Shown here piece after piece: positions 1 through 64,000 of a stretch of DNA of 64,000 nucleotides. The notes beneath the pieces were generated by a model. The model made no database searches and had not been told where the DNA came from. It saw nothing but the letters and a program-made list of their open reading frames with translations. Both the position numbers and the translations under genes were made by a program. The number at the start of each line of letters is the position of its first letter. Positions within the stretch are counted from its first letter, which is position 1. Origin of the DNA: Patescibacteria group bacterium (GTDB taxonomy: Bacteria; Patescibacteriota; UBA1384; XYA2-FULL-43-10; 1-14-0-10-43-13); assembly GCA_041666325.1 (NCBI GenBank), contig JBAYHC010000003.1:31102-95101 (forward strand), written 5' to 3'.

Positions 1-338
1 TTGTGCTTGCGGATAACTCCTTGCCGAAGTCAGAGCCGGTATCACCCGCACTATTATCTGCCATCGCAACGGGGCTCTCACTGCCATCACTTTCAATCGA
101 CTTAATAGCCGACTCAACCGGTGCTTCTTTATCTAAGCCGGCACCCGAGTCGCTATTCATTCTTGACCTCGTGGCCTCAAGAATGTTTCGTTGCTTTTCC
201 AATGATTCCTTTTCTTGCTTCACATTGGGCGGCAAAAACCTATATCCAGCGATTTGCTTGAGCCTGTCGTCAATGGTCCTCAATTTCTCATCGAGATCTT
301 GAAGCAGCTGCTTATTGTCATCGGACATTTTTCCCTCC
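1..338 (-). CDS. Hypothetical charged/coiled-coil protein, 3'-partial at window edge (MSDDNKQLLQDLDEKLRTIDDRLKQ...)
   Basis: Minus-strand reading frame open from ATG at 336-338 to the window start. GGAGGG Shine-Dalgarno 4 nt upstream of the ATG. Lies directly downstream of the giant gene in the same orientation. Its translation looks more protein-like than the Ser/Leu-rich plus-strand ORF 3..302. Confidence 0.45.
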
Positions 339-401
339 ATTTGAGAACACAAAAATCTTAATTAATTATAACCCGAATTTATTTTGTTAGCAAGGAAACT
401 T

Positions 402-3400
402 TTACACACCCGTACCTTCCTCGCCCTGCTCTTCTTTGGCAATAACAAAGTCCCTTACTTCAATAGTAACGCTAGATAAACCACCCCTACTGTTCGGATT
501 AACGCCAACAACCTTAGCCTGACAAATACGGTTGTGGCCGCGATCTTCAAGATCTTCTGCGAGCTCTTGATTTGACATCTCTACGGCAAATTCACGATCA
601 CTCTCCATGTGCACAATAAACCACTTAGCAGCACCCTTGATTGTGCGCTTCTTGATAATTGCCGGGAAATAATCCTGACCGACTAACTCCGTCGCAAAAA
701 TGATGTCCGGTTTGTCCCTGCTTTCTCCCTCGTCCGCTTCACGCTTGAGATCAACGTTTCCTTGAGCGCCAGGATCGGCCGGCTTGCTCTCCTCGATGAA
801 CCATTCAAAGCTTCCACTTGTTACCAAGTCGCCAATCACAACTTCGTCGCTATAGACCTTTCCTGGGCGCTCAAAGCTATCATCAACCACTATTCTTCGT
901 ATTTTGCTGGAATCAATACCGATCACCTCCCAGTTAAAACCGGTTTTTTCGCTTCTGATAATAACGCGAGGATTCCTTGCGTTTTCAAGCGCAATTCTGA
1001 CTGCCTCGACAAAGTCCTTCTTGCTGCCCCGTGTCAAGGTCCCCTTACTCATGAAGCCTTCCGGCGTCTCGAAGGCCAACTCGATCGATAAAGATTCAAC
1101 GGAACCGGGAACATCACCGGCACTAGTATCTGTGATTCTGACATCGATTGTCTCGTCAGCCTGGAACGCCCCCGACAACCGTTCGGCCAAAGTATCATTT
1201 CGGCGTAAATATTCCTCGTTCATGCAGAATTCTCTGCTGCCAATCTGAATGCCCGCGACAATATCAGAACCGCGTTCGATAGCGATCGGCTTGACAGTTA
1301 TCTTTCCACCAGAAAGATGATCAATAAATTCAGCATCAGTGGTGCCCGGATCGCTCGAATCGAGAACAACTCCGACTGACTCTACATTCCATCGCTCCAA
1401 CGATTCTTTCCCGCGATTAACTTTGACTATTCTGATATTGTATTCTTTGCCGATCTCAAAACTCTCAACCAATTCCTTTTGCGGTTCATAATCGGAATCG
1501 AGGTCAAACTCTCTTGTTTGCTCGTCATAGTCAAAAGAGATAGTTTTTCCGCCATCGACAGAACTTGGCATCACGCGTACGCTGATTGTCTCGCCACTCT
1601 GAAGCAGACGCGAAGCAACTTTGAAATCTCTTTCGGAGTATTCCTCTTTTTCATAGTACCAGAAATAGCCTTCTGCCGCATCCTCCAATTTATCAACTGC
1701 AACGAGGACTTCGGCAGCGTTTGGCTGGAGCGCGTCATCAACCGGATAGAGAGAAGCTTCACGACGATCAGCGGCCACAAAACTAACCAGATAAATCTGA
1801 CCTTCGTGCTCAACATAGATACCATGAGGTGTCCCGCCCAGATTTTCGTTTGAGTTTTCAATAAAAATATTGAGGTCATCCGCAACCGCACCCCTAAAGT
1901 CGAGGCCCTTGCTCTCAAGCTCGACTCTCTTTTCGGGCCCTGTCGGCGTCGGGTCACCCGACTCCTTGCGGTGTCCTAGATACCAGGTGCTCCTGCCATG
2001 AGGGGCAATAAGCAACTTCATGTCATCACTCTCCCGCTCCTCGGTCATAGACAGATCATTATCAACCAGACGATATCTAAATCCATTAGGACGGCCATCT
2101 CGACTCCTGGTAATCACTGTAACAAGCGCCTTAATCCCCTCGCGCTCAGCTAATACCGGCTCATCGGCGCCAACAGTAAATCGATCAACTGCATCAAGGA
2201 AGTCAAATAATCCCCTGCCGGCAATCGGCCCCTTGTCCTCAAAATTATATCCGGACAGATCAATTTTCCTTTCGGCCCCTGTCTCATTAATTTCAACATT
2301 GACCCGATATAATTGACCGGCGTTGTCTCTGTCCTCTAATGCTTCTGTGATTTTGATCTTAAAGGTCTTGTTCTCGTACTTGTCTCTTTTGCCCCTGAAG
2401 CGAATTCTCTCACCACTCTCGTTGGTAGCAGCATTGATAACGAATGTATGGCGCGCACCTTCGTGTTCGACAACAGCAGCCGGATAGCCCCCTAAATCGA
2501 TAATCATTGCCTCGATCGTGTCCCCGGCGCCAGCCATCTCCCTGGCTACCCTGAGATCCTCCGAGATGCCCGGCTCAATTTCATCGCCTACCTCGACATT
2601 TACTCTAAACAATTGTCCGGGATGGTCGCGATCCTCCAGCGCATCCGTTATCCTGATGTTAAAACGTTTGTTTTCAAACTTAGCTCTCTCGCCCTTGACA
2701 TGGATTCCCTCACCCTTGCTATTGGTGGCGGCGTTGACAATGAAGACGTGTGTCTTGCCGCTGGCCAATCTGAATTCGATCGCCGGCTCACCGGCACTGT
2801 CAATTATTTTTGCGTGAATCACCTCGTTAGCAGAGGCTAAGTCCCTGGCGATTCTTAGTTCATCTGAAATAGTCGGTCCGGCCTCAGTTTCGGCCCCGAT
2901 TTCAACATCAACCCTAAACAGCTTACCTGGCTCCTTGTCGCTTTCAATCGCTTCTAAAATCTTCACTTTGAATGTTTTATTCTCAAACTCATTGCGGCGA
3001 GTCTTGAGAGGAATCCCCCTCCCATCTTTGTCTCTGGCACTATTAATGACAAAGACAAAATCTTTGCCATGATGACTAAGTTCAATTGCCGGCTCACCAT
3101 CACTATCTATTACCTTGGCACCAACAACATCGCCACTCTCCTTGAGCTCTGAGGCAGCATCAAGCCCTGTTGAAAACATTACAAATCTTATGTCAACACC
3201 GAGAAGTGTTCCTGGCCTATCGATATTACCCATTGCCCTTGTTATGCGAAAAGGCTTCTTGCCGGGGCTAGACTTATCTTCGTCTAATTCAACATTTTCT
3301 CCAGAGGCAAGAACAAGAGCATTAACAGGCAAACGGAATTCGGCGCCATCGTATTCGACCACAAGCACGGCTTTGTGCTTAGATTCAAATACCATCTCAG

Positions 3401-6041
3401 CCAATATTGTTTTGCCAGCGTCCCTAAGCTGCTGTGCTGCGGCAAGCATCTTCGCATCCGTTTCCGAAACAACTTCGGCTTCTTGGCCCAAATACCAATG
3501 GTAGCCAACTAATTCAGAGTGTACAGCACTTCTTCGATTCACTCCTGGTCCCTCAATCGGAGCAAGATCTTCACCCAACCTCTTGATAGCATAAGAAACT
3601 TCTTCAAAGGCAATATCGTCATCTTCCTCTGCACTGTAGGCCTTAGTTTTTCGTGTGCTTTCTGATATCAGATCGCCTCTTGAGTTGTGCATAGGAATGA
3701 ATTCCCACCAACCCTCAGTCAAACGAATGATTATACGTCGCCCCTGCCTCATTTCTCCAAGCGCTTCCTGAAAACGAGGGTCTTTCTTTGACTTTCTGTC
3801 AGACTCATCATAAGAAATAGGACTAAATGATCCCATATCTGTGAAGCCCTCTGGGGTCTCAACTTCAATCGCCTTCCCCTTCTTCGTCTCTGTCTTTGGC
3901 TCTTCTGGGTGATACTCTGTGATTACGGCTAGCAGTTCATCGCCTCCAATCTCTTGTCCCTCGAGCATCAACTGTTCAATTTTTTCGTTTGACGTCAGAT
4001 CGTCAGCGCCAACGATTTCCTTCCTTCTACCTTCATTAATATTATCAAGAGACTCGTTAACCAAAACAATCCGTTCATTCTGATTTAGAACCCCAAATGA
4101 AGAATTCCAACCTTCCCCTGAATCACTCTTCTCTGCAACCAGAACATCACTTCGATCAGGCAAGTAGAGATAGCTTTTATCATTGTTAAATTTGAAGGCG
4201 AAGAATCGTCCGCCATGGAGGGTGATCACCATTGTCCAACTGACAGAGGCATCTAATCCCTCCGGTTTTAGGATGCTATTTTGAAAATCAAAGCAGAGAG
4301 ATCTCAGTGTCTCCCACATCTTCTTCTCATTGATGGTTGACAAGCTGTCATAGGCACCGGCAAGATCTTGAGCAATCTCCTGCAAACGATCCTGGGTCAA
4401 GCCAAGGTGTTCCGCGTGAGAATTAACGGCAATTAATATTTGCTGGTTCCCTCTCACCTGCTCAAACAAGAATGCGGACTGCCCTTCTTTGCCCCGTTCT
4501 TGTCGTCTCTCCCCTGTCGTGTCATAGGGATCAATCCTCTCTTCTCGTCTCTCTGACTCGTATTCTGCCGCATCTTCTTTGTCTCCTGCAGCTTCAACTG
4601 GAGAGGGTTCGCCCTCTGACTTCGGGGACGGTGTCGGAGCGCCCTCAGGTTCAGGACCTGGTGTCGGCGGTGTAGGTGTTGACTGTCCTTCTAGCGCTGA
4701 AGCCTCCTGTGCTTGCGGCGTTCCCTCCACTCTCTCCCCTCTACCTTCTACCCTCCCCCTTCCACCCTCTACTGTTCCAGTTGGCACATTTCCCGAAACA
4801 CCAAACTCTTTCTTTTTGCCGAAGAAATGGGAGGCACTCTCGCCCAGCAAATAAGCAAAAACTCCGCCAAGTTTTAGTTTCTCGGCAGTGCCAAGCCCAG
4901 CCAATAAGGCTTTTGGCATGCGCGCATCCAGGAGGTGACCCGCCTGTCCGTATAGGCTCTTTAAGCTCTCTCCGTCAAGCGTGTTGAATGTGCCACTCTT
5001 TCCTATTTCATTGACACGTTTGATTACGCCTTGGAGCCATTTGAGTTCATCCTGACCATTGGGCATCTGGTCGTAAGCAAACTGCCCCTTGTCCTTGAGA
5101 TTCCAAAAAACTCGATGAGTGTCAGACATCACAGGATTGTTGGGGTCAATTTTGGCAAAGGCCGTGGCTAGATCAGTGTTATTCTGGTCGTAGTTTGAGG
5201 GACCAAGCGGTACACCGGCAAATATTCCGGTCGCAAAAGTAAGCACCGAGGTTGCAACGGAGCGAATTTTTTTGAATCTCTCCTCCCCTGTCTTACCATA
5301 AACATTTTCCGTAATTTGCTCTACTGCCTGTCTTTCTGCTTGCGAAATTTCTAATTGATAACGAGAAAACTTCTCCTCGGTAAGAGTCCCGTCTAACGCT
5401 TCTTGCCTCATGCGAGTAACAACCTCGCCAACAGCTTGCTGCTTCGCGACCTCAGCCGCCGCTCTGTTCTTGCCCCAACCAAAGTGTTCTGCAGCTTGCA
5501 ATAGACCGTCATAGCCCTCTTTCAGACCAACGCCCCAGACAAGCGGAGTAAACACTCCTACACCGGAAAACACTGCCGTGGCGGCAGCGCCAAATCCGCC
5601 AAAAACTTTGGCGCCGATCTTGAGAGCTTTCTTCCAGTCGCCATTCTCGGTATAGATTCCGGCCTTGCGAAGATCGTCATCAATGTTTTCAGAAGGCTCT
5701 CTGGAGCTCCATTTGCCGGCCTGGTCGAACCAGGCACGAATCCGGCCATAGCTCTTGGAAATAGAATCGTCCGACTTATCAAGTCTCGCACCAAAACCAC
5801 CTAGTCCCACCCTTTTGCATACACGAGAAAGCAAAGAGAAGGGCTTGAGTCCCCCGTAGCGCTCGATCGCCCTATCTTGGTCTGTCCGGGCTAGATTGTT
5901 GATCCGTTCGAGAACACGAACCTTGATGTCGCTTCGCTCAACATTCTCGGTCTCTCGCTCTGGCTGAGCCGGAGTGCTTGCAACTTCGCTGGCAACATCT
6001 TCCCTCGCCATCTCTCCATTTTGTATGCTTGTTAAACTCAA
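402..6041 (-). CDS. Giant (1879 aa) membrane-anchored repeat protein, candidate surface adhesin. It has an N-terminal glycine-zipper TM hairpin, a Pro/Thr/Glu-rich linker and three tandem ~105-aa repeats.
   Basis: Uninterrupted 5.6-kb ORF. TTG start 5 nt after GGAGGG. Segments KVFGGFGAAATAVFSGVGVF and SVLTFATGIFAGVPLG are predicted TM. Low-complexity linker TPTPPTPGPEPEGAPTPSPKSEGEPSP. Repeats of the form VFVINSARDKDG...FENKTFKVKI...LFRVDVEIG occur three times. Confidence 0.8.
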   Translation of the reverse strand: MSLTSIQNGEMAREDVASEVASTPAQPERETENVERSDIKVRVLERINNLARTDQDRAIERYGGLKPFSLLSRVCKRVGLGGFGARLDKSDDSISKSYGRIRAWFDQAGKWSSREPSENIDDDLRKAGIYTENGDWKKALKIGAKVFGGFGAAATAVFSGVGVFTPLVWGVGLKEGYDGLLQAAEHFGWGKNRAAAEVAKQQAVGEVVTRMRQEALDGTLTEEKFSRYQLEISQAERQAVEQITENVYGKTGEERFKKIRSVATSVLTFATGIFAGVPLGPSNYDQNNTDLATAFAKIDPNNPVMSDTHRVFWNLKDKGQFAYDQMPNGQDELKWLQGVIKRVNEIGKSGTFNTLDGESLKSLYGQAGHLLDARMPKALLAGLGTAEKLKLGGVFAYLLGESASHFFGKKKEFGVSGNVPTGTVEGGRGRVEGRGERVEGTPQAQEASALEGQSTPTPPTPGPEPEGAPTPSPKSEGEPSPVEAAGDKEDAAEYESERREERIDPYDTTGERRQERGKEGQSAFLFEQVRGNQQILIAVNSHAEHLGLTQDRLQEIAQDLAGAYDSLSTINEKKMWETLRSLCFDFQNSILKPEGLDASVSWTMVITLHGGRFFAFKFNNDKSYLYLPDRSDVLVAEKSDSGEGWNSSFGVLNQNERIVLVNESLDNINEGRRKEIVGADDLTSNEKIEQLMLEGQEIGGDELLAVITEYHPEEPKTETKKGKAIEVETPEGFTDMGSFSPISYDESDRKSKKDPRFQEALGEMRQGRRIIIRLTEGWWEFIPMHNSRGDLISESTRKTKAYSAEEDDDIAFEEVSYAIKRLGEDLAPIEGPGVNRRSAVHSELVGYHWYLGQEAEVVSETDAKMLAAAQQLRDAGKTILAEMVFESKHKAVLVVEYDGAEFRLPVNALVLASGENVELDEDKSSPGKKPFRITRAMGNIDRPGTLLGVDIRFVMFSTGLDAASELKESGDVVGAKVIDSDGEPAIELSHHGKDFVFVINSARDKDGRGIPLKTRRNEFENKTFKVKILEAIESDKEPGKLFRVDVEIGAETEAGPTISDELRIARDLASANEVIHAKIIDSAGEPAIEFRLASGKTHVFIVNAATNSKGEGIHVKGERAKFENKRFNIRITDALEDRDHPGQLFRVNVEVGDEIEPGISEDLRVAREMAGAGDTIEAMIIDLGGYPAAVVEHEGARHTFVINAATNESGERIRFRGKRDKYENKTFKIKITEALEDRDNAGQLYRVNVEINETGAERKIDLSGYNFEDKGPIAGRGLFDFLDAVDRFTVGADEPVLAEREGIKALVTVITRSRDGRPNGFRYRLVDNDLSMTEERESDDMKLLIAPHGRSTWYLGHRKESGDPTPTGPEKRVELESKGLDFRGAVADDLNIFIENSNENLGGTPHGIYVEHEGQIYLVSFVAADRREASLYPVDDALQPNAAEVLVAVDKLEDAAEGYFWYYEKEEYSERDFKVASRLLQSGETISVRVMPSSVDGGKTISFDYDEQTREFDLDSDYEPQKELVESFEIGKEYNIRIVKVNRGKESLERWNVESVGVVLDSSDPGTTDAEFIDHLSGGKITVKPIAIERGSDIVAGIQIGSREFCMNEEYLRRNDTLAERLSGAFQADETIDVRITDTSAGDVPGSVESLSIELAFETPEGFMSKGTLTRGSKKDFVEAVRIALENARNPRVIIRSEKTGFNWEVIGIDSSKIRRIVVDDSFERPGKVYSDEVVIGDLVTSGSFEWFIEESKPADPGAQGNVDLKREADEGESRDKPDIIFATELVGQDYFPAIIKKRTIKGAAKWFIVHMESDREFAVEMSNQELAEDLEDRGHNRICQAKVVGVNPNSRGGLSSVTIEVRDFVIAKEEQGEEGTGV

Positions 6042-6172
6042 CTTGTCCCTCCAAAATAGCTAGTAAGCCCCACCAGGGGGCCCTCTGTGGGGGCGTGTAA
6101 GCGCGTAAGCAGTAAGCTTAAAGCATCGAAATATCCTCGAATTGCTTATTAGCCTACTCGCCTACTTGCTTA

Positions 6173-6508
6173 TTAGCTTTGTTTGTACCCCATCACCTCT
6201 GCCTTGAGACGCAAGGCCTCATCTGCAGCCAATGCGTCCACCTGAATTTCGTGAGAAACAAGAAATTCGACCACTTCTTCATCGGCAGTGTTGACACCGC
6301 CAAGAAGTGATTTAAATTTCTCGAACTCCCCTGTTTCCTCGAGAATGTCAGCAATTCGAAGCATAACCCGACTTCGTAAAGATATAACGAGGTTTTGGAT
6401 CATCGCCTCCTTCTCCTCTGGTGTCAGTGAGTTTAGCTCAAGATAATCAAAAATATCACTTTCTATCAGCTCTTTGATGCTAAGATCTATCGCGCCTGCT
6501 GTCATCAT
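6173..6508 (-). CDS. Small acidic helical protein (~110 aa), paralog of 10605..10922, candidate chaperone or adaptor for the adjacent giant protein.
   Basis: GGAGGG Shine-Dalgarno immediately 5' of ATGATG. The C-terminal half aligns with the other small ORF (SLLGG..N...V.EFL......ALAAD.AL....VMGY versus TLLSEGDGNNVQQFL...AL....MSYLGY). Confidence 0.6.
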   Translation of the reverse strand: MMTAGAIDLSIKELIESDIFDYLELNSLTPEEKEAMIQNLVISLRSRVMLRIADILEETGEFEKFKSLLGGVNTADEEVVEFLVSHEIQVDALAADEALRLKAEVMGYKQS

Positions 6509-6527
6509 CCCTCCATAATTCTTCGAT

Positions 6528-7713
6528 CTAACCCAATATTCTTTCCACCTCTCGCATCACTCTCTCCGGTTCAATATCTGATGCGCCAACACCTTCGTCC
6601 GTATAATAGCTATTCGGAGTGCGCCAAGCCGGATCATAGGTTCCACGGCTTTCCCTATATGCATCGCGAGCCTTCTCGTGCATTACTCGATGAGTGCGTG
6701 CGGTCGACCACTGAACAGGGTTACCTAGAATAATCATGATGTTAGGTGTCCCGAATGCACCAGCGAGATGTCCCAAGCCAGTATCTGGTGTTATCGATAG
6801 GTCAGCCATCTCCATAATCACTGGCATGTTATTTAGCGGCTCTTTTGCCCTAACAATACGATGACCGCCACTACGTAAACGATCAACCATCTCACCATAT
6901 CGTTGTGATTTCTGTGGATCTGGATCATCGATGAACAATATCTGCGCATCGGGATATTTGGCCTTTATCTGCTCCAAAACCTCTGCCCATCTTTCCGGTC
7001 TATACTCTTTTGGCATAACAGATGATCCCGCCGAGATAACTATAAGTTTCCTAGAGCGCTCAAGCCCATACCGATCACGAATCTCGTCGGCACGGGCATC
7101 GAAATCAGCGCCCTTTTCCATGAAATGGTTCTCTGCATTGATATTGTCAACCAGCTTTCGGCCAAGCATAATTTCAAAGTTACGCATAATGCGCGCTGGA
7201 ATAGGATCATATTTGACCGCTCTTTGCTCGTTCTCTGGTGATTCTTCCATCTGCCATGTGTTCCAATCCACAGACATAACACGAGACAAGTCGTTAGCAT
7301 CATTACCGGAAAGCCCAAAGACAGAATAATCTTCAAAATTTTTATGAGCATTAATTATAAACCGTTCTTTGTTGTCCCTGAAGGCACTACCGATTTCCTT
7401 ATAGTCTACTATCTCTACAAGCCCTGGATACTGATCATTGACAGATCGAAACAATCCAGGTTGCGTGGTCACAAGTTTGATAGGTTTGCGATGACCAGTT
7501 TGGTCATAATATCGTTTTATAACCTCGAGAATCGGGACTGTCAGAATTGCATCACCCAACGGATAGTCGAAGATGACAACCACTTCATCTGCTCGCTCCA
7601 AGCCCTTTATTAGTGGTGAATGCTCATAAAACTCTGGTTCGTACGGGGCATCACCAACGGCCGATTCCTCAAGCAAAATATTTTCCGCTTGATAATATGC
7701 ACGGTTCATCTCG
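6528..7713 (-). other. GT9 (heptosyltransferase-like, GT-B fold) domain region of the 1355-aa protein.
   Basis: Motif-based, see the parent CDS. Confidence 0.6.
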
Positions 7714-10595
7714 CGATTGACATACTCATCAATGCCAATATACTTCTCGGTATTGTCGCCAAACCGACGCTTGTTGTGGCGCTCAAGCTCCCGCTTATAA
7801 TGCTCTTGCCGAACAGGATCAAGCCTGTTAAAATTCTTGAGTTCATTGAGACGAACGCGCAAAAACTCATACTTCGGCGGCAATTTTGCCACCAGCTTCT
7901 CTGCTTGATCAGCTGAGTTACGATACCTTGAAATTTCAGTAAAATGCTTCTTGAGACGATCACTGCCATGCTCAGCAGAATAATCTGGAACATGCGGCAA
8001 AGGTTCTGGCGACGGTCCGTGTTCAATCGGTTCGAGTGGGGCGCGACCGATAATTGGCGGCATAAATGGAACATCAACCTGTGAATCTGGTGTTGGCAAG
8101 CTCCAAATCTTGTTGTGCTCCTGTGTCACAACCGGAACCTTGTCGACAATCGTGCTATTGCCGACTCCCGGACCTTCATATGTTGCCAGGATGCGGAAAT
8201 TCTCGCAGCCATCTTTACCCTCGCCAAAAGTTTGCGCCGCCTCGCAGAAGCGGAAATTGGGTACCGGATGGCCATCTTGCAGCATCATCTTGCCGCTGGC
8301 GTCAAATTTAAACAGAACCTTTATCAGAGGATTGTCTTTATCAATAATCGCATTGCCGCGACCGTCTACCGGTACATCATAACAAAACTTCTGGGTCTCC
8401 CTCGACATTGAGAAAAGCATCTTCATGCGATTACCAGATATCAAGCGCTGAGCGTTAGTCGAGAGACTGTCATGATAAGATCCACGTGGAGTCATATGAG
8501 AAACATTGAACACGACATTGCCCTTAGGATCAACGCCATTGCTTCCGCCCCACCACAGCTTAAGTTCATTTTTGTCATAAAGCCCCGGGGTGTTGTTGTC
8601 GTACCACAAGCGGCGATGAATACGATCAAAATATTGCTTGTATTTATCTAATATCTCGCCGGCGCCAACCTTTCTGGTCCTGTCAACCATGGTGGTGATG
8701 GGGGTTTTCCGCTCTTCGACATAGACTCCGCTATCTTTGAGTATTCCTCTCGCTTGCGATGTCAGGTCGCCATTCGCATCAAAAGTTAGGCCTTTTACTG
8801 CCGGGACTGGCTCACCATCCTCAATCTTGACGATGTCATATGTGCCATCAGGGTTCTTGGCGCTAAAATCAAAACCCTTGGGCAAAGTGTGCTTGTGGCC
8901 GAGGAGGTTGACTATTGTCTTTTCATCGCCGGGTGCGGCCTGCGCCTCCTTGCCTATTGCCAGCCAACGATTAAGCTGCTGCAACAGTGTGTGCTTTGGC
9001 TGCTCGCCAAAGGGTACATTGTCCTTGCGGCCAACCCAAGATTCGACTCCTCCCTGAAGTTTGTCATCGAAGAAAGCCCTGACCTCCTGTGCCACCATGC
9101 CAACCCCGACACCAATTGCCAGACCTTTGATGCCGGCCTTCCAGGCCCGGGCACGTTTGAACTTCCGAAATTCTTCATTTTTCTGACGGGTGCCGTCAAC
9201 CATTTGCTCCATTTGGGTCTCTCGAAGCGAGCCAAAGAAATCATCGAAGCTGCGGTTATCGGGAATCATTCCTGCCTGCTCCGCGGCGCTGCGCAGAGCG
9301 CTCTTGGCTTGGTAACGAATCTTGGCAAGCTCGCAACGCTCTCGCTCAACCTTCCTCACATCGGAGTATGTCAGCAAGTCAATTTTGTCTCTATCAGATA
9401 TAGTAACACGCGCCTCAATCTCAGCCAGTTGTGCCATCGCCGACTGGAACTGCTCCGGCGTCAGCTCGCGGGGTTCGCCGACTCTGCCTCCTTCGTAGAC
9501 TGCATCACGGATTCCACTCATCAGCTCTTGAGTGCTCTTGGTTTCGTATCTATATCCCTCCATCTCGACGCGGCGTGGCGAACGATCGGGATCCCATTTT
9601 TTGTTCTTAGCCATATCGCGAAAGTGTTTCTTGCGCTCTTCCTCCGTCCGCTTGGCCTCGGCCATCGCGCCAAAGGCAGCCCCGGCGATAGCGCCACCAA
9701 CGAAGGCACCTGTAGCATAGGCGGCCTTCCTGGCAACTGACTGAGAGAGCTTGGTGCCAACACAATAAGCGAGCGCAACAGCAGAAGCAAGCGTAGTCTC
9801 ATTAACCCATTTGCCAACAGGATTGCGATGGATTCGCTCGACGACGCGGTCGACGGCATTGAATTGTGCTTCGGTGCGCACACCTTCTTTGGCCTTACCA
9901 ACATAGACATCAAATTGCAAGTTAAGCCGCTCAAAGGCAGAATCCTTGTTCTCTTCGCGCTCGATCTTAGTCCTGATCTTATTTGCGACCAACCAAAGAT
10001 TGTCGGCGTACATATCACCGCGCTCGATCACGCCCGGCCTGGCACCCTTGAGAGTTGTGAATAACCTGGCCTTTTCTTGGTCGAAGGTTTCCTTGTCTGG
10101 TAATTCTCCGGTGGCATAATCCTTGATCAACTGGCGTATCTGGTCCTTGATACCGCCGACTTGTTCTCTTTCTTCCGGGTTCTGCTCCTGCGTCTCGTCC
10201 AAAAGCTCGCGCACCTCGCCTGCTTCACGATGTATTGCTTCATCAAATTCTTGTGTAAAACGATCAGCCACCGCTTCCATAGCCTGATCATGGGCTGTCT
10301 TGTCGCCAGACTCATTGGCATATAGATTGCCCGACTCCATAATGTTCTGTCGAGCCTTTCGCACCTCTTTGTCTCGGTAGTATTCTCGAAGCCAATTGTG
10401 CTTCCAGACCGCACGCAGCTTGCCTCTAAACCCCCGGGTATCCTCCGGCTTCGCTGTTAGTTTCTCCTCGCCAGTATCAACGGCATGACTTTCGATAGAA
10501 TCAGAGACATCAACGATTGAGATCTTCTCGACTTGGCGACCATTCTCGGCGGCATCAATTTGATCGGGAGTTGGTTGGTTTCCGCTTTCTGGCAT
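6528..10595 (-). CDS. Large (1355 aa) membrane-associated protein with a C-terminal GT9-family (ADP-heptose heptosyltransferase-like) glycosyltransferase domain.
   Basis: AAGGGGG Shine-Dalgarno 6 nt before the ATG. Start is translationally coupled to the stop of the upstream small ORF. Predicted TM segments GAFVGGAIAGAAFGAMA and GLAIGVGVGMVAQ. The C-terminal ~400 aa carry GT9 hallmark motifs: N-terminal VVVIFDYPLGDAILTVPILEVIK and C-terminal SITPDTGLGHLAGAFGTPNIMI, compared with DSGPMHLAAALGTP in WaaC/WaaF. Confidence 0.8.
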   Translation of the reverse strand: MPESGNQPTPDQIDAAENGRQVEKISIVDVSDSIESHAVDTGEEKLTAKPEDTRGFRGKLRAVWKHNWLREYYRDKEVRKARQNIMESGNLYANESGDKTAHDQAMEAVADRFTQEFDEAIHREAGEVRELLDETQEQNPEEREQVGGIKDQIRQLIKDYATGELPDKETFDQEKARLFTTLKGARPGVIERGDMYADNLWLVANKIRTKIEREENKDSAFERLNLQFDVYVGKAKEGVRTEAQFNAVDRVVERIHRNPVGKWVNETTLASAVALAYCVGTKLSQSVARKAAYATGAFVGGAIAGAAFGAMAEAKRTEEERKKHFRDMAKNKKWDPDRSPRRVEMEGYRYETKSTQELMSGIRDAVYEGGRVGEPRELTPEQFQSAMAQLAEIEARVTISDRDKIDLLTYSDVRKVERERCELAKIRYQAKSALRSAAEQAGMIPDNRSFDDFFGSLRETQMEQMVDGTRQKNEEFRKFKRARAWKAGIKGLAIGVGVGMVAQEVRAFFDDKLQGGVESWVGRKDNVPFGEQPKHTLLQQLNRWLAIGKEAQAAPGDEKTIVNLLGHKHTLPKGFDFSAKNPDGTYDIVKIEDGEPVPAVKGLTFDANGDLTSQARGILKDSGVYVEERKTPITTMVDRTRKVGAGEILDKYKQYFDRIHRRLWYDNNTPGLYDKNELKLWWGGSNGVDPKGNVVFNVSHMTPRGSYHDSLSTNAQRLISGNRMKMLFSMSRETQKFCYDVPVDGRGNAIIDKDNPLIKVLFKFDASGKMMLQDGHPVPNFRFCEAAQTFGEGKDGCENFRILATYEGPGVGNSTIVDKVPVVTQEHNKIWSLPTPDSQVDVPFMPPIIGRAPLEPIEHGPSPEPLPHVPDYSAEHGSDRLKKHFTEISRYRNSADQAEKLVAKLPPKYEFLRVRLNELKNFNRLDPVRQEHYKRELERHNKRRFGDNTEKYIGIDEYVNREMNRAYYQAENILLEESAVGDAPYEPEFYEHSPLIKGLERADEVVVIFDYPLGDAILTVPILEVIKRYYDQTGHRKPIKLVTTQPGLFRSVNDQYPGLVEIVDYKEIGSAFRDNKERFIINAHKNFEDYSVFGLSGNDANDLSRVMSVDWNTWQMEESPENEQRAVKYDPIPARIMRNFEIMLGRKLVDNINAENHFMEKGADFDARADEIRDRYGLERSRKLIVISAGSSVMPKEYRPERWAEVLEQIKAKYPDAQILFIDDPDPQKSQRYGEMVDRLRSGGHRIVRAKEPLNNMPVIMEMADLSITPDTGLGHLAGAFGTPNIMIILGNPVQWSTARTHRVMHEKARDAYRESRGTYDPAWRTPNSYYTDEGVGASDIEPERVMREVERILG

Positions 10596-10604
10596 ATTAC
10601 CCCC

Positions 10605-10922
10605 TTAATAACCTAAGTAGCTCATTCTGAAGTTGATCAAGGCCTGTGCCGTCACCTCGGTAATGTCGGGAATGGCGCGCTGAAGAAACTGTTGAACGTT
10701 ATTACCATCACCCTCACTCAACAGAGTACTAAGCTCTTCGATTTTTTCCGGTGGTGTCGCCGCCAAAAGAGCAGCATGAATATGCTCCTCTACCTTCTCC
10801 CGCAAATCTTTTCTGGCCTCGAATTTGGAGTCCTCATCGAGGTCGCTTAGCGGGCTTTCTTCTATGAGTCTGTCAACAAATATCTCGAGTTCGTCTTTGT
10901 TTTCTTCCCCTGCCATAGCCAT
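10605..10922 (-). CDS. Small acidic helical protein, paralog of 6173..6508.
   Basis: ORF with AAAGGA ribosome-binding site before the ATGGCTATG start. The track start at 10949 is a TTG with no RBS, so 10922 is preferred. Its stop is coupled to the start of the 1355-aa gene. Confidence 0.55.
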   Translation of the reverse strand: MAMAGEENKDELEIFVDRLIEESPLSDLDEDSKFEARKDLREKVEEHIHAALLAATPPEKIEELSTLLSEGDGNNVQQFLQRAIPDITEVTAQALINFRMSYLGY

Positions 10923-10959
10923 TCCTTTCGTAAATAGATATTTACTCAAAAAATCAGTC

Positions 10960-11000
10960 TGCTGCGAGATCTTTTTATCATTATACTGATGAATCAGTTA
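10960..11000 (-). promoter_or_regulatory. Candidate sigma70 promoter for the small-giant-small-giant operon (TATAAT -10 with a TTACGA-like -35).
   Basis: Minus-strand reading gives ...attacgataactgattcatcagTATAATgat upstream of the first small ORF. Confidence 0.3.
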
Positions 11001-11097
11001 TCGTAATAGTAGCTGTCTATCCGCCATGACCATAACTATCGATTTATTTGTCTAGAACATTATTTATTGGTACTTTTGCATCCGATGTTTTTGAATA

Positions 11098-11160
11098 AAA
11101 AAGAGGCCCGGTGCGACTCGCTCTACCATGGGGTAGAATGAGTCATTGCACCGGGCCGTG
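11098..11160 (-). terminator. Rho-independent terminator of the GC-island gene.
   Basis: GGCCCGGTGC...GCACCGGGCC stem with a nested TCTACC-ATGG-GGTAGA palindrome, followed on the minus strand by TCTTTTTTATT. Confidence 0.55.
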
Positions 11161-11197
11161 TCATAGGCACAGAACCTTTCTTGGGACCAGCGGGCCC

Positions 11198-12247
11198 CTA
11201 GCCGAAGAAGAAGAATCTGGCGTCCGGCCACCACAGCACGTTCAGCACCGCGAGGGCGAAGATGACGACACCGACGACGATGAGGATCCGAACCCACCTC
11301 GGGATACGTCCGATCCCCATGACCCATTCACTGATGCCGTAGGCGATGCTGGCTGCGAGGAGAAATCCCAGCCCCAGCTTGAAGATGCCCCAGAGCCACT
11401 CCCAGATGGTTCGGCCAGAGCCGGAATCCGGACTAGCCGGTGGGGCTCCTGCCCCGGGCGCGGGTGCGCCGGGCGCCGGTGCTGCTCCGGGTGTTCCGGG
11501 CGTGGGCGTACCAGGTGCCGGGACCACCACGGCAGGCAAATCATACCGCCCAGCGGGCGGAGACGGCCGACCGGTCTCAGCTTCGAGCAACCGCACCCGA
11601 TCATCGAGCGCCTTGTCGTTGAACTGCAACCTCCCTATCTCCCTCTTCCGGTTGCGGTTTGCCTGTTCCAGGCTCGCTACTCTGTCTTTGAGCCGAGAGA
11701 CAGACTGCGACAGCGCATTGAGCCGAAGCTCGAACTTGGCTGCCCAGCGTGCCACCTCGACCCTGACCATCTGCCGGATACTGGCGATCGAAGCGCCGAA
11801 GCGCTGGCCGGCCGACTGGTGTCGGCTGCTGCCGCGCCAGGCATGGCGGCGGCGCTCGGCGTAACGGCGCTTGTCGTAGCGCTTGCCGCCGGCGGTGACG
11901 CCGGTATTGCCACTAGACGGGGCCAGGGCGGCCGAAGGCCGCTTGGCGGGCGAGGTGGTCGTGACCGGCGGTGTACCGGAGCCCGGCCAATCCGGATCGG
12001 GTGCCGTGACCTCCGTGCCCGGGGCAGGTGCCGGCGACGTTGCCGTCGCAGGCGTAGCCTCTGCCGGAGCCGAAGCCTCGGCAGGCGCCTGCGGCGCGGC
12101 TGGCTTCTCGGGCTCGGTCGGCGCCTGGGGCGCGGATCCACCGTCCTCGGTGTAGACCTCGACGGCGCCCGGCGCCGCCATGGCGCCAATGTTGATCGAA
12201 GCGAACACGAGTGCGGCCACGAGGGCCGCCGCGAACAATACCTTCAC
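11198..12247 (-). CDS. Secreted or membrane-anchored Pro/Ala-rich protein encoded in a ~67% GC island. It has a signal peptide and a C-terminal TM segment.
   Basis: GTG start 7 nt after AGAGGGGAG gives MKVLFAAALVAALVFASINIGAMA-AP. Pro-rich tracts APQAPTEPEKPAAPQAPAEASAPAEATPATATSPAPAPG and PAPGTPTPGTPGAAPAPGAPAPGAGAPP. Central coiled-coil-like segment. C-terminal hydrophobic segment ILIVVGVVIFALAVLNVLWW. GC content is far above the flanks. Confidence 0.5.
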   Translation of the reverse strand: MKVLFAAALVAALVFASINIGAMAAPGAVEVYTEDGGSAPQAPTEPEKPAAPQAPAEASAPAEATPATATSPAPAPGTEVTAPDPDWPGSGTPPVTTTSPAKRPSAALAPSSGNTGVTAGGKRYDKRRYAERRRHAWRGSSRHQSAGQRFGASIASIRQMVRVEVARWAAKFELRLNALSQSVSRLKDRVASLEQANRNRKREIGRLQFNDKALDDRVRLLEAETGRPSPPAGRYDLPAVVVPAPGTPTPGTPGAAPAPGAPAPGAGAPPASPDSGSGRTIWEWLWGIFKLGLGFLLAASIAYGISEWVMGIGRIPRWVRILIVVGVVIFALAVLNVLWWPDARFFFFG

Positions 12248-12428
12248 GGTCGTACTCCCCTCTTCTGCCGCCCTTACGGGACGGCGCTTTCGCCGGCCCT
12301 GATGGGCGGCTCGAAGGACCATTTGAATCTGGCCTTCTGGCAATTGAATCCGGCTTTGGCGTTACTTCGCCAGCGCAGATACAATGTGTCAAAAGACAAC
12401 CTTACCCCTTAAAAAAATGCGACAATGT

Positions 12429-12504
12429 GTTGCACGGCTACGTACAGGCGGAGGGGGAACCTGTATTCCATCCCGACAAGTCGGGGGAGGAAGAGCCGTG
12501 CAAC
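12429..12504. ncRNA. Structured RNA-like element, copy 1 of a tandem pair. It is a three-way junction closed by an 11-bp P1 stem.
   Basis: P1 is GTTGCACGGCT/AGCCGTGCAAC. Hairpin 1 is ACAGG-[CGGAGGGGGAA]-CCTGT. Hairpin 2 is built around CCCGAC-AAGT-GTCGGG. On the minus strand it is followed by a short hairpin and a U7 tract (12411-12440). Confidence 0.4.
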
Positions 12505-12603
12505 ACGCTGTCGCACATACACATAATCGACTAACCTTGAAAGTGCCTGCTCCAATTCACCTTCAAGGAGAATAGCATCAGTCCAAAGAAAAAGGGCAAC
12601 ACT

Positions 12604-12685
12604 GCGCTGTATAACCCACCATAGGCGGAGGGGGAACCTACGTCCCTACCCCGATAAATCGGGAAGGGAAGAGATTATACAGCGC
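12604..12685. ncRNA. Structured RNA-like element, copy 2. It has the same architecture as copy 1 with compensatory stem changes.
   Basis: P1 is GCGCTGTATAA/TTATACAGCGC, a completely different sequence from copy 1 but still paired. Hairpin 1 is AGG-[CGGAGGGGGAA]-CCT with an identical 11-nt loop. Hairpin 2 is CCCGAT-AAA-ATCGGG. Confidence 0.4.
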
Positions 12686-12921
12686 GCTGCTGCCCTAAAT
12701 TGTCAAATGCTTTCTGGCGGCATGTGGTATCTCACCGTCAGAACATAGCATTGTATCATATTTTAAAGAGCTTGTCAATAGCTAACGCATTCTTGGCTTT
12801 TGTTTTCGATCTACCCATAGAATAACACATTTTCGGCAAAAACTAAAGACCCCTCGATCGAGAAAATCAGTATTTTATTGTTTACCAGACTAGATAACAA
12901 GCAAATGAATAGTTAACGGTG

Positions 12922-14199
12922 CTAGGTTTGCCGCAACTCTTTCACTAGGGAGAGGTAGACATAAAGGTTATGTATGGTGGTGAGCCTAATGCCTGAGATT
13001 TCATTTGACCGCAAAAGATGGGCAATGTACGCCCGCGAAAAACCACCATTGTCAGCCTCCGCTCGATCTGAGCTGCGGCCGATCTCGCCTCGACTATTGG
13101 ACTCCATCGGTGCTCGACAGACAGGACAACTACAATCTGAATCAATCACATCAGGATCTTCGCGAAACCCAGAGTTCAGCAAATTGACCAATGCATACCG
13201 TTCTTCATCCTTTGTCCAGTTGTTTTTCGTTCTTTTCTGGACGTAAACACTGCCATGTCGCGCCAATCGAGTTGGCAGAACGCAATCGAACATATCCATG
13301 CCAAGTCTGGCCGCTTGGATAATATCATCCGGGGTGCCAACTCCCATGAGATAGCGCTGCTTGTTCTCGGGCAAAATTTCCCCCATCAGCTTAACCGTCT
13401 GCCACATATTGCGGGTTTCGAGGTCAACAGCCAAGCCACCGACTGAATAGCCATCAAAATCCATCTCGATTAATTTTTTGGCACAATCCCGTCTTAGTCC
13501 CTCATCCATTCCGCCCTGAACAATACCATGCAGCATGGGACGAATTGTGAATTTTGAATCATTAATCATGGGCTTGCCATTCTGCGACTCATGCATAATT
13601 CTTGATTCTTGATTCTTGATTCTTGATTCAAAATAGCGTTTTGCCCGTTCGGCCCATCTGATGGTTAATTCTGTTGCATGCTTAATTTCGTTGTAAGATG
13701 CTTTCCCGCTTGGGCAAACATCAAGCGGCATAAGAATATCTACGCCCAAATCAAGCTGGATCTGTATCACCTTCTCCGGAGTGAAAAAATGCTTGGACCC
13801 ATCAAGATGAGACTTGAACTCAACACCATCCTCAGTAATCTTTACTAGCGACTTGTCGCCATTGATTTTGTTCTTGCCCCGAGAATTGTGTCCCGAACCG
13901 AGACTGAAGACCTGGTATCCGCCAGAATCAGTCAAAATCGGCCCGTTCCAGCGCATGAAATCATGCAGGCCACCCAAACTCTTGATCATCTGCTCGCCAG
14001 GACGAAGGTAGAGATGGTAAGTGTTGGACAAAATAATGTTTGCGCCAACGCTTTTTAATTCGTTTGGCAACATCCCTTTGACACTACCGACCGTTCCCAC
14101 AGGCATAAAAAACGGCGTTGGGATAATACCGTGAGGTGTCTCGAGCTCGCCCACCCGAACGCCGCTCTCTAATTTTTTGATGAGTCTAAATTGAGTCAT
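12922..14199 (-). CDS. tgt: Queuine tRNA-ribosyltransferase.
   Basis: Translation begins MTQFRLIKK...GIIPTPFFMPVGTVGSVKGM...ILSNTYHLYLRPG...LTDSGGYQVFSLG and carries a C-terminal CxCxxC..H zinc site. The track ORF extends 31 codons further 5' through non-conserved sequence. Confidence 0.9.
   Translation of the reverse strand: MTQFRLIKKLESGVRVGELETPHGIIPTPFFMPVGTVGSVKGMLPNELKSVGANIILSNTYHLYLRPGEQMIKSLGGLHDFMRWNGPILTDSGGYQVFSLGSGHNSRGKNKINGDKSLVKITEDGVEFKSHLDGSKHFFTPEKVIQIQLDLGVDILMPLDVCPSGKASYNEIKHATELTIRWAERAKRYFESRIKNQESRIMHESQNGKPMINDSKFTIRPMLHGIVQGGMDEGLRRDCAKKLIEMDFDGYSVGGLAVDLETRNMWQTVKLMGEILPENKQRYLMGVGTPDDIIQAARLGMDMFDCVLPTRLARHGSVYVQKRTKNNWTKDEERYALVNLLNSGFREDPDVIDSDCSCPVCRAPMESNSRGEIGRSSDRAEADNGGFSRAYIAHLLRSNEISGIRLTTIHNLYVYLSLVKELRQT
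13565..13600. repeat. (ATTCTTG)n heptanucleotide microsatellite, about 5 copies, inside the tgt coding sequence.
   Basis: attcttgattcttgattcttgattcttgattc read directly from the sequence. Confidence 0.7.
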
Positions 14200-14339
14200 A
14201 TGAGTATTTGTCACTAAGGAGATCGTTATTGCCCACTTGTTATCATCCCGAGTAATGCATATCGAAATCAAGGAATCCCTCCACTCTCGCAATCACACAG
14301 GTCGGGATGACAGGCAAAGGGTTTATACAGCGCATTATA

Positions 14340-14368
14340 TCAAAAAAGCCCGGTTTAGGCTTTTTTGA
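14340..14368 (-). terminator. Intrinsic terminator after rplL. It is bidirectional, with an A-tract and a T-tract flanking an AGCC/GGCT stem.
   Basis: aaaaaagcccggtttaggctttttt. Confidence 0.5.
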
Positions 14369-14399
14369 CCCCCTTCTACTTTCTACTATCCACCATCTA

Positions 14400-14894
14400 C
14401 TACTTGAGCTCAACAGTAGCACCAGCAGCTTCAAGCTTGGCTTTAGCAGCCTCAGCTTCTTCTTTCTTGACACCCTTCAAAAGTTCCTTTGGTGCACCTT
14501 CAACCAAGTCCTTGGCTTCTTTGAGTCCAAGGTCTGGCTTGATTTCACGAACGGCCTTGATTGCATTGATCTTCTGAGCACCGCCGTTGGCGAGAATTAC
14601 ATCAAAGATGGTTTTCTCTTCAACGGGAGCGGCAGCACCAGCTGTAGCGGCACCAACCATAGCGACAGGGGCAGCAGCTGAAACGCCAAAGCGATCTTCA
14701 AGAGCCTTAACAAGCTCGGAAAGCTCGAGTACTGACAAAGTTTCGATCTGCTTGATAAGATCAGCAAACTTGCCGGATACTTCTGCCCTAGCTTCCTCTT
14801 TTGTTTCCTCTGCTAGTTTGTCTGCCACAACCTCGGTTGAGGTGGGATCTTCTGCAACAGCAGCGGTTTCTTCAGTTTTTTCTTCTTCGGCCAT
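14400..14894 (-). CDS. rplL: 50S ribosomal protein L7/L12 with a ~40-aa acidic N-terminal extension.
   Basis: C-terminal sequence [23 protein letters not shown]...[42 protein letters not shown]-terminal dimerisation helix [26 protein letters not shown]. Confidence 0.9.
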
Positions 14895-14975
14895 ATTTTC
14901 CTTTCTTTTGCATTGCGACACAGATGGCGCAAATTCATACGAATTATGCGAACATCCGCATCGCTCTACTGATAA

Positions 14976-15497
14976 TTAACTAATTGATTCTTTTCTCGCA
15001 TTAATAACGTTGACCAGTCCGCGAATGTTTGCGGCCAAAACGTTAACCATACCTGAAAGAGGTGCAGCAACTGTACCAACAAACCTGGCATAAAGCTCTT
15101 CCTTGGAAGGCAGGCTTGCCAGTTGCGTCACTGAAGCTTTGTCAATGTAGTGATTCTCAAGAACGCCACCCAAGATCTCAAGAGCTTCGTGCTCTTTGGC
15201 AAAGTTGTAAAGCTCTTTAGCTGCAGCAACTTCATCGTTGCGGGAAAAAGCAATAGCAATCGGTTTCTTGAAAACTTCCTCATTGAGAGTAATACCTTGA
15301 TTCTCTAGGGCCCGACGCAACAACGAAATCTTGGCAACCCTAAAATCAACATTCTGGGAACGGAGGATCTTTCTCAATTTTTCCGTTTCGGAAACCTTAA
15401 GCCCCTTATAATCAACAACCACAGCGGCTTTCATGGATGATAGCTCATCATTAAACTCTTGTAGCTGGACTTCCTTCTGCTCTCTTGTTTTGGCCAT
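14976..15497 (-). CDS. rplJ: 50S ribosomal protein L10.
   Basis: MAKTREQKEVQLQEFNDELSSMKAAVVVDYKGLKVSETEKLRK... with an L10 C-terminus. Confidence 0.9.
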   Translation of the reverse strand: MAKTREQKEVQLQEFNDELSSMKAAVVVDYKGLKVSETEKLRKILRSQNVDFRVAKISLLRRALENQGITLNEEVFKKPIAIAFSRNDEVAAAKELYNFAKEHEALEILGGVLENHYIDKASVTQLASLPSKEELYARFVGTVAAPLSGMVNVLAANIRGLVNVINARKESIS

Positions 15498-15900
15498 CCG
15501 ACTCCTTTCAGTCGTCACTCCTACAAAATTACAAATAAATCGAAATTACGAAATTACAAATAAATTCATTAAACATTCGTAATTTTGTATTTTCGTGAAG
15601 ATTCGTACTTTCGCAGGTGATTCGGTTATTTAAAAAATGCGGGCAAACCCGCAGACTTCCGTATTTAGCAAATCGTATTGCGTATTTCGAAAAACGAGAT
15701 ACGAACTGCGAATCACCATCTACGAACACATCCTCGGCAGGTAATTAAGCCGGATCCGTATTTCGTGGACCGTATTGCGTATTTCGAAAAACGAGATACG
15801 AACTACGAGTCACTATTTACGAACCAGCGCCTGCTGTCTGCGGATAAGACAAACAAATATTATCAAATTATGTTCTAAACGTCAATAGGGCTGGTAAGGC
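15498..15900 (-). promoter_or_regulatory. rplA-rplJ intergenic region and candidate L10 leader. It contains two ~56-bp direct repeats and a TACGAA-word palindrome.
   Basis: Direct repeats at about 15672-15735 and 15776-15838 read cgtattgcgtatttcgaaaaacgagatacgaact.cga.tcac.at.tacgaac. The position corresponds to the known L10(L12)4 autoregulatory leader location. Confidence 0.3.
15530..15630. repeat. MITE-like imperfect palindrome built from the ~45-bp TACGAAA/TTTCGTA repeat unit, a cargo-less copy of the repeat family that flanks the GxxExxY gene.
   Basis: Left arm cgaaattacgaaattacaaataaa, right arm attcgtaattttgtattttcgtgaagattcgtactttcgcagg. Confidence 0.45.
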
Positions 15901-16027
15901 AGTGGGGCCAGTCAAGCGGTTAAGCTCATAAAGTCATAAGGCCGTAAGGAGAAAAAGACTATTATTACTCTACTGTTCTACTAGCTTTACTGCCTTACTG
16001 GCCTTACTGCTCTATTGCCTTACCGTC

Positions 16028-16825
16028 CTACTTGCCCTTAACCTTAATGCTTGGCCCCATCGTGGTTGAGACATAAATAGACTCGAGGCGCTTTGGCAGA
16101 TGACTCATGAGGGCATCATAGTTCTCCCTGATCCGATCGATACCAAACGAAATCTTGCCAATGGGCATGTGAACAATATTGAATTTATCAGCACGAAACT
16201 CAACTCGGCCACGCTTCAACTCTTCGATCGCCTCTTCAACATTTTCTACGGCTGTCCCAGCCTTAGGTGATGGCATCAAGCCCTTGGGACCAAGGGTCTT
16301 TGCTAGTTGGGCCAACTTTGGCATCACTTTGAGGTCTGCGATCATGACATCAAAGTCAATGTCACCCTTTTTCACCTTAGCGATAATCTCTTCAACATTC
16401 TTGTCATTTGCGGCCAAGATACGCTTCTCCTTGACAACGCCACCGGTAAGGATGAGCGTGCCACGGATATTCTTCTCCTTGGAGTTGATTTTGACGTGAG
16501 CCTCAACAGTCGCATCAAACTTTGTCGGCGAGGTCTTGGTTGCCAATTCAAGCGCTTCTGAAATTGGATACTCTTTCCCCTTCTCAACCTGCTCAGCCAA
16601 GCTTCTGTACTTCTTGCCATGACGAGGCTTCTTTCGAACTTGAACGACTTTCTCCTCTTTGGATTTTCGCTCTTCTTTTTCTGCCTCTTTCTCAGCGGCT
16701 TTGCGTTCTTCCTTCTCAATCTCCTCTTGAGCCTTGCGCTCCTTCTCGCGCTCCTCAGCAGCCTTTAGGTCCTCTTTTTCGTCAGCAATCTCTTCGCCGA
16801 CATCCTTAACGTTTCTCTGTGCCAT
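16028..16825 (-). CDS. rplA: 50S ribosomal protein L1 with a ~60-aa Lys/Glu-rich N-terminal extension.
   Basis: ...KPRHGKKYRSLAEQVEKGKEYPISEALELA...VHMPIGKISF.... The N-terminal extension EEREKERKAQEEIEKEERKAAEKEAEKEERKSKEEK is absent from canonical L1. Confidence 0.9.
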   Translation of the reverse strand: MAQRNVKDVGEEIADEKEDLKAAEEREKERKAQEEIEKEERKAAEKEAEKEERKSKEEKVVQVRKKPRHGKKYRSLAEQVEKGKEYPISEALELATKTSPTKFDATVEAHVKINSKEKNIRGTLILTGGVVKEKRILAANDKNVEEIIAKVKKGDIDFDVMIADLKVMPKLAQLAKTLGPKGLMPSPKAGTAVENVEEAIEELKRGRVEFRADKFNIVHMPIGKISFGIDRIRENYDALMSHLPKRLESIYVSTTMGPSIKVKGK

Positions 16826-16888
16826 TTTTCTCCTATGTGGTACGAGCGCCCCGATACATCAGGGCTCCCACAAATTAATAATACCCGG

Positions 16889-16925
16889 CCAGTATAACAC
16901 ATTTACGATCGGATTTCAACGTAGG
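16889..16925 (-). promoter_or_regulatory. sigma70-type promoter for rplA (TTGAAA-17-TATACT).
   Basis: Minus-strand reading: cgTTGAAAtccgatcgtaaatgtgtTATACTggc. Confidence 0.45.
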
Positions 16926-16937
16926 TGCCTGGACAAA

Positions 16938-16972
16938 ATACTGATTCTGGTGTATGGTAATCAAGGGTCAGT
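16938..16972 (+). promoter_or_regulatory. Divergent promoter for the plus-strand prenyltransferase-like gene (TGGACA-17-TATGGTAAT).
   Basis: gcctGGACAaaatactgattctggtgTATGGTAATcaagg. Confidence 0.35.
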
Positions 16973-16993
16973 AAAAGACCGGAAGGGGGATTT

Positions 16994-18310
16994 GTGCCTA
17001 ACTACAGACACCACATCCGCGTACTAGATGACATATTCCGCGAACAATTCCGACCGCTCCCAATAGATTGGAACATGGGATTGAGATCAGAATACTTTGC
17101 CAGGCCAGGAAAAGCGCTTCGGCCAGCATTTTTCTACGCTTCATACTTGACATTTAGTGACCCGGACCGAAGATGGCTCGGATACAGCCAGCAAGCACTT
17201 TCGCCCTTACAGGACACGGATATCAGGAGAGAGCTTAAATTCCCGCTACTTTGGGAAATTGCCAATGCGCTCGAATGGCTCCATCTGGGGATCATGGCGG
17301 TAGACGATGCGATCGATCACGGTGAGCACCGCAGGGGTGGTACGTCTCTGTATCGGTTATTTGAAGAACATTTCCGGGAAAGGATCTACCACTTACCAAA
17401 GGAACGCGGCGAGTACACCATATCACCGGTGGCTGCCGTAGTTAATACGTTGACCTGGAACATGGTTGATCTGTGGGAGAGAGTTGTTTGGGTCAATGGT
17501 CAACCACTTGAGAGCTTCAATATCGCTGGTCAAGCGCTTCTGATGCCTAACGGCCGAGAGGGCCACTATGATTTTGACCACCAGCCAGCAACACACGACA
17601 TTTTCGGCCATCTCCAGAGAGTGATCAGTTCGGTTGCAGGCTGGAAAACGCACGAAAAGTCGACCCTGCAGTTGATGCAGGAGATTTACTTAACTGCCCT
17701 GCAAGAAACGCTCGATGGTGAGAAAAAGGATATTGAGTGGTCTAGTCGACCTGATTTTCCAACCATCGACGAATTGTTCCAAATCCAAGACGGCAAAACC
17801 TCCTGGTATTCGGTTATTCTGCCACTCTCACTTGGAGCAATACTAGGGCAAGGTGAGAACAAGGCAGAAATACTGAGAGCGTTGTATGATCTGGGGATCT
17901 GGTTTGGGAGAGCATTTCAGATTATTGACGACATGCTCATTATTGAAGCCCCAGACAAAGCCGGCAAGGATACCCGGTCCGACTTGGCTAATGGCTCAAA
18001 AACAACCGTCATCATCCTCCAGGGAGAGATGATGGCAGAGCCAGAGCGCCAAGAGTGGGCAGATCTGTTGGATTTGTGCAAGACCTCTGCGGAGGCCCAA
18101 GGCAAGGCCATCCGGATCATAGAGAACAGTGGCGTAATTAACCGCTGCCAACAAGTTGCTGCCGAGTGTGTAGCACATTGTGACTCTGCGCTAGCAACTA
18201 TCGAGAGCCTTGGCTATGACTCCAACCTTCTGAGACAATTAGTCAGAGATGGGCTTCATTGGATGGATGATGCAAAGATTGACACGATTGACAAACCAAA
18301 ACCGGGCTAG
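16994..18310 (+). CDS. Divergent trans-isoprenyl diphosphate synthase / terpene-synthase-fold protein (polyprenyl synthetase family).
   Basis: GTG start after GGAAGGGGGA. First Asp-rich motif MAVDDAIDHGEHRRG (DDxxD...RRG) and second motif FQIIDDMLII (DDxxD). It is the only substantial plus-strand gene in the window. Confidence 0.75.
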   Translation: MPNYRHHIRVLDDIFREQFRPLPIDWNMGLRSEYFARPGKALRPAFFYASYLTFSDPDRRWLGYSQQALSPLQDTDIRRELKFPLLWEIANALEWLHLGIMAVDDAIDHGEHRRGGTSLYRLFEEHFRERIYHLPKERGEYTISPVAAVVNTLTWNMVDLWERVVWVNGQPLESFNIAGQALLMPNGREGHYDFDHQPATHDIFGHLQRVISSVAGWKTHEKSTLQLMQEIYLTALQETLDGEKKDIEWSSRPDFPTIDELFQIQDGKTSWYSVILPLSLGAILGQGENKAEILRALYDLGIWFGRAFQIIDDMLIIEAPDKAGKDTRSDLANGSKTTVIILQGEMMAEPERQEWADLLDLCKTSAEAQGKAIRIIENSGVINRCQQVAAECVAHCDSALATIESLGYDSNLLRQLVRDGLHWMDDAKIDTIDKPKPG

Positions 18311-18328
18311 CGCCCGGCCTTTTTTTGT
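18303..18328 (+). terminator. Intrinsic terminator after the prenyltransferase-like gene.
   Basis: CCGGGC-tagc-GCCCGG followed by CCTTTTTTTG. Confidence 0.5.
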
Positions 18329-18347
18329 GTGAAAAACAATAGGCAAT

Positions 18348-18968
18348 TCAAACCACGTGTAACGTATGATCTGGCAACTGCTCTTCTCGACCCAGGATGA
18401 AAGGCAGGGCATAAGTGACTGTTTCTGCAATTATCTTTTGAATGATTGGCTCTTCACGGTCTGAAAAATTTGATAAAACAAGCTCCTTGGTCTCGAGTGG
18501 ACGCTCGGGGGGATCAGATTCCGTCGGATCGCCGCTGAATTCGGAGATACCGATGCGGATTCGCACGAACTTATCCGTACCCAGAATGTCAATAATATTT
18601 TGCAAGCCCTTTTGCCCCGCGCTACTTCCCTCCCGCCTGATTCTGGCCTGTCCAACAGGCAAATCCTTGTCATCCAGCACAACAACCAGATCATCGATGT
18701 CAACCTTGTAATATGACAAAATCGCGGCAACTGCTTTGCCCGACAGATTCATGAATGTTTGCGGCTTAGCAATAATGACTTTATCTCCAGCAACAGTCGT
18801 TTCAGCTATCTCTGATTCGAATTTGTTGTTAAGGGAAAAGGAAAGTCCGCCGCCAACCGGAGATAGTTCTGGTCGAATGATTAGCTCATCAACAAAACGG
18901 AAGCCGCAGTTGTGGCGCGTCTTTGTATACTCTTTGCCCGGATTACCTAAACCAACAATTATTTTCAT
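18348..18968 (-). CDS. pth: Peptidyl-tRNA hydrolase.
   Basis: MKIIVGLGNPGKEYTKTRHNCGF.... Confidence 0.9.
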   Translation of the reverse strand: MKIIVGLGNPGKEYTKTRHNCGFRFVDELIIRPELSPVGGGLSFSLNNKFESEIAETTVAGDKVIIAKPQTFMNLSGKAVAAILSYYKVDIDDLVVVLDDKDLPVGQARIRREGSSAGQKGLQNIIDILGTDKFVRIRIGISEFSGDPTESDPPERPLETKELVLSNFSDREEPIIQKIIAETVTYALPFILGREEQLPDHTLHVV

Positions 18969-19002
18969 CTCGCTCCTATAAAACTACTCCCTCACCGAAA
19001 CC

Positions 19003-19472
19003 CTACCAAATTACGAATCGCACGAAAATACGAAAGTACGAATAATCATCTAATATTTAGTACCCGCTTGGATTCAACACCAGAGGAAGTTACATTGATA
19101 AGTATTCCAAGAGAAATATTTGTTGATTTAAGATATGAAAGCAATTGTGCGATATCACGTTTATGAAAATGATTACCAACCTTGAGCTCAAGAGCGATCC
19201 TGTCTTCAACTAGAAAGTCAAGGTAGTACCTGCCGATAACAGTATCTCCAACCATGATTGGCACGTGCAACTGGCACTTAAAGTTAATTTTGTTTTTAGA
19301 AAATACTTCTTCGAGAGCTTTCTGGTACGCCTTTTCTCTCAAACCATATCCCAACACGTTAAAAACCTCGAAGCAACAACCCATGATTCTGTAGCTCTCA
19401 TCTTTGTAAACTATATCCGTCATCGAATTCGTACTTTCGTATTTTCGCTAAATTCGTACTTTCGTCGGGGGC
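19003..19472. mobile_element. Candidate miniature mobile cassette: a GxxExxY-family gene exactly bracketed by ~40-bp imperfect terminal inverted repeats.
   Basis: Left inverted repeat aaattacgaatcgcacgaaaatacgaaagtacgaataatca abuts the stop codon. Right inverted repeat attcgtactttcgtattttcgctaaattcgtactttcg abuts the start codon. The two share an identical 21-bp core, cgaaaatacgaaagtacgaat and its reverse complement. Confidence 0.45.
19046..19423 (-). CDS. GxxExxY-family protein (PD-(D/E)xK-like small protein).
   Basis: MGCCFEVFNVLGYGLREKAY contains the G..E..Y signature. Size (~125 aa) is typical of the family. Confidence 0.8.
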   Translation of the reverse strand: MTDIVYKDESYRIMGCCFEVFNVLGYGLREKAYQKALEEVFSKNKINFKCQLHVPIMVGDTVIGRYYLDFLVEDRIALELKVGNHFHKRDIAQLLSYLKSTNISLGILINVTSSGVESKRVLNIR

Positions 19473-19475
19473 AAG

Positions 19476-19781
19476 TCAAAGTCCCGGTATATTGAGATTC
19501 CCTGCGATGTCCTTCATCTTCTCAGCAGCATGAGCTTGCGCCCTAGCAATCGCCTGAGAAACCGTGTTTTTGATGTCTTTCTCGAGCTCGTGTTTGTTCG
19601 ATGGATCAAGCGCCTCGTCGGCAATCTCGATATCGATCATGTGCTGTTCACCATTAAACACTACCGTCACCCACTCATCACTGCTCTTGGCCTCGATCTC
19701 TGTTTCTTTCAGCTCTTTTTGAATTTGCCGAGCTTTCTTCTGAAGATCGTAAAGATCCTTCATTTTGCCAAAATCTACCAT
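19476..19781 (-). CDS. ybaB: YbaB/EbfC nucleoid-associated protein.
   Basis: MKDLYDLQKKARQIQKELKETEIEAKSSDEWVTVVFNGEQHMIDIEIADEALDPSNKHELEKDIKNTVSQAIARAQAHAAEKMKDIAGNLNIPGL matches the YbaB family pattern. Confidence 0.85.
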   Translation of the reverse strand: MVDFGKMKDLYDLQKKARQIQKELKETEIEAKSSDEWVTVVFNGEQHMIDIEIADEALDPSNKHELEKDIKNTVSQAIARAQAHAAEKMKDIAGNLNIPGL

Positions 19782-19794
19782 AAATCTCCTAACC

Positions 19795-19898
19795 CCCTAC
19801 TAAATTACGAATTAATCGAAACTACGAAATTACAAACATATTCTTCATTTAATATTCGTAATTTTGTATTTTCGCTAGATTTGTACTTTTGTAGGGGC
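19795..19898. repeat. MITE-like imperfect palindrome of the same ~45-bp repeat family, bounded by CCCCTAC...GTAGGGG.
   Basis: The right arm attcgtaattttgtattttcgctagatttgtacttttgtagggg is ~85% identical to the right inverted repeat of the GxxExxY cassette. The left arm is its approximate reverse complement. Confidence 0.45.
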
Positions 19899-20578
19899 TA
19901 CACTGGTTTGATCATCCTGCTAAGCGCAAACACAAACACACTCAATATTAAGCTCAAAACAAGCAAAACGTCAACAGTGGACACAACTACAATCAATTTA
20001 TCCGGGATGAACACAGCAAGATCCGGTCTAAAATCAGTGTACCTGAATAACGCGAAAACGGCTGCAGCGGATAAAACAAAAGTTCCCGCAACGTTTTTTA
20101 GATCTTGAAGGCTAGGATTCATCGTTACGGCCACAGAGAGAGCGGCATACATCAACAACCAATCCAAGCGGCTCGAGAAGCTGACTCCCTGCAGTAGGCT
20201 AAGCGCGATCTCTCGAATTGATGGGTATGAAAAAGTAACACCGGTCAGGTTCACGCTACTGACGCCGACATTTGTTGAGATAAGGTAAATCGCAACAACG
20301 CCGCCAACCAAAGGTGCCAAAGAAATGACTACCTGACCAATCAGCGGCAAAAATGGCCGTTGATGCTCTACACTGCCTCCGGTTTTATCGAAAAAGGATA
20401 TGTGTGTAATCTTGGCGCCTGTCGCCACGCACCCGATAGCATGAGACAATTCATGCAAGATTACGCCGGGAGCAACAAAAAACCTGTATCTCTTGCCCAA
20501 GAGTGAGTGAGAGAGGAAAAAATCTATCAGTACTGCCAAAACCGGAATAGCAGCAACAAGTATCAATATTTCGCGCAT
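19898..20578 (-). CDS. Polytopic membrane protein with an HExxH motif (ILHELSHAIG), a putative membrane zinc metalloprotease.
   Basis: Multiple hydrophobic segments and an HELSH motif. The start at MREILIL is preferred because the upstream part of the track ORF is translated from the GGGCCGTAG repeat. Confidence 0.6.
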   Translation of the reverse strand: MREILILVAAIPVLAVLIDFFLSHSLLGKRYRFFVAPGVILHELSHAIGCVATGAKITHISFFDKTGGSVEHQRPFLPLIGQVVISLAPLVGGVVAIYLISTNVGVSSVNLTGVTFSYPSIREIALSLLQGVSFSSRLDWLLMYAALSVAVTMNPSLQDLKNVAGTFVLSAAAVFALFRYTDFRPDLAVFIPDKLIVVVSTVDVLLVLSLILSVFVFALSRMIKPV

Positions 20579-20593
20579 ACACCTCCTCCAAGG

Positions 20594-20640
20594 GCAATAA
20601 GGCCGTAGGGCCGTAGGGCCGTAGGGCCGTAGGGCCATAA
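20594..20640. repeat. (GGGCCGTAG)4 tandem nonamer followed by CTTAC/GTAAG-word low-complexity DNA.
   Basis: ggccgtagggccgtagggccgtagggccgtagggcc. Related TAAGG/CCTTACTG word-rich tracts occur at 15900-16020 and 41940-42040. Confidence 0.6.
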
Positions 20641-20708
20641 TGCGATAATGCTGTAAGACTGTAGTGCCAATAGCTTTGCTGCTTTGCCAGCCCTACTGTT
20701 CTGTTGCC

Positions 20709-21752
20709 TTACTTGCCAGGTTTATTTATTGCCAACCACTTAATATCGGCCTCGATAAAATCGTTGATATTGCCTGAGAGAACCTCGTCAGGATTACTTG
20801 ATTCATGGCCAGTTCGATGGTCCTTGACTAGTTTGTATGGATGCAGGACATACGACCTGATCTGATTTCCCCACTCCGGCGAAGATGACTCCCCCTTAAG
20901 TTCCTCGACTCTCTCTTTGTGCTGATCAAGCATCAATTTAGCAATACGGGAACGGACAATCTTCAGCGCAGTCTCCTTGTTCTGAAGCTGGCTTCTCTCG
21001 TTCTGGCAAGTTGCGACAATACCAGTCGGCAGGTGTGTAATGCGAACAGCGGAATCTGTGGTGTTGACTGATTGTCCACCGTGACCACTCGCGCGGTAAG
21101 TGTCAACTTTAAGATCTTTGGGATCAATTTCGATTTCGGCACTCGCCTCGATCTCCGGCATTACCTCTACTAGAGCGAATGAGGTTTGGCGCAAGGACTT
21201 GGCGTTGAATGGAGATTGCCGGACCAGACGATGAACACCGGACTCTCCCTTGAGTTTGCCGTAAACATGGGCGCCTCTAATCTCAATGGTAGCATTCTTC
21301 ACACCTGCTTCTGCTCCCTTGGTCTCGGACAAGATAACGGCACCGTCCGAATTATTCTCAGCCCAACGCAAATACATTGCAAGCAACATCCCTGTCCAAT
21401 CCTGAGCATCGTCACCACCAGCGCCTGCATAAAAGTTAATAATCGCATCCTTGCCATCATGCGGTTCGTCAAAATAAGCGAGAAGTTCTAGCTCGGCTAT
21501 CTGATCACTCAGGACTTCAATTTCGTCATCAGAAGCAATCCCAGCAATATCATTGAGATCATCAAACTTTTTGATCTCGTCATTGAGATTCTTCAGCTCT
21601 CGAGATCTTGCCTGAGCCAAACTCTCATTTGACCAAAAAGATGGCGTTGCCATCTCCCCCTCCACCTCGGCAGCCCGTTGTCGCTTTTCTTCAATTTTCA
21701 GAATTGATCTGAGTTCCTCAATCCTCTGTTTTGCATCCATAACAACCACCAA
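20709..21752 (-). CDS. prfB: Peptide chain release factor 2, encoded in a single frame with no programmed +1 frameshift.
   Basis: SPF tripeptide (VRQSPFN) and GGQ motif (RASGHGGQSVNTTDSAVRITHLPTGIV). Confidence 0.9.
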   Translation of the reverse strand: MVVVMDAKQRIEELRSILKIEEKRQRAAEVEGEMATPSFWSNESLAQARSRELKNLNDEIKKFDDLNDIAGIASDDEIEVLSDQIAELELLAYFDEPHDGKDAIINFYAGAGGDDAQDWTGMLLAMYLRWAENNSDGAVILSETKGAEAGVKNATIEIRGAHVYGKLKGESGVHRLVRQSPFNAKSLRQTSFALVEVMPEIEASAEIEIDPKDLKVDTYRASGHGGQSVNTTDSAVRITHLPTGIVATCQNERSQLQNKETALKIVRSRIAKLMLDQHKERVEELKGESSSPEWGNQIRSYVLHPYKLVKDHRTGHESSNPDEVLSGNINDFIEADIKWLAINKPGK

Positions 21753-21842
21753 AATTACTCTTTAATTCTAGCAAGAATTGTACTCGATTAACAGTAAAAG
21801 CCGCCCCTGTGAATGGGACGGCTTTTACTTTTTTGAAATTGA

Positions 21843-23999
21843 CTAGACTCGGAAGATGTCGCTCGCAATCTCAGCAACTTCTAACTGATCGAGAATAACT
21901 TTTCTATATCGCACATATGTTATTGCAACTCCTGCAACAAGTGTGAGCATGAAGCTCGCAGATGCGGCAGCACCACTCTTTGGTAAGTTTGGAATGATCG
22001 GCGTCTCTGTTTCCGTGACCGTTGTCGTGACACTCGATGCTGTGACAATGGTCGTTTTAATCTTTGTCTTGGCAGTATCGGTCAAGATGGTATCGTCGTC
22101 TTTAAGTGATGCAGTATTGGTTAGAGTCTCTCCGGCAGCAATATTCCCAGACAAAACAACTCTAATCTTAATATAGCCGCTATCCCCTGGCGCAATGGTA
22201 TCAAGAACAATACCGGTGTTAATCAAGCCCTCAGGCAATGTTTTTTCCATACTACCGTTGAGTGATATGATCGTGGTGCCAGGAACATACTGGGTATTGG
22301 CTGGCAGGGTATCAAGGAAGCGTACCACATCTGCTGGCGCATTGCCCTTGTTAGAAAACTCAATCTTGTATTCTAGGGTATCGGTTGAAAAAGCTTCATT
22401 ATTATCAACAAAGTTTGACTCGTTGGCAGTGAAGTTTCTAACTAATTTTTCAATCTTAAGATCGGCTTTCTTCACCTCAACTGCCGGCCTTGGCAAGCGG
22501 ACCATAACTTCGTCTCCGTATTTGTTATACATAACGAAGTCAAAGCTGGTGCCGTTCTGAGGCTGATTTGGAATTGGGTTTTTGACCCGAACCGTAAAGG
22601 TAAAATTGAGCGGCTGGTTTTCTGTCAAATCTACTGCCGGCCAACGGATCAATTTGGCATCATTGCCTGTTGTTCCATCAGTGATCACACCGCTGTCTGA
22701 AATATTAGTCACTTCGGCATACTCAAGTATGTCTGCAATACCGTCCTCGACTACGAAGCCTGGCTTTCGTCCGCCCTCGCTCGTAGCAGTAAGACTGTAA
22801 ACAATTATGTCTCCTGGATTAGCGTCTAACTCCAGAGCACTACCGCTGCGTTTCGCTGCCTGTTTGCCGGAAGTCGTATTGGTAGCACCTTTGCGCTTCA
22901 CAACGTTGCCTTCATCTGGTCTGAGAGTAATCGAAACCTCATCTTCTTTTGAGATGCTCCCGGCAGTGGCGATAGCTTTATTCTTAACAATGGATTGTGC
23001 TGTAATTACGCTTGGAGATTTGACCTTAAACCTGAAGGCGTGTGTCTCGTCTTGTCCGACTGGATGAGACATAGGCAGTCCATCTCCTACCAACTTATCA
23101 AAGTCAGAGTCAGGCAAAGACATAGACGCTCCGCTCACGACATGCTCAAGCGTGCCGGGAACAAATGTAAGCTCAGATGGCTTAATATCTTTGACTATCA
23201 GATTATCAATGCTAGCTGTGCCAGTATTGGTTACATCAATGTTAAAGGCAAGCTCCTGGTTTGATGTAGCGCTTGTTTGATCAAGAAAATCATTCTCGCC
23301 ACGGCTAATGTTTCTTACTTTTTTATCAACGCTGAAATTAACAGCATTGGTTATTGCAGTTGTTCTAACCCTGAAGGTGATAAATCCAGCAAAAGGCCAA
23401 CATGCATTCACGGTCCCAATGTTTGCACCATTGGCCGAAAAAAGATCGTCATTGAGCGTTACTGGAACCAAACCGCTTCCAGGCAAGATGTCGTCACGCC
23501 TCTGCACCTCTTTGTACCACTTAACAGAGCCTGCAACAGGCTCGACTTGAGCATTCTTGTCTAGCTGTATTGTAAGACCAGGGGTACCGATAACTCTTCC
23601 GTCGACACTTGTTTCAGTGGCCACTGTCGAGGCATTGCTCGCCGCAATACTTGCCGTGAGATTGGCGACAAGATTATCGGTTCTATCAGGAATATTTAGT
23701 TTAATTACAACATTCTCAGCGGGAGCACTAGCATCCTCAGTTGCAGAACCGTTGTGATAGTAAATCACTCCCTCAAATTCGTCTCCTGCGCTTCCAGATA
23801 TAGGATCATCCCACGTCCTCTGGTTTTGCGTTGCGTTTCGTCCAAATAGCAACTCATAGTCGCCATCAAGAAAATTAAATCTTGGCTCGAGCGCTTGAGC
23901 AGAAACTGCAGGGAAAACGATAAAAGAGAGCAAAGAAACGAGCAATGAAAGCCCGGTGATGGACTTGATCTTTGTTTTCAAGTATTCATTAAATCTCAT
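21843..23999 (-). CDS. Secreted surface protein with DUF11 (conserved repeat domain) repeats and a C-terminal LPxxG-like sorting signal.
   Basis: Signal peptide LSLLVSLLSFIVFPAVSAQA. DUF11-like units LEYKIEFSNKGNAPADVVRFLDTLPANTQYVPGT and AFNIDVTNTGTASIDNLIVKDIKPSELTFVPGT. C-terminal NLPKSG, then a hydrophobic stretch, then RYRK. Confidence 0.75.
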   Translation of the reverse strand: MRFNEYLKTKIKSITGLSLLVSLLSFIVFPAVSAQALEPRFNFLDGDYELLFGRNATQNQRTWDDPISGSAGDEFEGVIYYHNGSATEDASAPAENVVIKLNIPDRTDNLVANLTASIAASNASTVATETSVDGRVIGTPGLTIQLDKNAQVEPVAGSVKWYKEVQRRDDILPGSGLVPVTLNDDLFSANGANIGTVNACWPFAGFITFRVRTTAITNAVNFSVDKKVRNISRGENDFLDQTSATSNQELAFNIDVTNTGTASIDNLIVKDIKPSELTFVPGTLEHVVSGASMSLPDSDFDKLVGDGLPMSHPVGQDETHAFRFKVKSPSVITAQSIVKNKAIATAGSISKEDEVSITLRPDEGNVVKRKGATNTTSGKQAAKRSGSALELDANPGDIIVYSLTATSEGGRKPGFVVEDGIADILEYAEVTNISDSGVITDGTTGNDAKLIRWPAVDLTENQPLNFTFTVRVKNPIPNQPQNGTSFDFVMYNKYGDEVMVRLPRPAVEVKKADLKIEKLVRNFTANESNFVDNNEAFSTDTLEYKIEFSNKGNAPADVVRFLDTLPANTQYVPGTTIISLNGSMEKTLPEGLINTGIVLDTIAPGDSGYIKIRVVLSGNIAAGETLTNTASLKDDDTILTDTAKTKIKTTIVTASSVTTTVTETETPIIPNLPKSGAAASASFMLTLVAGVAITYVRYRKVILDQLEVAEIASDIFRV

Positions 24000-24059
24000 T
24001 TTCCTTCTCCGTGAAACACACAGGGAGCACTTTGACGTGCTCCCGCATGCTATTAATTA

Positions 24060-25601
24060 CTAATTCGTTGGTGGAAGATTTGGAGCGGCAGCAACTACTA
24101 CTGCGTTTGCCGTTGCAGTCTTCTCGGCAATACCGTCAGCCTTGGCGTAAGCGGTGTTCACCAATGGGTACGTACCCGCTGGCGGACAACCATAAACGTT
24201 ACCTTTGAGAATAATCGTTTTGGTTGCACCTGGTGCAATTGTGCCGATGTTTATGCCACCAGTTGTAATAATCTGATCGTTGACAGTGTTCCCGTCAACC
24301 CTGGTTGATCCGGAAACATAGTTAACAAACTGAGGCAGAGCGTCACGAACAATGACGTTGGTCATGTTCACGCCACCGCTGTTTGTGACCTTGATACGAT
24401 ATGTAATATCCTCAAGAAACTTAACGGTTGGGTTCACGACTGGATTACCATTGACGAGAACTTCTTTGGTAAGAGTCAACCCTGCCGGTGCGAGAGAGAC
24501 AACAAAGACAGTTGCCTGATCCCGGTCCTGCTCAACATTGTTCATGAAGACCTTGGCCAGGTTGTTGAGTGTCCACTCTCCGACCGGCAAGTTGCCGATC
24601 CTGGTTCGGTAAGTTATATATCTTATTCCCCCAGTGCCAGGAGCAATGTCAGGCATCGATATGCCGGTAGTGGCGATAGTATCAGGAAGTGTCGTAAATG
24701 CAGTCGGACTTGTCCATAATCTGGTCGAGCCGGCAACCAGCGACAATGCTGGTGGAAGAGTGTCCTTGATTGTAACTTGAGTAGCTGCAGCGGTGCCCAG
24801 ATTGTTTACTGTCAGGCGGAACGCAACTTCATCGCCAGGATGCACATTACCGGTTGCACCAACTGACTTCTGCCAATCATCGCTACCGGCCAGCGAAACA
24901 TGTTTGTCAATACCGATATTTGGTCTGCCCTTAATGTCAGCCAAGAAGGTAACATAGCCCGAATATGGCCAGCACCCCTGAATATCACCGATATTTACGC
25001 CAGTGTTGGCGATACCATCAGGCAGATTGGCAATCACTGGAGCTGTGTCAGGCCCATTTGGAAACGTAAATTTCTTAGTTGAACCGTTAACGTATTCGAT
25101 ACGACCAGCTACCGGCAGATTGAGGGTAACACCACTATTGCCTTTGACTTGTCCATTGATGACTGTGTCTCTAATTGGATCTGTCTCGTCGGACCAGAGC
25201 CAACTTGTACCAACCAGCTGCGTGTGTTCGCCGGCCGGGAAATCAACACGGATGGTTGTTCGATGTGCAACTGTATCGGGTACACCATTATGGAAATAAA
25301 CCATGAAGGCAATCCGATCTCCGATATTAACATTGTTGAGCGGATCACTCCACGTGTTAGAGGTCGTCTTACCCGCCATGAACATCTCAATATCACCCTC
25401 ATTTGAACCATCTTCTGCCGGGCCCAAGAAGTTGAAGCGCGGCGTTCTGGCTTGCTGCGCCTCTGCATTCTTTACATCAGTACCAGGCAGTGCGACAGCC
25501 GACACGATTGATGCCAAAGCCACGACTCCGATCAAGAGTTTTTTTGTTTTTGTCCAGAAACCCCCCTTTGAGCTTGAGGTAACATTCTGAATGCTCTTCA
25601 T
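24060..25601 (-). CDS. Secreted DUF11-repeat surface protein, paralog of 21843..23999.
   Basis: Signal peptide. Shares the post-signal PRFNFL motif with its neighbour. DUF11-like units VAFRLTVNNLGTAAATQVTIKDTLPPALSLVAGS and ITYRIKVTNSGGVNMTNVIVRDALPQFVNYVSGS. Ends in NLPPTN. Confidence 0.75.
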   Translation of the reverse strand: MKSIQNVTSSSKGGFWTKTKKLLIGVVALASIVSAVALPGTDVKNAEAQQARTPRFNFLGPAEDGSNEGDIEMFMAGKTTSNTWSDPLNNVNIGDRIAFMVYFHNGVPDTVAHRTTIRVDFPAGEHTQLVGTSWLWSDETDPIRDTVINGQVKGNSGVTLNLPVAGRIEYVNGSTKKFTFPNGPDTAPVIANLPDGIANTGVNIGDIQGCWPYSGYVTFLADIKGRPNIGIDKHVSLAGSDDWQKSVGATGNVHPGDEVAFRLTVNNLGTAAATQVTIKDTLPPALSLVAGSTRLWTSPTAFTTLPDTIATTGISMPDIAPGTGGIRYITYRTRIGNLPVGEWTLNNLAKVFMNNVEQDRDQATVFVVSLAPAGLTLTKEVLVNGNPVVNPTVKFLEDITYRIKVTNSGGVNMTNVIVRDALPQFVNYVSGSTRVDGNTVNDQIITTGGINIGTIAPGATKTIILKGNVYGCPPAGTYPLVNTAYAKADGIAEKTATANAVVVAAAPNLPPTN

Positions 25602-25895
25602 GGGCATCCTTTCTTTCTATTTCTTAACTTTAATTTAATTAGTCTTATTCTATCTTTTCGTCTATCAACAAGCGCTTAAACATAACACGGCCAATACCTG
25701 TTGTCAATAGGCCACATCTCATCCGTGCGTTTCATAATATTTATGATGTCTAGAAAACAATTTTTCCCACCACTGCTTGTCGCTACTTCAAAGCAACAAT
25801 CGTTCTTCTGATGGTTGCTTTGGGTAACGGGCGACTCAAAGAGTCGCCCTGGGATCGGATGGGGACGCTTCTCCTGGAGAATTGTCCCCGGTTTG

Positions 25896-26846
25896 TCAGA
25901 ATGCCGCTCCAGGCGGAGGCGTTGTCGGCGCCCCGGGCTGGTTGGCGTAGTCGTTGTTGGTCCACGACGTCGGTGGCAGAGGGGGTGGGCCTGAGCCACC
26001 GCCTGACCCCGGCAGACCGCCCGCGCCACCCGGCAGGGTGGGCGTGCCGCCCTGGCCCCCGTTGTCGTGGGGGGTGGTGACGAGCGGATCGTTGGGCGGG
26101 GGCGGCGGGTTGCCGTTGCCCGGTCCATTGCCAGGCTTGCCGCCCTGGCCGGGCTGACCACCCGGCGGGTTGATGATGTTCGTGTTGGTATTGCTATTGT
26201 TAACACGAATATTGTTCTGCTGCCTGGGGGTATAGCCCAGGCTACTGGAATGCCCCCAGCGCTCGGTGCGCGGAGCGCGCGCCGACCGGTACGACATCCC
26301 AAGGTCGACTTCGCCTCGGAAACGCCGCACGATCTTCGTGCGCCTCACGATCGGAGCCGGCGAAGCCGGGACCTCCGGGAGATCGACGTGCACCTGCGTC
26401 GCAGGTGCCTCGATCTCGACCTCAGTCTCAAACCTCTGGTCCCTGGGGGCGGGCGGGGGCGGGCAGACGTGCTTGGAAACAGACCAGCAGGCCGTGGAGA
26501 TGTTGCCGCAGCCTGCCTTCGAGATCGAATCCTTGTTCAGCGCCACGAAGACACGGGCGTTGAACTGGGTTCCCACCTGCCGGCCGTAGAAAACGCTACC
26601 TTCCGGCCAGCGAATGCGCCGCTGAACCCAGCCGCTCTTACGGTGCAGCGTGGTCGTGCCCCATACCGCGTACGGAGCGACGCCGACGACCTCGCCGGGC
26701 TGCATCTGCAGCACCTGGGCCCGGTCGGGGTTGGGATTCTGGAGCAGGTAGGAGACCTCGACGGTCTCCGTCGCCTGAGTTGCCGAAAGCGGAGCTGCCG
26801 CTGCGAAGGCCGCCAGGAGGACGACCAGCCACATGCGTATCCTCAT
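25896..26846 (-). CDS. Secreted protein with a Gly/Pro-rich C-terminal tail, encoded in a GC-rich island.
   Basis: Signal peptide MRIRMWLVVLLAAFAAAAPLSA. C-terminal low-complexity tail PPGGQPGQGGKPGNGPGNGNPPPPPNDP...GGAGGLPGSGGGSGPPPLPP. Start overlaps the stop of the upstream gene. Confidence 0.6.
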   Translation of the reverse strand: MRIRMWLVVLLAAFAAAAPLSATQATETVEVSYLLQNPNPDRAQVLQMQPGEVVGVAPYAVWGTTTLHRKSGWVQRRIRWPEGSVFYGRQVGTQFNARVFVALNKDSISKAGCGNISTACWSVSKHVCPPPPAPRDQRFETEVEIEAPATQVHVDLPEVPASPAPIVRRTKIVRRFRGEVDLGMSYRSARAPRTERWGHSSSLGYTPRQQNNIRVNNSNTNTNIINPPGGQPGQGGKPGNGPGNGNPPPPPNDPLVTTPHDNGGQGGTPTLPGGAGGLPGSGGGSGPPPLPPTSWTNNDYANQPGAPTTPPPGAAF

Positions 26847-27914
26847 CTACTTGCCCTCCTCCAAGGTCATGCGGTACTTCGCGTCGCCGCTGACCTTGAT
26901 GGTCGTCTTGTACAAGGTGCGGGTCTGCCGAGCAAACATTCGCACCACCACCACCGTTCCGGGCGGTGCCTTCACAACCAAAGGCTTGCCATCCGTCTGA
27001 GCCTTTTCGTGCCCGTCCGGCATAGCATATCGCTTGTAGACCTCCTTCCCGTCCGCTTCGACAACGGCGTCATACGGACCGCCGCCATAGCCGCGAGGCG
27101 GGAAGACCTTGATGGTCACCCGGCTTTCGCCGGAGTTAGTCTGCGAGGCGGCGTCTTGGATACGCTTGACGGCCTCATCGGTCGTCTGCCGCACATCATG
27201 ACGCCACTTCTCCAGCTCGGGGGTGTTCTCGACAGTCCCATTGCTGGTGCCCTCGTCGACTACCTCCTCGCTATCCTCGCCAGCGGCCGCGTCTGGGTTG
27301 GTCGGCATGCCACCGAAGTGATAGCCAGCCATCCAGCCCGCCAGCTGGTCGCCGGTGCAGTTCCCGCCCGGTCCCTCGACCAGGAAGTATTGCACGAAGT
27401 TGTTGTGCTTGGTCTTGCCGCGGAGCGAGAGAACGGGAATCCAGAGCGCGTAGTAACGGCTCAGCTTCCCGCCATCCAGCTCGACGATGGGATACATCGC
27501 ATGCGACCCCAAGCGCTGACCTGACGTGCTGACGAAGTCGACGAACCCCTCGCCCGGAGTCAAGGCTACCGGTGTTAGTCCCTTGATGATCCCGCTGGCC
27601 TCCTTGGAGGATGCTATCGGGATCGGGGACCACCTGATGCTCTTGATCTCCCCGCGCGAGGTTGAGATGTCCAGTCGCCGTCGGAGCGACGTGCCTCTGA
27701 CTGCCGTCAGGGCCTTGTCGGAGCGATCCGACCAGGTCCAGAACGGGTCACCCGAGGTAGCGCCCGACGCATAGTGATCGACGGCCACCGAGACGGTGAC
27801 CTCGGCCTTCTCGTACTGATTGTTGAGGCCGATGAGCCAACCGTCCGCCGCATTCGCGTTGCCAGTGATCACAGCAGACAGCAGGATCACCAGCAGCCAT
27901 GCTGCTTTTTGCAT
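26847..27914 (-). CDS. Secreted hypothetical protein in the same GC-rich island.
   Basis: Signal peptide MQKAAWLLVILLSAVITGNANA after an internal Met. Translationally coupled to the downstream gene. About 65% GC. Confidence 0.6.
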   Translation of the reverse strand: MQKAAWLLVILLSAVITGNANAADGWLIGLNNQYEKAEVTVSVAVDHYASGATSGDPFWTWSDRSDKALTAVRGTSLRRRLDISTSRGEIKSIRWSPIPIASSKEASGIIKGLTPVALTPGEGFVDFVSTSGQRLGSHAMYPIVELDGGKLSRYYALWIPVLSLRGKTKHNNFVQYFLVEGPGGNCTGDQLAGWMAGYHFGGMPTNPDAAAGEDSEEVVDEGTSNGTVENTPELEKWRHDVRQTTDEAVKRIQDAASQTNSGESRVTIKVFPPRGYGGGPYDAVVEADGKEVYKRYAMPDGHEKAQTDGKPLVVKAPPGTVVVVRMFARQTRTLYKTTIKVSGDAKYRMTLEEGK

Positions 27915-28079
27915 CTTCCCTCCCCTTTCTGCGTGATCACCTGCTGTGCAGGCGGTGATCGTCTGTGTGTGTACTATCTTCCTGGCAGCCTGCCCTGCCA
28001 GAAGATCATTCGGACTTAGCCTTCGCTTAGTCCGAGACATATGAAATGATTAATTAATTATTCACGCTAGCTCTCGCTC

Positions 28080-28160
28080 GTCATCCTGAGAGAATCGAAA
28101 GATCTCTTCGTATGCCGCGGGATTCTTCCCCCAACATGTCGGGATCAGAATGACAACTGG
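28080..28160. repeat. Boundary palindromic element A (GTCATCCTGAG ... TCAGAATGACAACTGG) at the right edge of the high-GC block of island 2.
   Basis: Terminal inverted repeat GTCATCCTGAG / CAGAATGAC. The interior has nested palindromes. The same terminal motif is found in element B at 36950-37091. Confidence 0.5.
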
Positions 28161-28321
28161 AAGCGTATCGCAATCATTTTCACTTCGTCTCAAACTAATT
28201 CCCTCTCTATAAACAAAATTGGGCACAAACTACTGTAGCCCAATACTATTATTGAATTCTCTGCCCCTCGTCAATACCTCGATGGTCAATGTTATCACCG
28301 CTTTCTTGGGCATAAGTCCTC

Positions 28322-28412
28322 AATCCCCTGCTAAATTACAAAGAAAACGAATTACCAAAACACGAATCTCAATTTATTTGTACTTTCGTGCGGTTATTCG
28401 TAATTTCGTAGG
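28322..28412. repeat. MITE-like palindrome of the TACGAA-word family (cctgctaaattac ... gtaatttcgtaggag).
   Basis: Arms are related to the inverted repeats of the GxxExxY cassette. Confidence 0.4.
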
Positions 28413-28671
28413 AGTTTGGTTATTTCCTTCAATCAAGCCAGGAGAGCGGCGAGAAACGATAGCAGCCGGCAAGGCCAAGTCCACTATTTTTTTGGGACTT
28501 GTGAATGCCAACCAGCCTTAAGACCTACCGTCCTAATTTCCCACTATCCCAGCCAGGTTGAAGAAAGTAACATTTTTTAGCTCTATGACACTGATATTTC
28601 TTCCCCCTCTGCTTCGAATTACTCAACGGAAGGAATGTTATCACTTTTAGAGATATTTGTCAATAGTTAGA

Positions 28672-28702
28672 CACAAAAGTGGTGGACATCAGTCCACCAC
28701 CC
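28672..28702 (-). terminator. Intrinsic terminator (GTGGTGGAC-tgat-GTCCACCAC followed by TTTTGTG) overlapping the stop codon of 28689..29108.
   Basis: Perfect 9-bp stem followed by a U-tract on the minus strand. Confidence 0.5.
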
Positions 28703-29108
28703 TAATCTTCGAAACACTCTCGGCGTACTTGGCGTGCGCCGTCTGCAAAAGCAGGATAAACAATGCCTTCTCCGTAACCTCATAGCTGCGGCGCAAATCG
28801 CCATCGAGAGGCAAGATTTCCCCCACGCTCTCCAAGGCGGCAATCACAACTGCTATTGCAGTGGAGTACTCTTGATCACTCTTCAGACGCTCCAGGGCCG
28901 CCAGGATATACTGGCGAAGAATGACATCTAGCACACGGAGATCCGAAATACCAGTCGTTCCCTCTGGTAGTGCCATAGACACAAGAAACAAAAGAGTGTC
29001 ATCATCCTGGCCTGGCAAACAGAGATTAGCCGGGCTAGCTAGTGCGGCCTTGTATCCCTCAACGAGAGGATGCTTCAGTAGCGCACGCAACCCATCTACG
29101 AAGTACAT
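28689..29108 (-). CDS. Hypothetical protein.
   Basis: 139-aa ORF followed by a terminator. Moderately GC-elevated accessory block. Confidence 0.5.
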   Translation of the reverse strand: MYFVDGLRALLKHPLVEGYKAALASPANLCLPGQDDDTLLFLVSMALPEGTTGISDLRVLDVILRQYILAALERLKSDQEYSTAIAVVIAALESVGEILPLDGDLRRSYEVTEKALFILLLQTAHAKYAESVSKIRVVD

Positions 29109-29124
29109 CCCTGCACCTCACTTC

Positions 29125-29499
29125 CTATCCTTGGTGCGGAGGCAGCCAATTGGCATTTGGCACCCCTTCCTCGCCTTGAAGTCCAGACTTACCTCTGAGT
29201 CCTTCCATGTACTCGATGGCTCGGTTGCTAACAGCAGAGTAGACACGAAGACCATCAACACCAACTTGATTGCCCATATCGACACAAGCAGCATAGACAT
29301 CCTTGTGCTTTCTTATGGTTTCCTTGACCAAGCCGGCAGCGGCCGCGATGTTCTCGGGCGTTGGCTCCTCGTCCAGAGCCTTGAGCAGAGCGCCAGCCAT
29401 CTCATCAACCTTGGCCTGGGCCAATTCAACGAGATCTCCGGTCTCTACTCCAGCGCCTGGAATCTGCTGTCCTACCTCGCCTACTGATGATGTTTCCAT
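29125..29499 (-). CDS. Hypothetical protein.
   Basis: 124-aa ORF in an operon-like arrangement with 28689..29108. Confidence 0.5.
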   Translation of the reverse strand: METSSVGEVGQQIPGAGVETGDLVELAQAKVDEMAGALLKALDEEPTPENIAAAAGLVKETIRKHKDVYAACVDMGNQVGVDGLRVYSAVSNRAIEYMEGLRGKSGLQGEEGVPNANWLPPHQG

Positions 29500-29609
29500 C
29501 TTGCTCCTTTTTTGAGCTAGTTAATAGTAAACTAAGAATGTAACCATGTCAATGGTATATACCTCATCGTAGATTAACACTGTCTGTAGTGTCAATGTGG
29601 AAAACAAAA

Positions 29610-29645
29610 AACCGCCCGCCAAGAATGGCGAGACGGATTGAAATC
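29610..29645 (-). terminator. Candidate intrinsic terminator after 29656..30706.
   Basis: aaaaaaccgcccgccaagaatggcgagacgg, a GC stem flanked on the minus strand by a U6 tract. Confidence 0.35.
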
Positions 29646-29655
29646 CCCCACAAAA

Positions 29656-30706
29656 CTAAATCAAACCCTCACGGCGAAGCTCTTTATCAATTTCTGCCAA
29701 CTCTTCGTCGGTTGGCTCATCATCATCAACATCGACAGGAGACTGCTCGCCCGCAAGAGCATAGAGCGACACGCCGCAGCGCTCTCGAAGCAACCGATCG
29801 GTATACTCAACCTGATAGCCGCCAGACAGGATCCCGCTTGCGGCTCCAATAACCGCATCAGTGTAGAGATAGTCATGGGCAAAACAATTAAAGAGCCAAA
29901 TCATCCACACAAAGTGGTCCGCACTTCCGCTAGTGATCTCTCCGAGCAACATGTGGACGTCGAAATAATAAATGGCACGCGCAGTTAGTGGCAAAAGACC
30001 AACCAAATCACTATTCACAAGCGCCTTCTCATTCAACTCGGCCATGATGCCGCCTTCGCCAAGGCCACGTTTGAAAGCATCACGCAAATACATCTCGGCG
30101 ATGTCATCAGCCAAAGGTTTGGCCCGATCCAAATCGGCAGGCCGCAATTTAATGTACGCTGCTTGCACCAAATCCAAGACCGACCAATCAGTATCCTTAA
30201 TGAATGCCGCCAACTGCTCAGCTCGGCGATCACTATTCTCGTGCTCGTAGCAAACAAGCAACAAAGCAAGAATGCGCTGATCATCACGCCCAACAACGGG
30301 CAAGCCAACCAATTGGCAAATGGTATTGAGCTTGCTCAGAGCATCGGAACCGGTCTCACCGATTCGCTCCGGCTGACCATAGCCCTCGCCTATGATCTTC
30401 TCGATTGCCCTCGCCCAAGCAATAATACCGGTGTTCATCCGGGATCCCAGATAAACCAAAGTGTCGGGATCGAGAGTGAAATAATTATACTCAAGCACCT
30501 CGACCCGGTGATCGTCGGTGAACCTGTAATCAAGACTGGTCAAAAAAGGAAACGCAACATTCTCGACGTGATCCCTAATCGCTTCGGACGAATAGCTTGT
30601 GAACCAATCAACCGTTTCGCAAAAGACAAAGTAAGCCGGAGATTCGGATGCCTTGCCGGCAAAGTAATCAGTCCGGAACTCCTCGTATTCCTCAGGCCAT
30701 GCCATG
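29656..30706 (-). CDS. Hypothetical protein (~350 aa).
   Basis: Long ORF. Start at MAWPEEYEEF is preferred over the upstream Met. Confidence 0.55.
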
Positions 30707-30862
30707 GCCGCTCCCCTTCTCAAGCAGAAACTCTCTACTTGAGATGACCCCAATCCGCCAGCCATGCACCAGAGCGGTACATGGGCAGTTGGCAGACGGG
30801 GCCATTCTCAAAAAGAGATAGTCGTAGTTAAGCACAAAATATTACGACAAGCAACAATCAGA

Positions 30863-31918
30863 CTACTCTAGCTCAGCTTGCGTCGGAGCCAATTGGTTGT
30901 ACTCACCTACCTCAACACCATATTCCGAAACAAACTCCTCGTATGGCAAATCATCAACCGCACCAGCCACCTTCGCGCCTCGCAATTGGTATTTAGAAAC
31001 AACTTTCCACTTCAGACCCTTTTGGCGGATTTTCGTGCGCAAGGCCTTAACATCGCTACCAGTCCAAATTGTAATCGGCTGCTCGCCAGATCGCTCTTCG
31101 ATTAAGGCAACAACATCTGGATTCAACTCGCCATTCTCGTCGAGCAGTGTGCCTTCGATATCGATGCACAGATCAGGAAACTCCTCGCCAGCGAGTGGCG
31201 TAATTCTTTTGTTCGCTTCCGCCCTCTCCATCTGTGTCAGCCGGATCAACTCTTCTTGCGGCAAATCGCCGAAAACAAGCCGAGCTAACCTCTCCCACGC
31301 TACCATTTTGTCTCCGCCTTGAGCCAAGGCATATCGCAAATCATGCTGGAGTGCGCCAACTGCAGTTTCAGCATTTGGCACTTCCATTAATCGCAAAGCC
31401 AAGGGATCGCTGGGTCTTGTCTCATTCTCAACTTCGCCAAGTAAAATCGCCTTCATGTCAACCAATGACAGCGGAAGTCTGGCAAAGTGAACATTGGAAT
31501 AAGAGCGCAAGGCGTGATATCGTTTATCGTTGGCCAGCTGAATCTCGGGCGACCAAGACAAAACAATAACCGGTTTTCCATCCGGAGCAAATTTTAGTGC
31601 TTCATCAAGCCCAATCATGTCTGTCCGCTTGCCACCGTCAACCAACATCTCAGAAAAGACCAGTGTTCCCTCTGTGCCCTCGGGCAACAACATTGTCGCC
31701 CGCTCCAGTGCTTCTCGAATCGGCGCACTATCCGTGATAATTCTAATCTCGGGTCTGCCCCGCAGTACATCTTTGTCTTCTCTGCTGCGTTCTTGGGCCG
31801 ATTCGAGTTCTCCGGCTCGAGCCGAGGCAACCTCGCGATCCTGAGATAATTCTTTATCCAAGCCACCATCGCCCTCGGTCCCCTCGCCATTCAACGCACA
31901 ATACTTTCTTTCGTCCAT
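30863..31918 (-). CDS. Hypothetical protein with a C-terminal HAD-like hydrolase module.
   Basis: DLCIDIEGTLLD carries a DxDGT motif I, followed by a Rossmann-like C-terminal region. Confidence 0.55.
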   Translation of the reverse strand: MDERKYCALNGEGTEGDGGLDKELSQDREVASARAGELESAQERSREDKDVLRGRPEIRIITDSAPIREALERATMLLPEGTEGTLVFSEMLVDGGKRTDMIGLDEALKFAPDGKPVIVLSWSPEIQLANDKRYHALRSYSNVHFARLPLSLVDMKAILLGEVENETRPSDPLALRLMEVPNAETAVGALQHDLRYALAQGGDKMVAWERLARLVFGDLPQEELIRLTQMERAEANKRITPLAGEEFPDLCIDIEGTLLDENGELNPDVVALIEERSGEQPITIWTGSDVKALRTKIRQKGLKWKVVSKYQLRGAKVAGAVDDLPYEEFVSEYGVEVGEYNQLAPTQAELE

Positions 31919-31925
31919 TTTTCTC

Positions 31926-32231
31926 CTATCTGTTATCTAAAAATTTAAAAAATTCATCGGCGCGTTCCGGAAAAGTATTTCTAAGACTGCCATTGATTGT
32001 ACCCCTGGTCGACGCAATCTCATTCTGAACATTCCCCTGCTCCGGCTGTACAGGAGCACCAATATCCTCGATCAGATCGATTTCGCCTCTCTGAATCATG
32101 ACAGCGATTTCCCTATCAGGTTTCATTGATCGAAGCACACCCTCGACGTCTGCTTGGACTAAAAATGACGGTTTCTCAGCGTGAGCGCGATAGCTCGCCA
32201 CCTCATCGATATTTAAAAATTCTCTTTCCAT
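31926..32231 (-). CDS. Hypothetical small protein.
   Basis: 101-aa ORF positioned between neighbouring genes. Confidence 0.4.
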   Translation of the reverse strand: MEREFLNIDEVASYRAHAEKPSFLVQADVEGVLRSMKPDREIAVMIQRGEIDLIEDIGAPVQPEQGNVQNEIASTRGTINGSLRNTFPERADEFFKFLDNR

Positions 32232-32287
32232 CTATTACTCCTGAATTAAGCCACCATACACCGGCATTAAGTCGAATCTTCCTTCTC

Positions 32288-32902
32288 TCATACTTGACTT
32301 TCTTTAATTTCTTTCTTTTCATCTTCTTTTTTAATTGTTGGTATTTCACCTGGGTCGACACCAAAACGGCGGCGGGCAACATCTCGCAAGGCTTCAGACG
32401 AATAGCTGGCCAAAGGGTTGCCGCTCTGATGATAGGCGTTCAGGTCAACTTCATAAGTCGTTTTTCCGTTGCCAAACCAGTTAGTTTCCTCTGTATTATA
32501 TTGCTTGCCATAACGATAAATCTCTTGATAACCAGCGAATGGTATAGTCGAGCGAACATGGATCATCTCGCCGCTATCAATTTTCAAGACCGTCCCGACA
32601 AATTCCTCGCCATCATAAATTCTGACCGCCCGAACTTCTCCACGATCATTTAGAAAATATTCACCGCGAAGACCCCTCTCCTCGGCCTCTTTTTGCAACT
32701 GTTGACAGCGCTCCTCTTCTCTTGACGCTAGCTGCTTCTTGTTTTTTTCTCGCTCAAGAGCTTCCAAAAAATATTGTCTGATCGGCTCCCAGTCTGGATC
32801 AACCTTCCCGTTTTCGTCTGCACCCAAGCAGTCAACCACACCATTAACAACATTTTCATTAATTACACCGTCAATTTCCTGGCCTTCGTTTTCTCTTCGC
32901 AT
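32288..32902 (-). CDS. Hypothetical protein.
   Basis: ORF with an internal start at MRRENEG. Confidence 0.5.
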   Translation of the reverse strand: MRRENEGQEIDGVINENVVNGVVDCLGADENGKVDPDWEPIRQYFLEALEREKNKKQLASREEERCQQLQKEAEERGLRGEYFLNDRGEVRAVRIYDGEEFVGTVLKIDSGEMIHVRSTIPFAGYQEIYRYGKQYNTEETNWFGNGKTTYEVDLNAYHQSGNPLASYSSEALRDVARRRFGVDPGEIPTIKKEDEKKEIKESQV

Positions 32903-33118
32903 AGTCTCCTTTGTTAACAAAAAATGGAGTTTCCTCCAGGTTAAAAAACTCATTAGTCTAACATTGTCTCCAACTCTCGAGCCGCCCACCTCCGTGGTCA
33001 GCTCGAGGTTAGGCTCGGACCCGTGTCCGAGCAGGATTGGAAACTTGCCGCCTTTTCTCGCCCCCTATGTGTTCAGGGGGAATCACGGCTTATCGACCCG
33101 TTTCCAGGGCCGTGGCAC

Positions 33119-33616
33119 TCACTTGGCCAGCGCTTGCCGGCGCCGCTCGAGACCGAGGGCTCTTGACATTCTCTGAATCTCCCGATCTACCGCGCGCATA
33201 TTGAATTGCACGGCGTTGACAGTAGAGTAGGAACTTTCAGAGAGACAATTACCCTGCTTGTCCCGAACGATCACCCAGACGTAGTTGCCATAGTGGCCAG
33301 GCGTTACCTTGGACTCGACGATAAAGTCGGCCCCGGTAATACTGGTCCGCTTGGCACCCGCCTCGATGATCGCCTGCATTGCCCTGGAGACAAGCGGTCC
33401 GCCGTTCTTGGAAGCGACCGTCATGCCCGCGATGTCCGCCTCTTTGAGAGCACTCTTCACACTCTCAGGCAGCGCATCGTAGCGCTTGACGATCTTCGCC
33501 TCCTCGGTAGTCAGCAGACGCGGCTCGTCGTCCTTAACAGCACAACCGGCACAAGCCAGCGCAACGAACAGTAAGACAACGACTTTTTGTATTTGTTTCA
33601 CCCCCTCTCTGAGCAT
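33119..33616 (-). CDS. Lipoprotein (lipobox LACAGC) in a GC-elevated region.
   Basis: MLREGVKQIQKVVVLLFVALACAGCAV.... Confidence 0.5.
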   Translation of the reverse strand: MLREGVKQIQKVVVLLFVALACAGCAVKDDEPRLLTTEEAKIVKRYDALPESVKSALKEADIAGMTVASKNGGPLVSRAMQAIIEAGAKRTSITGADFIVESKVTPGHYGNYVWVIVRDKQGNCLSESSYSTVNAVQFNMRAVDREIQRMSRALGLERRRQALAK

Positions 33617-33698
33617 TCTCTGCTCAAGGTGAGCTCGGTTGCGGGTCGGACCCACACCCGAGCAGAGATACGAGGAGCTGCGCTTGCCGTTTTGCTGC

Positions 33699-34073
33699 TC
33701 ACTTGGCGCGAGCAAACCGGCGCTTGTAATAATCAACCTCCCTCCCTTCGTCATTGACCAGATGGTAGACGGCGATGTCCAGCCACTGGCCCGCCTCGAC
33801 CGGTCCGTTGGGATCGACGGTGCCGTCGTACTCGATCCGACCAGGCAGAGCGATCCTGCCCTCGTCGTACTCGAGACAGACGACATCCTGCTCGGTGTCC
33901 CCTCTGAGCTTGCAGGCAGCGGAGCCCGCCGGAGCCTTGACCCAGACCTCGACGAGGATGTCGCCGTTGGCCTGAGGCACGTACTCCTCTCGGGTGATCT
34001 CGCCGCCCTTGGTCTGGGCACAGCCGGCGAAAGCGAGAATGCCGAAGATAGCGATCAGTGCCAGTGCCTTCAT
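33699..34073 (-). CDS. Lipoprotein (lipobox LAFAGC).
   Basis: MKALALIAIFGILAFAGCAQ.... Confidence 0.55.
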   Translation of the reverse strand: MKALALIAIFGILAFAGCAQTKGGEITREEYVPQANGDILVEVWVKAPAGSAACKLRGDTEQDVVCLEYDEGRIALPGRIEYDGTVDPNGPVEAGQWLDIAVYHLVNDEGREVDYYKRRFARAK

Positions 34074-34711
34074 GAAACCCTTCCTTTCTGTGAACACACT
34101 ACAGTCTCCTCGCAAAGAGCTCCTTGAGCCCTTGTGCCAATAGACTGAAATGGCAACCCATTACAACAAAATCATTTACCAAAAACACACACCCTTTTGT
34201 CGCGTACGCTACAAAAGTGATGATGTTTTCAACCCTCAGAGGATAGCCCGATCACAAGATCGGGCAGGATCTATCTGAGAGCAGAAACCGGGGGCGGTGG
34301 AGATAATAGTATGGATGCTCGACTTGATAGCCAAAAACCCACACCCTCGTTCTCTCCACCAAGGCAACGAGTAGCCGTTTATAGCAACGGCGGTTGATGC
34401 CTGCCGGACACACTGGTGTGCCCAGCCCCTACGACGACATGCGGTCATCGCACAACACGACGTTATCTCGTGTTGCCGGTCTTTTCGGGCAGCGGAGTAG
34501 TTACCCACTTTTCCTCCACCGTCTTGCCGCAATCAGCCAAGCTGACACTGGCGGCAAAATAGGCTGAGCGGGTCCATGCCACCTGCGCCGAGCTCCTCGA
34601 TTAGGATCGACGACGCAAGTTAAGGCTCCTCTTTCTGCTTAACCTACCCTTACTGCTCAACCACTGGCAACAATGCTACCTAAGGTGGGTACCAGATAGT
34701 TGAGTTTTCCC

Positions 34712-34790
34712 GATGAGCATTCCGCTCTGAGTCAACCCTGAACCCGACGTGGTTCAGGGGGATATCAGAAAGGATCTGAGGTGGTGAAGA
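34712..34790. repeat. Repeat R1, containing the hairpin CCCTGAACC-n6-GGTTCAGGG.
   Basis: gagcattccgctctgagtcaaccctgaacccgacgtggttcagggggatatcagaaagg. Confidence 0.5.
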
Positions 34791-35819
34791 TAAGAACCGT
34801 CTTATCCAGACGTTCCCCGCTCTCTTCACGCAGGGCAGCCTCCCCGGCCAGGCCCTAGATGGCCCCGGCCTATTGAGTGAGCTCTAGCGGTACCACTATC
34901 TGCTGTGGTTGGCTATGTTCCCTCCCAAACAGATTTCGGGAAGCCGAGTAATCGCCCAGTTTTCCTCGGCCGTTTCACCGCACCGGTCTGATCCTTCCCC
35001 AGGGAAGAATAAGTTCCGGGGCGATAAATTCATCGAGACCAGTAAACAGCACCGTGTGCCGCCACTAATCTCACCCTTTGCGCCGGCTAGTTGAGTTGTA
35101 ACATGAGTCTATCAACCTCATGCCACCGGGTGTTCAACAATCATAGCCTGGCAATTTCAGGAAGCGTGGCCTTAATCCTGTAATTCATCCACGCTTTTCA
35201 CCGCACCAGTGGGTCTCGTGACCGTTCAAGGCGGTCGCGCCTTTCGGCTCCCGAGGTAGACCAACTGGAGGCGGCAAACAACTCGAAGGTGCTAGCACTA
35301 GGCCATCATTTGACCACCAGCACATTCTCGTCGCCTTTTTCATGACTGGGCGAATGACGGGATCGCGATTTCAGGTCGCGGCAGGTATCCCGATGCCCAG
35401 TCGCCGATTCCTTCCTCGGAGGATGGCCCGATCTCTAGTGGATCAAGGCCGGATCTTTCCGAAGAAAGAGTGGGGGTGTGGAGAATATAGTCGCCGTGGC
35501 GACCCTCGTCACCTCCACCACACCAGTTACGAGTGGGCTGAGTTACACCTCAGGTGCACCTGAGACTTGGCTCTTATGGCGGGCCTTTATCCGCCCCTGT
35601 GCCCATCTGGGACCCCCAATTTCGGGACGGCAGATAACTATCCGTCTTTCTCTGCCGGCTCGCCGCACCACACTGGGGGCGGCAAGTATCATCAAAATGT
35701 TGCGATGTCCGGTACATATCCCGGCTTGCTTTTTTTGACGACCCCTTCTTGTTGTCGATCCAGTAGGTGATTCACCCCGGCCTGTGCCGTTCGGATACTG
35801 CCTCGACAACCATTTTTAT

Positions 35820-35895
35820 TGAGCTTCCGCTCTGAGGCAACCCTGAACCCAATACGGTTCAGGGGGGATATCAGAGGGGAAATTGTGTCACCTCG
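35820..35895. repeat. Repeat R2, about 85% identical to R1.
   Basis: gagcttccgctctgaggcaaccctgaacccaatacggttcaggggggatatcagagggg. Confidence 0.5.
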
Positions 35896-36079
35896 ATTTG
35901 GATGAGTGTGGTTCGCCCTGGGTCCTCCAGGAAACAGGCGCCACGAAGGTGACAGCGGGGATCATATCTGCGCTTTCCTTTACCGCGCTTTTCTTATAAG
36001 TTTTGCAGCCCTTGGGCTATAACTTCTTATAAGACGGCCTGATACTAGCCGGATCGTTCTCGATCATCGAAGCTTCAAG

Positions 36080-36376
36080 CTACGCTGGGCTGACGGAGAG
36101 CCCCAGCTTGCCGCTCAAGAAAGCAGCGGCCACAGCCGGAGTCTTCGCCAGACTCTCGGGATACGGCAGTGATACGATCACGCCTCCCCCGACGTAGCTC
36201 CGCTCGCCCTCCCCGCGCAGTGCGTTTTCCACGTAGTGGATTCGCCCCGAGCAGGTGGTGCAATGCGAGCAGCTAATGCGGGCGACTTCTATCGCCACCT
36301 TGTCTCTGTCAAAAGAGACTTGGCGCGAATTCCGCCATCCGCCTACCCACACACGAAACCCGTGTTCAGGCATCAT
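36080..36376 (-). CDS. Possible small Cys-containing protein (CSHCTTC), weakly supported.
   Basis: GGGGGGTG ribosome-binding-like motif before ATGATG. 98-aa ORF inside the otherwise non-coding stretch. Confidence 0.3.
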   Translation of the reverse strand: MMPEHGFRVWVGGWRNSRQVSFDRDKVAIEVARISCSHCTTCSGRIHYVENALRGEGERSYVGGGVIVSLPYPESLAKTPAVAAAFLSGKLGLSVSPA

Positions 36377-36949
36377 TGTTCACCCCCTTCCCTTTTTGGT
36401 GCCTAATGCCGGCCTTTGCCTTGCGGCCGTACCGGTTTGACAAACCGCCTCAACCAGAAGTCTCATCTTTCTTCCAATTGATTTGGCTAGCCAATCAGCA
36501 GTTTCAACTTTCCAGCCATCAACTATTTGATAGCTCGAGGTTGATCCCGATCCGCCAAAGGCGAGATCGGGACAGGTAGGGATATAGGTGTTGGGCGCAG
36601 GGATTATGTCATCATCAGGGTTCGGGCCCGACGAGACCTCATTCTCCTGCCAGGCGCACTTAGGCCTTTTAATGAGTAGGGATTCCCCTATACGCCCCCT
36701 CAAGGGGAGCGAAGCGGGGGCCACCCTGGGCACACTCCTGCCACTGCCCGACCAGCGGGCCCAACACCTCTTCGGTCAACCGGCCACAGCCGTGCTTGAC
36801 TGAAGTCTTCATTGCGGTGAAGTGGAAGGGAGTTGTAGCAGACCGTACCCCGATATGCGGCTAAGGTGGTAATTATATTTCCTGCCGTCGGGGGGAGTGC
36901 CACAACTCTGCTTCCAGCTCACTGCAAATATTGTTTATTTCTCTTTCCC

Positions 36950-37091
36950 ATCATCCTGAGCGAAGCGACCGTGTCCCTCGTAGCTTTAGCGGAGTGAGAT
37001 GGATCTAGAGCCGATGCATCGGTTCACATGCGGTCGCCGCGGCGACCTAGATTCTTCGCTTCAAAGCTACATCGCTCAGAATGACAATTGG
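36950..37091. repeat. Boundary palindromic element B (TCATCCTGAGCGA ... TCGCTCAGAATGACAATTGG) at the right edge of island 3.
   Basis: About 140-bp imperfect palindrome with nested inverted repeats (GTAGCTTTAGCG/CGCTTCAAAGCTAC, GGATCTAGAG/CCTAGATTC, CCGATGCATCGG). It shares its terminal motifs with element A. Confidence 0.5.
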
Positions 37092-37423
37092 TTCTTTGTC
37101 AAACTGACTTGACTTATACTGTGGTTAATGAAAAATCTTATGTTTGCAACCTATTGGCTTAAATTAAGCCTCACATGGCTGATTTATTTATAAGTTTCTC
37201 ATTCACCAGGACACAATGCTACCATATTGTTTTTATTTTGTCAATGCTAGTTGACATATTTATATAACAGTTATTACATTTGTCAAGTCAGGGACTACAA
37301 AATTACCACCAATTTATTTAGTGAATGCTATGAAAGTGTTATATATAGCGGACAGATTGTCATCACCTGTTTAGCTTTATTCAAGACTAATTTCTTACTA
37401 TTTTGTTCGGTGATGGCAGTAAG

Positions 37424-37452
37424 TATTGACAATATTATTATTCTGTGCTAAC
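37424..37452 (+). promoter_or_regulatory. Strong sigma70-like promoter (TTGACA-17-TAACAT) in an AT-rich region that also carries TTGTCAA/TTGACA operator-like palindromes.
   Basis: agtaTTGACAatattattattctgtgcTAACATtgtgagc. tgtcaatgctagttgaca at about 37240. Confidence 0.45.
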
Positions 37453-37454
37453 AT

Positions 37455-37905
37455 TGTGAGCGTAATCCTGCAGAAGGGAGGACTCAAACCGGGAAGTGCC
37501 CCAACACTGGGGGCGAGACGACTGTCTAGCTTCCCGGGGCAAACCTCCGGGAATCGTCTGGTGGTATCACCGTTCGGTCTCCGGAGGGAGGTGGAGCTAT
37601 GGATACATGAGTATCCTGCGCTTGCCGGGCGCCTTATGGGCGCCCGTGGAAGCAATAGCTTCGCCATCCTGCCTGAGGAAGAAAGAAATGGATGTCTGAA
37701 AAAGAGAGGCGGCCAATTGCCGCCGGATGGAAGACGATCGTGTCATTTTCGCTCGTTGGCTTGGCCGTCGGCAAATCAGCCAGCGGCTAGGCACACAGCG
37801 ATAGCCTGAGTGCGCCCGAGGACGGGTCACTCTCGAAAGGATCTGCTACATCATATGGGCAGATAGCGACCACAAAGGCGCCCCGACTAGCGGGGCGCCC
37901 ATTTT
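37455..37905 (+). ncRNA. Candidate ~450-nt non-coding RNA of unknown class, GC-rich, lying between the promoter and the intrinsic terminator.
   Basis: No credible ORF; the only track ORF starts inside the promoter and is low-complexity. Internal GC hairpins such as CGGGCGCC-ttat-GGGCGCCCG. Terminator hairpin at the 3' end. No plus-strand gene lies downstream. Confidence 0.35.
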
Positions 37906-37910
37906 ATTAC
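37873..37910 (+). terminator. Intrinsic terminator GGCGCCCCG-actag-CGGGGCGCC followed by CATTTTATT.
   Basis: Perfect 9-bp GC stem followed by a U-rich tract. Confidence 0.55.
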
Positions 37911-38075
37911 TATAGACATCACATTGCGCGATATCACCAAACCGTCTGTCATCCCAGCGAAAGCTGGAACCCAGAACGCTAAAAGCCAGATTTCCGATGC
38001 CTGCGGATGCTGGCAGGCAGTGCTGGAATGATAAACCATCAGGTACGATCAACACAAGTTCAAAAATTACCAGTA

Positions 38076-38834
38076 CTACTTGTGAGCACCTTGCCAAGCA
38101 AGCTCAAATATTAACTTCATATTCTGTGCAAACTCCTTGCTCTCGATGACCACCCCATGAGGCTTCTCAGGATGAAAATAGTACAGCTTTATTCCCCAAT
38201 CAGGATAAACTGTCATCGTCATATTAAGCGGAAACTTGTCTCGCGAGATGAAGACGCCATCTCGCAGTTCTGCCTCGTTTTTGAAGGAAGGGATCTCGCC
38301 ATCCTCATGGGTGTAGATTGCCCTGGATCGAATACCCAGCTTGATACGCTCACCAAGCGACTGCTGTCTTCTGTCCTTAAAATACTTCTCCATGACATCA
38401 ATCGGGGCGATACTCAAGATCTCTGAGTTTTTCTTAAGTAAATTTCGACCATATCGATCCATGGCCATTAATCCATCAGCACCCTCGAAATAACGCACGA
38501 CTGGCTTGCCGCTCTGGGCATTATTCAGAGCCATTAGTTGGTTCATGATCTCTTTGAGTTCATTCTTCCTCTCATCGATCTCTGACTGCTGCTTCTTTAG
38601 AAGATTTTCTAGCTCTTTTGGGTCTTCCGCGATAAATAATGTTTTTTTGCCCTGCTCAACCGTGCTGACTAGGCCAAGCTTCATCAGTTTGTCTAAAATT
38701 ACATAGGCCGTGGGACGGTTGACGTCGGCTTTTTTGGCGATGTTTTGAACAGTATCTTGGGCAAGCTCGAGCGCCGCCAAATATACCTTGGCCTCTTTCT
38801 CTGATAGGCCAAGCTTTATAAGAGTTGTAAGCAT
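38076..38834 (-). CDS. TrmB-family transcriptional regulator.
   Basis: N-terminal winged helix-turn-helix LGLSEKEAKVYLAALELAQDTVQNIAKKADVNRPTAYVILDKLMKLGLV. Start is taken at MLTTLIK. Confidence 0.7.
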   Translation of the reverse strand: MLTTLIKLGLSEKEAKVYLAALELAQDTVQNIAKKADVNRPTAYVILDKLMKLGLVSTVEQGKKTLFIAEDPKELENLLKKQQSEIDERKNELKEIMNQLMALNNAQSGKPVVRYFEGADGLMAMDRYGRNLLKKNSEILSIAPIDVMEKYFKDRRQQSLGERIKLGIRSRAIYTHEDGEIPSFKNEAELRDGVFISRDKFPLNMTMTVYPDWGIKLYYFHPEKPHGVVIESKEFAQNMKLIFELAWQGAHK

Positions 38835-39090
38835 GGTAGCTCCTTGTGTAAATTGATCCTCATAATAGTACAAGACAAACACATTTTGGTCAAAAGCCCT
38901 TGCTAAAAGAAATTAAAGGGGTTACAATATTCGCCGGGGATGAGAATGCATCTTTTGTCCATCCTCCTTCCTCCTCCCGAGCCGGGAATCCCGTCGGGTA
39001 AACGGGATGGGCCCGGATAACATATCTGCCCATTGTGTGGGCATTGGGCAGCCACCCTCCCTGGCGCAACAGTCGCGCCAGGGCTTTTTT

Positions 39091-40479
39091 TTAAATTTTT
39101 ACAATTTTGTAACCCTCTTGCTTGTCTTCGACTCGCCAACCCTTGTTCTCGATCTCGTCTCTCAGCTTGTCCGAAAGCTCATAATTTTTATTACGGCGGG
39201 CCTCTTCACGTTTTTCCACTAAATCGCTGATTTCAGCCGGCACCTGCTGTGCCTTAATCTCGCCAAGACCCAGCCCAAAAACCCTATCCATCTCCAACGC
39301 TGTAGCAAGCTTGTCGGCAAGAGGCAGGTTCTCATCACGCAGAAGCTCCCAAAATATTGCCAGAGCCTTAGGGGTATCAAGATCATCTGAAATCGCAATC
39401 CCAAAACTATCCAAGTACCTCTGAGCGACAGCTCCCCCACCCTCACTGCTCTCAAGAATCCTTTTGGCACGGGAAAAACTATTTTTTGCACTCTCTAGTG
39501 CCTCCCAGGTGAAGTTCAGCCTCGAACGATAGTGCGCACCTAGCACAAGATAACGAAAATCGAGCGGAGAATATCCTCGTTTTTTTAGGTCCTCTAATGC
39601 ATAGACGTTGCCCAGACTCTTCGACATTTTCTGGCCATCGACTAGAAGATGCTCACCGTGAACCCAATACCTTGCCAATGGCTCGCCAAAAGCGGCCTCA
39701 GATTGGGCAATCTCGTTCGTGTGATGTGTGCCGATATGATCGACTCCACCGGTGTGGATATCAAAAGGCTGGCCCAGAATTGATCTTGAAATCGCTGAAC
39801 ATTCGATATGCCAACCTGGGAAACCCTCACCCCACGGTGATGGCCAATGCAAGACATGGTTTTTATAGCGACCCGTTAAGAAAAACCATAGGACAAAGTC
39901 TTGCGGATTTCTCTTGCGCTGGTCAACTACCACCTCTTCTCTAGCGCCGGTCATCTTGTCTTCTAGTTTCTGACCCGAGAGTTTACCATAATCAGGCAAT
40001 TTGGAAGTATCAAAGTATATTGCTGACTCGTCTTTGTAGGTAAAGCCCTTCTCTTCCAGAATATTGATTATGCTGATCTGCTCAGAGATGGATTCGGTGG
40101 CGCGTACAACTTTATCGGGAAGTTCGACCCTTAGGTCCTTTAGGTCGTCGAAAAATTTTGTCTCATACTCTCGAGCAATTTCCAGCGGATGTCTCCCTTC
40201 GCGCTGCGCGCCAACTTCCATCTTATCTTCACCTTCATCAGCATCAGAGACCAAATGACCAACATCTGTCACATTCATACCATGTATGACCTTGTAACCA
40301 TGGAACTCAAGGACTCGGCGTAAAACATCCTCAAAGAGGTATGCCCTAAGGTTACCGATATGTGCAAAATTGTACACTGTCAATCCACATGCGTACATCC
40401 GCACCTCTTTATCCTTGAGTGGGATAAATTCTTCTTTGTTTCGAGTTAGGGTATTATACAATTTCATAGCTGTAGTCAC
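39091..40479 (-). CDS. cysS: Cysteinyl-tRNA synthetase.
   Basis: HIGN (HIGH-type) motif in [19 protein letters not shown] and a KMSKS motif. Class I CysRS architecture. Confidence 0.9.
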
Positions 40480-40648
40480 TTCACTCCTCTAACGACCCGA
40501 AGGGTCCCAATGGGAGCTGAAAACTCCCTGTGGGCACTGTATCAAGCCACATTACCTTATATCTTGTTATACCTTAGCAGATAGGAAACTCTATTTGAAG
40601 TCTTGGAAACAAAAAAATCTGGCTGAGGCCAGATTTTTTTGTAGTACA

Positions 40649-40951
40649 TCATACCGCCTGAGCTAAACTTTCCTCATCTTCCCAGCCATCACCACTAATC
40701 GCATCAACGAGATCGATATCATCAGCGTCTAGGTCATCATCAATACGCTGTTTTTTAAGCGCGCGCTTTATTGAGTTCTTGTCATATTTGCCCTTCTCGG
40801 TTTGGGTGTCCTCTTCTTCGTTCTCACTGAAAGATTCCTCAAACTCACTCACATCGCTCCAATCGATGGTTCGACTACCGCACATCGGACAAGGGTCGGA
40901 GGGTACATAAAAACCACAGTTATCACACCAGTATTGCGCTTCGTCCGCCAT
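40649..40951 (-). CDS. Small acidic zinc-ribbon protein (CDNC...CPMC).
   Basis: MADEAQYWCDNCGFYVPSDPCPMCGS. Confidence 0.5.
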   Translation of the reverse strand: MADEAQYWCDNCGFYVPSDPCPMCGSRTIDWSDVSEFEESFSENEEEDTQTEKGKYDKNSIKRALKKQRIDDDLDADDIDLVDAISGDGWEDEESLAQAV

Positions 40952-41326
40952 GAAACTCCTTTTTTACGAATTGCTTTTTGTTTTTGGCATCACGCCACAA
41001 GATAGATTCTGAATGCCCAGTAGCCCATTTCCTACTGTACGACTGTTTGGATTTTAGCGATGTAGCAATGGTCTGTCAAGATACTTTTCCACAATTAGCT
41101 GAATTTTCTTTCACAAATTCGACTACTGCAATAGCTTAGATCAATTAGAATTTACTGGACAATGAATACTGGAAAATTTGACTAACACCAGAGGACCGGA
41201 CCAGAATTCAAATTTGCTACCGAAGCCAAAGAAAATCTGCTCCCTTTGCACAGAATGCTTTTACGAAAAACTAAACCCCGATACCTTTCGCTTTATCGTT
41301 AATGCACAGCAGCAGGAACCTCGAGA

Positions 41327-41926
41327 CTAATATTCTCTGCGACCCTCAAGAGATCTTTTGATTGTCACCTCGTCGGCGTATTCAATATTGCTTCCGACTG
41401 GCAATCCCCTCGCAATACGGGTCACGCTTATGGGAAGATTTAATTCCTTGATCCTGTCTTTGACGTAAGCGGCCGTCGCCTCTCCCTCGAAATCTGGGTC
41501 AGTAGCTAGAATTACCTCATCAGTGCCATCTTTGGCCAATCGATCAATAAGCTGCTGCACCCGCAGATTTTCAGGGCCGATACCTTCTATCGGGGAGATT
41601 GCTCCACCGAGAACATGATATAGTCCGCCGAATCCACCTGTTTTTTCCAAAGCTATGACGTCAAGAGGCTCCTCAACTACAGCAACACACCTACTGTTTC
41701 TGCTGCTATCGCGACAGACAAGACACAAATCATCTTCTGCGATATTATAACACTGCACACAAAAGTGGAGATTATTCTTTAGATCCAAAACAGCTTTACC
41801 CAAACTCTCAATATCGCTGCTTGATTTAGAGAGCAAATAGAAAACAAGTCGAGCAGCTGTCTTAGGCCCAACTCCTGGCAATTTTGAAAATTCATCGATT
41901 AAGTTTTGAACTGATTTTGGAAGCAT
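41327..41926 (-). CDS. recR: Recombination protein RecR.
   Basis: Helix-hairpin-helix region LIDEFSKLPGVGPKTAARLVFYLL, C4 zinc finger CVQC...CLVC, Toprim domain. Confidence 0.85.
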   Translation of the reverse strand: MLPKSVQNLIDEFSKLPGVGPKTAARLVFYLLSKSSSDIESLGKAVLDLKNNLHFCVQCYNIAEDDLCLVCRDSSRNSRCVAVVEEPLDVIALEKTGGFGGLYHVLGGAISPIEGIGPENLRVQQLIDRLAKDGTDEVILATDPDFEGEATAAYVKDRIKELNLPISVTRIARGLPVGSNIEYADEVTIKRSLEGRREY

Positions 41927-42124
41927 ATGATTATTATTAAGAAGGCGTAAGGCGAAAGTGGCAAGTGATAAGGCCTGCCCGCAGTCGCTTCGCTCCAAGC
42001 GATGCAGGCGGGCGTAAGACTTAAGGCAAACCCCATCTCTAACGAAATGGCAAAGACACAAAAAAGTTTTGAGGTACTATTGAGAATTAACTGCAGACAT
42101 TAACTTGCGATTCCTTTCGCCTGC

Positions 42125-44293
42125 CTAACTCTCATCTTTCGCCTTGGCATTTGGATTTGTCCAGCTCGCATACTTGCACTCAGGATATCGAGAACAGCCC
42201 CAAAACATTTTCCCGCGCTTAGTTCTTCTTTCGATGACCTCACCCTCCTCGCAATCCGGACACTTCATACCGGAAGTTTTGGCAATGGTCTTAGTATTTT
42301 TGCACGTAGGATAATTTTCGCAAGCCAAGAACTTACCGAAGCGACCTTCCTTAAGAGTCATTTTTCCGCCGCATTTGTCGCACTTCTCGTTTTCGGCATC
42401 TGCAAGCCTCTGTGTCTCTCCCCCGCTAATCACTAAGTCGTTCTTCTCGTCAGTCTTTGATTCAATTGGACGAGAATATTTACATTTAGGATAACCGGGA
42501 CATGCCAAGAATTTTCCGTAACGCCCTAAACGTATAACCAAGTTATGGTTGCCGCACTCAGGACACTTCTCATCAGTGGCCTCCTCCTTTATGATGTCTT
42601 TTTTATCAATTTCTTTATTTTTCTCGGTCAATCGTTTCGCAAACGGTTCATAAAATTCACGAATTACCGGAACCCACTGACGCTCGCCCTCAGCAATCTC
42701 ATCAAACTCCTCCTCCATCTTGGCCGTAAATCGATAATCAACGATGTTTTCAAAGTGAGCGACCAATAGATCATTAACAATCCCTGCAATCTCTGTCGGT
42801 TTAAACCGCTTCTCCTCGAGTTCAACATATCCTCGATCCTGAATGGTCGACAATGTTGGAGCATACGTTGATGGTCGACCAATACCAAGGCCCTCTAGCT
42901 TCTTCACCAGCATTGCCTCGGAATACCTCTTTGGTGGTTCGGTGAATTTCTGCTGGGAGATAAGATCGATAAACCTGAGCATCTCGCCCTTATCCAAACC
43001 GGGCAAAGTTTTATTTTCATCGGAAGCAACATCATCATCCCTGCCCTCAGTATAGAGTCTGACGAATCCATCAAAGGTAAATCGCTCACCTTTAGCCACA
43101 AACACAAATCTTTCTTTGCCGTCTGCCACGATTCTGGCCTCAATCACCTCAACTACAGCTTCTTTCATCTGGGTAGCCACGGTGCGCTTCCAGATCAAGT
43201 CATAGAGCCGCTGCTCTCTGGCCTCCGCCGACACCTTTATCTGGGTGAAATGAGTCGGTCTGATGGCTTCATGGGCCTCCTGAGCATGCTTTGCCTTGGT
43301 CGTATATTTTTGCGCCTGACTGGGCAGATAGGCATCGCCATAGCTTTCCTTGATTGTTTTTCTAATTTCCGCAACTGCGTCCGTAGAAAGGTTAAATGAA
43401 TCCGTTCTCATATACGTAATATGACCGGCTTCATATAACTTTTGAGCTAGCATCATAGTTTGCTTGGCAGAAAAGCCAAGCTTGCGGGAAGCTTCCATTT
43501 GTAGTGTTGAAGTAATGAACGGAGCAGGTGGGCGGCGCAAAGACTCTTTCTTGTTAACAGACAACACAGAGTACTTCGCTCCTTGAAGATTTTCTTTGAT
43601 CTCGGCAGCAATCTTCTGGTCCTTAACGTCCATCTTCTTAACATCCTTACCATCACGTTCGACGAGAAAGGCACGGAACGGTTGCTCCTTGTCAAGCTTA
43701 GAAAGATCAACTGCAATCACCCAGTACTCTTCTGGATTGAAATTTTTGATCTCTCGCTCTCTCTCGACAACTAAACGAACCGCAACAGATTGGACGCGAC
43801 CAGCCGAGAGACCGGTTTTAACCTTTTTCCAGAGAAGTGGAGATAATTTATATCCGACTAACCGGTCAAGAACACGCCGTGCTTGTTGAGCATCAACTAA
43901 ATTCCTATCAATGCTACGTGGCTTTGCAACTGCATTTTTGATAGCCGACTCAGTAATTTCATTAAAAACTATCCTCTTTACCTTGGGGTCAGTTTCCTTT
44001 ATTTTTAGCGCATAAAGCAAGTGCCAAGAAATCGCCTCCCCTTCGCGATCCAAGTCTGTTGCCAGATATATTATATTAGCATCGCCTGAATATTTTTTAA
44101 GTTCGGAAATAGCTTTTTTTGCTTTATTTGGTATAACGTATTTTGGGTCAAAATCTTTGTCAACGTCAACGCCAAGTTCCTTTTCTGGCAAATCACGGAC
44201 ATGACCAAAAGAGGCCAGCACACGAAAGTCCTTGCCTAAATACTTCTCAATAGTTTTTGCTTTTGCCGGAGACTCGACAATGACTAAGTTCAT
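42125..44293 (-). CDS. topA: DNA topoisomerase I with C-terminal zinc-ribbon repeats.
   Basis: MNLVIVESPAKAKTIEKYLG... Toprim domain, catalytic core, and three CxxC zinc-ribbon pairs at the C-terminus. Confidence 0.9.
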   Translation of the reverse strand: MNLVIVESPAKAKTIEKYLGKDFRVLASFGHVRDLPEKELGVDVDKDFDPKYVIPNKAKKAISELKKYSGDANIIYLATDLDREGEAISWHLLYALKIKETDPKVKRIVFNEITESAIKNAVAKPRSIDRNLVDAQQARRVLDRLVGYKLSPLLWKKVKTGLSAGRVQSVAVRLVVEREREIKNFNPEEYWVIAVDLSKLDKEQPFRAFLVERDGKDVKKMDVKDQKIAAEIKENLQGAKYSVLSVNKKESLRRPPAPFITSTLQMEASRKLGFSAKQTMMLAQKLYEAGHITYMRTDSFNLSTDAVAEIRKTIKESYGDAYLPSQAQKYTTKAKHAQEAHEAIRPTHFTQIKVSAEAREQRLYDLIWKRTVATQMKEAVVEVIEARIVADGKERFVFVAKGERFTFDGFVRLYTEGRDDDVASDENKTLPGLDKGEMLRFIDLISQQKFTEPPKRYSEAMLVKKLEGLGIGRPSTYAPTLSTIQDRGYVELEEKRFKPTEIAGIVNDLLVAHFENIVDYRFTAKMEEEFDEIAEGERQWVPVIREFYEPFAKRLTEKNKEIDKKDIIKEEATDEKCPECGNHNLVIRLGRYGKFLACPGYPKCKYSRPIESKTDEKNDLVISGGETQRLADAENEKCDKCGGKMTLKEGRFGKFLACENYPTCKNTKTIAKTSGMKCPDCEEGEVIERRTKRGKMFWGCSRYPECKYASWTNPNAKAKDES

Positions 44294-44437
44294 GCGAAAA
44301 ATCCTAAATTCTAATATCTAAATCTGAAACAAAGTCAAATTGCCAAAACCGCGGCGACCCAAATTTAAAATTTCTAATTTGAGTTTAGAATTTGTTTAGG
44401 AGCTAGAAATTAGATATTTGTATTTTTGCAAAATCGT

Positions 44438-45523
44438 CTAGGCAATTTTGCGATATCTTCCGCCGCCAATATTTTGTATCATACCCTTCATCTCCATCAT
44501 TGTCAAAGCACAATTGACTGAAATAACGTTTAGCTGAGACTCTTTAATGATCGTGTCAACCAGCATTTCGCCGCCTTCCAGAACACTCATTATTTTCTGC
44601 TCGTCTTCGCTTTGCGGTATTGTTTCCCTCGCCTTTTCTTCTGTTCGTTTCAACTTAATAGGCAGTTCGTCTAGAATATCATAAATTGTCATAACAAGTT
44701 TCGCACCCTTCTGAATCAATACGTTTGTGCCGACCGAAGAATGAGAATCTATGCCCCCAGGAACAGCAAAGACCTCTCTGTTATAATCCAGAGCACACCC
44801 AGCAGTAATCAATGATCCCGATCCTTCTCCTGCTTCGACAACGAGTGTACCCAAAGTCAAGCCAGCAATTATTCTATTGCGGGCCGGAAAATTTTGCTTG
44901 AACGCCTCCGTTCCCGGAGAGTACTCCGACACGATGGCCCCACCACGCTCGATTATCTCTCTAGCTAATTCGATATGGGACGAAGGGTAAATCCTGTCCA
45001 GGCCGCACGCAAGTACTCCTATGGTTACTCCACCCGCGTCCAAAACAGCTCGGTGAGCTTCTCCGTCAATCCCCAGTGCCAATCCGGACACAACTACAAT
45101 CCCATTGTCAGCGCATTCAGTTGAGAACTTTTTGGCGACCCATTTGCCATAGCTCGTAAATTTTCTACTGCCAACAATAGCGATCCCCGGTTTCTTAATG
45201 GCGCTGGCATCCCCCTTTATATAAAGAATAGCGGGAGCGTCAGGAATCTCAGCGAGCAAGGACGGGTATTGCTTGTCGTCAATGGTAACACAACCCAAGT
45301 CGAGTCGCTTAATCTTCTCTTGCTCCCCTTCTGGACTATATGTCTTCCGGGCACTCAAAACCAGTTCAGCAACTCTTGGCTCTAGGCTGCTCCTAATCTC
45401 ACCTTCGATGGCACTCCATAGGTGTTTTGGATCGGAAAATACTGCCAAGACCTTCTTGATGGTTTGACCTCCAATTTTTGGGTGAGCATTGAGCGCAAGG
45501 ATATAGGGCAACTTGTCAGTCAT
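44438..45523 (-). CDS. dprA: DNA processing protein DprA (Smf).
   Basis: GIAIVGSRKFTSYGKWVAKKFSTECADNGIVVVSGLALGIDGEAHRAVL. Confidence 0.85.
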   Translation of the reverse strand: MTDKLPYILALNAHPKIGGQTIKKVLAVFSDPKHLWSAIEGEIRSSLEPRVAELVLSARKTYSPEGEQEKIKRLDLGCVTIDDKQYPSLLAEIPDAPAILYIKGDASAIKKPGIAIVGSRKFTSYGKWVAKKFSTECADNGIVVVSGLALGIDGEAHRAVLDAGGVTIGVLACGLDRIYPSSHIELAREIIERGGAIVSEYSPGTEAFKQNFPARNRIIAGLTLGTLVVEAGEGSGSLITAGCALDYNREVFAVPGGIDSHSSVGTNVLIQKGAKLVMTIYDILDELPIKLKRTEEKARETIPQSEDEQKIMSVLEGGEMLVDTIIKESQLNVISVNCALTMMEMKGMIQNIGGGRYRKIA

Positions 45524-45549
45524 TTACACAAATTATATACTTGAGAACT

Positions 45550-47436
45550 CTATTGGGCAATTATATCAGTGCCGGTCAACATTGCACCACCTCGCAATCT
45601 ATCAACTGCAGACTTTAGCAGCTTTGAATAGAGTATTAATCCAACCGCCTCCATATTACCATGCTGTTCCTTGCCCAATATGTTTCCTCCGCCGCGTATC
45701 TCAAGATCCGATATAGCAATATTAAAACCTGACCCAAGCTCTGCGTTGTCAGCCAGCGCCTTCAGCCGCTTGTAGGCATTCGAGGAAAGTTTCTTTCCGG
45801 AGTATGTGAAAAGAGCATATGACTGCCGTGGGCTCCGACCGATCCTGCCACGAATCTGATAGAGCTGTGACAGGCCAAAATGGTCAGCGTCTTCAACGAT
45901 TAAAGTGTTGACGTTCGGTAGATCCAAGCCGTTCTCGACTATAGTTGAGCACACTAAGACGTCGGTTTTGCCATCCGCGAAATTCCTCATTGTCGAAGCC
46001 AATCTATTCTCATCCATCTGACCGTGTGCCACTGCAAATCTAATTTCCGGCATGAGGCGCTCGAGCTTCGACTTTGCCCCTTCAATGGTTGAAACCTCAT
46101 TGTGTAAATAATATGCCTGGCCGCCTCTTTCGACCTCTCGAACAACATATTCTTTGACCAGGTCGATCTTGTCTGCCTCTATCCTGGTATCAACCGATTT
46201 CCTGCCACTGGGTGGAGTAGAAATCTGAGAAATGTCTCTTATGCCCGACAGAGACATGAAAAGGGTACGTGGAATCGGCGTAGCAGAGAGGCTAAGCACG
46301 TTGACTTCGGCCTTTATTTTCTTTAGCTTTTCCTTGTGCCTAACGCCGAACTTTTGTTCCTCGTCTATGATCAAGAGGCCAAGATTTTTATATTCAATAT
46401 CATTCCCAAGCAAACGATGGGTGCCGATTAGAATATCCACACTTCCTCGCTTTGTACCATCCGCAACATCCTTCTGGCCGCTGCTCTCAATAAACCTGCT
46501 CAGGCGCTCAATAGTAACAGGCAGATTCTGAAACCTATTTTTAAAATTTATAAAATGTTGTTCAACTAAAATTGTAGTCGGAACAAGCATCGCAACCTGA
46601 TAACCGTTTGCCACTGCCTGTGCAGCGGCTCTGATTGCAACCTCAGTCTTGCCAAACCCGACATCACCGCAGATCAGGCGCTCCATCGGAATATTTTTTG
46701 TCAGGTCATCAAAAACATTCCGTATAGCAACTGCCTGATCGACCGTGTCTTCGTACGGAAAAGTTTCAGTCACGAGCTTATCCCAACGCTCATCAATTTG
46801 CCAAGGACTGCGCGCACTTATCTCCCTCTTTGCGTAGACTTGGAGCAACTCCCGAGCTAAGAGTAATACATTCTCATACGTCTTTTTATACGTTTTTTCC
46901 CAAGTTTTACTGCCAAGCTTACTAAGCCTTGGCTTTCTCCGACCAACCCCTATGTATGGCGACAAGCGACCAATAAGATTTTCTGGAACATAGAGTATGT
47001 CGCCATTGAGATATTCCAAGTAAATATACGATCGCTCTTCTCCGTCAACCTTCTTAATGCCCAGGTTATGGAAAAGGCCAATACCATAATCTTCGTGAAC
47101 TACATAATCCCCCGGTCTGAGTCGGCTGCCATCAGATAAATTTATCTGATTTGATCCAATGATAAGTGTCGTTAGCTCGTCACTTTTCCGACCATCAACC
47201 AGATTATATGAATAAATTTTTTCAATTTCTGAGCCAAAAAAATCAACTCTGTGCGGAGACAACAGATTAATCGAAAAAAGAGATAGAATCCCGCCACTTA
47301 TCGCAAACTGGCCAGGAACTTCGACTTCATTAACTCTCTCATAGCCAAAATCGAGCAATTTGGGGATCAAATCACTGAATTCATACTTCTCTCCAACTTT
47401 AAGCTGAATTTGGGTCATCATATTACTATACAACAA
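45550..47436 (-). CDS. mfd: Transcription-repair coupling factor (Mfd)-like helicase, short form (628 aa). It apparently lacks the N-terminal UvrB-homology module.
   Basis: RNAP-interaction/CarD-like segment YVVHEDYGIGLFHNLGIKKV, Walker A GDVGFGKTEV, DEEQ box, C-terminal helicase motifs. Confidence 0.7.
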   Translation of the reverse strand: MLYSNMMTQIQLKVGEKYEFSDLIPKLLDFGYERVNEVEVPGQFAISGGILSLFSINLLSPHRVDFFGSEIEKIYSYNLVDGRKSDELTTLIIGSNQINLSDGSRLRPGDYVVHEDYGIGLFHNLGIKKVDGEERSYIYLEYLNGDILYVPENLIGRLSPYIGVGRRKPRLSKLGSKTWEKTYKKTYENVLLLARELLQVYAKREISARSPWQIDERWDKLVTETFPYEDTVDQAVAIRNVFDDLTKNIPMERLICGDVGFGKTEVAIRAAAQAVANGYQVAMLVPTTILVEQHFINFKNRFQNLPVTIERLSRFIESSGQKDVADGTKRGSVDILIGTHRLLGNDIEYKNLGLLIIDEEQKFGVRHKEKLKKIKAEVNVLSLSATPIPRTLFMSLSGIRDISQISTPPSGRKSVDTRIEADKIDLVKEYVVREVERGGQAYYLHNEVSTIEGAKSKLERLMPEIRFAVAHGQMDENRLASTMRNFADGKTDVLVCSTIVENGLDLPNVNTLIVEDADHFGLSQLYQIRGRIGRSPRQSYALFTYSGKKLSSNAYKRLKALADNAELGSGFNIAISDLEIRGGGNILGKEQHGNMEAVGLILYSKLLKSAVDRLRGGAMLTGTDIIAQ

Positions 47437-47595
47437 TTAAGCATCTCTGCCAATAGAGCTACCATATCCAGGAAACAAAAAATCCCTTTTTAGGGATTTT
47501 TTGTTCGAACTAAGTATCATGCTTTGTAATGATTTTCTTGCGTTGTCACATCACTAGAGTGTATCTGACAAGCCGAAATGAAGTGATCAGCCTAC

Positions 47596-48024
47596 CTACT
47601 TACCTTCAACCTCAACACCCATGCTTCTAGCAGTACCAGCGATAACTCTTTTTGCTGCTTCGAGATCTGCAGCGTTTAGGTCAGGCATTTTCGCCGTGGC
47701 AATTTCTTCAAGTTGCGCGACAGTAAGCTTGCCCACTTTCTTTTTCTTTGAGTTGTCGGATCCCTTGGCTGTCCCGAGCGCTTTCTTAATAAGGATGGCG
47801 GCAGGCGGCGTTTTAAGAATGAAAGTGTATGTTCTGTCCTCATAAACAGTAATTTCTACTGGTATGATTGTGTCGCCCTTCTCCCGAGTTTGCTCGTTGA
47901 AGGATTGACAAAACTCCATAATATTCAGGCCATGCTGACCAAGCGCAGGTCCAACAGGGGGCGCGGGAGTAGCCTTGCCAGCTGAAATTTGAAGTTTAAT
48001 AATTGTTTTGATTGCTTTTGCCAT
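47596..48024 (-). CDS. rplK: 50S ribosomal protein L11.
   Basis: [39 protein letters not shown].... Confidence 0.9.
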
Positions 48025-48045
48025 CGTAATTCCTACCTGTATTGA

Positions 48046-48681
48046 TTATATCTTTTTAGCTTGCAAAAAATCTAATGAAACCGGGGTTTCTCGGCCAAAC
48101 ATGCTGACCAGAACCTTAATTTTGCCCCTGCTTTGATCAATTTCCTCAACCTTACCCTCAAAACCCTTGAGCGCCCCATCAGTAATCTTGATCAAATCAC
48201 CCTCACGGAAGTCAATCTTAAATTTGGGCTCTTCTACCCCCATTCGTTTTTTAAGGCGGTCAATCTCTTCCTTGGACATTGGGGTAGGCCGCACTCCAAA
48301 CCCAATAAAACCAGTAACATTGGGAGTGTTTCTAACCACGTACCAAGAGTCATCAGTTACCACCATGTCAACAAGAACATAGCCGGGGAATATTCTTTTT
48401 TCAACAACGCGACGCTTGCCGTTCTTTATTTCGATCTGCTTTTCCTTGGGAACAATCACATCAAAAATTTTGTCATGCATCGACATGGACTCAATTCTCT
48501 GGCGCAGAGATTGTGCTACCTGGTCTTCGTATCCAGCATACGTATGGATAACATACCAGTTACGTTCACCAGATTGCTTCAGAGTCAAGAACTTTTTACT
48601 AGAAATAACTCTTGGGGAGGCACCTTCTTGCTCTTGGCTCTCAATTTTTTCTTCTTCGGCCTTTTCTTTTCTTGATGGCAT
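48046..48681 (-). CDS. nusG: Transcription termination/antitermination factor NusG.
   Basis: NGN domain WYVIHTYAGYEDQV and KOW domain GDLIKITDGALKGFEGKVEEID. Confidence 0.9.
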   Translation of the reverse strand: MPSRKEKAEEEKIESQEQEGASPRVISSKKFLTLKQSGERNWYVIHTYAGYEDQVAQSLRQRIESMSMHDKIFDVIVPKEKQIEIKNGKRRVVEKRIFPGYVLVDMVVTDDSWYVVRNTPNVTGFIGFGVRPTPMSKEEIDRLKKRMGVEEPKFKIDFREGDLIKITDGALKGFEGKVEEIDQSRGKIKVLVSMFGRETPVSLDFLQAKKI

Positions 48682-48770
48682 TGTCCCACCTTATTACAAG
48701 ATATTAAGTAATATGATCATGATACAGGGCGTAAAAAGCTTTGCTTATTACAAGATATTAAGTAATGTGA

Positions 48771-48977
48771 TTACGATACAGTTTTGCTCTTCTCAACAAT
48801 GTACTGGATCAAGCTAGACAGACCGTAATCGACCAGCGCAGTGATCGCGGTCGCAGCAACAATCGAAGCAACAACGATAATTGTGTGATAAATCACTTCC
48901 TGCCGCGAGGGCCACTTGACCTTCTTGAGCTCAGACCATGAATCAGCAACATAATTTATCAGAAAATTACTTTTCAT
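48771..48977 (-). CDS. secE: Preprotein translocase subunit SecE.
   Basis: 68 aa with a single C-terminal TM segment. ELKKVKWPSRQEV motif. Position is immediately upstream of nusG. Confidence 0.8.
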   Translation of the reverse strand: MKSNFLINYVADSWSELKKVKWPSRQEVIYHTIIVVASIVAATAITALVDYGLSSLIQYIVEKSKTVS

Positions 48978-49290
48978 TTGTTTTAATTTCCAAAACTTTT
49001 ATTTTAGTGTAGTTTTGGCGATGACCTAGGTCACGTTTGTAGCGCTTTTTAGCCGCGAATTTGAAAACACGGACTTTGTCACCATGAACCTCGGAGAGGA
49101 TCTCGGTCTTGACTGAGGCGCCAGGAACTGTTGGGGTACCAATTAAGATATCCTTGTCATCGGAGACAAGCAAAACGTCAGCAAAATCAAGTGTTTTCTT
49201 GCCGTCTTCTCCATCAACCAGGTCGATTAAGTATTCTTTGCCTGGCTCCAACTTGTACTGATTGCCCTTGTGGGAAATTACTGCAAACAT
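48967..49290 (-). CDS. rplU: 50S ribosomal protein L21.
   Basis: MFAVISHKGNQYKLEPGKEYLIDL...KVRVFKFAAKKRYKRDLGHRQNYTKIKVLEI. Confidence 0.8.
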   Translation of the reverse strand: MFAVISHKGNQYKLEPGKEYLIDLVDGEDGKKTLDFADVLLVSDDKDILIGTPTVPGASVKTEILSEVHGDKVRVFKFAAKKRYKRDLGHRQNYTKIKVLEIKTNEK

Positions 49291-49458
49291 ATGTTCTCCA
49301 AACTAAAAAAGACCGGGGGTCTAACTTGATCTAATTCTATCAAAGATAGAGAAATTGTCAAGTGGCTTTACAATATTAAAGATGAAAGCAAGCCTAAATT
49401 AAAGATATTATCACATCAACCGCACGCCAAGGAAGCAGTCAACGACTTGGCCTTTCAG

Positions 49459-50574
49459 TTAAAAAGAGATTTTCTTGTGTCTTATGAAAATGCTCTGAGT
49501 GAGACCAAGTAACGCAAGAGAGACTATCAGAGACGATCCACCGTAGCTCAAGAACGGAAGCGGTATTCCGGTCACCGGAACAAGCCCAGCATTCATACCA
49601 ACGTTAACAAACGCCTGGAACATGAGCATCGCCGCAACTCCAAAACAAACCAACATGCCAAAATTATCTTGTGCAAGAGAGGCAATACTTATTAGTTTCC
49701 AAATCAGATACGTATACAAAAGCAAAAAAACGGCAGAGCCCATGAAACCAAATGATTCTGCGATCCCGGCAAAAATAAAATCTGTGTGGGGCTCGGGCAA
49801 AAATCTGAGCTGGCTCTGTGTTCCATGCCCGAGACCTTTGCCGAATATACCCCCGGAGCCAATAGTAATCTGGGCCTGGCGGACATTATAGCCATGACCG
49901 TATGGGTCGGTCGTTGGAGAAACGAAAGTCATAATTCTATTTCTCTGGTAGTCCTTCAGTATGTTTTGGAAGGGGGGAACAGCAAAAGCCGAGACAAATA
50001 ACACTGCGATACTACCAACGATGAGCGCCAATATAGTAATGTTTTGGGTCCTTGTTGGGCGAGACAAAAAAACAAGAGTAAAATAGATGAAAATTATTAC
50101 CGAAACCGTACCAAGGTCAGGCTCTCTCAATATTAAGGCAAGTGAGGGCAAAATAATCAACAACGACACAAGCAGATCGCGCCAACGAATATTGCCAATT
50201 TTGCCAGAAAAAAAAGATGAAAGAGTCAGTATGATGGCTGCTTTGCTTACTTCTGAGGGCTGAAGCTGCATAGGTCCAATTATCAGCCAGTTTCTAGCCC
50301 CGCCCGCCTCTTTCCCAAACAAATCAACCAAAACCAGTAGAATGATACTAATTATGTAGAAAATCCAACTTGTGCCTCGAAATAAGCGGTAATCCGAGAA
50401 TGCCGCAACCATCATAGCCAGAAGGCCAATCACCGCCGACAACCCTTGTCTTGATGCGAGCTCTGATTGATTAGTATTGAAAACTAGACTGTAAATAACA
50501 GCTATGCTCGTAAAGACAAACAAGAGCGGCACCAAGAAGAGGACTATATCGAATGTCTTAATCTTCGTTCCCAT
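49459..50574 (-). CDS. SEDS-family peptidoglycan glycosyltransferase (FtsW/RodA).
   Basis: TDFIFAGIAESFGFMGSAVFLLLY...PFLSYGGSSLIV. Confidence 0.8.
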   Translation of the reverse strand: MGTKIKTFDIVLFLVPLLFVFTSIAVIYSLVFNTNQSELASRQGLSAVIGLLAMMVAAFSDYRLFRGTSWIFYIISIILLVLVDLFGKEAGGARNWLIIGPMQLQPSEVSKAAIILTLSSFFSGKIGNIRWRDLLVSLLIILPSLALILREPDLGTVSVIIFIYFTLVFLSRPTRTQNITILALIVGSIAVLFVSAFAVPPFQNILKDYQRNRIMTFVSPTTDPYGHGYNVRQAQITIGSGGIFGKGLGHGTQSQLRFLPEPHTDFIFAGIAESFGFMGSAVFLLLYTYLIWKLISIASLAQDNFGMLVCFGVAAMLMFQAFVNVGMNAGLVPVTGIPLPFLSYGGSSLIVSLALLGLTQSIFIRHKKISF

Positions 50575-53521
50575 GGTCTCTCCTGATCCCGACCCAAATT
50601 TTTCCCTCAGGCAGATCATACTCCTCATCAAGCTCAGCCTCTTCCTTCTGTTTGTGCATTGATTTGGCTAGAACTTCTTTTGAGATTAAATCTTTGGTCT
50701 GCTCGATTGATTGTTCTAATCCTTTTGAGTCGGTTTGATACGAAATATAAATACGATCATTGATCTTAAAGTCAGCCTTCTTGCGCAAGGCCTGAATGCT
50801 TCTGATCAAATCACGAGCAACACCTTCAGCCTTAAGCTCTGGAGTGATTGTGAAATCCAAGGCAACACTAGATGCACCTGCTTCACCGCCTTCCAGGTAG
50901 CTGACTGCCTTAATATTAACTTCATCGGCAATTATTTCCTCAAGCTGAGAGTCCAGTTTGACACCAGAATATTTCAACAGCGCCAATGGCTGACGAACCT
51001 TGACCTTCTCGGCTGACCGAAGCGAGAGACCCGCCTCAACAATCTTTCTGGCCTCAGCCATCTTAAGGTTAAGAGGTTCGTTGATCATACCTTCGTCTGC
51101 ACTAGGATAATCGGCCAAGTGAACAGATTCTTCGCCCGTCAAATTCTTGTAAATCTCTTCGGCAAGAAATGGCGTGAATGGAGCGATCAATTTTGCCAAG
51201 GTAACCAGAATTTCATACAATGTATGATAAGCCTGTTCTTTGTCTTCATCGCTTTCGCTCTTCCAAAACCTCTTGCGTGATCGTCGTATATACCAGTTTG
51301 AAAGATTATCGATGAATGACGGAAACAGCCTCGTTGTTGCGGTCAAATTATACTCCTCCATTCCCTTGTTCACGTTTTTTATGAGGGTATGCAGCTCGGA
51401 CAAAATCCATTGATCCAACACATTATTTGGCTCTTCCGTTCTTTGGCTCTTCCGTTCTTTGGCTGGTTCCCACTTATCAATATTGGCATATAGAACAAAG
51501 AAAGAATACGAGTTCCACATCATGCGAAACATCCCGCGGGAAAATTCAGCCATATCGGATTCGGAAAAATTAAGATTCTCCGCCTGCATCACTGGTGAGC
51601 TCAAAAGATAGAAACGTATGACATCAGCACCGTACTTGTCGAACATCTCGGCTGGATCCGGGTAATTTTGCAAACGCTTGGACATCTTTTTGCCATCCTC
51701 AGCCAGAACGATTCCATTAACAATTACATGCTTGAAAGCGATGCTTTTCTTGAGCGCCGTTGCCAATACATGTAGATAATAGAACCAGGCTCGAGTTTGA
51801 TCTTGACCCTCTGCGATGAAATGTGCCGGAAATCTCTCGTTAAACTTCTCCTCATTTTCGAAGGGGTAGTGCAACTCTGCGTATGGCATGGATCCCGAAT
51901 CGAACCAGGTATCCAAAACATCGGGAATACGTAACGCCTTGCTTTTGCATTTAGGACAAGGGAATGCAATCTTATCAACAACATCCTTGTGAAGATCTAC
52001 CACCTTCTGTCCACTCAGCTGCTCAAGCTCAGCAACAGATCCCAGAACGATTAGCTCGCCACACTCTTCACAGCGCCAGATTGGGATAACAGACGCCCAA
52101 AAGCGCTGCCGCGAAATTGACCAATCCCTGGCGCCCTCCAGCCACTTACCGAAACGACCTTCCTTGATGTGCTTGGGGGACCAATTAATTTCCTTGGCCA
52201 AATTGATTGCGTCATCTTTGAGAGCCAAAATATCAACAAACCATGACGAGGTAGCATAATTTAAGAGAGGCGTATCACAGCGCCAACAATGCGGATAGCT
52301 GTGCTCAAATTTTGCTTTACTAAATAATTGATTTGTACGATCAAGATATTTGATAATCTCAACATCGGTCTTTTGGTAATCATCGATTGCCTTGACGTGC
52401 ATGCCGGCAAACTCGCCCGCCTCAGGCTTAATGACACCATCCATGCCGACATGCTGAACAAACGGTAGGCACTTTTCTTGGCCCAGCTTCATGTCATCTT
52501 CACCAAAAGCAGGAGCTATGTGAACAACACCTGTCCCCTCTTCCGTCGTGACAAAAGAAGCATCAACAACATGCCAACCGTGTTCCTTGTTCTTCAAGTC
52601 TGGTTGCTTGGCATAATAATCAAATAGTGGCTTATAGCTCAAACCAACAAGATCCGAGCCCTTAAATTCCTCAACAATCTTGTATTCATCGTCACCAAAA
52701 ATGTCTTTCACTCGATTCTGCGCCAAGATAAATTTAACCGGCCTCCCGCTGCCCTGGTCCTTCTTCTCGATTTTAACGTATTTAATCTCTTTCCCGACCG
52801 CCAGGGCCACGTTCCCGATCAGGGTCCATGGCGTCGTTGTCCAGGCCAAAACAGATGTTTCTGGATCATCAGCTAATTTAAATTCAGCAATGACTGATAT
52901 GTCCTTCACCATCTTGTAGCCCTCAGCTACTTCTGATTGAGACAATGTGGTCTCGCAGCGAGGGCAGATGTGCATCGAGCGATAGCCCTCATAGATCAGA
53001 CCCTTATCCCAAAGAGTTTTGAAAACCCACCATACCGATTCCATATACGGTAGATCCATTGTCTTGTATGAATTTTTCATATCGGCCCAACGGCCAAGAC
53101 GTCGGATAGCCTTTTCCCACTCGCCGACATACCCCAACACCTTTGATCGACAAACAGCGTTGAACTTATCAACACCCATCTCTTCGATTTCTTTTTTATG
53201 AGTAATACCAAGTTCCTTCTCAGCGATATTTTCGATCGGCAAACCATGGCAATCCCAGCCCCATTTCCGGTCAACTCTGTATCCTCGCATTGTCCAGTAG
53301 CGAGGCACAACATCCTTCATCGTGCTGGCAACAATGTGCCCATAGTGAGGTGTTCCTGTGGCAAATGGAGGGCCATCAAAGAAGCTGTAGGCAGGAGAAT
53401 CCTCTCGCTGCTCAATTGATTTTTGGAATGTTTTGTTTTCATCCCAAAAATCGAGAATTCTCTCTTCTATCTCTGGCAGGTTCATTTTTGAGTCAACTTC
53501 TTTAAACATGGTATTCCCCAT
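50558..53521 (-). CDS. ileS: Isoleucyl-tRNA synthetase.
   Basis: HIGH-class motif HYGH in PFATGTPHYGHIVAST and a KMSKR motif. 987 aa. Confidence 0.9.
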   Translation of the reverse strand: MGNTMFKEVDSKMNLPEIEERILDFWDENKTFQKSIEQREDSPAYSFFDGPPFATGTPHYGHIVASTMKDVVPRYWTMRGYRVDRKWGWDCHGLPIENIAEKELGITHKKEIEEMGVDKFNAVCRSKVLGYVGEWEKAIRRLGRWADMKNSYKTMDLPYMESVWWVFKTLWDKGLIYEGYRSMHICPRCETTLSQSEVAEGYKMVKDISVIAEFKLADDPETSVLAWTTTPWTLIGNVALAVGKEIKYVKIEKKDQGSGRPVKFILAQNRVKDIFGDDEYKIVEEFKGSDLVGLSYKPLFDYYAKQPDLKNKEHGWHVVDASFVTTEEGTGVVHIAPAFGEDDMKLGQEKCLPFVQHVGMDGVIKPEAGEFAGMHVKAIDDYQKTDVEIIKYLDRTNQLFSKAKFEHSYPHCWRCDTPLLNYATSSWFVDILALKDDAINLAKEINWSPKHIKEGRFGKWLEGARDWSISRQRFWASVIPIWRCEECGELIVLGSVAELEQLSGQKVVDLHKDVVDKIAFPCPKCKSKALRIPDVLDTWFDSGSMPYAELHYPFENEEKFNERFPAHFIAEGQDQTRAWFYYLHVLATALKKSIAFKHVIVNGIVLAEDGKKMSKRLQNYPDPAEMFDKYGADVIRFYLLSSPVMQAENLNFSESDMAEFSRGMFRMMWNSYSFFVLYANIDKWEPAKERKSQRTEEPNNVLDQWILSELHTLIKNVNKGMEEYNLTATTRLFPSFIDNLSNWYIRRSRKRFWKSESDEDKEQAYHTLYEILVTLAKLIAPFTPFLAEEIYKNLTGEESVHLADYPSADEGMINEPLNLKMAEARKIVEAGLSLRSAEKVKVRQPLALLKYSGVKLDSQLEEIIADEVNIKAVSYLEGGEAGASSVALDFTITPELKAEGVARDLIRSIQALRKKADFKINDRIYISYQTDSKGLEQSIEQTKDLISKEVLAKSMHKQKEEAELDEEYDLPEGKIWVGIRRDHGNED

Positions 53522-53571
53522 TTATTAGGTAAACAAAAAAAGAGGCCATTTTATGATTAATTATACAAGAA

Positions 53572-53799
53572 TTAGCCCTCTATTTCAATCACTTTTTGTC
53601 TGGACTTCAAGCCTGACACAATCGTGACAGCACACTTGGGAACATTGAAATGCTTGGAGAGCAACGAGACAACCTGTTTGTTCGCTTCGCCCTCGACAGG
53701 CTTTCCCCTGACCCAAACTTTCATATCACCCTCGAGACCTGCCTGAATTTGCTCAATCTTTGCCCCTGGGATAACTTTGATATTTATTCGCAAACTCAT
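53572..53799 (-). CDS. DUF167/YggU-family small protein.
   Basis: 75 aa, beginning MSLRINIKVIPGAKIEQI... with a VTIVSGLKSRQKVIEIEG C-terminus. Confidence 0.65.
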   Translation of the reverse strand: MSLRINIKVIPGAKIEQIQAGLEGDMKVWVRGKPVEGEANKQVVSLLSKHFNVPKCAVTIVSGLKSRQKVIEIEG

Positions 53800-54242
53800 T
53801 TTGTTGACTTTGCCACCTCGTCCAAAGCTTCGTTCACCAACCTATCTGCCAACTTGTTCTGCTCCCTTGGAACATGTACAAACTTAACGTTAAGTTTGAA
53901 ATTCTTCGATAGCTCGGCTATTTGCGCAAATAGCTCCTTCAGATGGTCCTGCTTAACTTTGTAATTACCCGAGACTTGCTCAACAACAAGTTGACTGTCG
54001 AGCCGACATATAACTTCGCCGCCGTTTCCATTGTTAGTTAAAAACCACTTGCTCTTAGTCAGTATTTCAAAAGCACGAATGAGCGCCACGTATTCTGCTT
54101 CATTATTCGTCTTTTCGCCAATATATTCTTTATGGTCATGGATCACGTTCTCATCTGAATCCAAAAAAACTATGCCTATCGCTGCCGGACCTGGATTACC
54201 GCGAGATCCACCATCTGTATTTATATAAATCTTGCTCATCAA
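53796..54242 (-). CDS. rnhA: Ribonuclease HI.
   Basis: IYINTDGGSRGNPGPAAIGIV...NNEAEYVALIRA. Confidence 0.85.
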   Translation of the reverse strand: MMSKIYINTDGGSRGNPGPAAIGIVFLDSDENVIHDHKEYIGEKTNNEAEYVALIRAFEILTKSKWFLTNNGNGGEVICRLDSQLVVEQVSGNYKVKQDHLKELFAQIAELSKNFKLNVKFVHVPREQNKLADRLVNEALDEVAKSTK

Positions 54243-55231
54243 ACACCTATCCCTATCCTGCCCTTAACATCCTCGAGCGTTCGTTGAGCCAATGGAGCAA
54301 CCCGCTCCGACCCCCTGGCGAGTATTTCAGACAAGCCACTATAATCCTCGATATATTTAAAGTACCGAATCTGTATTGGCCTCAAAAATTCAATAACAGA
54401 CTCTGCTAAGGCCTCCTTGAAAACGCCATACCCTTTGCCAGAAAAATCTTGTTCAATGTCTCTAACTGATTTTCCGCTAACCTCACTGAAGATGTTGAGA
54501 AGATTAGCAATGGCCGGCCTGCCTTGGACCGATTCGATTTCGCTACCTGAATCAGTCACGGCCCGCTTGATCTTTTGGCGTATCGTATCTGGCTCGTCAG
54601 TCAGAGCAATATAGTTGTTGGCAGAAGCAGCAGATTTACTCATCTTTTTGGTCGGATCATCAAGACCCATAATACGAGCACTCTCCTTCTTGATGATAGC
54701 CTCCGGCACTGCGAAGGTCTGTCCATATCGATTATTGAATCTAATGGCAAGATCACGAGTTAGCTCAACATGCTGTTTCTGGTCCTCGCCGACTGGAACA
54801 TGGGTTGTCTGGTAGAGCAAAATATCAGCAGCCATAAGAACTGGATAATCGAAAAGGCCAACGCCAATATTCTCATCGGCGCTCCCCCGAGACTTATCCT
54901 TAAATTGTGTCATGCGCGAAAGTTCGCCGATGCGTGTATGACAATTTAGTATCCATGCAAGTTCGGTATGCTCTGGGCGAGTTGACTGAACAAAGATTGA
55001 AGACTTATTTGGGTCTATGCCAGCCGCCAAGTAAATAGCGGCAACGCCCAATATATTCTTCTTAAGCTCAAGGGGCTCCTGCGGCACCGTGATAGCGTGA
55101 AGATCAACAACACAAAATATGGCCTCATCGACTTCATCTTGCAGTTCTACCCACTGCTTAATAGCACCAAGGTAGTTGCCCAAGTGCAAAACTCCGCTTG
55201 GTTGAATACCAGAAAAAATTCGCTTACTCAT
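54239..55231 (-). CDS. trpS: Tryptophanyl-tRNA synthetase.
   Basis: FSGIQPSGVLHLGNYLGA (HIGH-class motif) and KMSKS. Confidence 0.9.
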   Translation of the reverse strand: MSKRIFSGIQPSGVLHLGNYLGAIKQWVELQDEVDEAIFCVVDLHAITVPQEPLELKKNILGVAAIYLAAGIDPNKSSIFVQSTRPEHTELAWILNCHTRIGELSRMTQFKDKSRGSADENIGVGLFDYPVLMAADILLYQTTHVPVGEDQKQHVELTRDLAIRFNNRYGQTFAVPEAIIKKESARIMGLDDPTKKMSKSAASANNYIALTDEPDTIRQKIKRAVTDSGSEIESVQGRPAIANLLNIFSEVSGKSVRDIEQDFSGKGYGVFKEALAESVIEFLRPIQIRYFKYIEDYSGLSEILARGSERVAPLAQRTLEDVKGRIGIGV

Positions 55232-55289
55232 AGATTTGGTTTCCTATTTACTTTCTCACAGGATAGTCAATTGCTGCAAAAATTTCAAT

Positions 55290-55997
55290 CTACAAGGAAG
55301 AATTAACCTTGTCATAGTTCCTGGAGGTTACAGTTGATTGAATCGTCGACCGCGCTCTTTGATTAGCAGAAACGGAATTATAATCTTTGGTTTCCGAAAT
55401 AATGCTAAAATCAATGAACGGCTGCTGTTTGTTTGCCGACTCATCCCTGGGCGTATAACCATTAAAACCACCTGCTACTGAGTGGCTTGCCTTGGAGATA
55501 ATTTTTGATGAATCAGCCAAAATCGCAGTTATCGTCGTATTCAACTGAGTCCCAACAACAGCGTTATTAATATCTCCAGTGTTGCTACCACTGGAATAGT
55601 ACATAGCACCATTACTTATGACAAATATCCTGTAATTATCTTTTGAAAAAGTGACCAGTGTATTTGCCCCGCCTTCGCGCGGACTATCAGAGTTAATACG
55701 AACACAAACCGATGAGGCACAGGAGAACATCATGACACCGCTGCTGTAGGTGGCGATACTTGGATCAATAACAAGTTTGGTGTCGCCCTTTGCTTCCCGG
55801 ACAGCCCGAGTAATCATATCAGCGATCTCTCTTGCCTCTTGGGCAGTCTGCCTGGACTCAACCGCCTTGTATTGAAACGCGGCTACCTGAGAAATCGTGG
55901 CAAACGTCACCATCGAGACACCGGCAAAAATGGCCGAAGCCAAGAGCACCTCGATGAGAGTAAAGCCACCTTTTTTAATTAGATATTTTCTACTCAT
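55290..55997 (-). CDS. Type IV pilus minor pilin/pseudopilin (prepilin-type N-terminus G-FTLIEVLLA).
   Basis: KKGGFTLIEVLLASAIFAGV. Confidence 0.7.
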   Translation of the reverse strand: MSRKYLIKKGGFTLIEVLLASAIFAGVSMVTFATISQVAAFQYKAVESRQTAQEAREIADMITRAVREAKGDTKLVIDPSIATYSSGVMMFSCASSVCVRINSDSPREGGANTLVTFSKDNYRIFVISNGAMYYSSGSNTGDINNAVVGTQLNTTITAILADSSKIISKASHSVAGGFNGYTPRDESANKQQPFIDFSIISETKDYNSVSANQRARSTIQSTVTSRNYDKVNSSL

Positions 55998-56005
55998 GCG
56001 AATAA

Positions 56006-56554
56006 TTAATAATTTGGACGCCAGTTAGTTAGTATTTCGCTCACAGACACTTCTTTTGTTCCGTCTCTAAACTTCACAACTACGACGACGCGCAAGACGC
56101 TGTCTCCCCGAGCATAATGCGTAAGCGAACCATCAGTTGGAACGAGCGTGCCCATCTGGCTTTCATTTTGAACCTGAATTTCCCGCCTAAACGAGTTTCC
56201 CCCTATGTCGATAATCTCGCCAGCGGAAGTTAAATCGGGCTCAAGTAGATATCGCCCAGAATCCCATCTCAGCTTATAATTCGCAACGTCAACAGTGTGG
56301 AGCTTAGTGTTTCCTGTTAAGCTATCCCAGGAAGTTGTACCGCCATCGATCCAGTTAGTGTCACGGATCTGACGTACAACCTCTATTCCCTGTTGCGCCA
56401 AATAAGCAGCTTGGGTCCTCTCTAGGGCATTCTGATTCGAAGCAAGCGCCACTCTGCCAACAGAAATCAGCGCCCCCAACATCATTGCGGTAATGACAGA
56501 AGCCAGCAATACTTCGATTAAGCCAAAGCCTTTTTTGTGTTTTGCAGTTATCAT
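56006..56554 (-). CDS. Type IV pilus minor pilin/pseudopilin.
   Basis: KKGFGLIEVLLASVITAMMLGA. Confidence 0.7.
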   Translation of the reverse strand: MITAKHKKGFGLIEVLLASVITAMMLGALISVGRVALASNQNALERTQAAYLAQQGIEVVRQIRDTNWIDGGTTSWDSLTGNTKLHTVDVANYKLRWDSGRYLLEPDLTSAGEIIDIGGNSFRREIQVQNESQMGTLVPTDGSLTHYARGDSVLRVVVVVKFRDGTKEVSVSEILTNWRPNY

Positions 56555-57078
56555 TCAGATTTTACTATCAAGGGACTAAATAATACTTTAATCGTTTTGC
56601 TGCCTGAGGCTTCGTTATCATAGCGCACAAACTGACTTCCGCCCGCTGTTACAACCGTACCCGACCCATCACGGAACGTACAGCTGGAATCCTTGAACGG
56701 AATATCACAACGAAGATATGCCTTGCCATCAAGTCTGGCCAAGGACTCGTTGCCATCAAGAATAATCCTGCCTTTTGGCTCGGTACTAAGGTTGTTGTAG
56801 AGCACCATGGTCTTAAGATCGTCTTCGATAACGAGTCGATAGTACGAAACACCCTGCTCGGGGTTCTTTAGCAGAGAAATTTCCTGATTAATCAATGACT
56901 CAATCTCCTCTACCCTATTATTGAAAGTAATCCTGTCGCCAAAAGTACTAACTTTTGGAATAACCGTCGCAGCCAAAATCATCATCACGCTCACGGTGAT
57001 GAGAAGCTCTATCAAGGTAAAGCCGCGAAACCTGAAATAGGAATGATTGTTGTTCATTGGTATTAAACTTTTTCTCAA
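56551..57078 (-). CDS. Type IV pilus minor pilin/pseudopilin.
   Basis: FRGFTLIELLITVSVMMILAA. Confidence 0.65.
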   Translation of the reverse strand: MRKSLIPMNNNHSYFRFRGFTLIELLITVSVMMILAATVIPKVSTFGDRITFNNRVEEIESLINQEISLLKNPEQGVSYYRLVIEDDLKTMVLYNNLSTEPKGRIILDGNESLARLDGKAYLRCDIPFKDSSCTFRDGSGTVVTAGGSQFVRYDNEASGSKTIKVLFSPLIVKSE

Positions 57079-57839
57079 AAGGGAAGATAAAGCCTTTGAT
57101 ACCAGAGTAATATGCTTTGCCCAAAAAGAAGGGTGACATAAAGGCCGATAATTAAAAACGGAGCAAATGGTAGTGCATCTTTCATCGTCTTAGTCTGGAG
57201 AGATATGAAAGTCAGCCCAACCACGGAACCAATCAAGAATGATAGAAAAATCCCAATGACGGCGAGTGGATAGCCAAGAGCAACTCCCAATATGAGTCCG
57301 ATCTTAACGTCCCCCGACCCCATCCATTGCTCCCTTGAGACAACAACAAGAAGTGCAAGCAATCCACCGCCAACCAGGCCGCCTAGCAGCATCCGGCTCA
57401 GGCCGAATCCGCCAAAATACCATGACCCTAATACGGCAACCACAAGAGCAGCCCAAACAAATTCCTCCGGTACTGTCAGAGTCTTAATATCACTAACGAA
57501 AACAACGATCAGTAGCAACAAAATAACCGAGTAGAAAACAAAACCGGCAGAAAAACCATAGATCAGAAAGAAGAGTGTGAGCATTAACGCTGTACCCATT
57601 TCAACCAAGGGGTATTGCCAAGAAATCGATTTTTGGCAATAGCGGCAACGTCCGCGAAGTAGTACGAACGATAATACAGGCACCAAGTCTCGCCAAGAAA
57701 GTACATGCTGACAGTTAGGACAATGGGAACGATCCAGGGCAACAGATCCCAAATTGTCAATACGCAGGATTAGTACATTTAAGAAGCTCCCCAGAACCAA
57801 ACCCAAAACAAAAATTAAAATAGCAAAGGTTTCATACAT
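57075..57839 (-). CDS. pilD: Prepilin peptidase (A24 family).
   Basis: N-terminal CPNC...CRYC zinc site, polytopic membrane protein, catalytic Asp in the GSGDVK context. Confidence 0.85.
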   Translation of the reverse strand: MYETFAILIFVLGLVLGSFLNVLILRIDNLGSVALDRSHCPNCQHVLSWRDLVPVLSFVLLRGRCRYCQKSISWQYPLVEMGTALMLTLFFLIYGFSAGFVFYSVILLLLIVVFVSDIKTLTVPEEFVWAALVVAVLGSWYFGGFGLSRMLLGGLVGGGLLALLVVVSREQWMGSGDVKIGLILGVALGYPLAVIGIFLSFLIGSVVGLTFISLQTKTMKDALPFAPFLIIGLYVTLLFGQSILLWYQRLYLPF

Positions 57840-57929
57840 ATTTCTGCCCTTCTGCCCTATCAAGCATTCATTCTCCCGCCTATTCTGAGGTTAGAATAAC
57901 GGCGGGATTTGAAAGCTCGCGTCAAGCAA

Positions 57930-58367
57930 TTAGTCGTTCTCAACCCGGTAGTTATAACCAGATGGAGCAGCGATGCCAAAACTTGAATTCGCAGCATCAA
58001 CATCTGGATCGTTGGCATTCTCTAGTGTTGCCCATACGGCAAAGTTTTGACCGGTAGCATCAGTCACATACATGTAGTCTGTATCACTAGGATCAGTTGG
58101 AAACGTCTTGATGTAGGTTGCTGCCAAGCCCGTGCTGGCGGCAGTTGCTGCAACTGGCTCAGGATTGACAACGGTGTAAGCATTCGGATCCTGATCATTG
58201 TAGAAAAGATTCAGACCAGTCTTGATCGTATTGAGATCAGACTTTCGTGTAGCATCCCTGGCCCTAGCTCTGGCACCATTGAGGGATACAAGCACCATTG
58301 ATGCAAGTATGCCGATAATGGCGATTACAACTAGGAGCTCAATGAGGGTAAAGCCTTTCTTTCTCAT
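57930..58367 (-). CDS. Type IV major pilin (PilA-like).
   Basis: MRKKGFTLIELLVVIAIIGILASMVLV. AGGAGGAGGA ribosome-binding site. Confidence 0.85.
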   Translation of the reverse strand: MRKKGFTLIELLVVIAIIGILASMVLVSLNGARARARDATRKSDLNTIKTGLNLFYNDQDPNAYTVVNPEPVAATAASTGLAATYIKTFPTDPSDTDYMYVTDATGQNFAVWATLENANDPDVDAANSSFGIAAPSGYNYRVEND

Positions 58368-58392
58368 TCCTCCTCCTACTAATACAAATTAA

Positions 58393-58887
58393 TTAGAATC
58401 CGGTCTTTGTGCAACCTGTTGACTTGCACTCAACATACCAATCACCGCGAACACCGGCAGCAGCACCAACTGGCCGTCTGTATGCGTTAAAGTAAAAGGT
58501 AGTTGGCTGATATGCAGTACCAGCCTTGAAATCACCTGCAACTGTGTCAATGCCGGTTGGCCTTCTAACGTCATCGGCAGCTGTGCCGTATTGCCAGTCG
58601 GAAATATCCGAGATGTCTGGCCAAGCTCCTGGCGCATCTGTTGGATTTGTGCAAATATTCTGGGCACCAGCTCCACCGCTAGTCGGCTGGATTATTGTTC
58701 CGCCACCATCAAGACATGTTACAGCTATCGGTGTGACAGATCTGGCTGACGAGAGCACATTGGCTGCTCTGGCCCCTGCCCTACCGCTTTGCAGATTGGC
58801 AATAACGACGGTAGCCAAGATACCAATAATGGCTATAACAACGAGTAATTCGATGAGCGTAAAAGCTTTTGAAGACTTTTTGTTCAT
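58393..58887 (-). CDS. Type IV major pilin paralog.
   Basis: MNKKSSKAFTLIELLVVIAIIGILATVVIA. The class III signal and N-terminal helix are identical to the neighbouring pilin. AGGAGGAGGA ribosome-binding site. Confidence 0.85.
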   Translation of the reverse strand: MNKKSSKAFTLIELLVVIAIIGILATVVIANLQSGRAGARAANVLSSARSVTPIAVTCLDGGGTIIQPTSGGAGAQNICTNPTDAPGAWPDISDISDWQYGTAADDVRRPTGIDTVAGDFKAGTAYQPTTFYFNAYRRPVGAAAGVRGDWYVECKSTGCTKTGF

Positions 58888-58918
58888 TCCTCCTCCTAAA
58901 CAACTACAAATATAATTT

Positions 58919-58962
58919 TAGTAAACTTGTTCCGTCTTGATCGACCCAACAAGACAAGTTTA
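58919..58962 (-). promoter_or_regulatory. Near-perfect hairpin between pilC and the first pilin gene, a possible attenuator or processing site that sets pilin stoichiometry.
   Basis: TAAACTTGTtccGTCTTG - atcgacccaa - CAAGACaAGTTTA. Confidence 0.3.
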
Positions 58963-59034
58963 AACAATGTTTCACTCATTATAATCCTTTGAGCGCTTTG
59001 CCTCAAGTGGGTTTTCAACAGCTCAAGGGGTATT

Positions 59035-60231
59035 TTAAACAGCATGGGCCAAATTGAAGATTGGCACAAGAACCGCAAAGACAAGAAAGGCAACGCCCAC
59101 GCCAATCACTATCAAAACAATTGGCTCGACGAGAGAAGATATAACCTTTAACTTGCTGGAAACCTCTTCGTCATAGTAATCAGCAATTTTGCCTAAAACC
59201 TTATCTAATTGACCGGTCTCCTCACCAACAGCAACCATCTGCCCAACAAATTGTGGAAAGATCGGATTTTTAAGCATCTCGGTCGACAGAGGCACGCCCT
59301 TCTCTACCCGACTGATCACAGACATGATCCCATCTTCATAAATCTCATTCTTAAGCACCGCTGCGCTTGTACGCAAAGAATCAAGCAGAGGTACGCCTGC
59401 TCCGATCAGCATCTCCATGACACGAGCAAAGCGACCAATATAGACACCCTCGAACAACTCCTTTGAAACAGGGATGGTAATTTGTAAAAAGTTTATCGCC
59501 CTTACCCCAGAAGGAGAGGAAAGCCATATCTTGCCAATAACAATCGCTATCACCAATATCAACACTGTGATAATAATATTTGCCCGCATAAAGTCAGAAA
59601 TACCGAGCAGTATTCTGGTTGCGATCGGAAGGTCCATATTTGCCTGATCAAAGATTGTCCGAAGCTGAGGAATAATAACCATCACCATATAAGTAGCGAC
59701 CGCTACTAAAGCGAGAACGATGAAGATCGGATAGTACATGACACTCTTAACTTTTCCCAGGAAATTGGAGTCATTTTCAAGCTGGTTGGCCAGCTGGGTA
59801 AGCACGATATCGAGCTTACCAGTTGTCTCACCAGAATTGATGATGCTAACAAAAACACGGTCAAATGCCTCTGGGTGCTTGGCCAGTGCCGATGAGAAAC
59901 TGGAACCCTCTTCCAGATCGTTCAGCACGCTGTGGAAAATATTTTTAATTCTCTCGGTTCTCGCCTGAGAGATAACAATTGTCATAGCCTTGGTCAATGG
60001 TAAGCCAGCAGAGACCATTGTTGCCAGCTGACGCGCAAAGAGAGCCTTGTCCTTAAGCGTTATTCTCGACAAAAACTGAAAGGAAAATTGATTTTTCTTT
60101 TCGGAAACTAACTCAAGGGCGACTAGATTGTGGTTCACTAAAATCTTCTCAGCCTCATACTGATTAACGGCATTTACTGTTCCTGTGACAATCTCACCTT
60201 TGTTGTTTTTTGCTTTGTATAGAAATCTCAT
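59035..60231 (-). CDS. pilC: Type IV pilus assembly platform protein PilC (GspF family).
   Basis: Two GspF repeats and three TM segments, beginning MRFLYKAKNNKGEIVTGTV.... Confidence 0.9.
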   Translation of the reverse strand: MRFLYKAKNNKGEIVTGTVNAVNQYEAEKILVNHNLVALELVSEKKNQFSFQFLSRITLKDKALFARQLATMVSAGLPLTKAMTIVISQARTERIKNIFHSVLNDLEEGSSFSSALAKHPEAFDRVFVSIINSGETTGKLDIVLTQLANQLENDSNFLGKVKSVMYYPIFIVLALVAVATYMVMVIIPQLRTIFDQANMDLPIATRILLGISDFMRANIIITVLILVIAIVIGKIWLSSPSGVRAINFLQITIPVSKELFEGVYIGRFARVMEMLIGAGVPLLDSLRTSAAVLKNEIYEDGIMSVISRVEKGVPLSTEMLKNPIFPQFVGQMVAVGEETGQLDKVLGKIADYYDEEVSSKLKVISSLVEPIVLIVIGVGVAFLVFAVLVPIFNLAHAV

Positions 60232-60346
60232 AAAAGTTCGTAAAGTTTTTAAAGTTCGTAAAGTTTGTAGAGTTTTTAAAGTCCAAACAGTAGGCGAGAC
60301 TGACCGAACCTTATGAACTTTTAACTTTATGAACCTTATGAACTAT

Positions 60347-61414
60347 TTAATACACCATCATTTTGAAGCCCTTGGGGTCAAGCGCCCAGGTTAGAGCGTC
60401 TTCTAGTGTAATATCCCCTCTTGATACATATTCTGCCAAGACTTTATCCAAGCTAATCATGCCCTCCGAAGCAGAGGTTTGGATAATATTTGGAATCTGA
60501 TAATTTTTGCCCTCACGAATAAGGCTTTTGACAGCTGAATTGGCAATCATAATTTCTGCAGCCAAAACTCTTCCACCGCCAATCTTTGGGATCAGGCGCT
60601 GAGAAACAACTCCAAGAAGAACAGAGGCCAGCTGGCTTCTTACCTGCTGTTGCAGGTGTGGTGGAAAAACGCCTACAATTCTGTCGGCCGTTTCTGCAGA
60701 TGAGATCGTGTGCAGTGTTGTAAAAACAAGGTGTCCGGTCTCTGCCATTGTTAGCGCAGCCTCAATTGTCTCTAGATCACGCATCTCCCCAACGAAAGCG
60801 ACATCAGGATCCTCTCTAAGAGCGGATCGAAGAGCTCGCGCGTACGTGTTCGTGTCAGAGCCCAATTCACGTTGAGAAATTATGCTTTTTTTGTGTTCGA
60901 AAATATACTCGATAGGATCTTCGATTGTGATAATATGCTTGCGTTGTTCACTGTTTATCTTGTCGATAATAGCAGCCAACGTCGTCGATTTTCCCGAGCC
61001 GGTGGGGCCGGCGATGATAACAAAACCTTGGCTATGCTCAGTAAATTGCTCCAAAATTGGCGGCAAGCCCAGATCCTGGAAATTCCTGATGTCCTTCGTA
61101 ATCAAACGAAGTGATGCCGCTAAAGAACCCTTTTGGTGGTAGAGGTTGACACGAAAACGGACGTTCTCATAGCCAAACGAAAAATCAATTTCCTTCTTCT
61201 GCCTGAGGGTCAGCATCATTTCTGATGGAGTAAAGGACATCACTAGTCTTTTCACACTCTCGCCATCCAAAACTGGAGCCTCTGGAATTGAGACCAATTT
61301 GCCATCGATGCGGACGACTGCCGGAATTCCAACGCTTAAATGTAGGTCGGACGTACCTTTTTCGATAGCAAAATCCAAGTATTTTGTTATCTCGGAATCG
61401 TTTTTTTGTGTCAC
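60347..61414 (-). CDS. pilT: Twitching-motility retraction ATPase PilT.
   Basis: Walker A GPTGSGKSTT; Asp box; about 355 aa. Confidence 0.9.
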   Translation of the reverse strand: MTQKNDSEITKYLDFAIEKGTSDLHLSVGIPAVVRIDGKLVSIPEAPVLDGESVKRLVMSFTPSEMMLTLRQKKEIDFSFGYENVRFRVNLYHQKGSLAASLRLITKDIRNFQDLGLPPILEQFTEHSQGFVIIAGPTGSGKSTTLAAIIDKINSEQRKHIITIEDPIEYIFEHKKSIISQRELGSDTNTYARALRSALREDPDVAFVGEMRDLETIEAALTMAETGHLVFTTLHTISSAETADRIVGVFPPHLQQQVRSQLASVLLGVVSQRLIPKIGGGRVLAAEIMIANSAVKSLIREGKNYQIPNIIQTSASEGMISLDKVLAEYVSRGDITLEDALTWALDPKGFKMMVY

Positions 61415-61619
61415 GGAAACCCTCCTAGGTCAATGAACGGCGCTCTTACAATATTATAGATGAGTACTAGCGCTAAGTCAAAGTTGCAAAGGTGCAATAA
61501 AGACGCAAGGCTAGCAAAGCGCTAGTGCCAGAAATTTCTCTGCTGCGCTACTTCTTTATCGTCGTATTGCTGACTTGTTGCTTTACGCACTGATCTTCTT
61601 GTCTTCTCAGGTTTCGAAC

Positions 61620-64000
61620 TCATGACTCTTGTGTTGCTTGCAACACCTCATCAAGCGTTGTGATGCCTTGCAGTGCTTTCATAAACCCATCCTGTCGCAT
61701 CGTAATCATCCCATCTCGAACAGCGACAACCTTTATCTCATCTGCTGGTCGCTTACTGGCGGCCATCTCCTCGATCTCCGGATTCATGCTCATAACCTCA
61801 AAGATTCCTGCCCGGCCCTTGTAACCATTGGTGCAATGAGAACAACCCTTACCATAGTAAAACTTGAGCTCCTTCGGAATGCGAGCAAGATCCTGGGTGT
61901 TCTTTGGGGAAATTTTCGCCAGATCGGCCCTAATCTCTTCGAGTAATTTCTGCGGCACCTTAACTTCTTCTTTGCAAAATGAACACACTCGTCGAATTAA
62001 CCTCTGTGCAATAACCAAATTAATCGAAGAAGTGATCAGGAATGATTCCACTCCCATGTTGATAAGCCGGGGTAACGAATTTGCGGTATCGTTTGTGTGG
62101 AGAGTAGACAGAACCAAGTGGCCAGTTAGCGCAGCATGGGTTGCCATGCCAGCAGTTTCAGCATCCCTAATCTCTCCAACCATAATAATATTAGGATCCT
62201 GCCGAAGAACACTTCTAAGCCCAGAGGCAAAGGTAAAACCGATTTCCGGCTTAACCTGGCACTGATTAATCCCCGGGATTTCATACTCTACAGGGTCTTC
62301 TAACGTAACAATATTCACACCAGGAACACTAACTCGATTAAGTATCGCATAGAGTGTGGTTGATTTTCCTGACCCGGTCGGCCCTGTCGACAGGATGATA
62401 CCCCAGGGCTGCTTAATAGCTTTGAGTGTCATTTCAAGAGCACTTCCCTGCATACCCAGATCTTCGAGTGACAACGGTCCCTGGTCTTTGTCTAATACTC
62501 GCATAACCACCTTCTCGCCGTTTACCGTCGGAAGCATAGACACGCGGACGTCAACCTCTCGGCCTTTGAAGACCAAATCGAATCTACCATCCTGTGGAAT
62601 GCGCGACTCATCAATCTTCAGCTTGGAGAGAATTTTAATACGCGCAATAATTGGCGGATGAAAATTTAGCGGCATTTTGATTGCCTCTTGCAGTACTCCG
62701 TCAACCCTGTAGCGCAAGCGCAAATGCTTTGATCCTGGCTCCAGGTGAACATCGGAAGCTTTGCTGTGTAGCCCAAAATCAATTACTGCGGCCACTATCT
62801 TTGGAACATAGCCCTCTTTGACAATTTTATCGAGAATTGAAATCTCGTTCACCTCTGTGCCACCAAGCAGAAGGCCGATATCCTTCGTCTCCAGAGATAC
62901 TCTTGACGGCGCAGAAGTCTCCACTAGACGCTTCTCTTCTGGCTTCTTCTCAACCCCAACTTCCGCGTTCTTTTCTTGGCCGCCAGAAACATTATCCTTC
63001 TTGAACAAATTGTCATCTTCATCGGAAACAACCTTGATGGCTGTTGGCTTACCGGCTTCTGCCTGCACTGAGACTGCTTCTTCTGGGGCAGAAGAGTCTT
63101 CCGGCTCACTCTTCTTGGGCGAAGGAGTTTCATCGACGGGGTTCTCGCCCGGTGCTTTGTCCGTATCATCTCGAGGCATAAACTTGGCGAAATCCGGTCT
63201 CTCATCAAATGTTATTTCCGGTTCACTGGGTTTCCGGTTGGAAAGGATAGAGTCGAGCATACCCTTGAATGAGGCACTTTTACCTGATTGGTCCTTGACA
63301 TCATTGGCAACCGTTTTTTCCTGACCAAGGTCACGCTTCGGCCGCTGATTGACGGGCTTATCGTATGACTCTAGGGCATACCTGATATCGTCTGCTGACG
63401 TCGCAAACGCCTCAAGATTGATACCGTTCTCTTTCTTCAGGAATTCTAATATTTTTCTGGTCACGGAAGAGTCCGGAGTTTCGCAACCAACAAGATACTC
63501 ATCTGCATCGTTCTGACCAAAAATAACCAACCTGTAGCGCTCAACAAAGTCCCGAGGCAATTTTTTGAGGTACCTGTCGTCGATGACCTGATTTCGCAGA
63601 TAAACAACTGGAAGACTACCCTGCTTAACCAGTGGTGCAGAGCTTTTTCTGGGGTCATATTGCTTTATGGCCTCATCGAAATCAACCTCTCCGGTGACAA
63701 ACAATTCAACGCCATAGCTACGATCTTCAAAAAACTTCGCTAAACTGACAGGGTACCGAACAAGCAAATCGGCCGGTCTCGAGACTGCCAGCCTGATTAA
63801 ATTATTGCTTACATTGAATGGAATAACTCCGAATTTCTGAGCAACTTTTTTAGGCAATGCGGCCTTGGCGCTTTCGGGTATTTGAACGTTAGAAAGAGAG
63901 ATATAGGGCATCTTAAGCAATATGCTATACGCCTTGTTGATAGTCTCCTTGGTGACTAAACGATTCTTTACCAAAAAATCTTCTATTTCCCTGCTTGTCT
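61620..64000 (-). CDS. pilB: Type IV pilus assembly ATPase PilB (GspE family) with a ~170-aa disordered insert. The 5' end may extend beyond the window.
   Basis: GSPII_E N-domain, Walker A GPTGSGKSTT, tetracysteine CSFC...CSHC. The reading frame is still open at coordinate 64000, and the track start at 63974 is only a TTG. Confidence 0.85.
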   Translation of the reverse strand, partial: TSREIEDFLVKNRLVTKETINKAYSILLKMPYISLSNVQIPESAKAALPKKVAQKFGVIPFNVSNNLIRLAVSRPADLLVRYPVSLAKFFEDRSYGVELFVTGEVDFDEAIKQYDPRKSSAPLVKQGSLPVVYLRNQVIDDRYLKKLPRDFVERYRLVIFGQNDADEYLVGCETPDSSVTRKILEFLKKENGINLEAFATSADDIRYALESYDKPVNQRPKRDLGQEKTVANDVKDQSGKSASFKGMLDSILSNRKPSEPEITFDERPDFAKFMPRDDTDKAPGENPVDETPSPKKSEPEDSSAPEEAVSVQAEAGKPTAIKVVSDEDDNLFKKDNVSGGQEKNAEVGVEKKPEEKRLVETSAPSRVSLETKDIGLLLGGTEVNEISILDKIVKEGYVPKIVAAVIDFGLHSKASDVHLEPGSKHLRLRYRVDGVLQEAIKMPLNFHPPIIARIKILSKLKIDESRIPQDGRFDLVFKGREVDVRVSMLPTVNGEKVVMRVLDKDQGPLSLEDLGMQGSALEMTLKAIKQPWGIILSTGPTGSGKSTTLYAILNRVSVPGVNIVTLEDPVEYEIPGINQCQVKPEIGFTFASGLRSVLRQDPNIIMVGEIRDAETAGMATHAALTGHLVLSTLHTNDTANSLPRLINMGVESFLITSSINLVIAQRLIRRVCSFCKEEVKVPQKLLEEIRADLAKISPKNTQDLARIPKELKFYYGKGCSHCTNGYKGRAGIFEVMSMNPEIEEMAASKRPADEIKVVAVRDGMITMRQDGFMKALQGITTLDEVLQATQES

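What the first reader, a model, noticed from the sequence alone, without database searches (positions are those of the whole stretch)
19003..19472. A GxxExxY-family gene precisely bracketed by ~40-bp inverted repeats, with cargo-less palindromic copies of the same repeat at 15530-15630, 19795-19898 and 28322-28412. This looks like a MITE-like mobile family with a GxxExxY cargo.
The left inverted repeat (aaattacgaatcgcacgaaaatacgaaagtacgaataatca) ends at the stop codon. The right inverted repeat (cgaattcgtactttcgtattttcgctaaattcgtactttcg) begins at the start codon. The reverse complement of the right repeat matches the left one over an identical 21-bp core (cgaaaatacgaaagtacgaat) plus flanking similarity.

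The same ~45-bp unit recurs elsewhere as back-to-back inverted pairs with no gene between them. Those are MITE-like palindromes, consistent with excision or deletion derivatives. They also separate pth, ybaB and the metalloprotease gene.

GxxExxY proteins are PD-(D/E)xK-like and are frequently found in intervening sequences. A terminal-inverted-repeat-bounded cassette would give a concrete mobility mechanism for them.
Basis: seen in the sequence. Interest (0 to 1): 0.66.

Follow-up and report, generated by a model that had tools for sequence, protein, structure and literature searches.

The report
GxxExxY nuclease gene inside repeat hairpin
A small nuclease-like gene of unknown function sits inside a discrete repeat-bounded cassette that also exists in gene-less form, and the same gene-plus-repeat pairing recurs in dozens of unrelated genomes, which points to a previously undescribed kind of small mobile element.

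Summary
ORF 19046-19423(-) is a GxxExxY / PD-(D/E)xK protein. It is enclosed, to within 2-3 nt, by 43-nt inverted arms. Gene-less palindromes of the same family lie at 15520-15618, 19796-19897 and 28327-28412.

The arms are arrays of five 8-nt xTACGAAx units ending in CCCTAC.

- **Discrete unit.** Homologues with 81% and 62% protein identity, in other genomes and other gene contexts, carry the same arms in register. Homology stops exactly at CCCTAC...GTAGGG.
- **Constrained arms.** Synonymous sites are saturated, yet the arms stay 65-77% identical.
- **Insertion.** Eight Saccharibacteria relatives with conserved synteny lack the gene at this spacer.
- **Family-wide pairing.** Across 84 GxxExxY loci, CGAAT-core units are about 15-20-fold enriched just upstream of the gene, and their complement just downstream. 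Such arrays occur in 2 of 80 control loci.
- **Deletion series.** One contig holds a full cassette, an internally deleted copy keeping both ORF ends, and a minimal palindrome.

So this is a MITE/REPIN-like element family whose gene-bearing member encodes GxxExxY. Transposition itself, and the nuclease's role in it, are inferred. I found no target-site duplication and no RNA-wobble signature. I found no published description.

The parts
19427..19472 (-). 5' terminal inverted-repeat arm, in gene orientation. It has about five 8-nt xTACGAAx units. The outer end reads CCCCGAC on the - strand. It starts 3 nt upstream of the ATG and 3-6 nt after the ybaB stop codon.
   Evidence: (I1)
19046..19423 (-). 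GxxExxY gene of 125 aa, a minimal PD-(D/E)xK nuclease fold. E30, D69 and K81 are invariant and E79 is nearly invariant. There is no Shine-Dalgarno-like sequence and no promoter-like site in the 5' arm.
19001..19045 (-). 3' terminal inverted-repeat arm. It begins 2 nt after the stop codon. The outer end reads GTAGGG on the - strand (CCCTAC on the + strand). The pth ribosome-binding site follows about 25 nt further on.
   Evidence: (I1, D1)
19796..19897 (.). Gene-less palindrome of the same family (arms 19796-19843 and 19854-19897). It fills the spacer between the membrane-protein gene's stop codon and the ybaB ribosome-binding site. As RNA it folds to -33.3 kcal/mol, z = -5.6.
   Evidence: (D1, D3)
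15520..15618 (.). Gene-less palindrome of the same family. It lies between the terminator-like hairpin at 15638-15653 upstream of rplJ and the rplJ ribosome-binding site. As RNA it folds to -32.2 kcal/mol, z = -4.3.
   Evidence: (D1, D3)
28327..28412 (.). More degraded gene-less palindrome of the same family, in a 680-bp non-coding stretch. As RNA it folds with z = -2.4.
   Evidence: (D1, I14, I15)
15658..15824 (.). Two 70-nt copies (87% identical, 97 nt apart) of an 'inside-out' palindrome. It is built from the same CGTATT / ATACGA core. It is probably related, but membership is not established.
   Evidence: D5; I2, I3

Best explanation
Positions 19001-19472 are one discrete insertion cassette. 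It belongs to a widespread family of small palindromic repeat elements whose full-length members encode a GxxExxY PD-(D/E)xK nuclease.

**Anatomy.** The element ends are about 45-nt inverted arms. Each arm is an array of short units with a CGAAT-type core. In this lineage there are five 8-nt xTACGAAx units, with outer ends CCCTAC...GTAGGG. The ORF fills the space between the arms.

**Gene-less copies.** The palindromes at 15520, 19796 and 28327 are non-autonomous copies of the same element. By analogy with a related contig, they are internal-deletion derivatives.

**Setting.** The elements sit in spacers of co-directional operons, in the same orientation as the host genes. They carry no promoter or terminator of their own. 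They are probably transcribed by read-through and tolerated there.

**Inferred mechanism.** The GxxExxY protein acts as a dimer. It recognises the repeated units in the arms, as duplex DNA or as an extruded hairpin/cruciform. It cuts at or near the element, and host repair or recombination then copies or moves both gene-bearing and gene-less palindromes into other spacers. This would be functionally analogous to RAYT/REPIN, or to a homing nuclease whose target is the empty palindrome.

**Shown:** the anatomy, discrete boundaries, conservation of the arms, the family-wide gene-repeat association, the deletion series, absence from orthologous sites, and purifying selection on an intact catalytic motif.

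**Inferred:** that the protein binds or cuts the arms, and the way copies spread.
For: - **Boundaries.** An alignment of the window cassette with L082 (81% protein identity, in a TraC/TraG-like cluster) and L086 (62%, next to rml genes) shows homology starting at CCC(C)TAC and ending at GTAGGG. The flanks are unrelated.
- **Arms homologous in register.** This holds across the window, L082, L086 and L090.
- **Selection.** dN is 0.16-0.26 while dS is saturated. The arms are still 74-77% and 65-67% identical.
- **Insertion.** Synteny prfB-membrane-ybaB-pth-rplA is conserved in 8 Saccharibacteria relatives, and none has GxxExxY there.
- **Family-wide enrichment.** In 84 loci, CGAAT/CTAAT reaches 32-43 per kb in the 40 nt upstream, against about 2.5 per kb background. 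ATTCG/ATTAG reaches 33-47 per kb in the 40 nt downstream. Unit spacing peaks at 9-10 nt family-wide and 7-8 nt in the window's clade.
- **Specificity.** Arrays of 3 or more such units occur in 64 of 80 GxxExxY loci but in only 2 of 80 control loci covering 1.2 Mb.
- **Deletion series in L095.** It holds a full cassette (3951-4414). It also holds a derivative (2558-2708) that keeps both arms, the first ~55 nt of the ORF (42/53 identical) and the last ~16 nt. A minimal palindrome lies at 5233-5319.
- **Catalytic motif and fold.** E30, D69 and K81 are invariant and E79 nearly so. The AF2 model has pLDDT 93.7. The best fold matches are Cas4, lambda exonuclease and splicing endonuclease.
- **Dimer hint.** About a quarter of the best 150 family representatives are tandem two-domain fusions.
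- **Orientation.** The gene is co-oriented with its neighbours in 63/68 cases upstream and 58/62 downstream.
Against: - There is no target-site duplication at any of the window copies or at L082/L086.
- No recognised transposase or integrase family is encoded in the element. A 125-aa PD-(D/E)xK protein alone is not a known transposase.
- Copies within the window are only about 63-88% identical to each other, so there has been no recent burst.
- No strain-level empty site was found.
- 23S_rRNA_IVP genes are unrelated proteins, yet they show the same gene-in-periodic-array layout with varied units. The architecture might therefore be served by a factor other than the encoded protein.
- The strong co-orientation with host genes is not expected from a symmetric-end transposon. 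It fits expression hitch-hiking or a strand-specific process.
- The PADLOC, PHROGs, PDB-sequence and phage searches gave no functional clue.
Confidence: 0.55

Rival explanations
1. **IVS-like RNA module with a passenger gene.** The periodic palindromes are host-tolerated or host-useful RNA hairpins in polycistronic transcripts, serving as RNase III processing or stability elements. GxxExxY genes, like 23S_rRNA_IVP genes, merely exploit the loop as a promoter-less expression niche, as in 23S rRNA intervening sequences. The arms are conserved because they must pair. The protein has some other function.
For: - The 493-nt cassette RNA folds with a terminal ~45-bp stem enclosing the ORF (z = -3.8). 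The gene-less copies fold as long hairpins with z = -5.6 and -4.3.
- The cassettes carry no promoter or terminator of their own.
- About 93% are co-oriented with the neighbouring genes.
- The arms abut the start and stop codons.
- 23S_rRNA_IVP genes have the same layout, and in L008 one sits in the very same ybaB-pth spacer.
- Several other spacers in the window hold palindromes of the same architecture but with different units.
Against: - There is no wobble signature. Among arm mismatches, sense-strand G.U-type number 37 and A.C-type 43 (p = 0.58), and 148 of 228 mismatches are transversions.
- The CGAAT core is conserved with the protein family down to about 36% identity and across clades. 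Pairing alone would allow any sequence.
- Such arrays are nearly absent from control loci.
- This model does not explain how identical cassettes reach unrelated loci.
Confidence: 0.2
2. **Operator arrays of a DNA-binding protein.** GxxExxY is a sequence-specific DNA-binding or restriction-like protein. The flanking arrays are its own operators, used for autoregulation or an addiction-like function. The gene-less palindromes are decayed remnants with no mobility of their own.
For: - The family-wide association of the CGAAT-core arrays with the gene has fixed polarity.
- The unit variant and period track the protein clade.
- The L095 deletion derivative shows that gene loss leaves palindromes behind.
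Against: - Gene-less copies outnumber gene-bearing ones: 3 to 1 in the window, and several per contig elsewhere. They retain sharply defined, conserved ends.
- Each remnant would still require a former insertion, so this model still implies mobility.
- The catalytic residues are invariant, which argues for cleavage and not only binding.
Confidence: 0.12
3. **Generic signals or local slippage.** The repeats are generic intergenic signals (terminators or promoters), or local slippage products that arose independently in each spacer. Their position around the GxxExxY gene is coincidental.
For: - Many Saccharibacteria spacers contain short-period arrays and palindromes with different units.
- Tandem arrays without an inverted partner exist, for example in L008 at 5520-5640.
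Against: - The arms are homologous in register across genomes, including the position of the degenerate third unit.
- The terminal motif is 12 observed against 0.18 expected.
- No T-run follows the hairpins, and the scan reports no promoter-like or terminator-like site at these coordinates. Ordinary terminators exist elsewhere in the window.
- The association holds in 84 loci but in only 2 of 80 controls.
Confidence: 0.03

Closest known systems
REPIN / RAYT systems (REP-associated tyrosine transposases; Nunvar 2010 PMC2817692; Bertels & Rainey 2011 PMC3116915)
   Same: Short palindromic elements are dispersed in intergenic spacers. The associated gene is itself flanked by the repeats in inverted orientation. 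Many gene-less hairpin-forming copies exist per gene copy. There are no target-site duplications.
   Different: The gene here is a 125-aa PD-(D/E)xK (GxxExxY) protein, not an IS200/IS605-type Y1/HUH transposase. The arms are not self-complementary REPs but arrays of 8-10-nt units. The gene lies inside the hairpin loop. GxxExxY genes can occur more than once within 8 kb (L112, L136), unlike RAYTs, which are typically single-copy.
Bacterial MITEs (for example Correia/NEMIS, ERIC, RUP; review PMC3184786)
   Same: They have terminal inverted repeats, a size of about 100 bp, an intergenic location and co-transcription with neighbouring genes. They derive from a longer gene-bearing element by internal deletion, as seen here in L095.
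   Different: No target-site duplication was found. The parent element encodes no recognised transposase. The arms have an internal periodic structure.
23S rRNA intervening sequences carrying an ORF (23S_rRNA_IVP / S23p family; described as functionally uncharacterised in PMC11270868)
   Same: A small ORF is enclosed by inverted repeats that can form a long stem. It has no promoter of its own and is embedded in a highly expressed host transcript. 23S_rRNA_IVP genes in the fetched loci show the same periodic inverted arrays.
   Different: The host here is an mRNA spacer (ybaB-pth), not an rRNA helix. The protein family is unrelated. RNase III excision is not shown, and the arm mismatches give no RNA-pairing signature.
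Free-standing or PD-(D/E)xK homing endonuclease genes (for example I-Ssp6803I; from my own knowledge, not checked here)
   Same: A small selfish nuclease gene sits between host genes. The gene-less palindromes are plausible 'empty-site' targets. The flanking homology could serve for repair-mediated copying.
   Different: No intron or intein is involved. The putative target is a repeated array, not a unique site. Cleavage has not been demonstrated.
Transposon ends with arrays of subterminal protein-binding repeats (Tn7 TnsB sites, Ac/Ds and En/Spm subterminal repeats; from my own knowledge)
   Same: Multiple short repeated motifs are arranged in inverted orientation at the two ends of the element.
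   Different: Those elements are much larger and encode a DDE-type transposase. They generate target-site duplications.

Membership tests
GxxExxY protein family (TIGR04256 / Pfam PF13366 PDDEXK_3) | Profile score above the curated cut-off over the full length | tested here: met
   TIGR04256 scores 104.9 bits (cut-off 35), covering residues 9-121. PF13366 scores 102.3 bits (cut-off 22).
GxxExxY protein family (TIGR04256 / Pfam PF13366 PDDEXK_3) | The G-x-x-E-x-x-Y motif and the PD-(D/E)xK catalytic residues on an alpha-beta nuclease core | tested here: met
   G27, E30, Y33, D69 and K81 are invariant and E79 is nearly invariant in 30 sequences. The AF2 model has pLDDT 93.7 and the order H-H-E-E-E-H-E-E. 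Foldseek's best hits are Cas4 SSO0001, lambda exonuclease and splicing endonuclease.
MITE (miniature inverted-repeat transposable element) | Terminal inverted repeats bounding a short non-coding element present in several copies | tested here: met
   There are three gene-less copies of 86-102 bp with the conserved ends CCTAC...GTAGG.
MITE (miniature inverted-repeat transposable element) | Target-site duplication flanking the inverted repeats | tested here: not met
   The flanks of all four window copies and of L082 and L086 show no direct repeat.
MITE (miniature inverted-repeat transposable element) | Derivation from a longer autonomous element by internal deletion | tested here: met
   The L095 derivative at 2558-2708 keeps both arms plus the 5' ~55 nt and the 3' ~16 nt of the ORF of the neighbouring full cassette. 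Within the window the evidence is only suggestive: the loop sequence TCATTTAATATT resembles the ORF-end sequence TCATCTAATATT.
MITE (miniature inverted-repeat transposable element) | Parent element encodes a recognised transposase | tested here: not met
   The only ORF is the GxxExxY protein. It has no DDE, Y1, serine or tyrosine recombinase domain.
REPIN / RAYT | Associated gene flanked by the repeats in inverted orientation, with gene-less hairpin copies elsewhere | tested here: met
REPIN / RAYT | Associated gene is an IS200/IS605-like Y1 (HUH) transposase | tested here: not met
   The protein matches only PDDEXK_3 / TIGR04256.
REPIN / RAYT | Each repeat (REP) is itself a 20-40-nt palindrome, and two inverted REPs make one REPIN | tested here: not met
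   Each arm is a direct array of 8-nt units and is not self-complementary. Only arm-to-arm pairing is predicted.
23S rRNA intervening sequence (IVS) | Inserted in a 23S (or 16S) rRNA helix and excised by RNase III | tested here: not met
   The element lies between the protein-coding genes ybaB and pth. No rRNA or any other Rfam family is found in the window. RNase III processing cannot be tested with these tools.
Intrinsic (rho-independent) terminator | GC-rich stem followed by a T-run | tested here: not met
   The terminator scan reports nothing at the four sites. The stems are AT-rich and are followed by GGGGGTTAGGAG, GGGTTTCGG and similar sequences.
Integron gene cassette | ORF followed by an attC site, in an array next to an intI integrase gene | not tested
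   I did not search for an integrase. The copies are dispersed among housekeeping genes, not arrayed, and the ORF lies inside the palindrome, not beside it.

The most novel reading that the evidence does not exclude
GxxExxY proteins form a large family of unknown function, with about 22,000 clusters at 50% identity. In this reading they are the element-encoded nucleases of a previously unrecognised class of 'gene-in-hairpin' mobile elements. The ends of these elements are inverted arrays of 8-10-nt units that the protein itself recognises. This would be a PD-(D/E)xK counterpart of RAYT/REPIN.

23S_rRNA_IVP genes occupy the same architecture. Classical rRNA intervening sequences would then be just one landing site of this general element class.
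Probability: 0.35. Interest if true: 0.85.

Novelty: new variant of a known kind. Interest (0 to 1): 0.72.

Why it matters
GxxExxY/PDDEXK_3 is a very large family: 22,015 cluster representatives at E <= 1e-3. A 2012 superfamily survey lists its function as unknown (PMC3424549). I found no paper that links the family to any repeat.

The results give the family a concrete, testable substrate: arrays of CGAAT-core units arranged as inverted arms.

They also explain a class of odd periodic palindromes that fill the spacers of housekeeping operons in reduced Saccharibacteria/CPR genomes. Such elements can affect operon expression and confuse annotation.

The parallel layout of 23S_rRNA_IVP genes suggests a common logic for the long-unexplained ORFs in rRNA intervening sequences.

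If the nuclease does mobilise the palindromes, it would be a second, mechanistically different system of the RAYT/REPIN type.

Tried and rejected
- **Rfam.** A scan of the whole window gave no hit, so the hairpins are not a curated RNA family.
- **Phages and defence libraries.** tblastn against the phage collection found no match. PADLOC and PHROGs gave no hit for GxxExxY.
- **Literature.** Searches for GxxExxY, PDDEXK_3/PF13366, the motif strings, and PDDEXK together with MITE/REPIN found nothing describing the association.
- **Strain-level empty site.** All contigs encoding the identical YbaB protein carry the cassette.
- **Target-site duplications.** None were found.
- **RNA-pairing signature.** The G.U against A.C mismatch asymmetry test was negative.
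- **Promoter or terminator in the arms.** None were found.
- **Hairpin detection.** The ungapped inverted-repeat finder with short loops missed the periodic hairpins because of their regular mismatches. My own crude hairpin scan recovered only some of them.
- **Named organisms.** Distant plasmid-borne GxxExxY genes were mixed. Bernardetia has inverted CACAGAG arrays. Treponema has a single 11-bp inverted repeat containing CGAAT. Persicobacter has AATCC-type arrays that are not inverted. The CGAAT core therefore does not extend to the whole family.
- **Rejected ideas.** Generic terminator or promoter modules, and independent local slippage, are rejected (see the rival explanations). A GTAG-tagged REP relationship is not claimed, because the terminal GTAG follows simply from the TAC of the outermost unit.

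Full report
**1. Context.** The window comes from a Candidatus Saccharibacteria (CPR) genome. Its Pth protein finds only Saccharibacteria/Patescibacteria MAGs at 51-63% identity. The identical locus lies on a 687-kb ENA contig and on a Logan contig. Nearly all genes are on the - strand. Around the finding, the order on the - strand is prfB, a membrane protein, ybaB, GxxExxY, pth, then a polyprenyl synthase on the + strand, then rplA, rplJ and rplL.

**2.
- Arms 19001-19043 and 19427-19469 are 43 nt and 84% complementary. This is the longest inverted repeat in the window.
- They enclose ORF 19046-19423(-), leaving 2 nt to the stop codon and 3 nt to the start codon.
- The ORF is a full-length GxxExxY/PDDEXK_3 protein.
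- Gene-less palindromes of the same family lie at 15520-15618, 19796-19897 and 28327-28412.
- The terminal motif CCTACNAAATTACRAA gives 12 hits against 0.18 expected. The hits mark all eight arm ends plus four internal units of the same arms, and occur nowhere else.
- Each arm is a tandem array of about five 8-nt units (xTACGAAx). The outermost unit reads CCCTAC.

**3. It is a discrete unit found at unrelated loci.**
- The closest homologues sit in different gene neighbourhoods. P0002 (81% identity) is in a TraC/TraG-like cluster. P0003 (62%) is beside rml genes.
- Both are bracketed by the same arms.
- In a three-way alignment, similarity begins at CCC(C)TAC and ends at GTAGGG. The flanks are unrelated.
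- The arms from the window, L082, L086 and L090 align in register. This includes a degenerate third unit at the same position. The arms therefore share descent and are not independent slippage products.
- Between these copies dN is 0.16-0.26 and dS is saturated. The arms nevertheless remain 65-77% identical, so they are under constraint.

**4. It is an insertion at this site.** Eight Saccharibacteria relatives keep the prfB-membrane-ybaB-pth-rplA order, and none has GxxExxY between ybaB and pth. Their spacers (99-557 bp) hold unrelated sequence. This is often another periodic palindrome. In L008 it is a 23S_rRNA_IVP gene bracketed by AGCTTATT/AATAAGCT arrays.

**5. The gene-repeat pairing is family-wide.**
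- A metagenome scan with the family alignment returned 80 loci at 36-61% identity.
- Over 84 non-redundant GxxExxY genes, CGAAT/CTAAT on the sense strand reaches 32-43 per kb in the 40 nt before the start codon, against about 2.5 per kb background. ATTCG/ATTAG reaches 33-47 per kb in the 40 nt after the stop codon.
- Unit spacing peaks at 9-10 nt overall and at 7-8 nt in the window's clade. The unit variant tracks the protein clade.
- Arrays of 3 or more such units occur in 64 of 80 GxxExxY loci, but in only 2 of 80 control (Pth) loci totalling 1.2 Mb.
- In 34 loci with clear arms, the median arm is 37.5 nt at 84% identity. The median gap is about 6 nt to the start codon and about 5 nt from the stop codon.
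- Very distant members can differ. Bernardetia uses CACAGAG units.

**6. Gene-less copies derive from gene-bearing ones.** Contig L095 has three elements of one family in three successive spacers of co-directional genes:
- a full cassette (3951-4414);
- a derivative (2558-2708) that keeps both arms, the first ~55 nt of the ORF (42/53 identical, reading MPLRNDLIYKDECHRIIK*) and the last ~16 nt;
- a minimal palindrome (5233-5319).

This is the internal-deletion logic of MITEs. In the window, the loop of the 19796 copy contains TCATTTAATATT, compared with TCATCTAATATT at the ORF end in the cassette (11 of 12 positions). That is only suggestive.

**7. The protein.**
- E30, D69 and K81 are invariant and E79 is nearly invariant.
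- The AF2 model is confident (pLDDT 93.7). It is a minimal PD-(D/E)xK core, closest to Cas4, lambda exonuclease and splicing endonucleases.
- No solved structure is a sequence relative.
- The family has 22,015 representatives at E <= 1e-3. About a quarter of the best 150 are tandem two-domain fusions, which suggests that a dimer is the working unit.

**8. Setting and expression.**
- The arms contain no promoter-like or terminator-like site, and no Shine-Dalgarno sequence precedes the ATG.
- Ordinary GC-stem/T-run terminators exist elsewhere in the window.
- GxxExxY genes are co-oriented with their upstream neighbour in 63 of 68 cases and with their downstream neighbour in 58 of 62. The cassettes therefore sit in operons and are probably expressed by read-through.
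- As RNA, the cassette folds with a terminal ~45-bp stem (z = -3.8). The gene-less copies fold as long hairpins with regular single mismatches (z = -5.6, -4.3 and -2.4).
- The arm mismatches show no G.U bias on the sense strand (37 against 43) and are mostly transversions. I therefore see no specific evidence for selection on RNA pairing.

**9. Interpretation.** The best-supported reading is a MITE/REPIN-like element family whose full-length member encodes GxxExxY.
- The nuclease probably recognises the repeated units and promotes copying. This step is inferred.
- The main rival is an IVS-like RNA module with a passenger gene. It is kept alive by the parallel 23S_rRNA_IVP layout: 8 of 8 such genes are flanked by periodic arrays, and 6 of 8 have a significant inverted repeat.
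- The element fails the membership tests for MITEs (no target-site duplication, no transposase), REPIN/RAYT (no Y1 transposase, arms not REPs), rRNA IVS (not in rRNA) and terminators. It therefore works like these elements without belonging to them.

**10. Novelty.** PDDEXK_3 is listed as 'Unknown' in the 2012 superfamily survey. 23S_rRNA_IVP is called functionally uncharacterised in 2024. No paper in the searchable library contains the motif strings or links PDDEXK proteins with MITE/REPIN-type repeats. I rate it a new variant of a known kind.

Noticed in passing
window 6080-6172; 15883-16027; 44294-44437; 60232-60346; 61430-61600; also 20591-20708: Other intergenic spacers hold palindromes of the same architecture (arms made of 8-9-nt periodic units) but with different units: GTAAGC, GTAAGG/CCTTAC, AAAGTTCGT and others. 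As RNA they fold with z = -3.4 to -4.4. The exception is 20591-20708, a 4.5-copy AGGGCCGT array that forms no clear hairpin (z = -0.6). No associated gene is seen in the window.
   Followed up: partly
L008:4398-4757, L006:1706-2062, L098:7007-7366, L108:1237-1596, L131:3171-3545, L137:4375-4734 and 5538-5909, L147:750-1133: All eight 23S_rRNA_IVP (PF05635) genes present in the fetched loci are flanked by short periodic arrays in inverted orientation. Six of the eight have a significant inverted repeat (z >= 5). The units differ at every locus. The L008 copy sits in the same ybaB-pth spacer that holds GxxExxY in the window.
   Followed up: partly
window 15658-15727 and 15755-15824: Two 70-nt copies (87% identical) of an 'inside-out' palindrome (CGTATT...|...ATACGA) share the core of the TACGAA family. 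They lie in the 509-bp rplA-rplJ spacer, which holds at least four palindromic modules in all.
   Followed up: no
84 GxxExxY loci (L082-L170 and the window): GxxExxY genes are co-oriented with the upstream neighbour in 63 of 68 cases and with the downstream neighbour in 58 of 62. A symmetric-ended transposon would be expected to show about 50%.
   Followed up: partly
protein family (P0044, P0047, P0048, P0052 and others): About a quarter of the best 150 family representatives are 250-277-aa proteins with two tandem GxxExxY domains.
   Followed up: no
window 12418-12515 and about 12600-12690: Two tandem copies of a ~95-nt element, each with a long closing stem and a conserved GGCGGAGGGGGAACCT segment. 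There is no Rfam match.
   Followed up: no
window 11000-12400; 25900-28040; 33000-37000: GC-rich islands (63%, 62-66% and 55-60%) stand out in a genome of about 46% GC. The 25.9-28.0 kb island has two ORFs (316 and 397 aa) with no Pfam hit. The 33-37 kb region has a repeated TTCCGCTCTGAG.CAACCCTGAACCC...GGTTCAGGGGG element at 34720-34761 and 35825-35866. These could be foreign DNA or mis-binned or chimeric segments.
   Followed up: no
window 28081-28165 and 36951-37085; also L005:3095-3150, L006:9860-9960 and 10690-10830, L008:5810-5905: A different repeat with the ends GTCATCCTGAG...TCAGAATGAC recurs in the non-coding stretches of several Saccharibacteria loci.
   Followed up: no
L006:9690-9850: The 3' end of ybaB is duplicated as a ~98-bp direct repeat, together with an array of four TACGAAT octamers. 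No inverted partner and no GxxExxY gene is present.
   Followed up: no
window 16994-18310 (+): A polyprenyl synthase gene on the opposite strand lies between pth and rplA. In the eight relatives pth is followed directly by rplA.
   Followed up: no

Follow-up and report, generated by a model that had tools for sequence, protein, structure and literature searches.

A GC-rich two-gene islet encoding predicted exported proteins in a Patescibacteria genome, most likely a horizontally acquired cassette

The window examined here is a 64,000-nt stretch of a Patescibacteria genome of about 0.69 Mb, in which genes for DUF11 surface proteins adjoin a short block of much higher GC content. This locus raises the question of whether the block is foreign DNA, native DNA that has diverged in composition, or a product of assembly, and what its two genes, g1 and g2, might contribute to the cell. 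The initial annotation had read it as a horizontally acquired or chimeric island for extracellular proteins.

Composition and borders of the islet

The compositional islet extends from 25830 to 27990 (2161 nt) and has a GC content of 64.3% (0.643), compared with 0.462 ± 0.034 (maximum 0.552) in background 500-nt windows, which bears out the sharp GC rise described initially. Between about 25830 and about 27990, no 200-nt window fell below 0.61 GC and the highest reached 0.745; the flanks lay at 0.36–0.50. The start proposed in the initial annotation, 25650, was about 180 nt too far out, as the stretch 25610–25790 is AT-rich and includes the DUF11 gene's promoter-like site.

Codon usage set the two genes apart from the native genes. 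The GC content at third codon positions (GC3) was 0.795 for g1 and 0.801 for g2, compared with 0.487 ± 0.032 (range 0.43–0.55) in 19 native genes. Relative synonymous codon usage (RSCU) was correlated between g1 and g2 at 0.86, much as one half of the host genes was with the other (0.83), and the correlation of g1 and g2 with host genes was −0.09 to 0.14. The upstream neighbours of the islet had host-like codon usage. There are three GC-rich patches in the 64-kb window, and g1 and g2 correlated with the other two at 0.60–0.79.

The block had also been proposed to terminate at a palindromic element, element A, at 28080–28160. The element is indeed present there on the minus strand, as a diverged copy of the intergenic repeat GTCATTCTGA...GAAGAATC, but it has host-type composition, lies 40–120 nt beyond the GC boundary of the islet and belongs to a dispersed family, so that its role as an island terminus did not hold. 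It is a weak palindrome (fold z = −2.0). The canonical copy in the window is at about 37045–37085 (~37.05 kb), another is at 14.3 kb, and the core recurs at 12565–12595 of a locus from another Patescibacteria genome (L005). These copies mark element A as a genome-wide palindromic repeat of Patescibacteria and not as the end of the island. It resembles REP/MITE-like palindromic repeats in being short, imperfect, intergenic, multi-copy and common to Patescibacteria genomes, whereas the 28.1-kb copy has diverged and has an expanded centre, and no link of the element to an islet border was found. An integron gene cassette was considered and rejected, since the unit has its own promoter-like site and no integrase occurs in the neighbours scanned; the sole palindromic element that could be compared with an attC site lies 5ʹ of the cassette and is a member of this dispersed family.

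The gene pair as a putative transcription unit

Both genes lie on the minus strand, g1 at 26847–27914 (355 aa; P0001) and g2 at 25896–26846 (316 aa; P0002). The public gene calls (NCBI, JGI and ENA, all at 355 aa) and our own reading place the start of g1 at M43 (27914) rather than at 28040, and a Shine-Dalgarno sequence, GGGGAGGG, lies ahead of it at 27925–27918 on the same strand. At the junction (26844–26862, minus strand), the TAG stop codon of g1 (26849–26847) is followed directly by the ATG of g2 (26846), with a 0-nt gap and in the same frame, and a second Shine-Dalgarno sequence, GGAGGAGG, sits inside the end of g1, 9–16 nt upstream of the g2 start. Abutting stop and start codons with an internal ribosome-binding site are the layout expected of a coupled bicistronic operon. 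The translationally coupled pair of overlapping genes described initially can thus be retained as two minus-strand reading frames with a layout that suggests coupling, but the genes abut and do not overlap. Read-through of the in-frame TAG to give a g1–g2 fusion is implausible, given that g2 has a signal peptide and a Shine-Dalgarno site of its own. Neither gene has a paralogue in the window.

Upstream of g1, a candidate sigma-70-type promoter was located at 27973–28001 (minus strand), with a −35 element CTGGCA (28001–27996), a −10 element GATAGT (27978–27973) and a 17-nt spacer that forms an inverted repeat. It matches the consensus at 8 of 12 positions, which is under the threshold of the promoter scan, and it overlaps a motif conserved with the sole homologous locus, L007, described below. 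This 17-nt motif, AAGATAGTACAC[A/T]CACA (27964–27980, minus strand), is unique in the window and is shared with the region upstream of the g1 homologue, at 64–80 of L007. Its local alignment score of 14 was reached by none of 5000 shuffles and exceeded that of every other segment among about 1750 in the window; the runner-up scored 13, so the margin is slight. A hairpin in the 5ʹ untranslated region, GATCACC-N12-GGTGATC (27935–27960, minus strand), is missing from the L007 homologue.

Directly 3ʹ of g2, three stacked GC-rich hairpins occupy 25789–25889 of the minus strand, with a minimum free energy of −54 kcal/mol compared with −31.5 ± 3.6 in shuffled sequences (z = −6.2). No U-tract or T-run follows any of them, and the scan for terminators did not list them; they probably serve as a terminator or as an RNA-stabilising 3ʹ end. 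In the mechanism that we propose, CTGGCA-17-GATAGT would act as a sigma-70-like promoter for a bicistronic mRNA, and g1 would be translated from its strong Shine-Dalgarno site. Ribosomes ending at the TAG may then start anew at the g2 ATG next to it, aided by the ribosome-binding site in the end of g1, and g1 and g2 would therefore be made together. The three hairpins would end or stabilise the transcript ahead of the separately promoted DUF11/CLIPPER genes.

On the plus strand, the long GC-rich shadow reading frame reported initially is present at 26067–27524 (485 codons). It is not a gene: it runs in the codon-aligned antisense frame, in which stop codons can arise only opposite the sense codons TTA, CTA and TCA (5 of 673 codons), it is bounded by rare sense TCA codons at 27524 and 26006, and its GC1 of 0.81 mirrors the GC3 of the sense strand.

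Predicted exported proteins and their single relative

Each protein has one strongly hydrophobic segment, at residues 5–17, which holds the only such 11-mers in either protein, and this segment is followed by ANA|AD in g1 and TQA|TE in g2. The signal peptides claimed initially for both proteins are thus matched by a signal-peptide-like N-terminus in each, with n, h and c regions, a small-x-small site and no other membrane segment, and the two products would be exported by Sec and then cleaved. No lipobox, second membrane segment or sortase signal was detected in g1 or g2.

According to a low-confidence structure model, g1 consists of a signal peptide (residues 1–22), a beta-rich N domain, an acidic linker with a long helix, and a C-terminal beta domain. 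The g2 protein is modelled, likewise at low confidence, with a signal peptide (1–25) and a small beta domain (about 30–105), followed by about 200 residues predicted to be disordered; its three Cys residues are at 113, 120 and 128. Its G/P/N/Q-rich low-complexity C-terminal tail (residues ~226–316; 25899–26171, minus strand) had been called collagen-like. The tail sequence quoted at the time is exact, but the comparison with collagen was rejected: the longest Gly-X-Y run is five triplets, Gly occupies the triplet starts in 9/30, 9/30 and 6/29 cases in the three registers, and Pfam Collagen (PF01391) matched neither the whole of g2 (E up to 0.1) nor the tail alone (E up to 10). Like the bacterial collagen-like proteins Scl1/Scl2 and BclA, g2 appears to be exported with a Gly/Pro-rich C-terminal region, whereas it has no sustained Gly-X-Y pattern, no match to the family and a tail that is probably a disordered, G/P/N-rich low-complexity region.

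Searches of g1 and g2 against 5.8 billion clusters returned only self-matches. The two proteins and their domain fragments had no match in Pfam, PHROGs, NCBIfam or PDB sequences, nor did g1 and g2 match plasmids and phages (tblastn) or viral contigs. An exhaustive HMMER search of g1 against 1.84 billion cluster representatives gave one credible relative, P0003 (E = 7e-6, 27% identity over 260 aa), which shares the motifs AADG[WF], DPFW and IRWS; the AADG motif by the predicted cleavage site of g1 is thus conserved. Two weaker matches from the representative search (P0004 and P0005) were dismissed as repeat proteins, and the sole match of a metagenome alignment scan (L008) was spurious, with only 41 signal-peptide residues aligned. 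P0003 is encoded on L007, a Logan contig of 1.2 kb (contig 153874 of SRR22387783) with a GC content of 0.54, where a second signal-peptide reading frame follows directly and the junction reads GGAGGAGG...TAATG. From these sequences, g1 and g2 appear to define a two-gene family that is new, extremely rare and known from two instances.

Origin of the cassette

The gene next to the islet was confirmed as a DUF11 gene (Pfam E = 6e-21), in agreement with the initial annotation, and two DUF11/CLIPPER surface-protein genes lie directly downstream of the cassette, which is thus upstream of both. A distant syntenic relative (L006) has the order DUF11-prfA-ybaB-pth-L1-L10-L7/12-tgt without g1, g2 or such a GC peak. 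The same slot there holds another secreted protein with a Pro-rich tail (GC3 0.41 compared with 0.19–0.28) and no homology to g1 or g2, so that some Pro-rich-tailed secreted protein beside the DUF11/CLIPPER genes is also kept in distant relatives. The contig of the closest relative genome (L004, JAKJEK010000072; 54–66% aa identity) is cut exactly at the slot, and no homologue of g1 or g2 was found anywhere in L004–L006. No tRNA was found in the window, no significant flanking direct or inverted repeat or target-site duplication at the islet borders, and no integrase, transposase or recombinase domain in the neighbours scanned.

The evidence is best read as horizontal acquisition, as GC3 is 0.80 in the two genes and 0.49 ± 0.03 in native ones, codon usage shows no correlation with that of the host, and no relatives of the two genes were found in related genomes; the initial proposal of a horizontally acquired block encoding two exported proteins is supported to that extent. 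Most likely the islet is a moron-like cassette whose two products act at the cell surface or outside the cell, inserted next to DUF11/CLIPPER adhesin genes, and we consider it fairly probable that it is a self-contained foreign transcription unit in an accessory surface-protein region. The search for a donor lineage of matching composition yielded only P0003, at GC 0.54.

Phage morons, as known from lambdoid phages, are autonomous promoter-gene-terminator units of deviant composition. The cassette resembles them in looking self-contained, with a promoter-like site, a coupled-looking gene pair, stacked 3ʹ hairpins and a composition that differs from both of its neighbours, but it lies outside any recognisable prophage and no PHROGs matches occur nearby.

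Patescibacteria genomes often carry genomic islands (PMC12455944). Like these, the cassette departs from the host in GC and codon usage, is sharply bordered, encodes orphan proteins predicted to be exported and sits in an accessory region; in contrast, it measures only 2.2 kb and has no tRNA, integrase or flanking repeats, and no donor was found for it. DUF11/CLIPPER domains mark the stalks of fibrillar adhesins (PMC12617251). The likeness to such adhesin loci is in neighbourhood only, as g1 and g2 have neither a CLIPPER domain nor a sorting signal and bring a promoter-like site and 3ʹ hairpins of their own.

Among the other explanations, the one that survives best, though still unlikely, is that the cassette is a moron left behind when a prophage or integrative element across the annotation-free region from 25.9 to 37.9 kb decayed. 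The layout of promoter, genes and terminator with deviant composition would suit such a remnant, as would some 12 kb of contiguous genes without a family match, including a GC-rich stretch of about 3.7 kb without long reading frames; orphan genes of islands are classically ascribed to the phage gene pool. However, no gene in 25.9–37.9 kb matched PHROGs, the phage, plasmid and viral-contig collections gave no match, the genes between the islets are host-like in codon usage, and neither an integrase nor att repeats were seen.

It is less probable still that g1 and g2 were not imported but are native, fast-evolving, lineage-specific surface genes whose GC content was raised in place, by amino-acid bias or by GC-biased gene conversion at a recombination hot spot. 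In favour of this, both proteins have a high content of G, P and A, neither a donor nor a mobility signature was found, and in L006, too, an atypical secreted protein occupies the position ahead of the DUF11 genes. Against this, the shift occurs at synonymous sites and is as strong in non-repetitive parts (GC3 0.804 in the N-terminal 230 codons of g2), the adjacent native DUF11 genes have a GC3 of 0.43–0.48, the sharp boundaries coincide with the putative promoter and terminator hairpins, and the occurrence of P0003 at GC 0.54 indicates that the family is not bound to this genome.

An assembly or binning chimera, with high-GC DNA of another organism spliced into a Patescibacteria contig, would account for the sharp composition break and the three GC-rich patches in a MEGAHIT metagenome contig, but is very improbable, since a Logan contig from a second assembler (SRR18595301) is 100% identical over 26021–28963, the islet lies in a 687-kb contig, the same proteins and neighbours occur on contigs of 20–50 kb and in two NCBI MAG protein records, synteny resumes on both sides, and false joins would be required twice for one internal 2.2-kb insert and six times for three islets. 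The upstream junction, near 27.99 kb, was thereby reproduced exactly, while the downstream junction lies beyond the end of the Logan contig, which stops at 26021 in the low-complexity tail.

If the cassette was acquired, transfer would have been into this genome. The un-ameliorated composition implies that it was recent, yet nothing similar is present in very large databases. As for function, g1, with its two beta-rich domains, acidic linker and helix, and g2, with its beta domain and disordered extension, may act jointly outside the cell, their likely role being that of a wall-associated or secreted binding pair within the variable cell surface of the episymbiont. This functional part is weakly grounded because the models are of low confidence (pLDDT 41–43) and fold searches with them were uninformative.

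Taken alone, the locus is a routine case, a small islet of foreign DNA that encodes orphan exported proteins. It is nonetheless a clean example, with sharp borders, a seemingly whole unit that runs from promoter to 3ʹ hairpins, and independent assembly support, and it suggests that a reduced 0.69-Mb genome still acquires and retains un-ameliorated foreign genes for surface proteins. All three GC-rich islets share a common foreign codon usage and encode exported or membrane proteins. It is conceivable, though we would not expect it, that they record repeated captures from one high-GC partner, plausibly the host of the episymbiont, into surface-protein slots such as the one ahead of the DUF11/CLIPPER adhesin genes; if so, the cassettes would be host-interaction factors, and the composition and eventual homologues of the islets would offer a sequence-based route to the host that an uncultured Patescibacteria lineage lives on. 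The GC3 contrast itself (+0.31) is unusually big for a streamlined genome of this size.

The GC-rich block and its gene pair

The mean GC content of the window was about 46%, and GC-rich patches were located at 11.1–12.4 kb, 25.8–28.0 kb and 33.1–37.8 kb. In the second patch, GC content was at least 0.61 throughout from ~25830 to ~27990 (200-nt windows), with a peak of 0.745 over the tail of g2, and both flanks were at 0.36–0.49. Over its 2161 nt, the GC content was 64.3%, compared to a background of 0.462 ± 0.034 with a maximum of 0.552 (n = 110 windows of 500 nt), an excess far beyond local fluctuation. The sharp rise reported in the initial annotation was thus confirmed, but the lower border lay nearer 25830 than 25650. 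The stretch 25610–25790 was AT-rich and contained a well-matching promoter-like site, TTGACA-17-TATGTT, serving the downstream DUF11 gene. No direct repeats, tRNA or recombinase were found at the island borders.

Two minus-strand ORFs occupied the block, g1 (27914..26847, 355 aa in public gene calls) and g2 (26846..25896, 316 aa). An alternative g1 start at 28040 was rejected, as the longer ORF would cross the promoter-like region. The in-frame ATG of g2 followed the TAG of g1 without a gap and had GGAGGAGG 9–16 nt upstream of it; the two genes thus adjoin rather than overlap as had been described, and they appear to be co-transcribed and coupled. Only one TAG separates the two frames at this junction (26844–26849); translation through it would produce a 672-residue fusion carrying a signal peptide in its interior, a product that we judge implausible. 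The plus-strand ORF noted previously (26067..27524) does exist, but as a shadow, the codon-aligned antisense frame of g1/g2: an antisense stop requires a sense TTA, CTA or TCA, these codons made up 5 of the 673, and a TCA at either end (27524 and 26006) delimited the open stretch.

Upstream of g1 there was a promoter-like site, CTGGCA-17-GATAGT (28001–27973), followed by a hairpin (27960–27935) and then by GGGGAGGG (27925–27918). Three stacked hairpins lay downstream of g2 (25889–25789), with a folding energy of −54 kcal/mol compared to −31.5 ± 3.6 in shuffles (z = −6.2); because they lacked U-tracts, we can only infer that they act as terminators.

Both proteins had a single strongly hydrophobic stretch, at residues 5–17, followed by ANA|AD in g1 and TQA|TE in g2, in agreement with the signal peptides already assigned to them. 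No lipobox cysteine, second membrane segment or LPXTG-type end was present in either sequence, and export by Sec is predicted for both from the sequence. Structure models, built with no homologues, were poor (pLDDT 41 and 43) and gave no Foldseek match against PDB at E ≤ 0.001. Taken with the sequences, they suggest for g1 a beta-rich N domain joined through an acidic linker and a long helix to a C-terminal beta domain, and for g2 a small beta domain, three cysteines and a long disordered region. The g2 tail had been called collagen-like. It contained at most five consecutive G-X-Y triplets, Gly was dominant in no register, there was no Pfam Collagen match, and residues ~105–316 were without structure in the AlphaFold model (low confidence); the tail is not collagen but a low-complexity extension, probably disordered.

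Codon usage and origin of the block

The GC3 values of g1 and g2 were 0.795 and 0.801, compared to 0.487 ± 0.032 in native genes (range 0.43–0.55, n = 19), a contrast whose size is notable in so small a genome. The first 230 codons of g2, which are non-repetitive, had an equally shifted GC3 of 0.804, indicating that amino-acid bias was not the cause. RSCU values of g1 and g2 correlated at 0.86 with each other and at 0.60–0.79 with genes of the other two islets, but at about 0 with host genes, two halves of which correlated at 0.83. The four genes directly upstream (28.7–31.9 kb) had host-like RSCU (0.66–0.69), indicating that the foreign segment is limited to the g1/g2 operon. We consider it probable that g1/g2 is an imported autonomous operon for exported proteins. 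Island cargo typically includes orphan surface proteins. Among Patescibacteria, genomic islands are frequent and in one survey made up as much as 13% of genome length (PMC12455944). The g1/g2 block is a very small and clean islet.

That the high-GC block was falsely joined into the contig, the chimeric option raised earlier, is very improbable. A Logan contig from an independent assembly (L002, SRR18595301) was 100% identical to 26021–28963, thereby crossing the upstream composition break. Although its coverage stopped short of the downstream junction, an internal insert would need two false joins, and the synteny DUF11-DUF11-prfA resumed immediately past the block. Moreover, each protein had two NCBI accessions and was also present, beside the same neighbours, on contigs of 20–50 kb.

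Relatives and genomic neighbourhood

In a word-indexed search of 5.8 billion protein clusters, g1 and g2 matched only themselves, both annotated as hypothetical in the MAG of a 'Patescibacteria group bacterium' (687-kb contig), and no match was obtained in Pfam, PHROGs, NCBIfam, PDB sequences, plasmids, phages or viral contigs. An exhaustive HMMER search of 1.84 billion representatives with g1 yielded one credible relative, P0003 (319 aa, E = 7e-6, 27% identity over 260 residues); two weaker matches were dismissed as repeat proteins. Common to g1 and P0003 were a signal peptide followed by AADG[WF] and the motifs DPFW, IRWS and N.FVQ, and the conserved part corresponded to the N domain of g1. 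With P0003, g1 forms a two-member family, to which no library searched gave a family assignment.

The P0003 gene is on a 1195-bp Logan contig (L007; GC 0.54, GC3 0.65). Its end, GGAGGAGG...TAATG, leads into a second ORF of which only 47 residues are present, opening with a predicted signal peptide. Upstream of the gene, AAGATAGTACACTCACA equalled window 27980–27964 at 16 of 17 positions; this match scored 14, a value reached in none of 5000 shuffles and the best among ~1750 window segments (runner-up, 13). The cassette layout common to g1/g2 and its only known relative is notable, and suggests that promoter, gene pair and coupling may travel together as a unit.

The operon adjoins two sortase-type DUF11/CLIPPER proteins, whose domain is characteristic of fibrillar adhesin stalks (PMC12617251). 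Given apparently coupled genes, an exported look and these neighbours, the likeliest role of g1 and g2 would be that of an extracellular or wall-associated pair acting jointly in surface interactions, although our confidence in it is low. One DUF11/CLIPPER protein (21843–23999, minus strand, 718 aa) ends in LPKSG, a hydrophobic segment and a basic tail, a sortase-type sorting signal of a kind absent from g1 and g2.

We compared the slot just upstream of the DUF11 genes in related genomes. The nearest genome found (54–66% aa identity for DUF11, DUF11 and prfA) broke off inside the first DUF11 gene, short of the slot. A distant relative, L006, was syntenic downstream (DUF11-prfA-ybaB-pth-L1-L10-L7/12-tgt) and had no g1, g2 or comparable GC peak. 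Its slot (8468–9772), next to the DUF11 adhesin gene on the upstream side, held a secreted protein of 434 aa whose C-terminus is Pro-rich and whose GC3 was 0.41, compared to 0.19–0.28 in its neighbours; this protein had no Pfam match and was not homologous to g1 or g2. In L005 the slot was occupied by a lipoprotein of 255 aa that ends in a Pro-rich stretch. These two distant genomes hint that the position next to adhesin genes is variable and used for secreted proteins, and the L006 slot may be a recurrent insertion slot.

Other islets and dispersed repeats

One foreign codon signature recurred across all three islets, each encoding exported or membrane proteins, which is notable. Islet 1 (11198–12343, minus strand; GC 0.68, GC3 0.76; r = 0.77–0.79 to g1/g2) encoded a protein of 381 aa that has a hydrophobic segment at its N-terminus, membrane segments at its C-terminus and, besides Pro/Ala-rich regions, a coiled-coil-like stretch in its centre; its only family matches were marginal and well below cut-off. 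At 33119–34115 (minus strand), two small proteins, predicted to be lipoproteins (lipobox-like motifs ...FAGC and ...CAGC), had GC3 of 0.69–0.76, foreign-type codon usage (r = 0.60–0.64 to g1/g2) and no family matches. In the adjacent ~3.7 kb (34130–37850; 54–56% GC), no ORF on either strand exceeded 117 aa, tRNAs were absent and an Rfam search relaxed to E = 1 gave nothing, which is odd in a streamlined genome of 0.69 Mb. This stretch carried two direct copies of a 42-nt repeat (34720, 35825) as well as a canonical GTCATTCTGA...GAAGAATC element, and might represent degraded foreign DNA or a large RNA of a new type. Across the ~12 kb of contiguous genes at 25896–37900, foreign-type islets alternated with host-like genes (28.7–31.9 kb) in a mosaic, and none of the genes matched Pfam or PHROGs significantly; a marginal Hydrolase_3 hit (E = 0.06, below cut-off) was the best.

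The palindromic element A (28080–28160), once taken as the end of the g1/g2 block, lay outside it and folded only slightly better than shuffles (z = −2.0). Its ends, TTGTCATTCTGA...GAAGAATC, were common to the canonical copy at ~37045–37085, a weaker copy at 14302 and a copy in L005, another Patescibacteria genome (12565–12595); element A is a dispersed host-lineage palindromic repeat and does not terminate the island. A 'ATTACGAA'-rich repeat family also occurred in inverted pairs at 15520–15618, 19001–19049/19427–19470, 19796–19897 and 28321–28418, with one pair bracketing a small PDDEXK_3 gene (19046–19423) and another copy within the 650 nt of intergenic DNA that lie immediately upstream of element A and the islet.

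Follow-up and report, generated by a model that had tools for sequence, protein, structure and literature searches.

The window analysed here, a 64-kb stretch of the genome of an uncultured, ultra-small Berkelbacteria-like Patescibacterium, contains a GC-rich block in which genes are scarce. GC content is 54-56% across 34-37 kb, against 41-50% in most of the window, and gene callers run on the source contig made no call at 34098-36079 of the window. The initial annotation had described 34100-36930 as GC-rich DNA without a credible ORF; the composition and the missing calls agree with this, except that ORF97, a small gene within it, is real and constitutes the only conserved reading frame among the many short ORFs (50-117 aa) present. 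The accompanying statement that coding density exceeds 90% everywhere else does not hold, since the ORF-poor stretch continues past 36930, up to 38075. The ten longest ORFs of the region have no Pfam match, and a search of all island proteins, including those of related loci, against Pfam and PHROGs returned only a response-regulator domain in one ORF of locus L093.

The block is bracketed by consensus matches to a promoter and an intrinsic terminator and includes, on the minus strand, ORF97 and two lipoprotein genes, in both translations of which lipobox signal peptides can be read (Table 1). The -35 region of the promoter is 91% identical to 1576-1597 of the related locus L087, where TTGACA-17-TACAAT was read by eye. 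A consensus scan found no strong promoter inside the block, and the terminator listed in Table 1 is the only canonical site, so that the array between ORF97 and the first lipoprotein gene has neither a promoter nor a terminator of its own. The leader Q upstream of ORF97 matches L087 at 36951-36593 (L087 1719-2053, nhmmer E 2e-28), with indels of 1 and 3 nt and covarying hairpins (CCCC-TTGA-GGGG in the window and CCGCC-GCT-GGCGG in L087), while its 36550-36377 segment aligns with 116-289 of locus L170. The 114-117 aa ORF at 36380-36733, whose 114-aa form has no Pfam match, is probably spurious, as the DNA beneath it is conserved with both loci across indels of lengths not divisible by three. 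Downstream, the place between conserved intergenic hairpins is taken in the window by the gene for a 165-aa lipoprotein and in L087 by that for a membrane protein.

Table 1. Features of the GC-rich block and its flanks, listed from the proposed start of the minus-strand unit (positions in the window)
Feature	Position	Strand	Description or basis
Sigma-70-like promoter, proposed unit start	37216-37244	-	TTGACA-17-TAGCAT with TG; consensus scan 10/12
Non-coding leader Q	36377-36951	-	Conserved; overlaps probably spurious 114-aa ORF
ORF97	36080-36373	-	97-aa gene; strong RBS GGGAAGGGGGTGA read in sequence
P5 gene-end element	35986-36072	-	Helices Ha, Hb, Hc
P3	35816-35985	-	Linker, helix Hd, helix He
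Rest of unit B	35414-35815	-	Homologous to unit A (nhmmer) and to L170
Unit B S1/S2 central motif	35695-35640	-	
Unit B Hd-like stem	35530-35475	-	
H2-B hairpin	35461-35414	-	H2 pattern match
Middle segment	34791-35413	-	Acceptor-like hairpin, two central motifs, Hd-like stem
Long acceptor-like hairpin	about 35400-35345	-	Fold
Central motif M2	35210-35155	-	
Central motif M1	34987-34932	-	
Middle-segment Hd-like stem	about 34856-34806	-	Fold
R1 hairpin	34712-34790	-	Second copy of helix He; head of unit A
Rest of unit A	34234-34711	-	Central motif, CACGA..TCGTG hairpin, Hd-like stem, H2-A
Unit A central motif	34535-34483	-	
Unit A Hd-like stem	34362-34295	-	
H2-A hairpin	34280-34234	-	H2 pattern match
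Leader and RBS of first lipoprotein gene	34098-34233	-	RBS AGAAAGGAAGGG then ATG, read in sequence
First lipoprotein gene	33699-34073	-	76% nucleotide identity to L087 3357-3727
Intergenic hairpins	33690-33607, 33096-32975	-	Conserved with L087
Second lipoprotein gene	33119-33616	-	
Intrinsic terminator	32938-32925 and T-run	-	Terminator-like TGGAGGAAACTCCA then TTTTTTG

Relatives suitable for comparison were few. Exact-protein look-ups returned only contigs 99.98-100% identical to the window, which are therefore useless for covariation, and two contigs from two other samples both stop at window position 37029. A scan of GTDB genomes based on CysRS gave a best relative of 56% identity and no useful synteny, and its 80 loci were left out of all further comparison. 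Homologous elements occupy the same place in the related Patescibacteria contigs L087, L170, L093 and L101, with further matches in L172, L173, L096, L088 and others.

ORF97 is a real small-protein gene, and its product is predicted to fold with high confidence (AlphaFold model with pLDDT 95.4 and pTM 0.86). Plain protein searches returned two clusters each for the lipoprotein and for ORF97, so an exhaustive HMM search was needed to see the ORF97 family, which comprises 48 clusters at 50% identity (E<=1e-3), all of about 90-110 aa and with the motif VRVxGW..R..EIAR..CxHCxTCxxR in ORF97. No match to ORF97 was found in Pfam, PHROGs, PDB or BFVD. The family, the predicted fold and the strong ribosome-binding site together uphold the earlier proposal that a minimal ORF at 36080..36376 is a gene.

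Seven nucleotides past the ORF97 stop codon, a five-helix element of ~265 nt begins on the minus strand, composed of the gene-end element P5 and of P3, its last helix being one of the repeats (R2) of the region. P5 folds as three consecutive independent hairpins and has an AGAA loop; its 5' box, CTTCGATGA (consensus of the family, CTCGCTGA), and the AGAAAA tail at its 3' end are unpaired with each other. A covariance model of P5 scores 87 bits here (E 4e-18) and has 14 matches in 755 kb of related loci; at 13 of these, an open frame of at least 87 codons ends between -17 and +9 nt from the first base of the match. The same-strand frames that end at P5 include ORF97 homologs, a response-regulator ORF, a 232-aa ORF and a 132-aa ORF. 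Among loci with an ORF97 homolog, the P element follows it in six of eight, those of L171 and L115 being without it. The window holds a single P5 copy, so a gene-end role is supported for the P element and not for the 1.7-kb array. In P3, helix Hd pairs GTCACC with GGTGAC around an inner hairpin, and helix He is the R2 hairpin (35820-35895), whose inner stem reads CCCTGAACC/GGTTCAGGG in the window, TCCACGACT/AGTCGTGGA in L093 and GTCCCGATC/GGTCGGGAT in L170. Independent minimum free energy (MFE) folds of the window, L170, L093, L101 and L096 give an identical architecture; that of L173 shows Hd without He, the contig stopping before He. As intrinsic terminators the P5 and R hairpins do not qualify, since AGAAAA or GCGGAAGC comes after them in place of a T-run. 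A possible SECIS-like role of the CTCGCTGA box, suggested by its UGA, was set aside, since in the window this UGA does not lie in the ORF97 frame.

Conservation of the first three helices was quantified on 14 sequences fitted to the covariance model, each element having about 5-14 homologs, several of them paralogs or close relatives. Of 287 cells in this alignment, 96.9% are paired, a share that falls to 26-45% with slid pairings, and both sides change in 23 of the 26 pairs; the covariation score is 0.579, against 0.02-0.13 for slid pairings, and is reached by none of 500 shuffles. Compensatory pairs thus exceed both the slid and the shuffled controls, as for a conserved structured RNA. MAFFT alignments of the hairpins placed stems in the wrong register, and the covariance model was accordingly limited to the first three helices, while the R hairpin and the central motif rest on single-sequence folds.

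The two repeats R1 and R2, reported earlier as lying ~1.1 kb apart, match over 57 nt at 87.7% (34714-34769 and 35820-35875, BLAST E 1e-11) with a spacing of 1105-1106 nt, and the hairpin CCCTGAACC-n6-GGTTCAGGG attributed to them is present in both copies. Their five mismatches (T/G, G/A, C/T, G/A, T/C) are not confined to adenines, and neither the ORFs of the region nor the neighbouring genes contain a reverse transcriptase or other Pfam family, so that the earlier rejection of a diversity-generating retroelement is correct. The fragments at ~33612 and ~33070 proposed as further copies are not R repeats: the similarity covers 16 nt at 81%, under BLAST significance, and both belong to other intergenic hairpins conserved with L087. 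R1 and R2 are instead the best-conserved tips of larger homologous units, A and B, of ~480-560 nt each (34229-34776 and 35410-35883, nhmmer E 6e-12); a P-element profile also matches the R1 site (34776-34706, E 6e-5). Viral contigs searched with a pattern of the R hairpin gave no match. The corresponding scan of metagenome contigs for the H2 hairpin gave none either; a JGI contig obtained by another route does match, so the collection lacks that sample.

The 1.7 kb that separates ORF97 from the following gene is a tandem array of diverged structured modules. A full module consists of an S1/S2 central motif, a stem enclosing a hairpin and a terminal extended hairpin of the R or H2 type, and the internal loops of the recurring R/H2 hairpins, AUCC / UUGCC, are conserved. 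In L170, 1132-1368 aligns with the segment 34533-34285 of unit A (E 1.6e-18), and the differences include compensatory changes, for example CACGA/TCGTG in the window where L170 has CGCGA/TCGCG. The middle segment belongs to the same series, as 34934-34982 matches 34483-34531 (BLAST; nhmmer E 2.5e-5) and TTTCACCGCACC is repeated at 34973 and 35196. Four central motifs are present in the window and a further one in L170, and no two have the same S2 stem sequence (for instance CGGCAGA/TCTGCCG in unit B versus CGGTGGAG/CTCCGCTG in unit A), and compensatory changes are kept even in units without an adjacent gene. The array itself is seen in the window and L170 alone; the corresponding position in L087 and L093 is occupied by different content. 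In unit B, GGGGGTG...CACCTCCACCA on the plus strand could be read as tRNA-like, but an alternative pairing, GTGGAG/CTCCAC, is common to unit A and L170 and the tmRNA-like genes of relatives lie on the other strand, so this reading was discarded.

Folding energies differ between the strands. For 34098-35000, the MFE is -392.7 kcal/mol on the minus strand and -314.5 on the plus strand (z -10.2 versus -6.8), and for 35001-36079 it is -438 (minus) versus -408 kcal/mol. The CysRS gene, used as a control, has z +0.7, and another GC-rich stretch of the window, called as coding, has z -6.0; the folding signal may thus be partly a property of GC-rich islands in general. Recurrent U·G pairs are preserved on just one of the strands, and these pairs together with the folding energy indicate the minus strand, which is the sense strand of the flanking genes.

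No known RNA family accounts for the region. Rfam 15 covariance models gave no match at gathering score in the whole window, and at E<=10 only noise (E 0.5-9) across 32500-38100. The scan that had been proposed for introns, GOLLD, ROOL, OLE, HEARO and RNase P was thus run, and none of these, nor rRNA, SRP, 6S, raiA, group I/II introns, ribozymes or riboswitches, was matched in the window, the rRNA result agreeing with the earlier search by eye for signature sequences. tRNA and tmRNA are likewise absent from the window by ARAGORN and by RF00023/RF00005, even at E<=10. RF00023 (gathering score 47 bits) does match in three sister loci: L087 2826-2960 (66.7 bits), L088 11801-11924 (71.3) and L171 2569-2650 (54.3). 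These matches cover the tRNA-like domain only (82-135 nt). In L087 and L171 they lie directly 3' of an H2-type hairpin, the type that ends units A and B, whereas in L088 an R-like hairpin lies ~65 nt upstream with a terminator-like hairpin between. Overall, the region most likely consists of ~2.5 kb of conserved, tightly folded RNA modules with one small gene, outside the catalogued RNA families. The large structured RNA among the suggestions of the initial annotation is therefore supported in its conserved covarying helices, in folding beyond shuffled sequence and in the lack of a known family, although what is found is a chain of modules around a small gene and not necessarily a single RNA molecule.

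We favour, at a probability of roughly 0.55, the reading that the ORF-free DNA is the RNA-structure part of one minus-strand unit, with helices that would act in cis. The nature of the DNA is the well-supported part of this reading, its action the proposed one. As predicted by consensus, the unit would run from the promoter at ~37.2 kb to the intrinsic terminator at ~32.93 kb, giving a transcript in the order leader Q, ORF97, five-helix element, 1.7-kb array and the two lipoprotein genes. Folded on the mRNA strand as gene-end and intercistronic elements, the helices may block 3' exonucleases and define processing sites, and would thereby set the stability and relative output of ORF97 and of the downstream secreted proteins. 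Pieces could persist as stable small RNAs, and if one protein binds repeatedly along the array, the R/H2 hairpins with their conserved internal loops are its most likely sites.

Alternatively, the 1.7-2 kb stretch, with or without the P element, may be processed from the operon transcript into a stand-alone large non-coding RNA or RNP of the OLE or GOLLD/ROOL kind, acting in trans as a scaffold or sponge to whose R/H2 hairpins the ORF97 protein or another factor would bind. The extreme, strand-specific folding (z -10.2), the structure kept by compensatory change in the unit common with L170, the repeated hairpins with conserved internal loops and the confidently predicted ORF97 fold, followed by the P element in most homolog loci, are all consistent with such an RNA; moreover, 1.7 kb of conserved structure is more than a cis element needs and exceeds the usual requirement of an exonuclease barrier, a point that a dedicated RNA fits better. 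We nonetheless regard this as rather unlikely, since the array lacks an independent promoter or terminator and occurs in the window and L170 only, the ORF97 homologs of L171 and L115 are without a P element, and the database searches with ORF97 give no sign of RNA binding. A bolder and more doubtful proposal is that the 2-kb stretch and the P element represent a new Patescibacteria-specific class of multi-kilobase modular RNA, forming an RNP with the Cys-motif protein of the ORF97 family and tied to translation or ribosome rescue, a tie drawn from the sister loci in which a tmRNA reduced to its tRNA-like domain follows an H2-type hairpin.

Another explanation places the signal in the DNA. The hairpins may mark the limits of gene cassettes, or sites of recombination, in an integron- or shufflon-like mobile or hypervariable island, the ORF-free stretch then being a run of cassette ends that lost their genes. 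The block is GC-rich within a genome of 41-45% GC in both the window and L087, the gene between conserved hairpins differs between the two, P5 follows the stop codons of unrelated ORFs, and contigs of two other samples end at the same position. However, the gene tables for the 10 kb to either side contain no integrase, transposase or other recombinase family, comparison by BLAST with phages and plasmids found no similarity, and the 5' box and 3' tail of the gene-end element do not pair, unlike the ends of an attC site (RYYYAAC / GTTRRRY cores, looked for by eye). Three separate hairpins in place of one bulged attC-like hairpin, U·G pairs kept on one strand only, and compensatory changes that persist in units without an adjacent gene also argue against this explanation, which we consider improbable. 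The suggestion of a decayed acquired element is half right, in that the GC-rich block behaves like a variable island, with gene content that differs between relatives and a GC content foreign to the genome; its non-coding parts, in contrast, are under selection for structure rather than decaying. A graveyard of frameshifted pseudogenes or of functionless acquired DNA would suit the island-like GC content, the many 50-117 aa ORFs and the scarcity of relatives to compare, yet it is very improbable. Six-frame peptides compared by tblastn with 2 Mb of related loci matched the same stretches in several frames and in both orientations, the pattern expected from conservation at the nucleotide level, and gave no frame-consistent similarity of the kind expected of pseudogene remnants; the ten longest ORFs have no Pfam match, double substitutions keep the helices, and folding at z -10 is found on one strand. 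The alignment with relatives suggested at the outset likewise finds stretches conserved as nucleotide sequence, with compensatory changes.

Large, elaborately folded bacterial RNAs are rare, and to our knowledge OLE, GOLLD, ROOL and HEARO/omega RNA have each so far led to new biology. Patescibacteria (CPR) form a huge, uncultured, host-dependent radiation, for which a literature search returned no report of structured non-coding RNAs and nothing comparable. What the region provides is a gene-end RNA element, P5, found after unrelated genes and strongly supported by covariation, together with a kilobase-scale module array, a new, confidently folded small protein family and a connection to the truncated tmRNA-like genes of sister genomes. 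Should the array be a functional RNA or RNP, it would raise the testable question of how minimal cells control or protect the transcripts of secreted and surface proteins; as cis-acting mRNA architecture only, it would still represent a new element family useful for the annotation of CPR genomes, in which spurious ORFs, the 114-aa call among them, now occupy such stretches.

Among known systems, OLE RNA (RF01071), with OapA/OapB/OapC, is a large structured RNA in an operon, beside genes of small partner proteins. The likeness lies in a structured RNA embedded in and co-oriented with an operon, an adjacent small protein gene and a host of unusual lifestyle; the differences are another phylum, no covariance-model match, no OapA-like membrane protein here, and a chain of repeated modules instead of one compact fold. 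GOLLD and ROOL have hundreds of nucleotides of complex structure, occur in variable or mobile-looking regions and often stand beside tRNA-like genes, as the tRNA-like tmRNA fragment stands next to an H2 hairpin in the sister loci; here, however, there is no model match and no phage context, and the structure is internally repeated in tandem. Likeness to tmRNA (RF00023) itself lies in L087, L088 and L171, the window being without a signal. Integron attC sites resemble the region as structure-conserved elements 3' of unrelated ORFs with variable genes between them, but here there is no IntI, three independent hairpins replace the single one formed from paired element ends, and only the sense strand keeps its G·U pairs. 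The CsrB/RsmZ sponges share tandem similar hairpin modules that could titrate one protein, although the modules measure 200-500 nt here versus about 20 nt, and neither a GGA-loop motif nor a CsrA-like partner is established. REP/BIME stabilisers and intrinsic terminators are structured as well, lie directly after stop codons in the orientation of the gene and recur after unrelated genes; the P element, in contrast, is much larger (about 90-265 nt), occurs in one copy in 64 kb rather than dispersed, and combines three to five helices with the box CTCGCTGA and an A-rich tail in place of a U-tract.

Most of the ORF-free DNA between 34100 and 36930 carries conserved, strand-specific RNA secondary structure; one real small gene, ORF97, lies within it, and no known family fits. 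The minus strand of 34098-35000 folds with a minimum free energy (MFE) of -392.7 kcal/mol (z -10.2), against -314.5 (z -6.8) for the plus strand, and 35001-36079 yields -438.1 (minus) versus -407.6 kcal/mol (plus), with a CysRS control at z +0.7. Since a second GC-rich stretch (26900-27802, minus strand) also reached z -6.0, GC-rich islands here may fold well in general, and the minus-strand excess is the informative part. A predicted promoter and terminator bracket the GC-rich block exactly, with no strong internal promoter between them, from which we infer a minus-strand transcription unit running from 37244 to 32925; the -35 region of the promoter aligns with the related locus L087, where TTGACA-17-TACAAT was read by eye. 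The features are collected in the table.

Positions and composition of features in and around the GC-rich region
Feature	Position	Strand	Description
Predicted promoter	37244-37216	minus	TTGACA-17-TAGCAT
Predicted terminator	32938-32925		canonical
Post-ORF97 element	36079-35816	minus	~265 nt, directly after the ORF97 stop codon; helices Ha to He
Ha			5 bp, AGAA loop; preceded by box CTCGCTGA
Hb			after Ha
Hc			after Hb; long interrupted hairpin
Hd			GTCACC...GGTGAC around an enclosed hairpin
He			after Hd; repeat R2; outer stem CTCTGA/TCAGAG, internal loop AUCC/UUGCC, 9-bp inner stem, 4-6-nt loop
Array	35815-34098	minus	1.7 kb, five successive parts
Array part 1			rest of unit B: S1/S2, Hd-like stem GTGGAG..ACGAGGGT..ACTATAT..CTCCAC, hairpin H2-B
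Array part 2			middle segment: long hairpin, two central motifs, Hd-like stem
Array part 3			repeat R1
Array part 4			remainder of unit A, terminating in hairpin H2-A
Array part 5			leader of the first lipoprotein gene
Central motif copies	34535-34483, 34987-34932, 35210-35155, 35695-35640	minus
Second hairpin family, window	33690-33607, 33060-32975	minus	CTGCTCGGGTGTGG..CCGAGC..TCACCTTGAG, 3' of lipoprotein genes
Second hairpin family, L087	2405-2460, 3745-3795
Candidate small RNA	37440-37930	plus	~440 nt, convergent with trmB
Its promoter	37426-37454		TTGACA-17-TAACAT
Its terminator	37877-37899		strong, followed by a T-run

The window sequence lies within the 687-kb contig k141_115123 of the ENA metagenome assembly ERZ27249449, and contigs 99.98-100% identical to it come from one JGI sample and two Logan assemblies. 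NCBI assigns a neighbouring protein to 'Patescibacteria group bacterium', the nearest named homologs are from Berkelbacteria, and no CysRS more than 56% identical to that of the window was found among GTDB species representatives. To the right lie housekeeping genes (FtsW, L21, SecE, NusG, L11, an Mfd-like helicase with UvrB/CarD/DEAD/helicase domains, DprA, TopA, RecR, CysRS and a TrmB-like regulator), and to the left no gene out to 28.7 kb matches a Pfam family. A 351-aa protein left of the island (30863-31918, minus strand) is homologous to the 310-aa protein following ORF97 in L171 (3616-4548), so the accessory region reaches at least 29.6 kb; both share ...PLAGE.F....CDIEGTL..., a stretch that appears HAD-like by eye, and have no Pfam match. 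Two further GC-rich blocks, 10600-12900 and 25600-28700 (63% and 62-66%), carry long overlapping ORFs on both strands; they match no Pfam family and resemble none of the fetched loci. At the island edge, contigs 100% identical to the window, from two independent Logan assemblies, both end exactly at 37029, the midpoint of an imperfect palindrome of ~150 nt (36945-37095) that contains two small perfect ones, CCGATGCATCGG and GGTCGCCGCGGCGACC; this could reflect strain variation or reduced coverage at the hairpin.

Homologs of the TrmB-like neighbour are numerous (50-78% identity), and their contigs show a gene-poor stretch 3' of trmB. L087 (TrmB 67% identical) is syntenic, with its own GC-rich block (54-62% within a 41% genome); window segments 37788-37169, 36951-36593 and 34095-33041 align with it by nhmmer, and 35461-35409 weakly (E 0.055). 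A TrmB-profile metagenome scan and one additional look-up yielded loci that conserve both ORF97 and the sequence downstream of it: L170 (ORF97 79% identical in amino acids), L093, L101, L172, L173 and L115. One pair of conserved intergenic hairpins encloses different genes in the window and in L087, a 165-aa lipoprotein gene (33119-33616) in the former and an unrelated small membrane-protein ORF (~3870-4170) in the latter, which reads as a cassette-like replacement. The candidate small RNA beside trmB is conserved with L087 and L093 and has no Rfam match; all three copies contain GGAGGGAGGTG and, after 5-6 nt, a three-codon frame that begins with ATG and is closed by a stop (MDT*, MGG*, MDG*).

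The initial description of GC-rich DNA without a credible ORF holds for composition (GC 0.54-0.60 across 33-37 kb versus 0.41-0.50 for most of the window) and for 34098-36079, which has zero gene calls, but not for ORF97. Gene callers run on the source contig return only the 97-aa and a 114-aa ORF in 36080-38075; the latter is probably spurious, since the overlapping 36951-36593 block is conserved with L087 through 1- and 3-nt indels. ORF97, earlier noted as a possible minimal gene near 36080, belongs to a family of 48 clusters at 50% identity in an exhaustive HMM search, all ~90-110 aa and sharing the motif VRVxGW..R..EIAR..CxHCxTCxxR. Its AlphaFold model is confident (pLDDT 95.4, pTM 0.86; topology β-β-β-α-β-β-α-β), with no meaningful match in Pfam, PHROGs, PDB or BFVD.

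Homologs of the element that follows ORF97 adopt a common architecture in independent MFE folds while their stem sequences vary between species; the He inner stem is CCCTGAACC/GGTTCAGGG in the window, GTCCCGATC/GGTCGGGAT in L170 and TCCACGACT/AGTCGTGGA in L093. A covariance model of Ha-Hc found 14 instances within 755 kb of loci; the window has only one copy. Standard pairs occupy 96.9% of 287 alignment cells, against 26-45% with partners slid by 1-3 columns, 23/26 pairs show double-sided change, and 0/500 shuffles attain the observed values, figures somewhat inflated by fitting the alignment to the model. U·G pairs recur, and read from the opposite strand they would become A·C mismatches. In 13/14 instances a same-strand open frame of 87-297 codons ends at -17 to +9 nt relative to the element's first base. 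Among these frames are ORF97 homologs, a response-regulator ORF and two ORFs of 232 and 132 aa, which makes Ha-Hc a gene-end element beyond ORF97 alone.

The repeats R1 and R2 were recovered (34714-34769 versus 35820-35875, 87.7% over 57 nt, E 1e-11, spacing 1105 nt), each with a 9-bp/6-nt hairpin. Their supposed partial copies were not: these are 16-mers at 81%, under BLAST significance, that belong to different intergenic hairpins, the one at ~33612 abutting the 33690-33607 copy of the second hairpin family and the one at ~33070 lying in another conserved hairpin, immediately upstream of the 33060-32975 copy. R1 and R2 are the tips of larger units: 34229-34776 (unit A) and 35410-35883 (unit B) align along their entire length (nhmmer, E 6e-12). 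The 50-nt central motif occurs four times in the window and once in L170, with constant flanks TGCGG and CCGAAA and an S2 hairpin whose stem differs in all copies (CGGTGGAG/CTCCGCTG; GCCGAG/CTCGGC; AGCGTGG/CCACGCT; CGGCAGA/TCTGCCG; CAGCAAGG/CCTTGCTG); in unit A it is complete on the minus strand only, via two G·U pairs. The S2 loops (GGAUA/GGGUA) are complementary to the R internal loop UAUCC. In L170 a unit A homolog (E 1.6e-18) lies 3' of that locus's own post-ORF97 element and shows compensatory changes, for example CACGA/TCGTG versus CGCGA/TCGCG; a second R hairpin comes next. L088 has an R-like hairpin as well, and a less exact example in L155 came from a crude pattern screen. On its 3' side, the R outer stem (TCAGAG) shares sequence with a small alternative hairpin, GAGC-GGAA-GCTC, which precedes an A-rich run (35835-35812 and 34730-34706, minus strand; L170 has GAGC-AAAA-GCTC in its second copy), and the two structures, being mutually exclusive, could form a switch. 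The H2 pattern gave 0 matches among metagenome contigs, yet it occurs in JGI contig Ga0376277_0006540, obtained by protein look-up; the scanned collection therefore lacked this organism's sample, and absence there says little.

We favour, with a probability of roughly 55%, modules of a polycistronic mRNA that would work in cis, at gene ends or between cistrons, in its stabilisation or processing. The large structured RNA proposed initially is borne out in its conserved strand-specific structure and its lack of a known family; as a processed, stand-alone RNA or ribonucleoprotein (RNP) it is the less probable reading. DNA-level cassette boundaries within a variable island would account for the exchange of genes flanked by conserved hairpins and for a GC content foreign to the genome, but no recombinase was found within 10 kb on either side and the G·U pattern is confined to one strand, leaving this explanation improbable. 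Decay of genes into pseudogenes, also suggested initially, is very unlikely: wherever six-frame peptides of the ORF-free parts match relatives, several frames and both strands of the same stretches do so, and the ten longest ORFs have no Pfam match. No similar sequence was found in phage and plasmid collections.

The initial annotation saw no rRNA signatures, and the Rfam scan it suggested matched no family: there were 0 matches over the whole window at gathering score, nothing beyond noise in 32.5-38.1 kb at E<=10, and no tRNA or tmRNA genes in the window. The window has the hairpins and lacks the tmRNA-like gene found in sister loci, where the tRNA-like domain alone matches the tmRNA model (gathering score 47 bits) over 82-135 nt in L087 (2826-2960, 66.7 bits), L088 (11801-11924, 71.3) and L171 (2569-2650, 54.3); ARAGORN reported nothing in L087 and L088. 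The tag-coding and pseudoknot sequence of tmRNA is normally ~300 nt, and these matches have ~30-63 nt in its place. An H2-type hairpin lies directly upstream of the match in L087 and L171, and an R-like hairpin ~65 nt upstream in L088; this association feeds a further, improbable reading, in which a modular Patescibacteria RNA would form an RNP with the ORF97 family, tied to translation or ribosome rescue.
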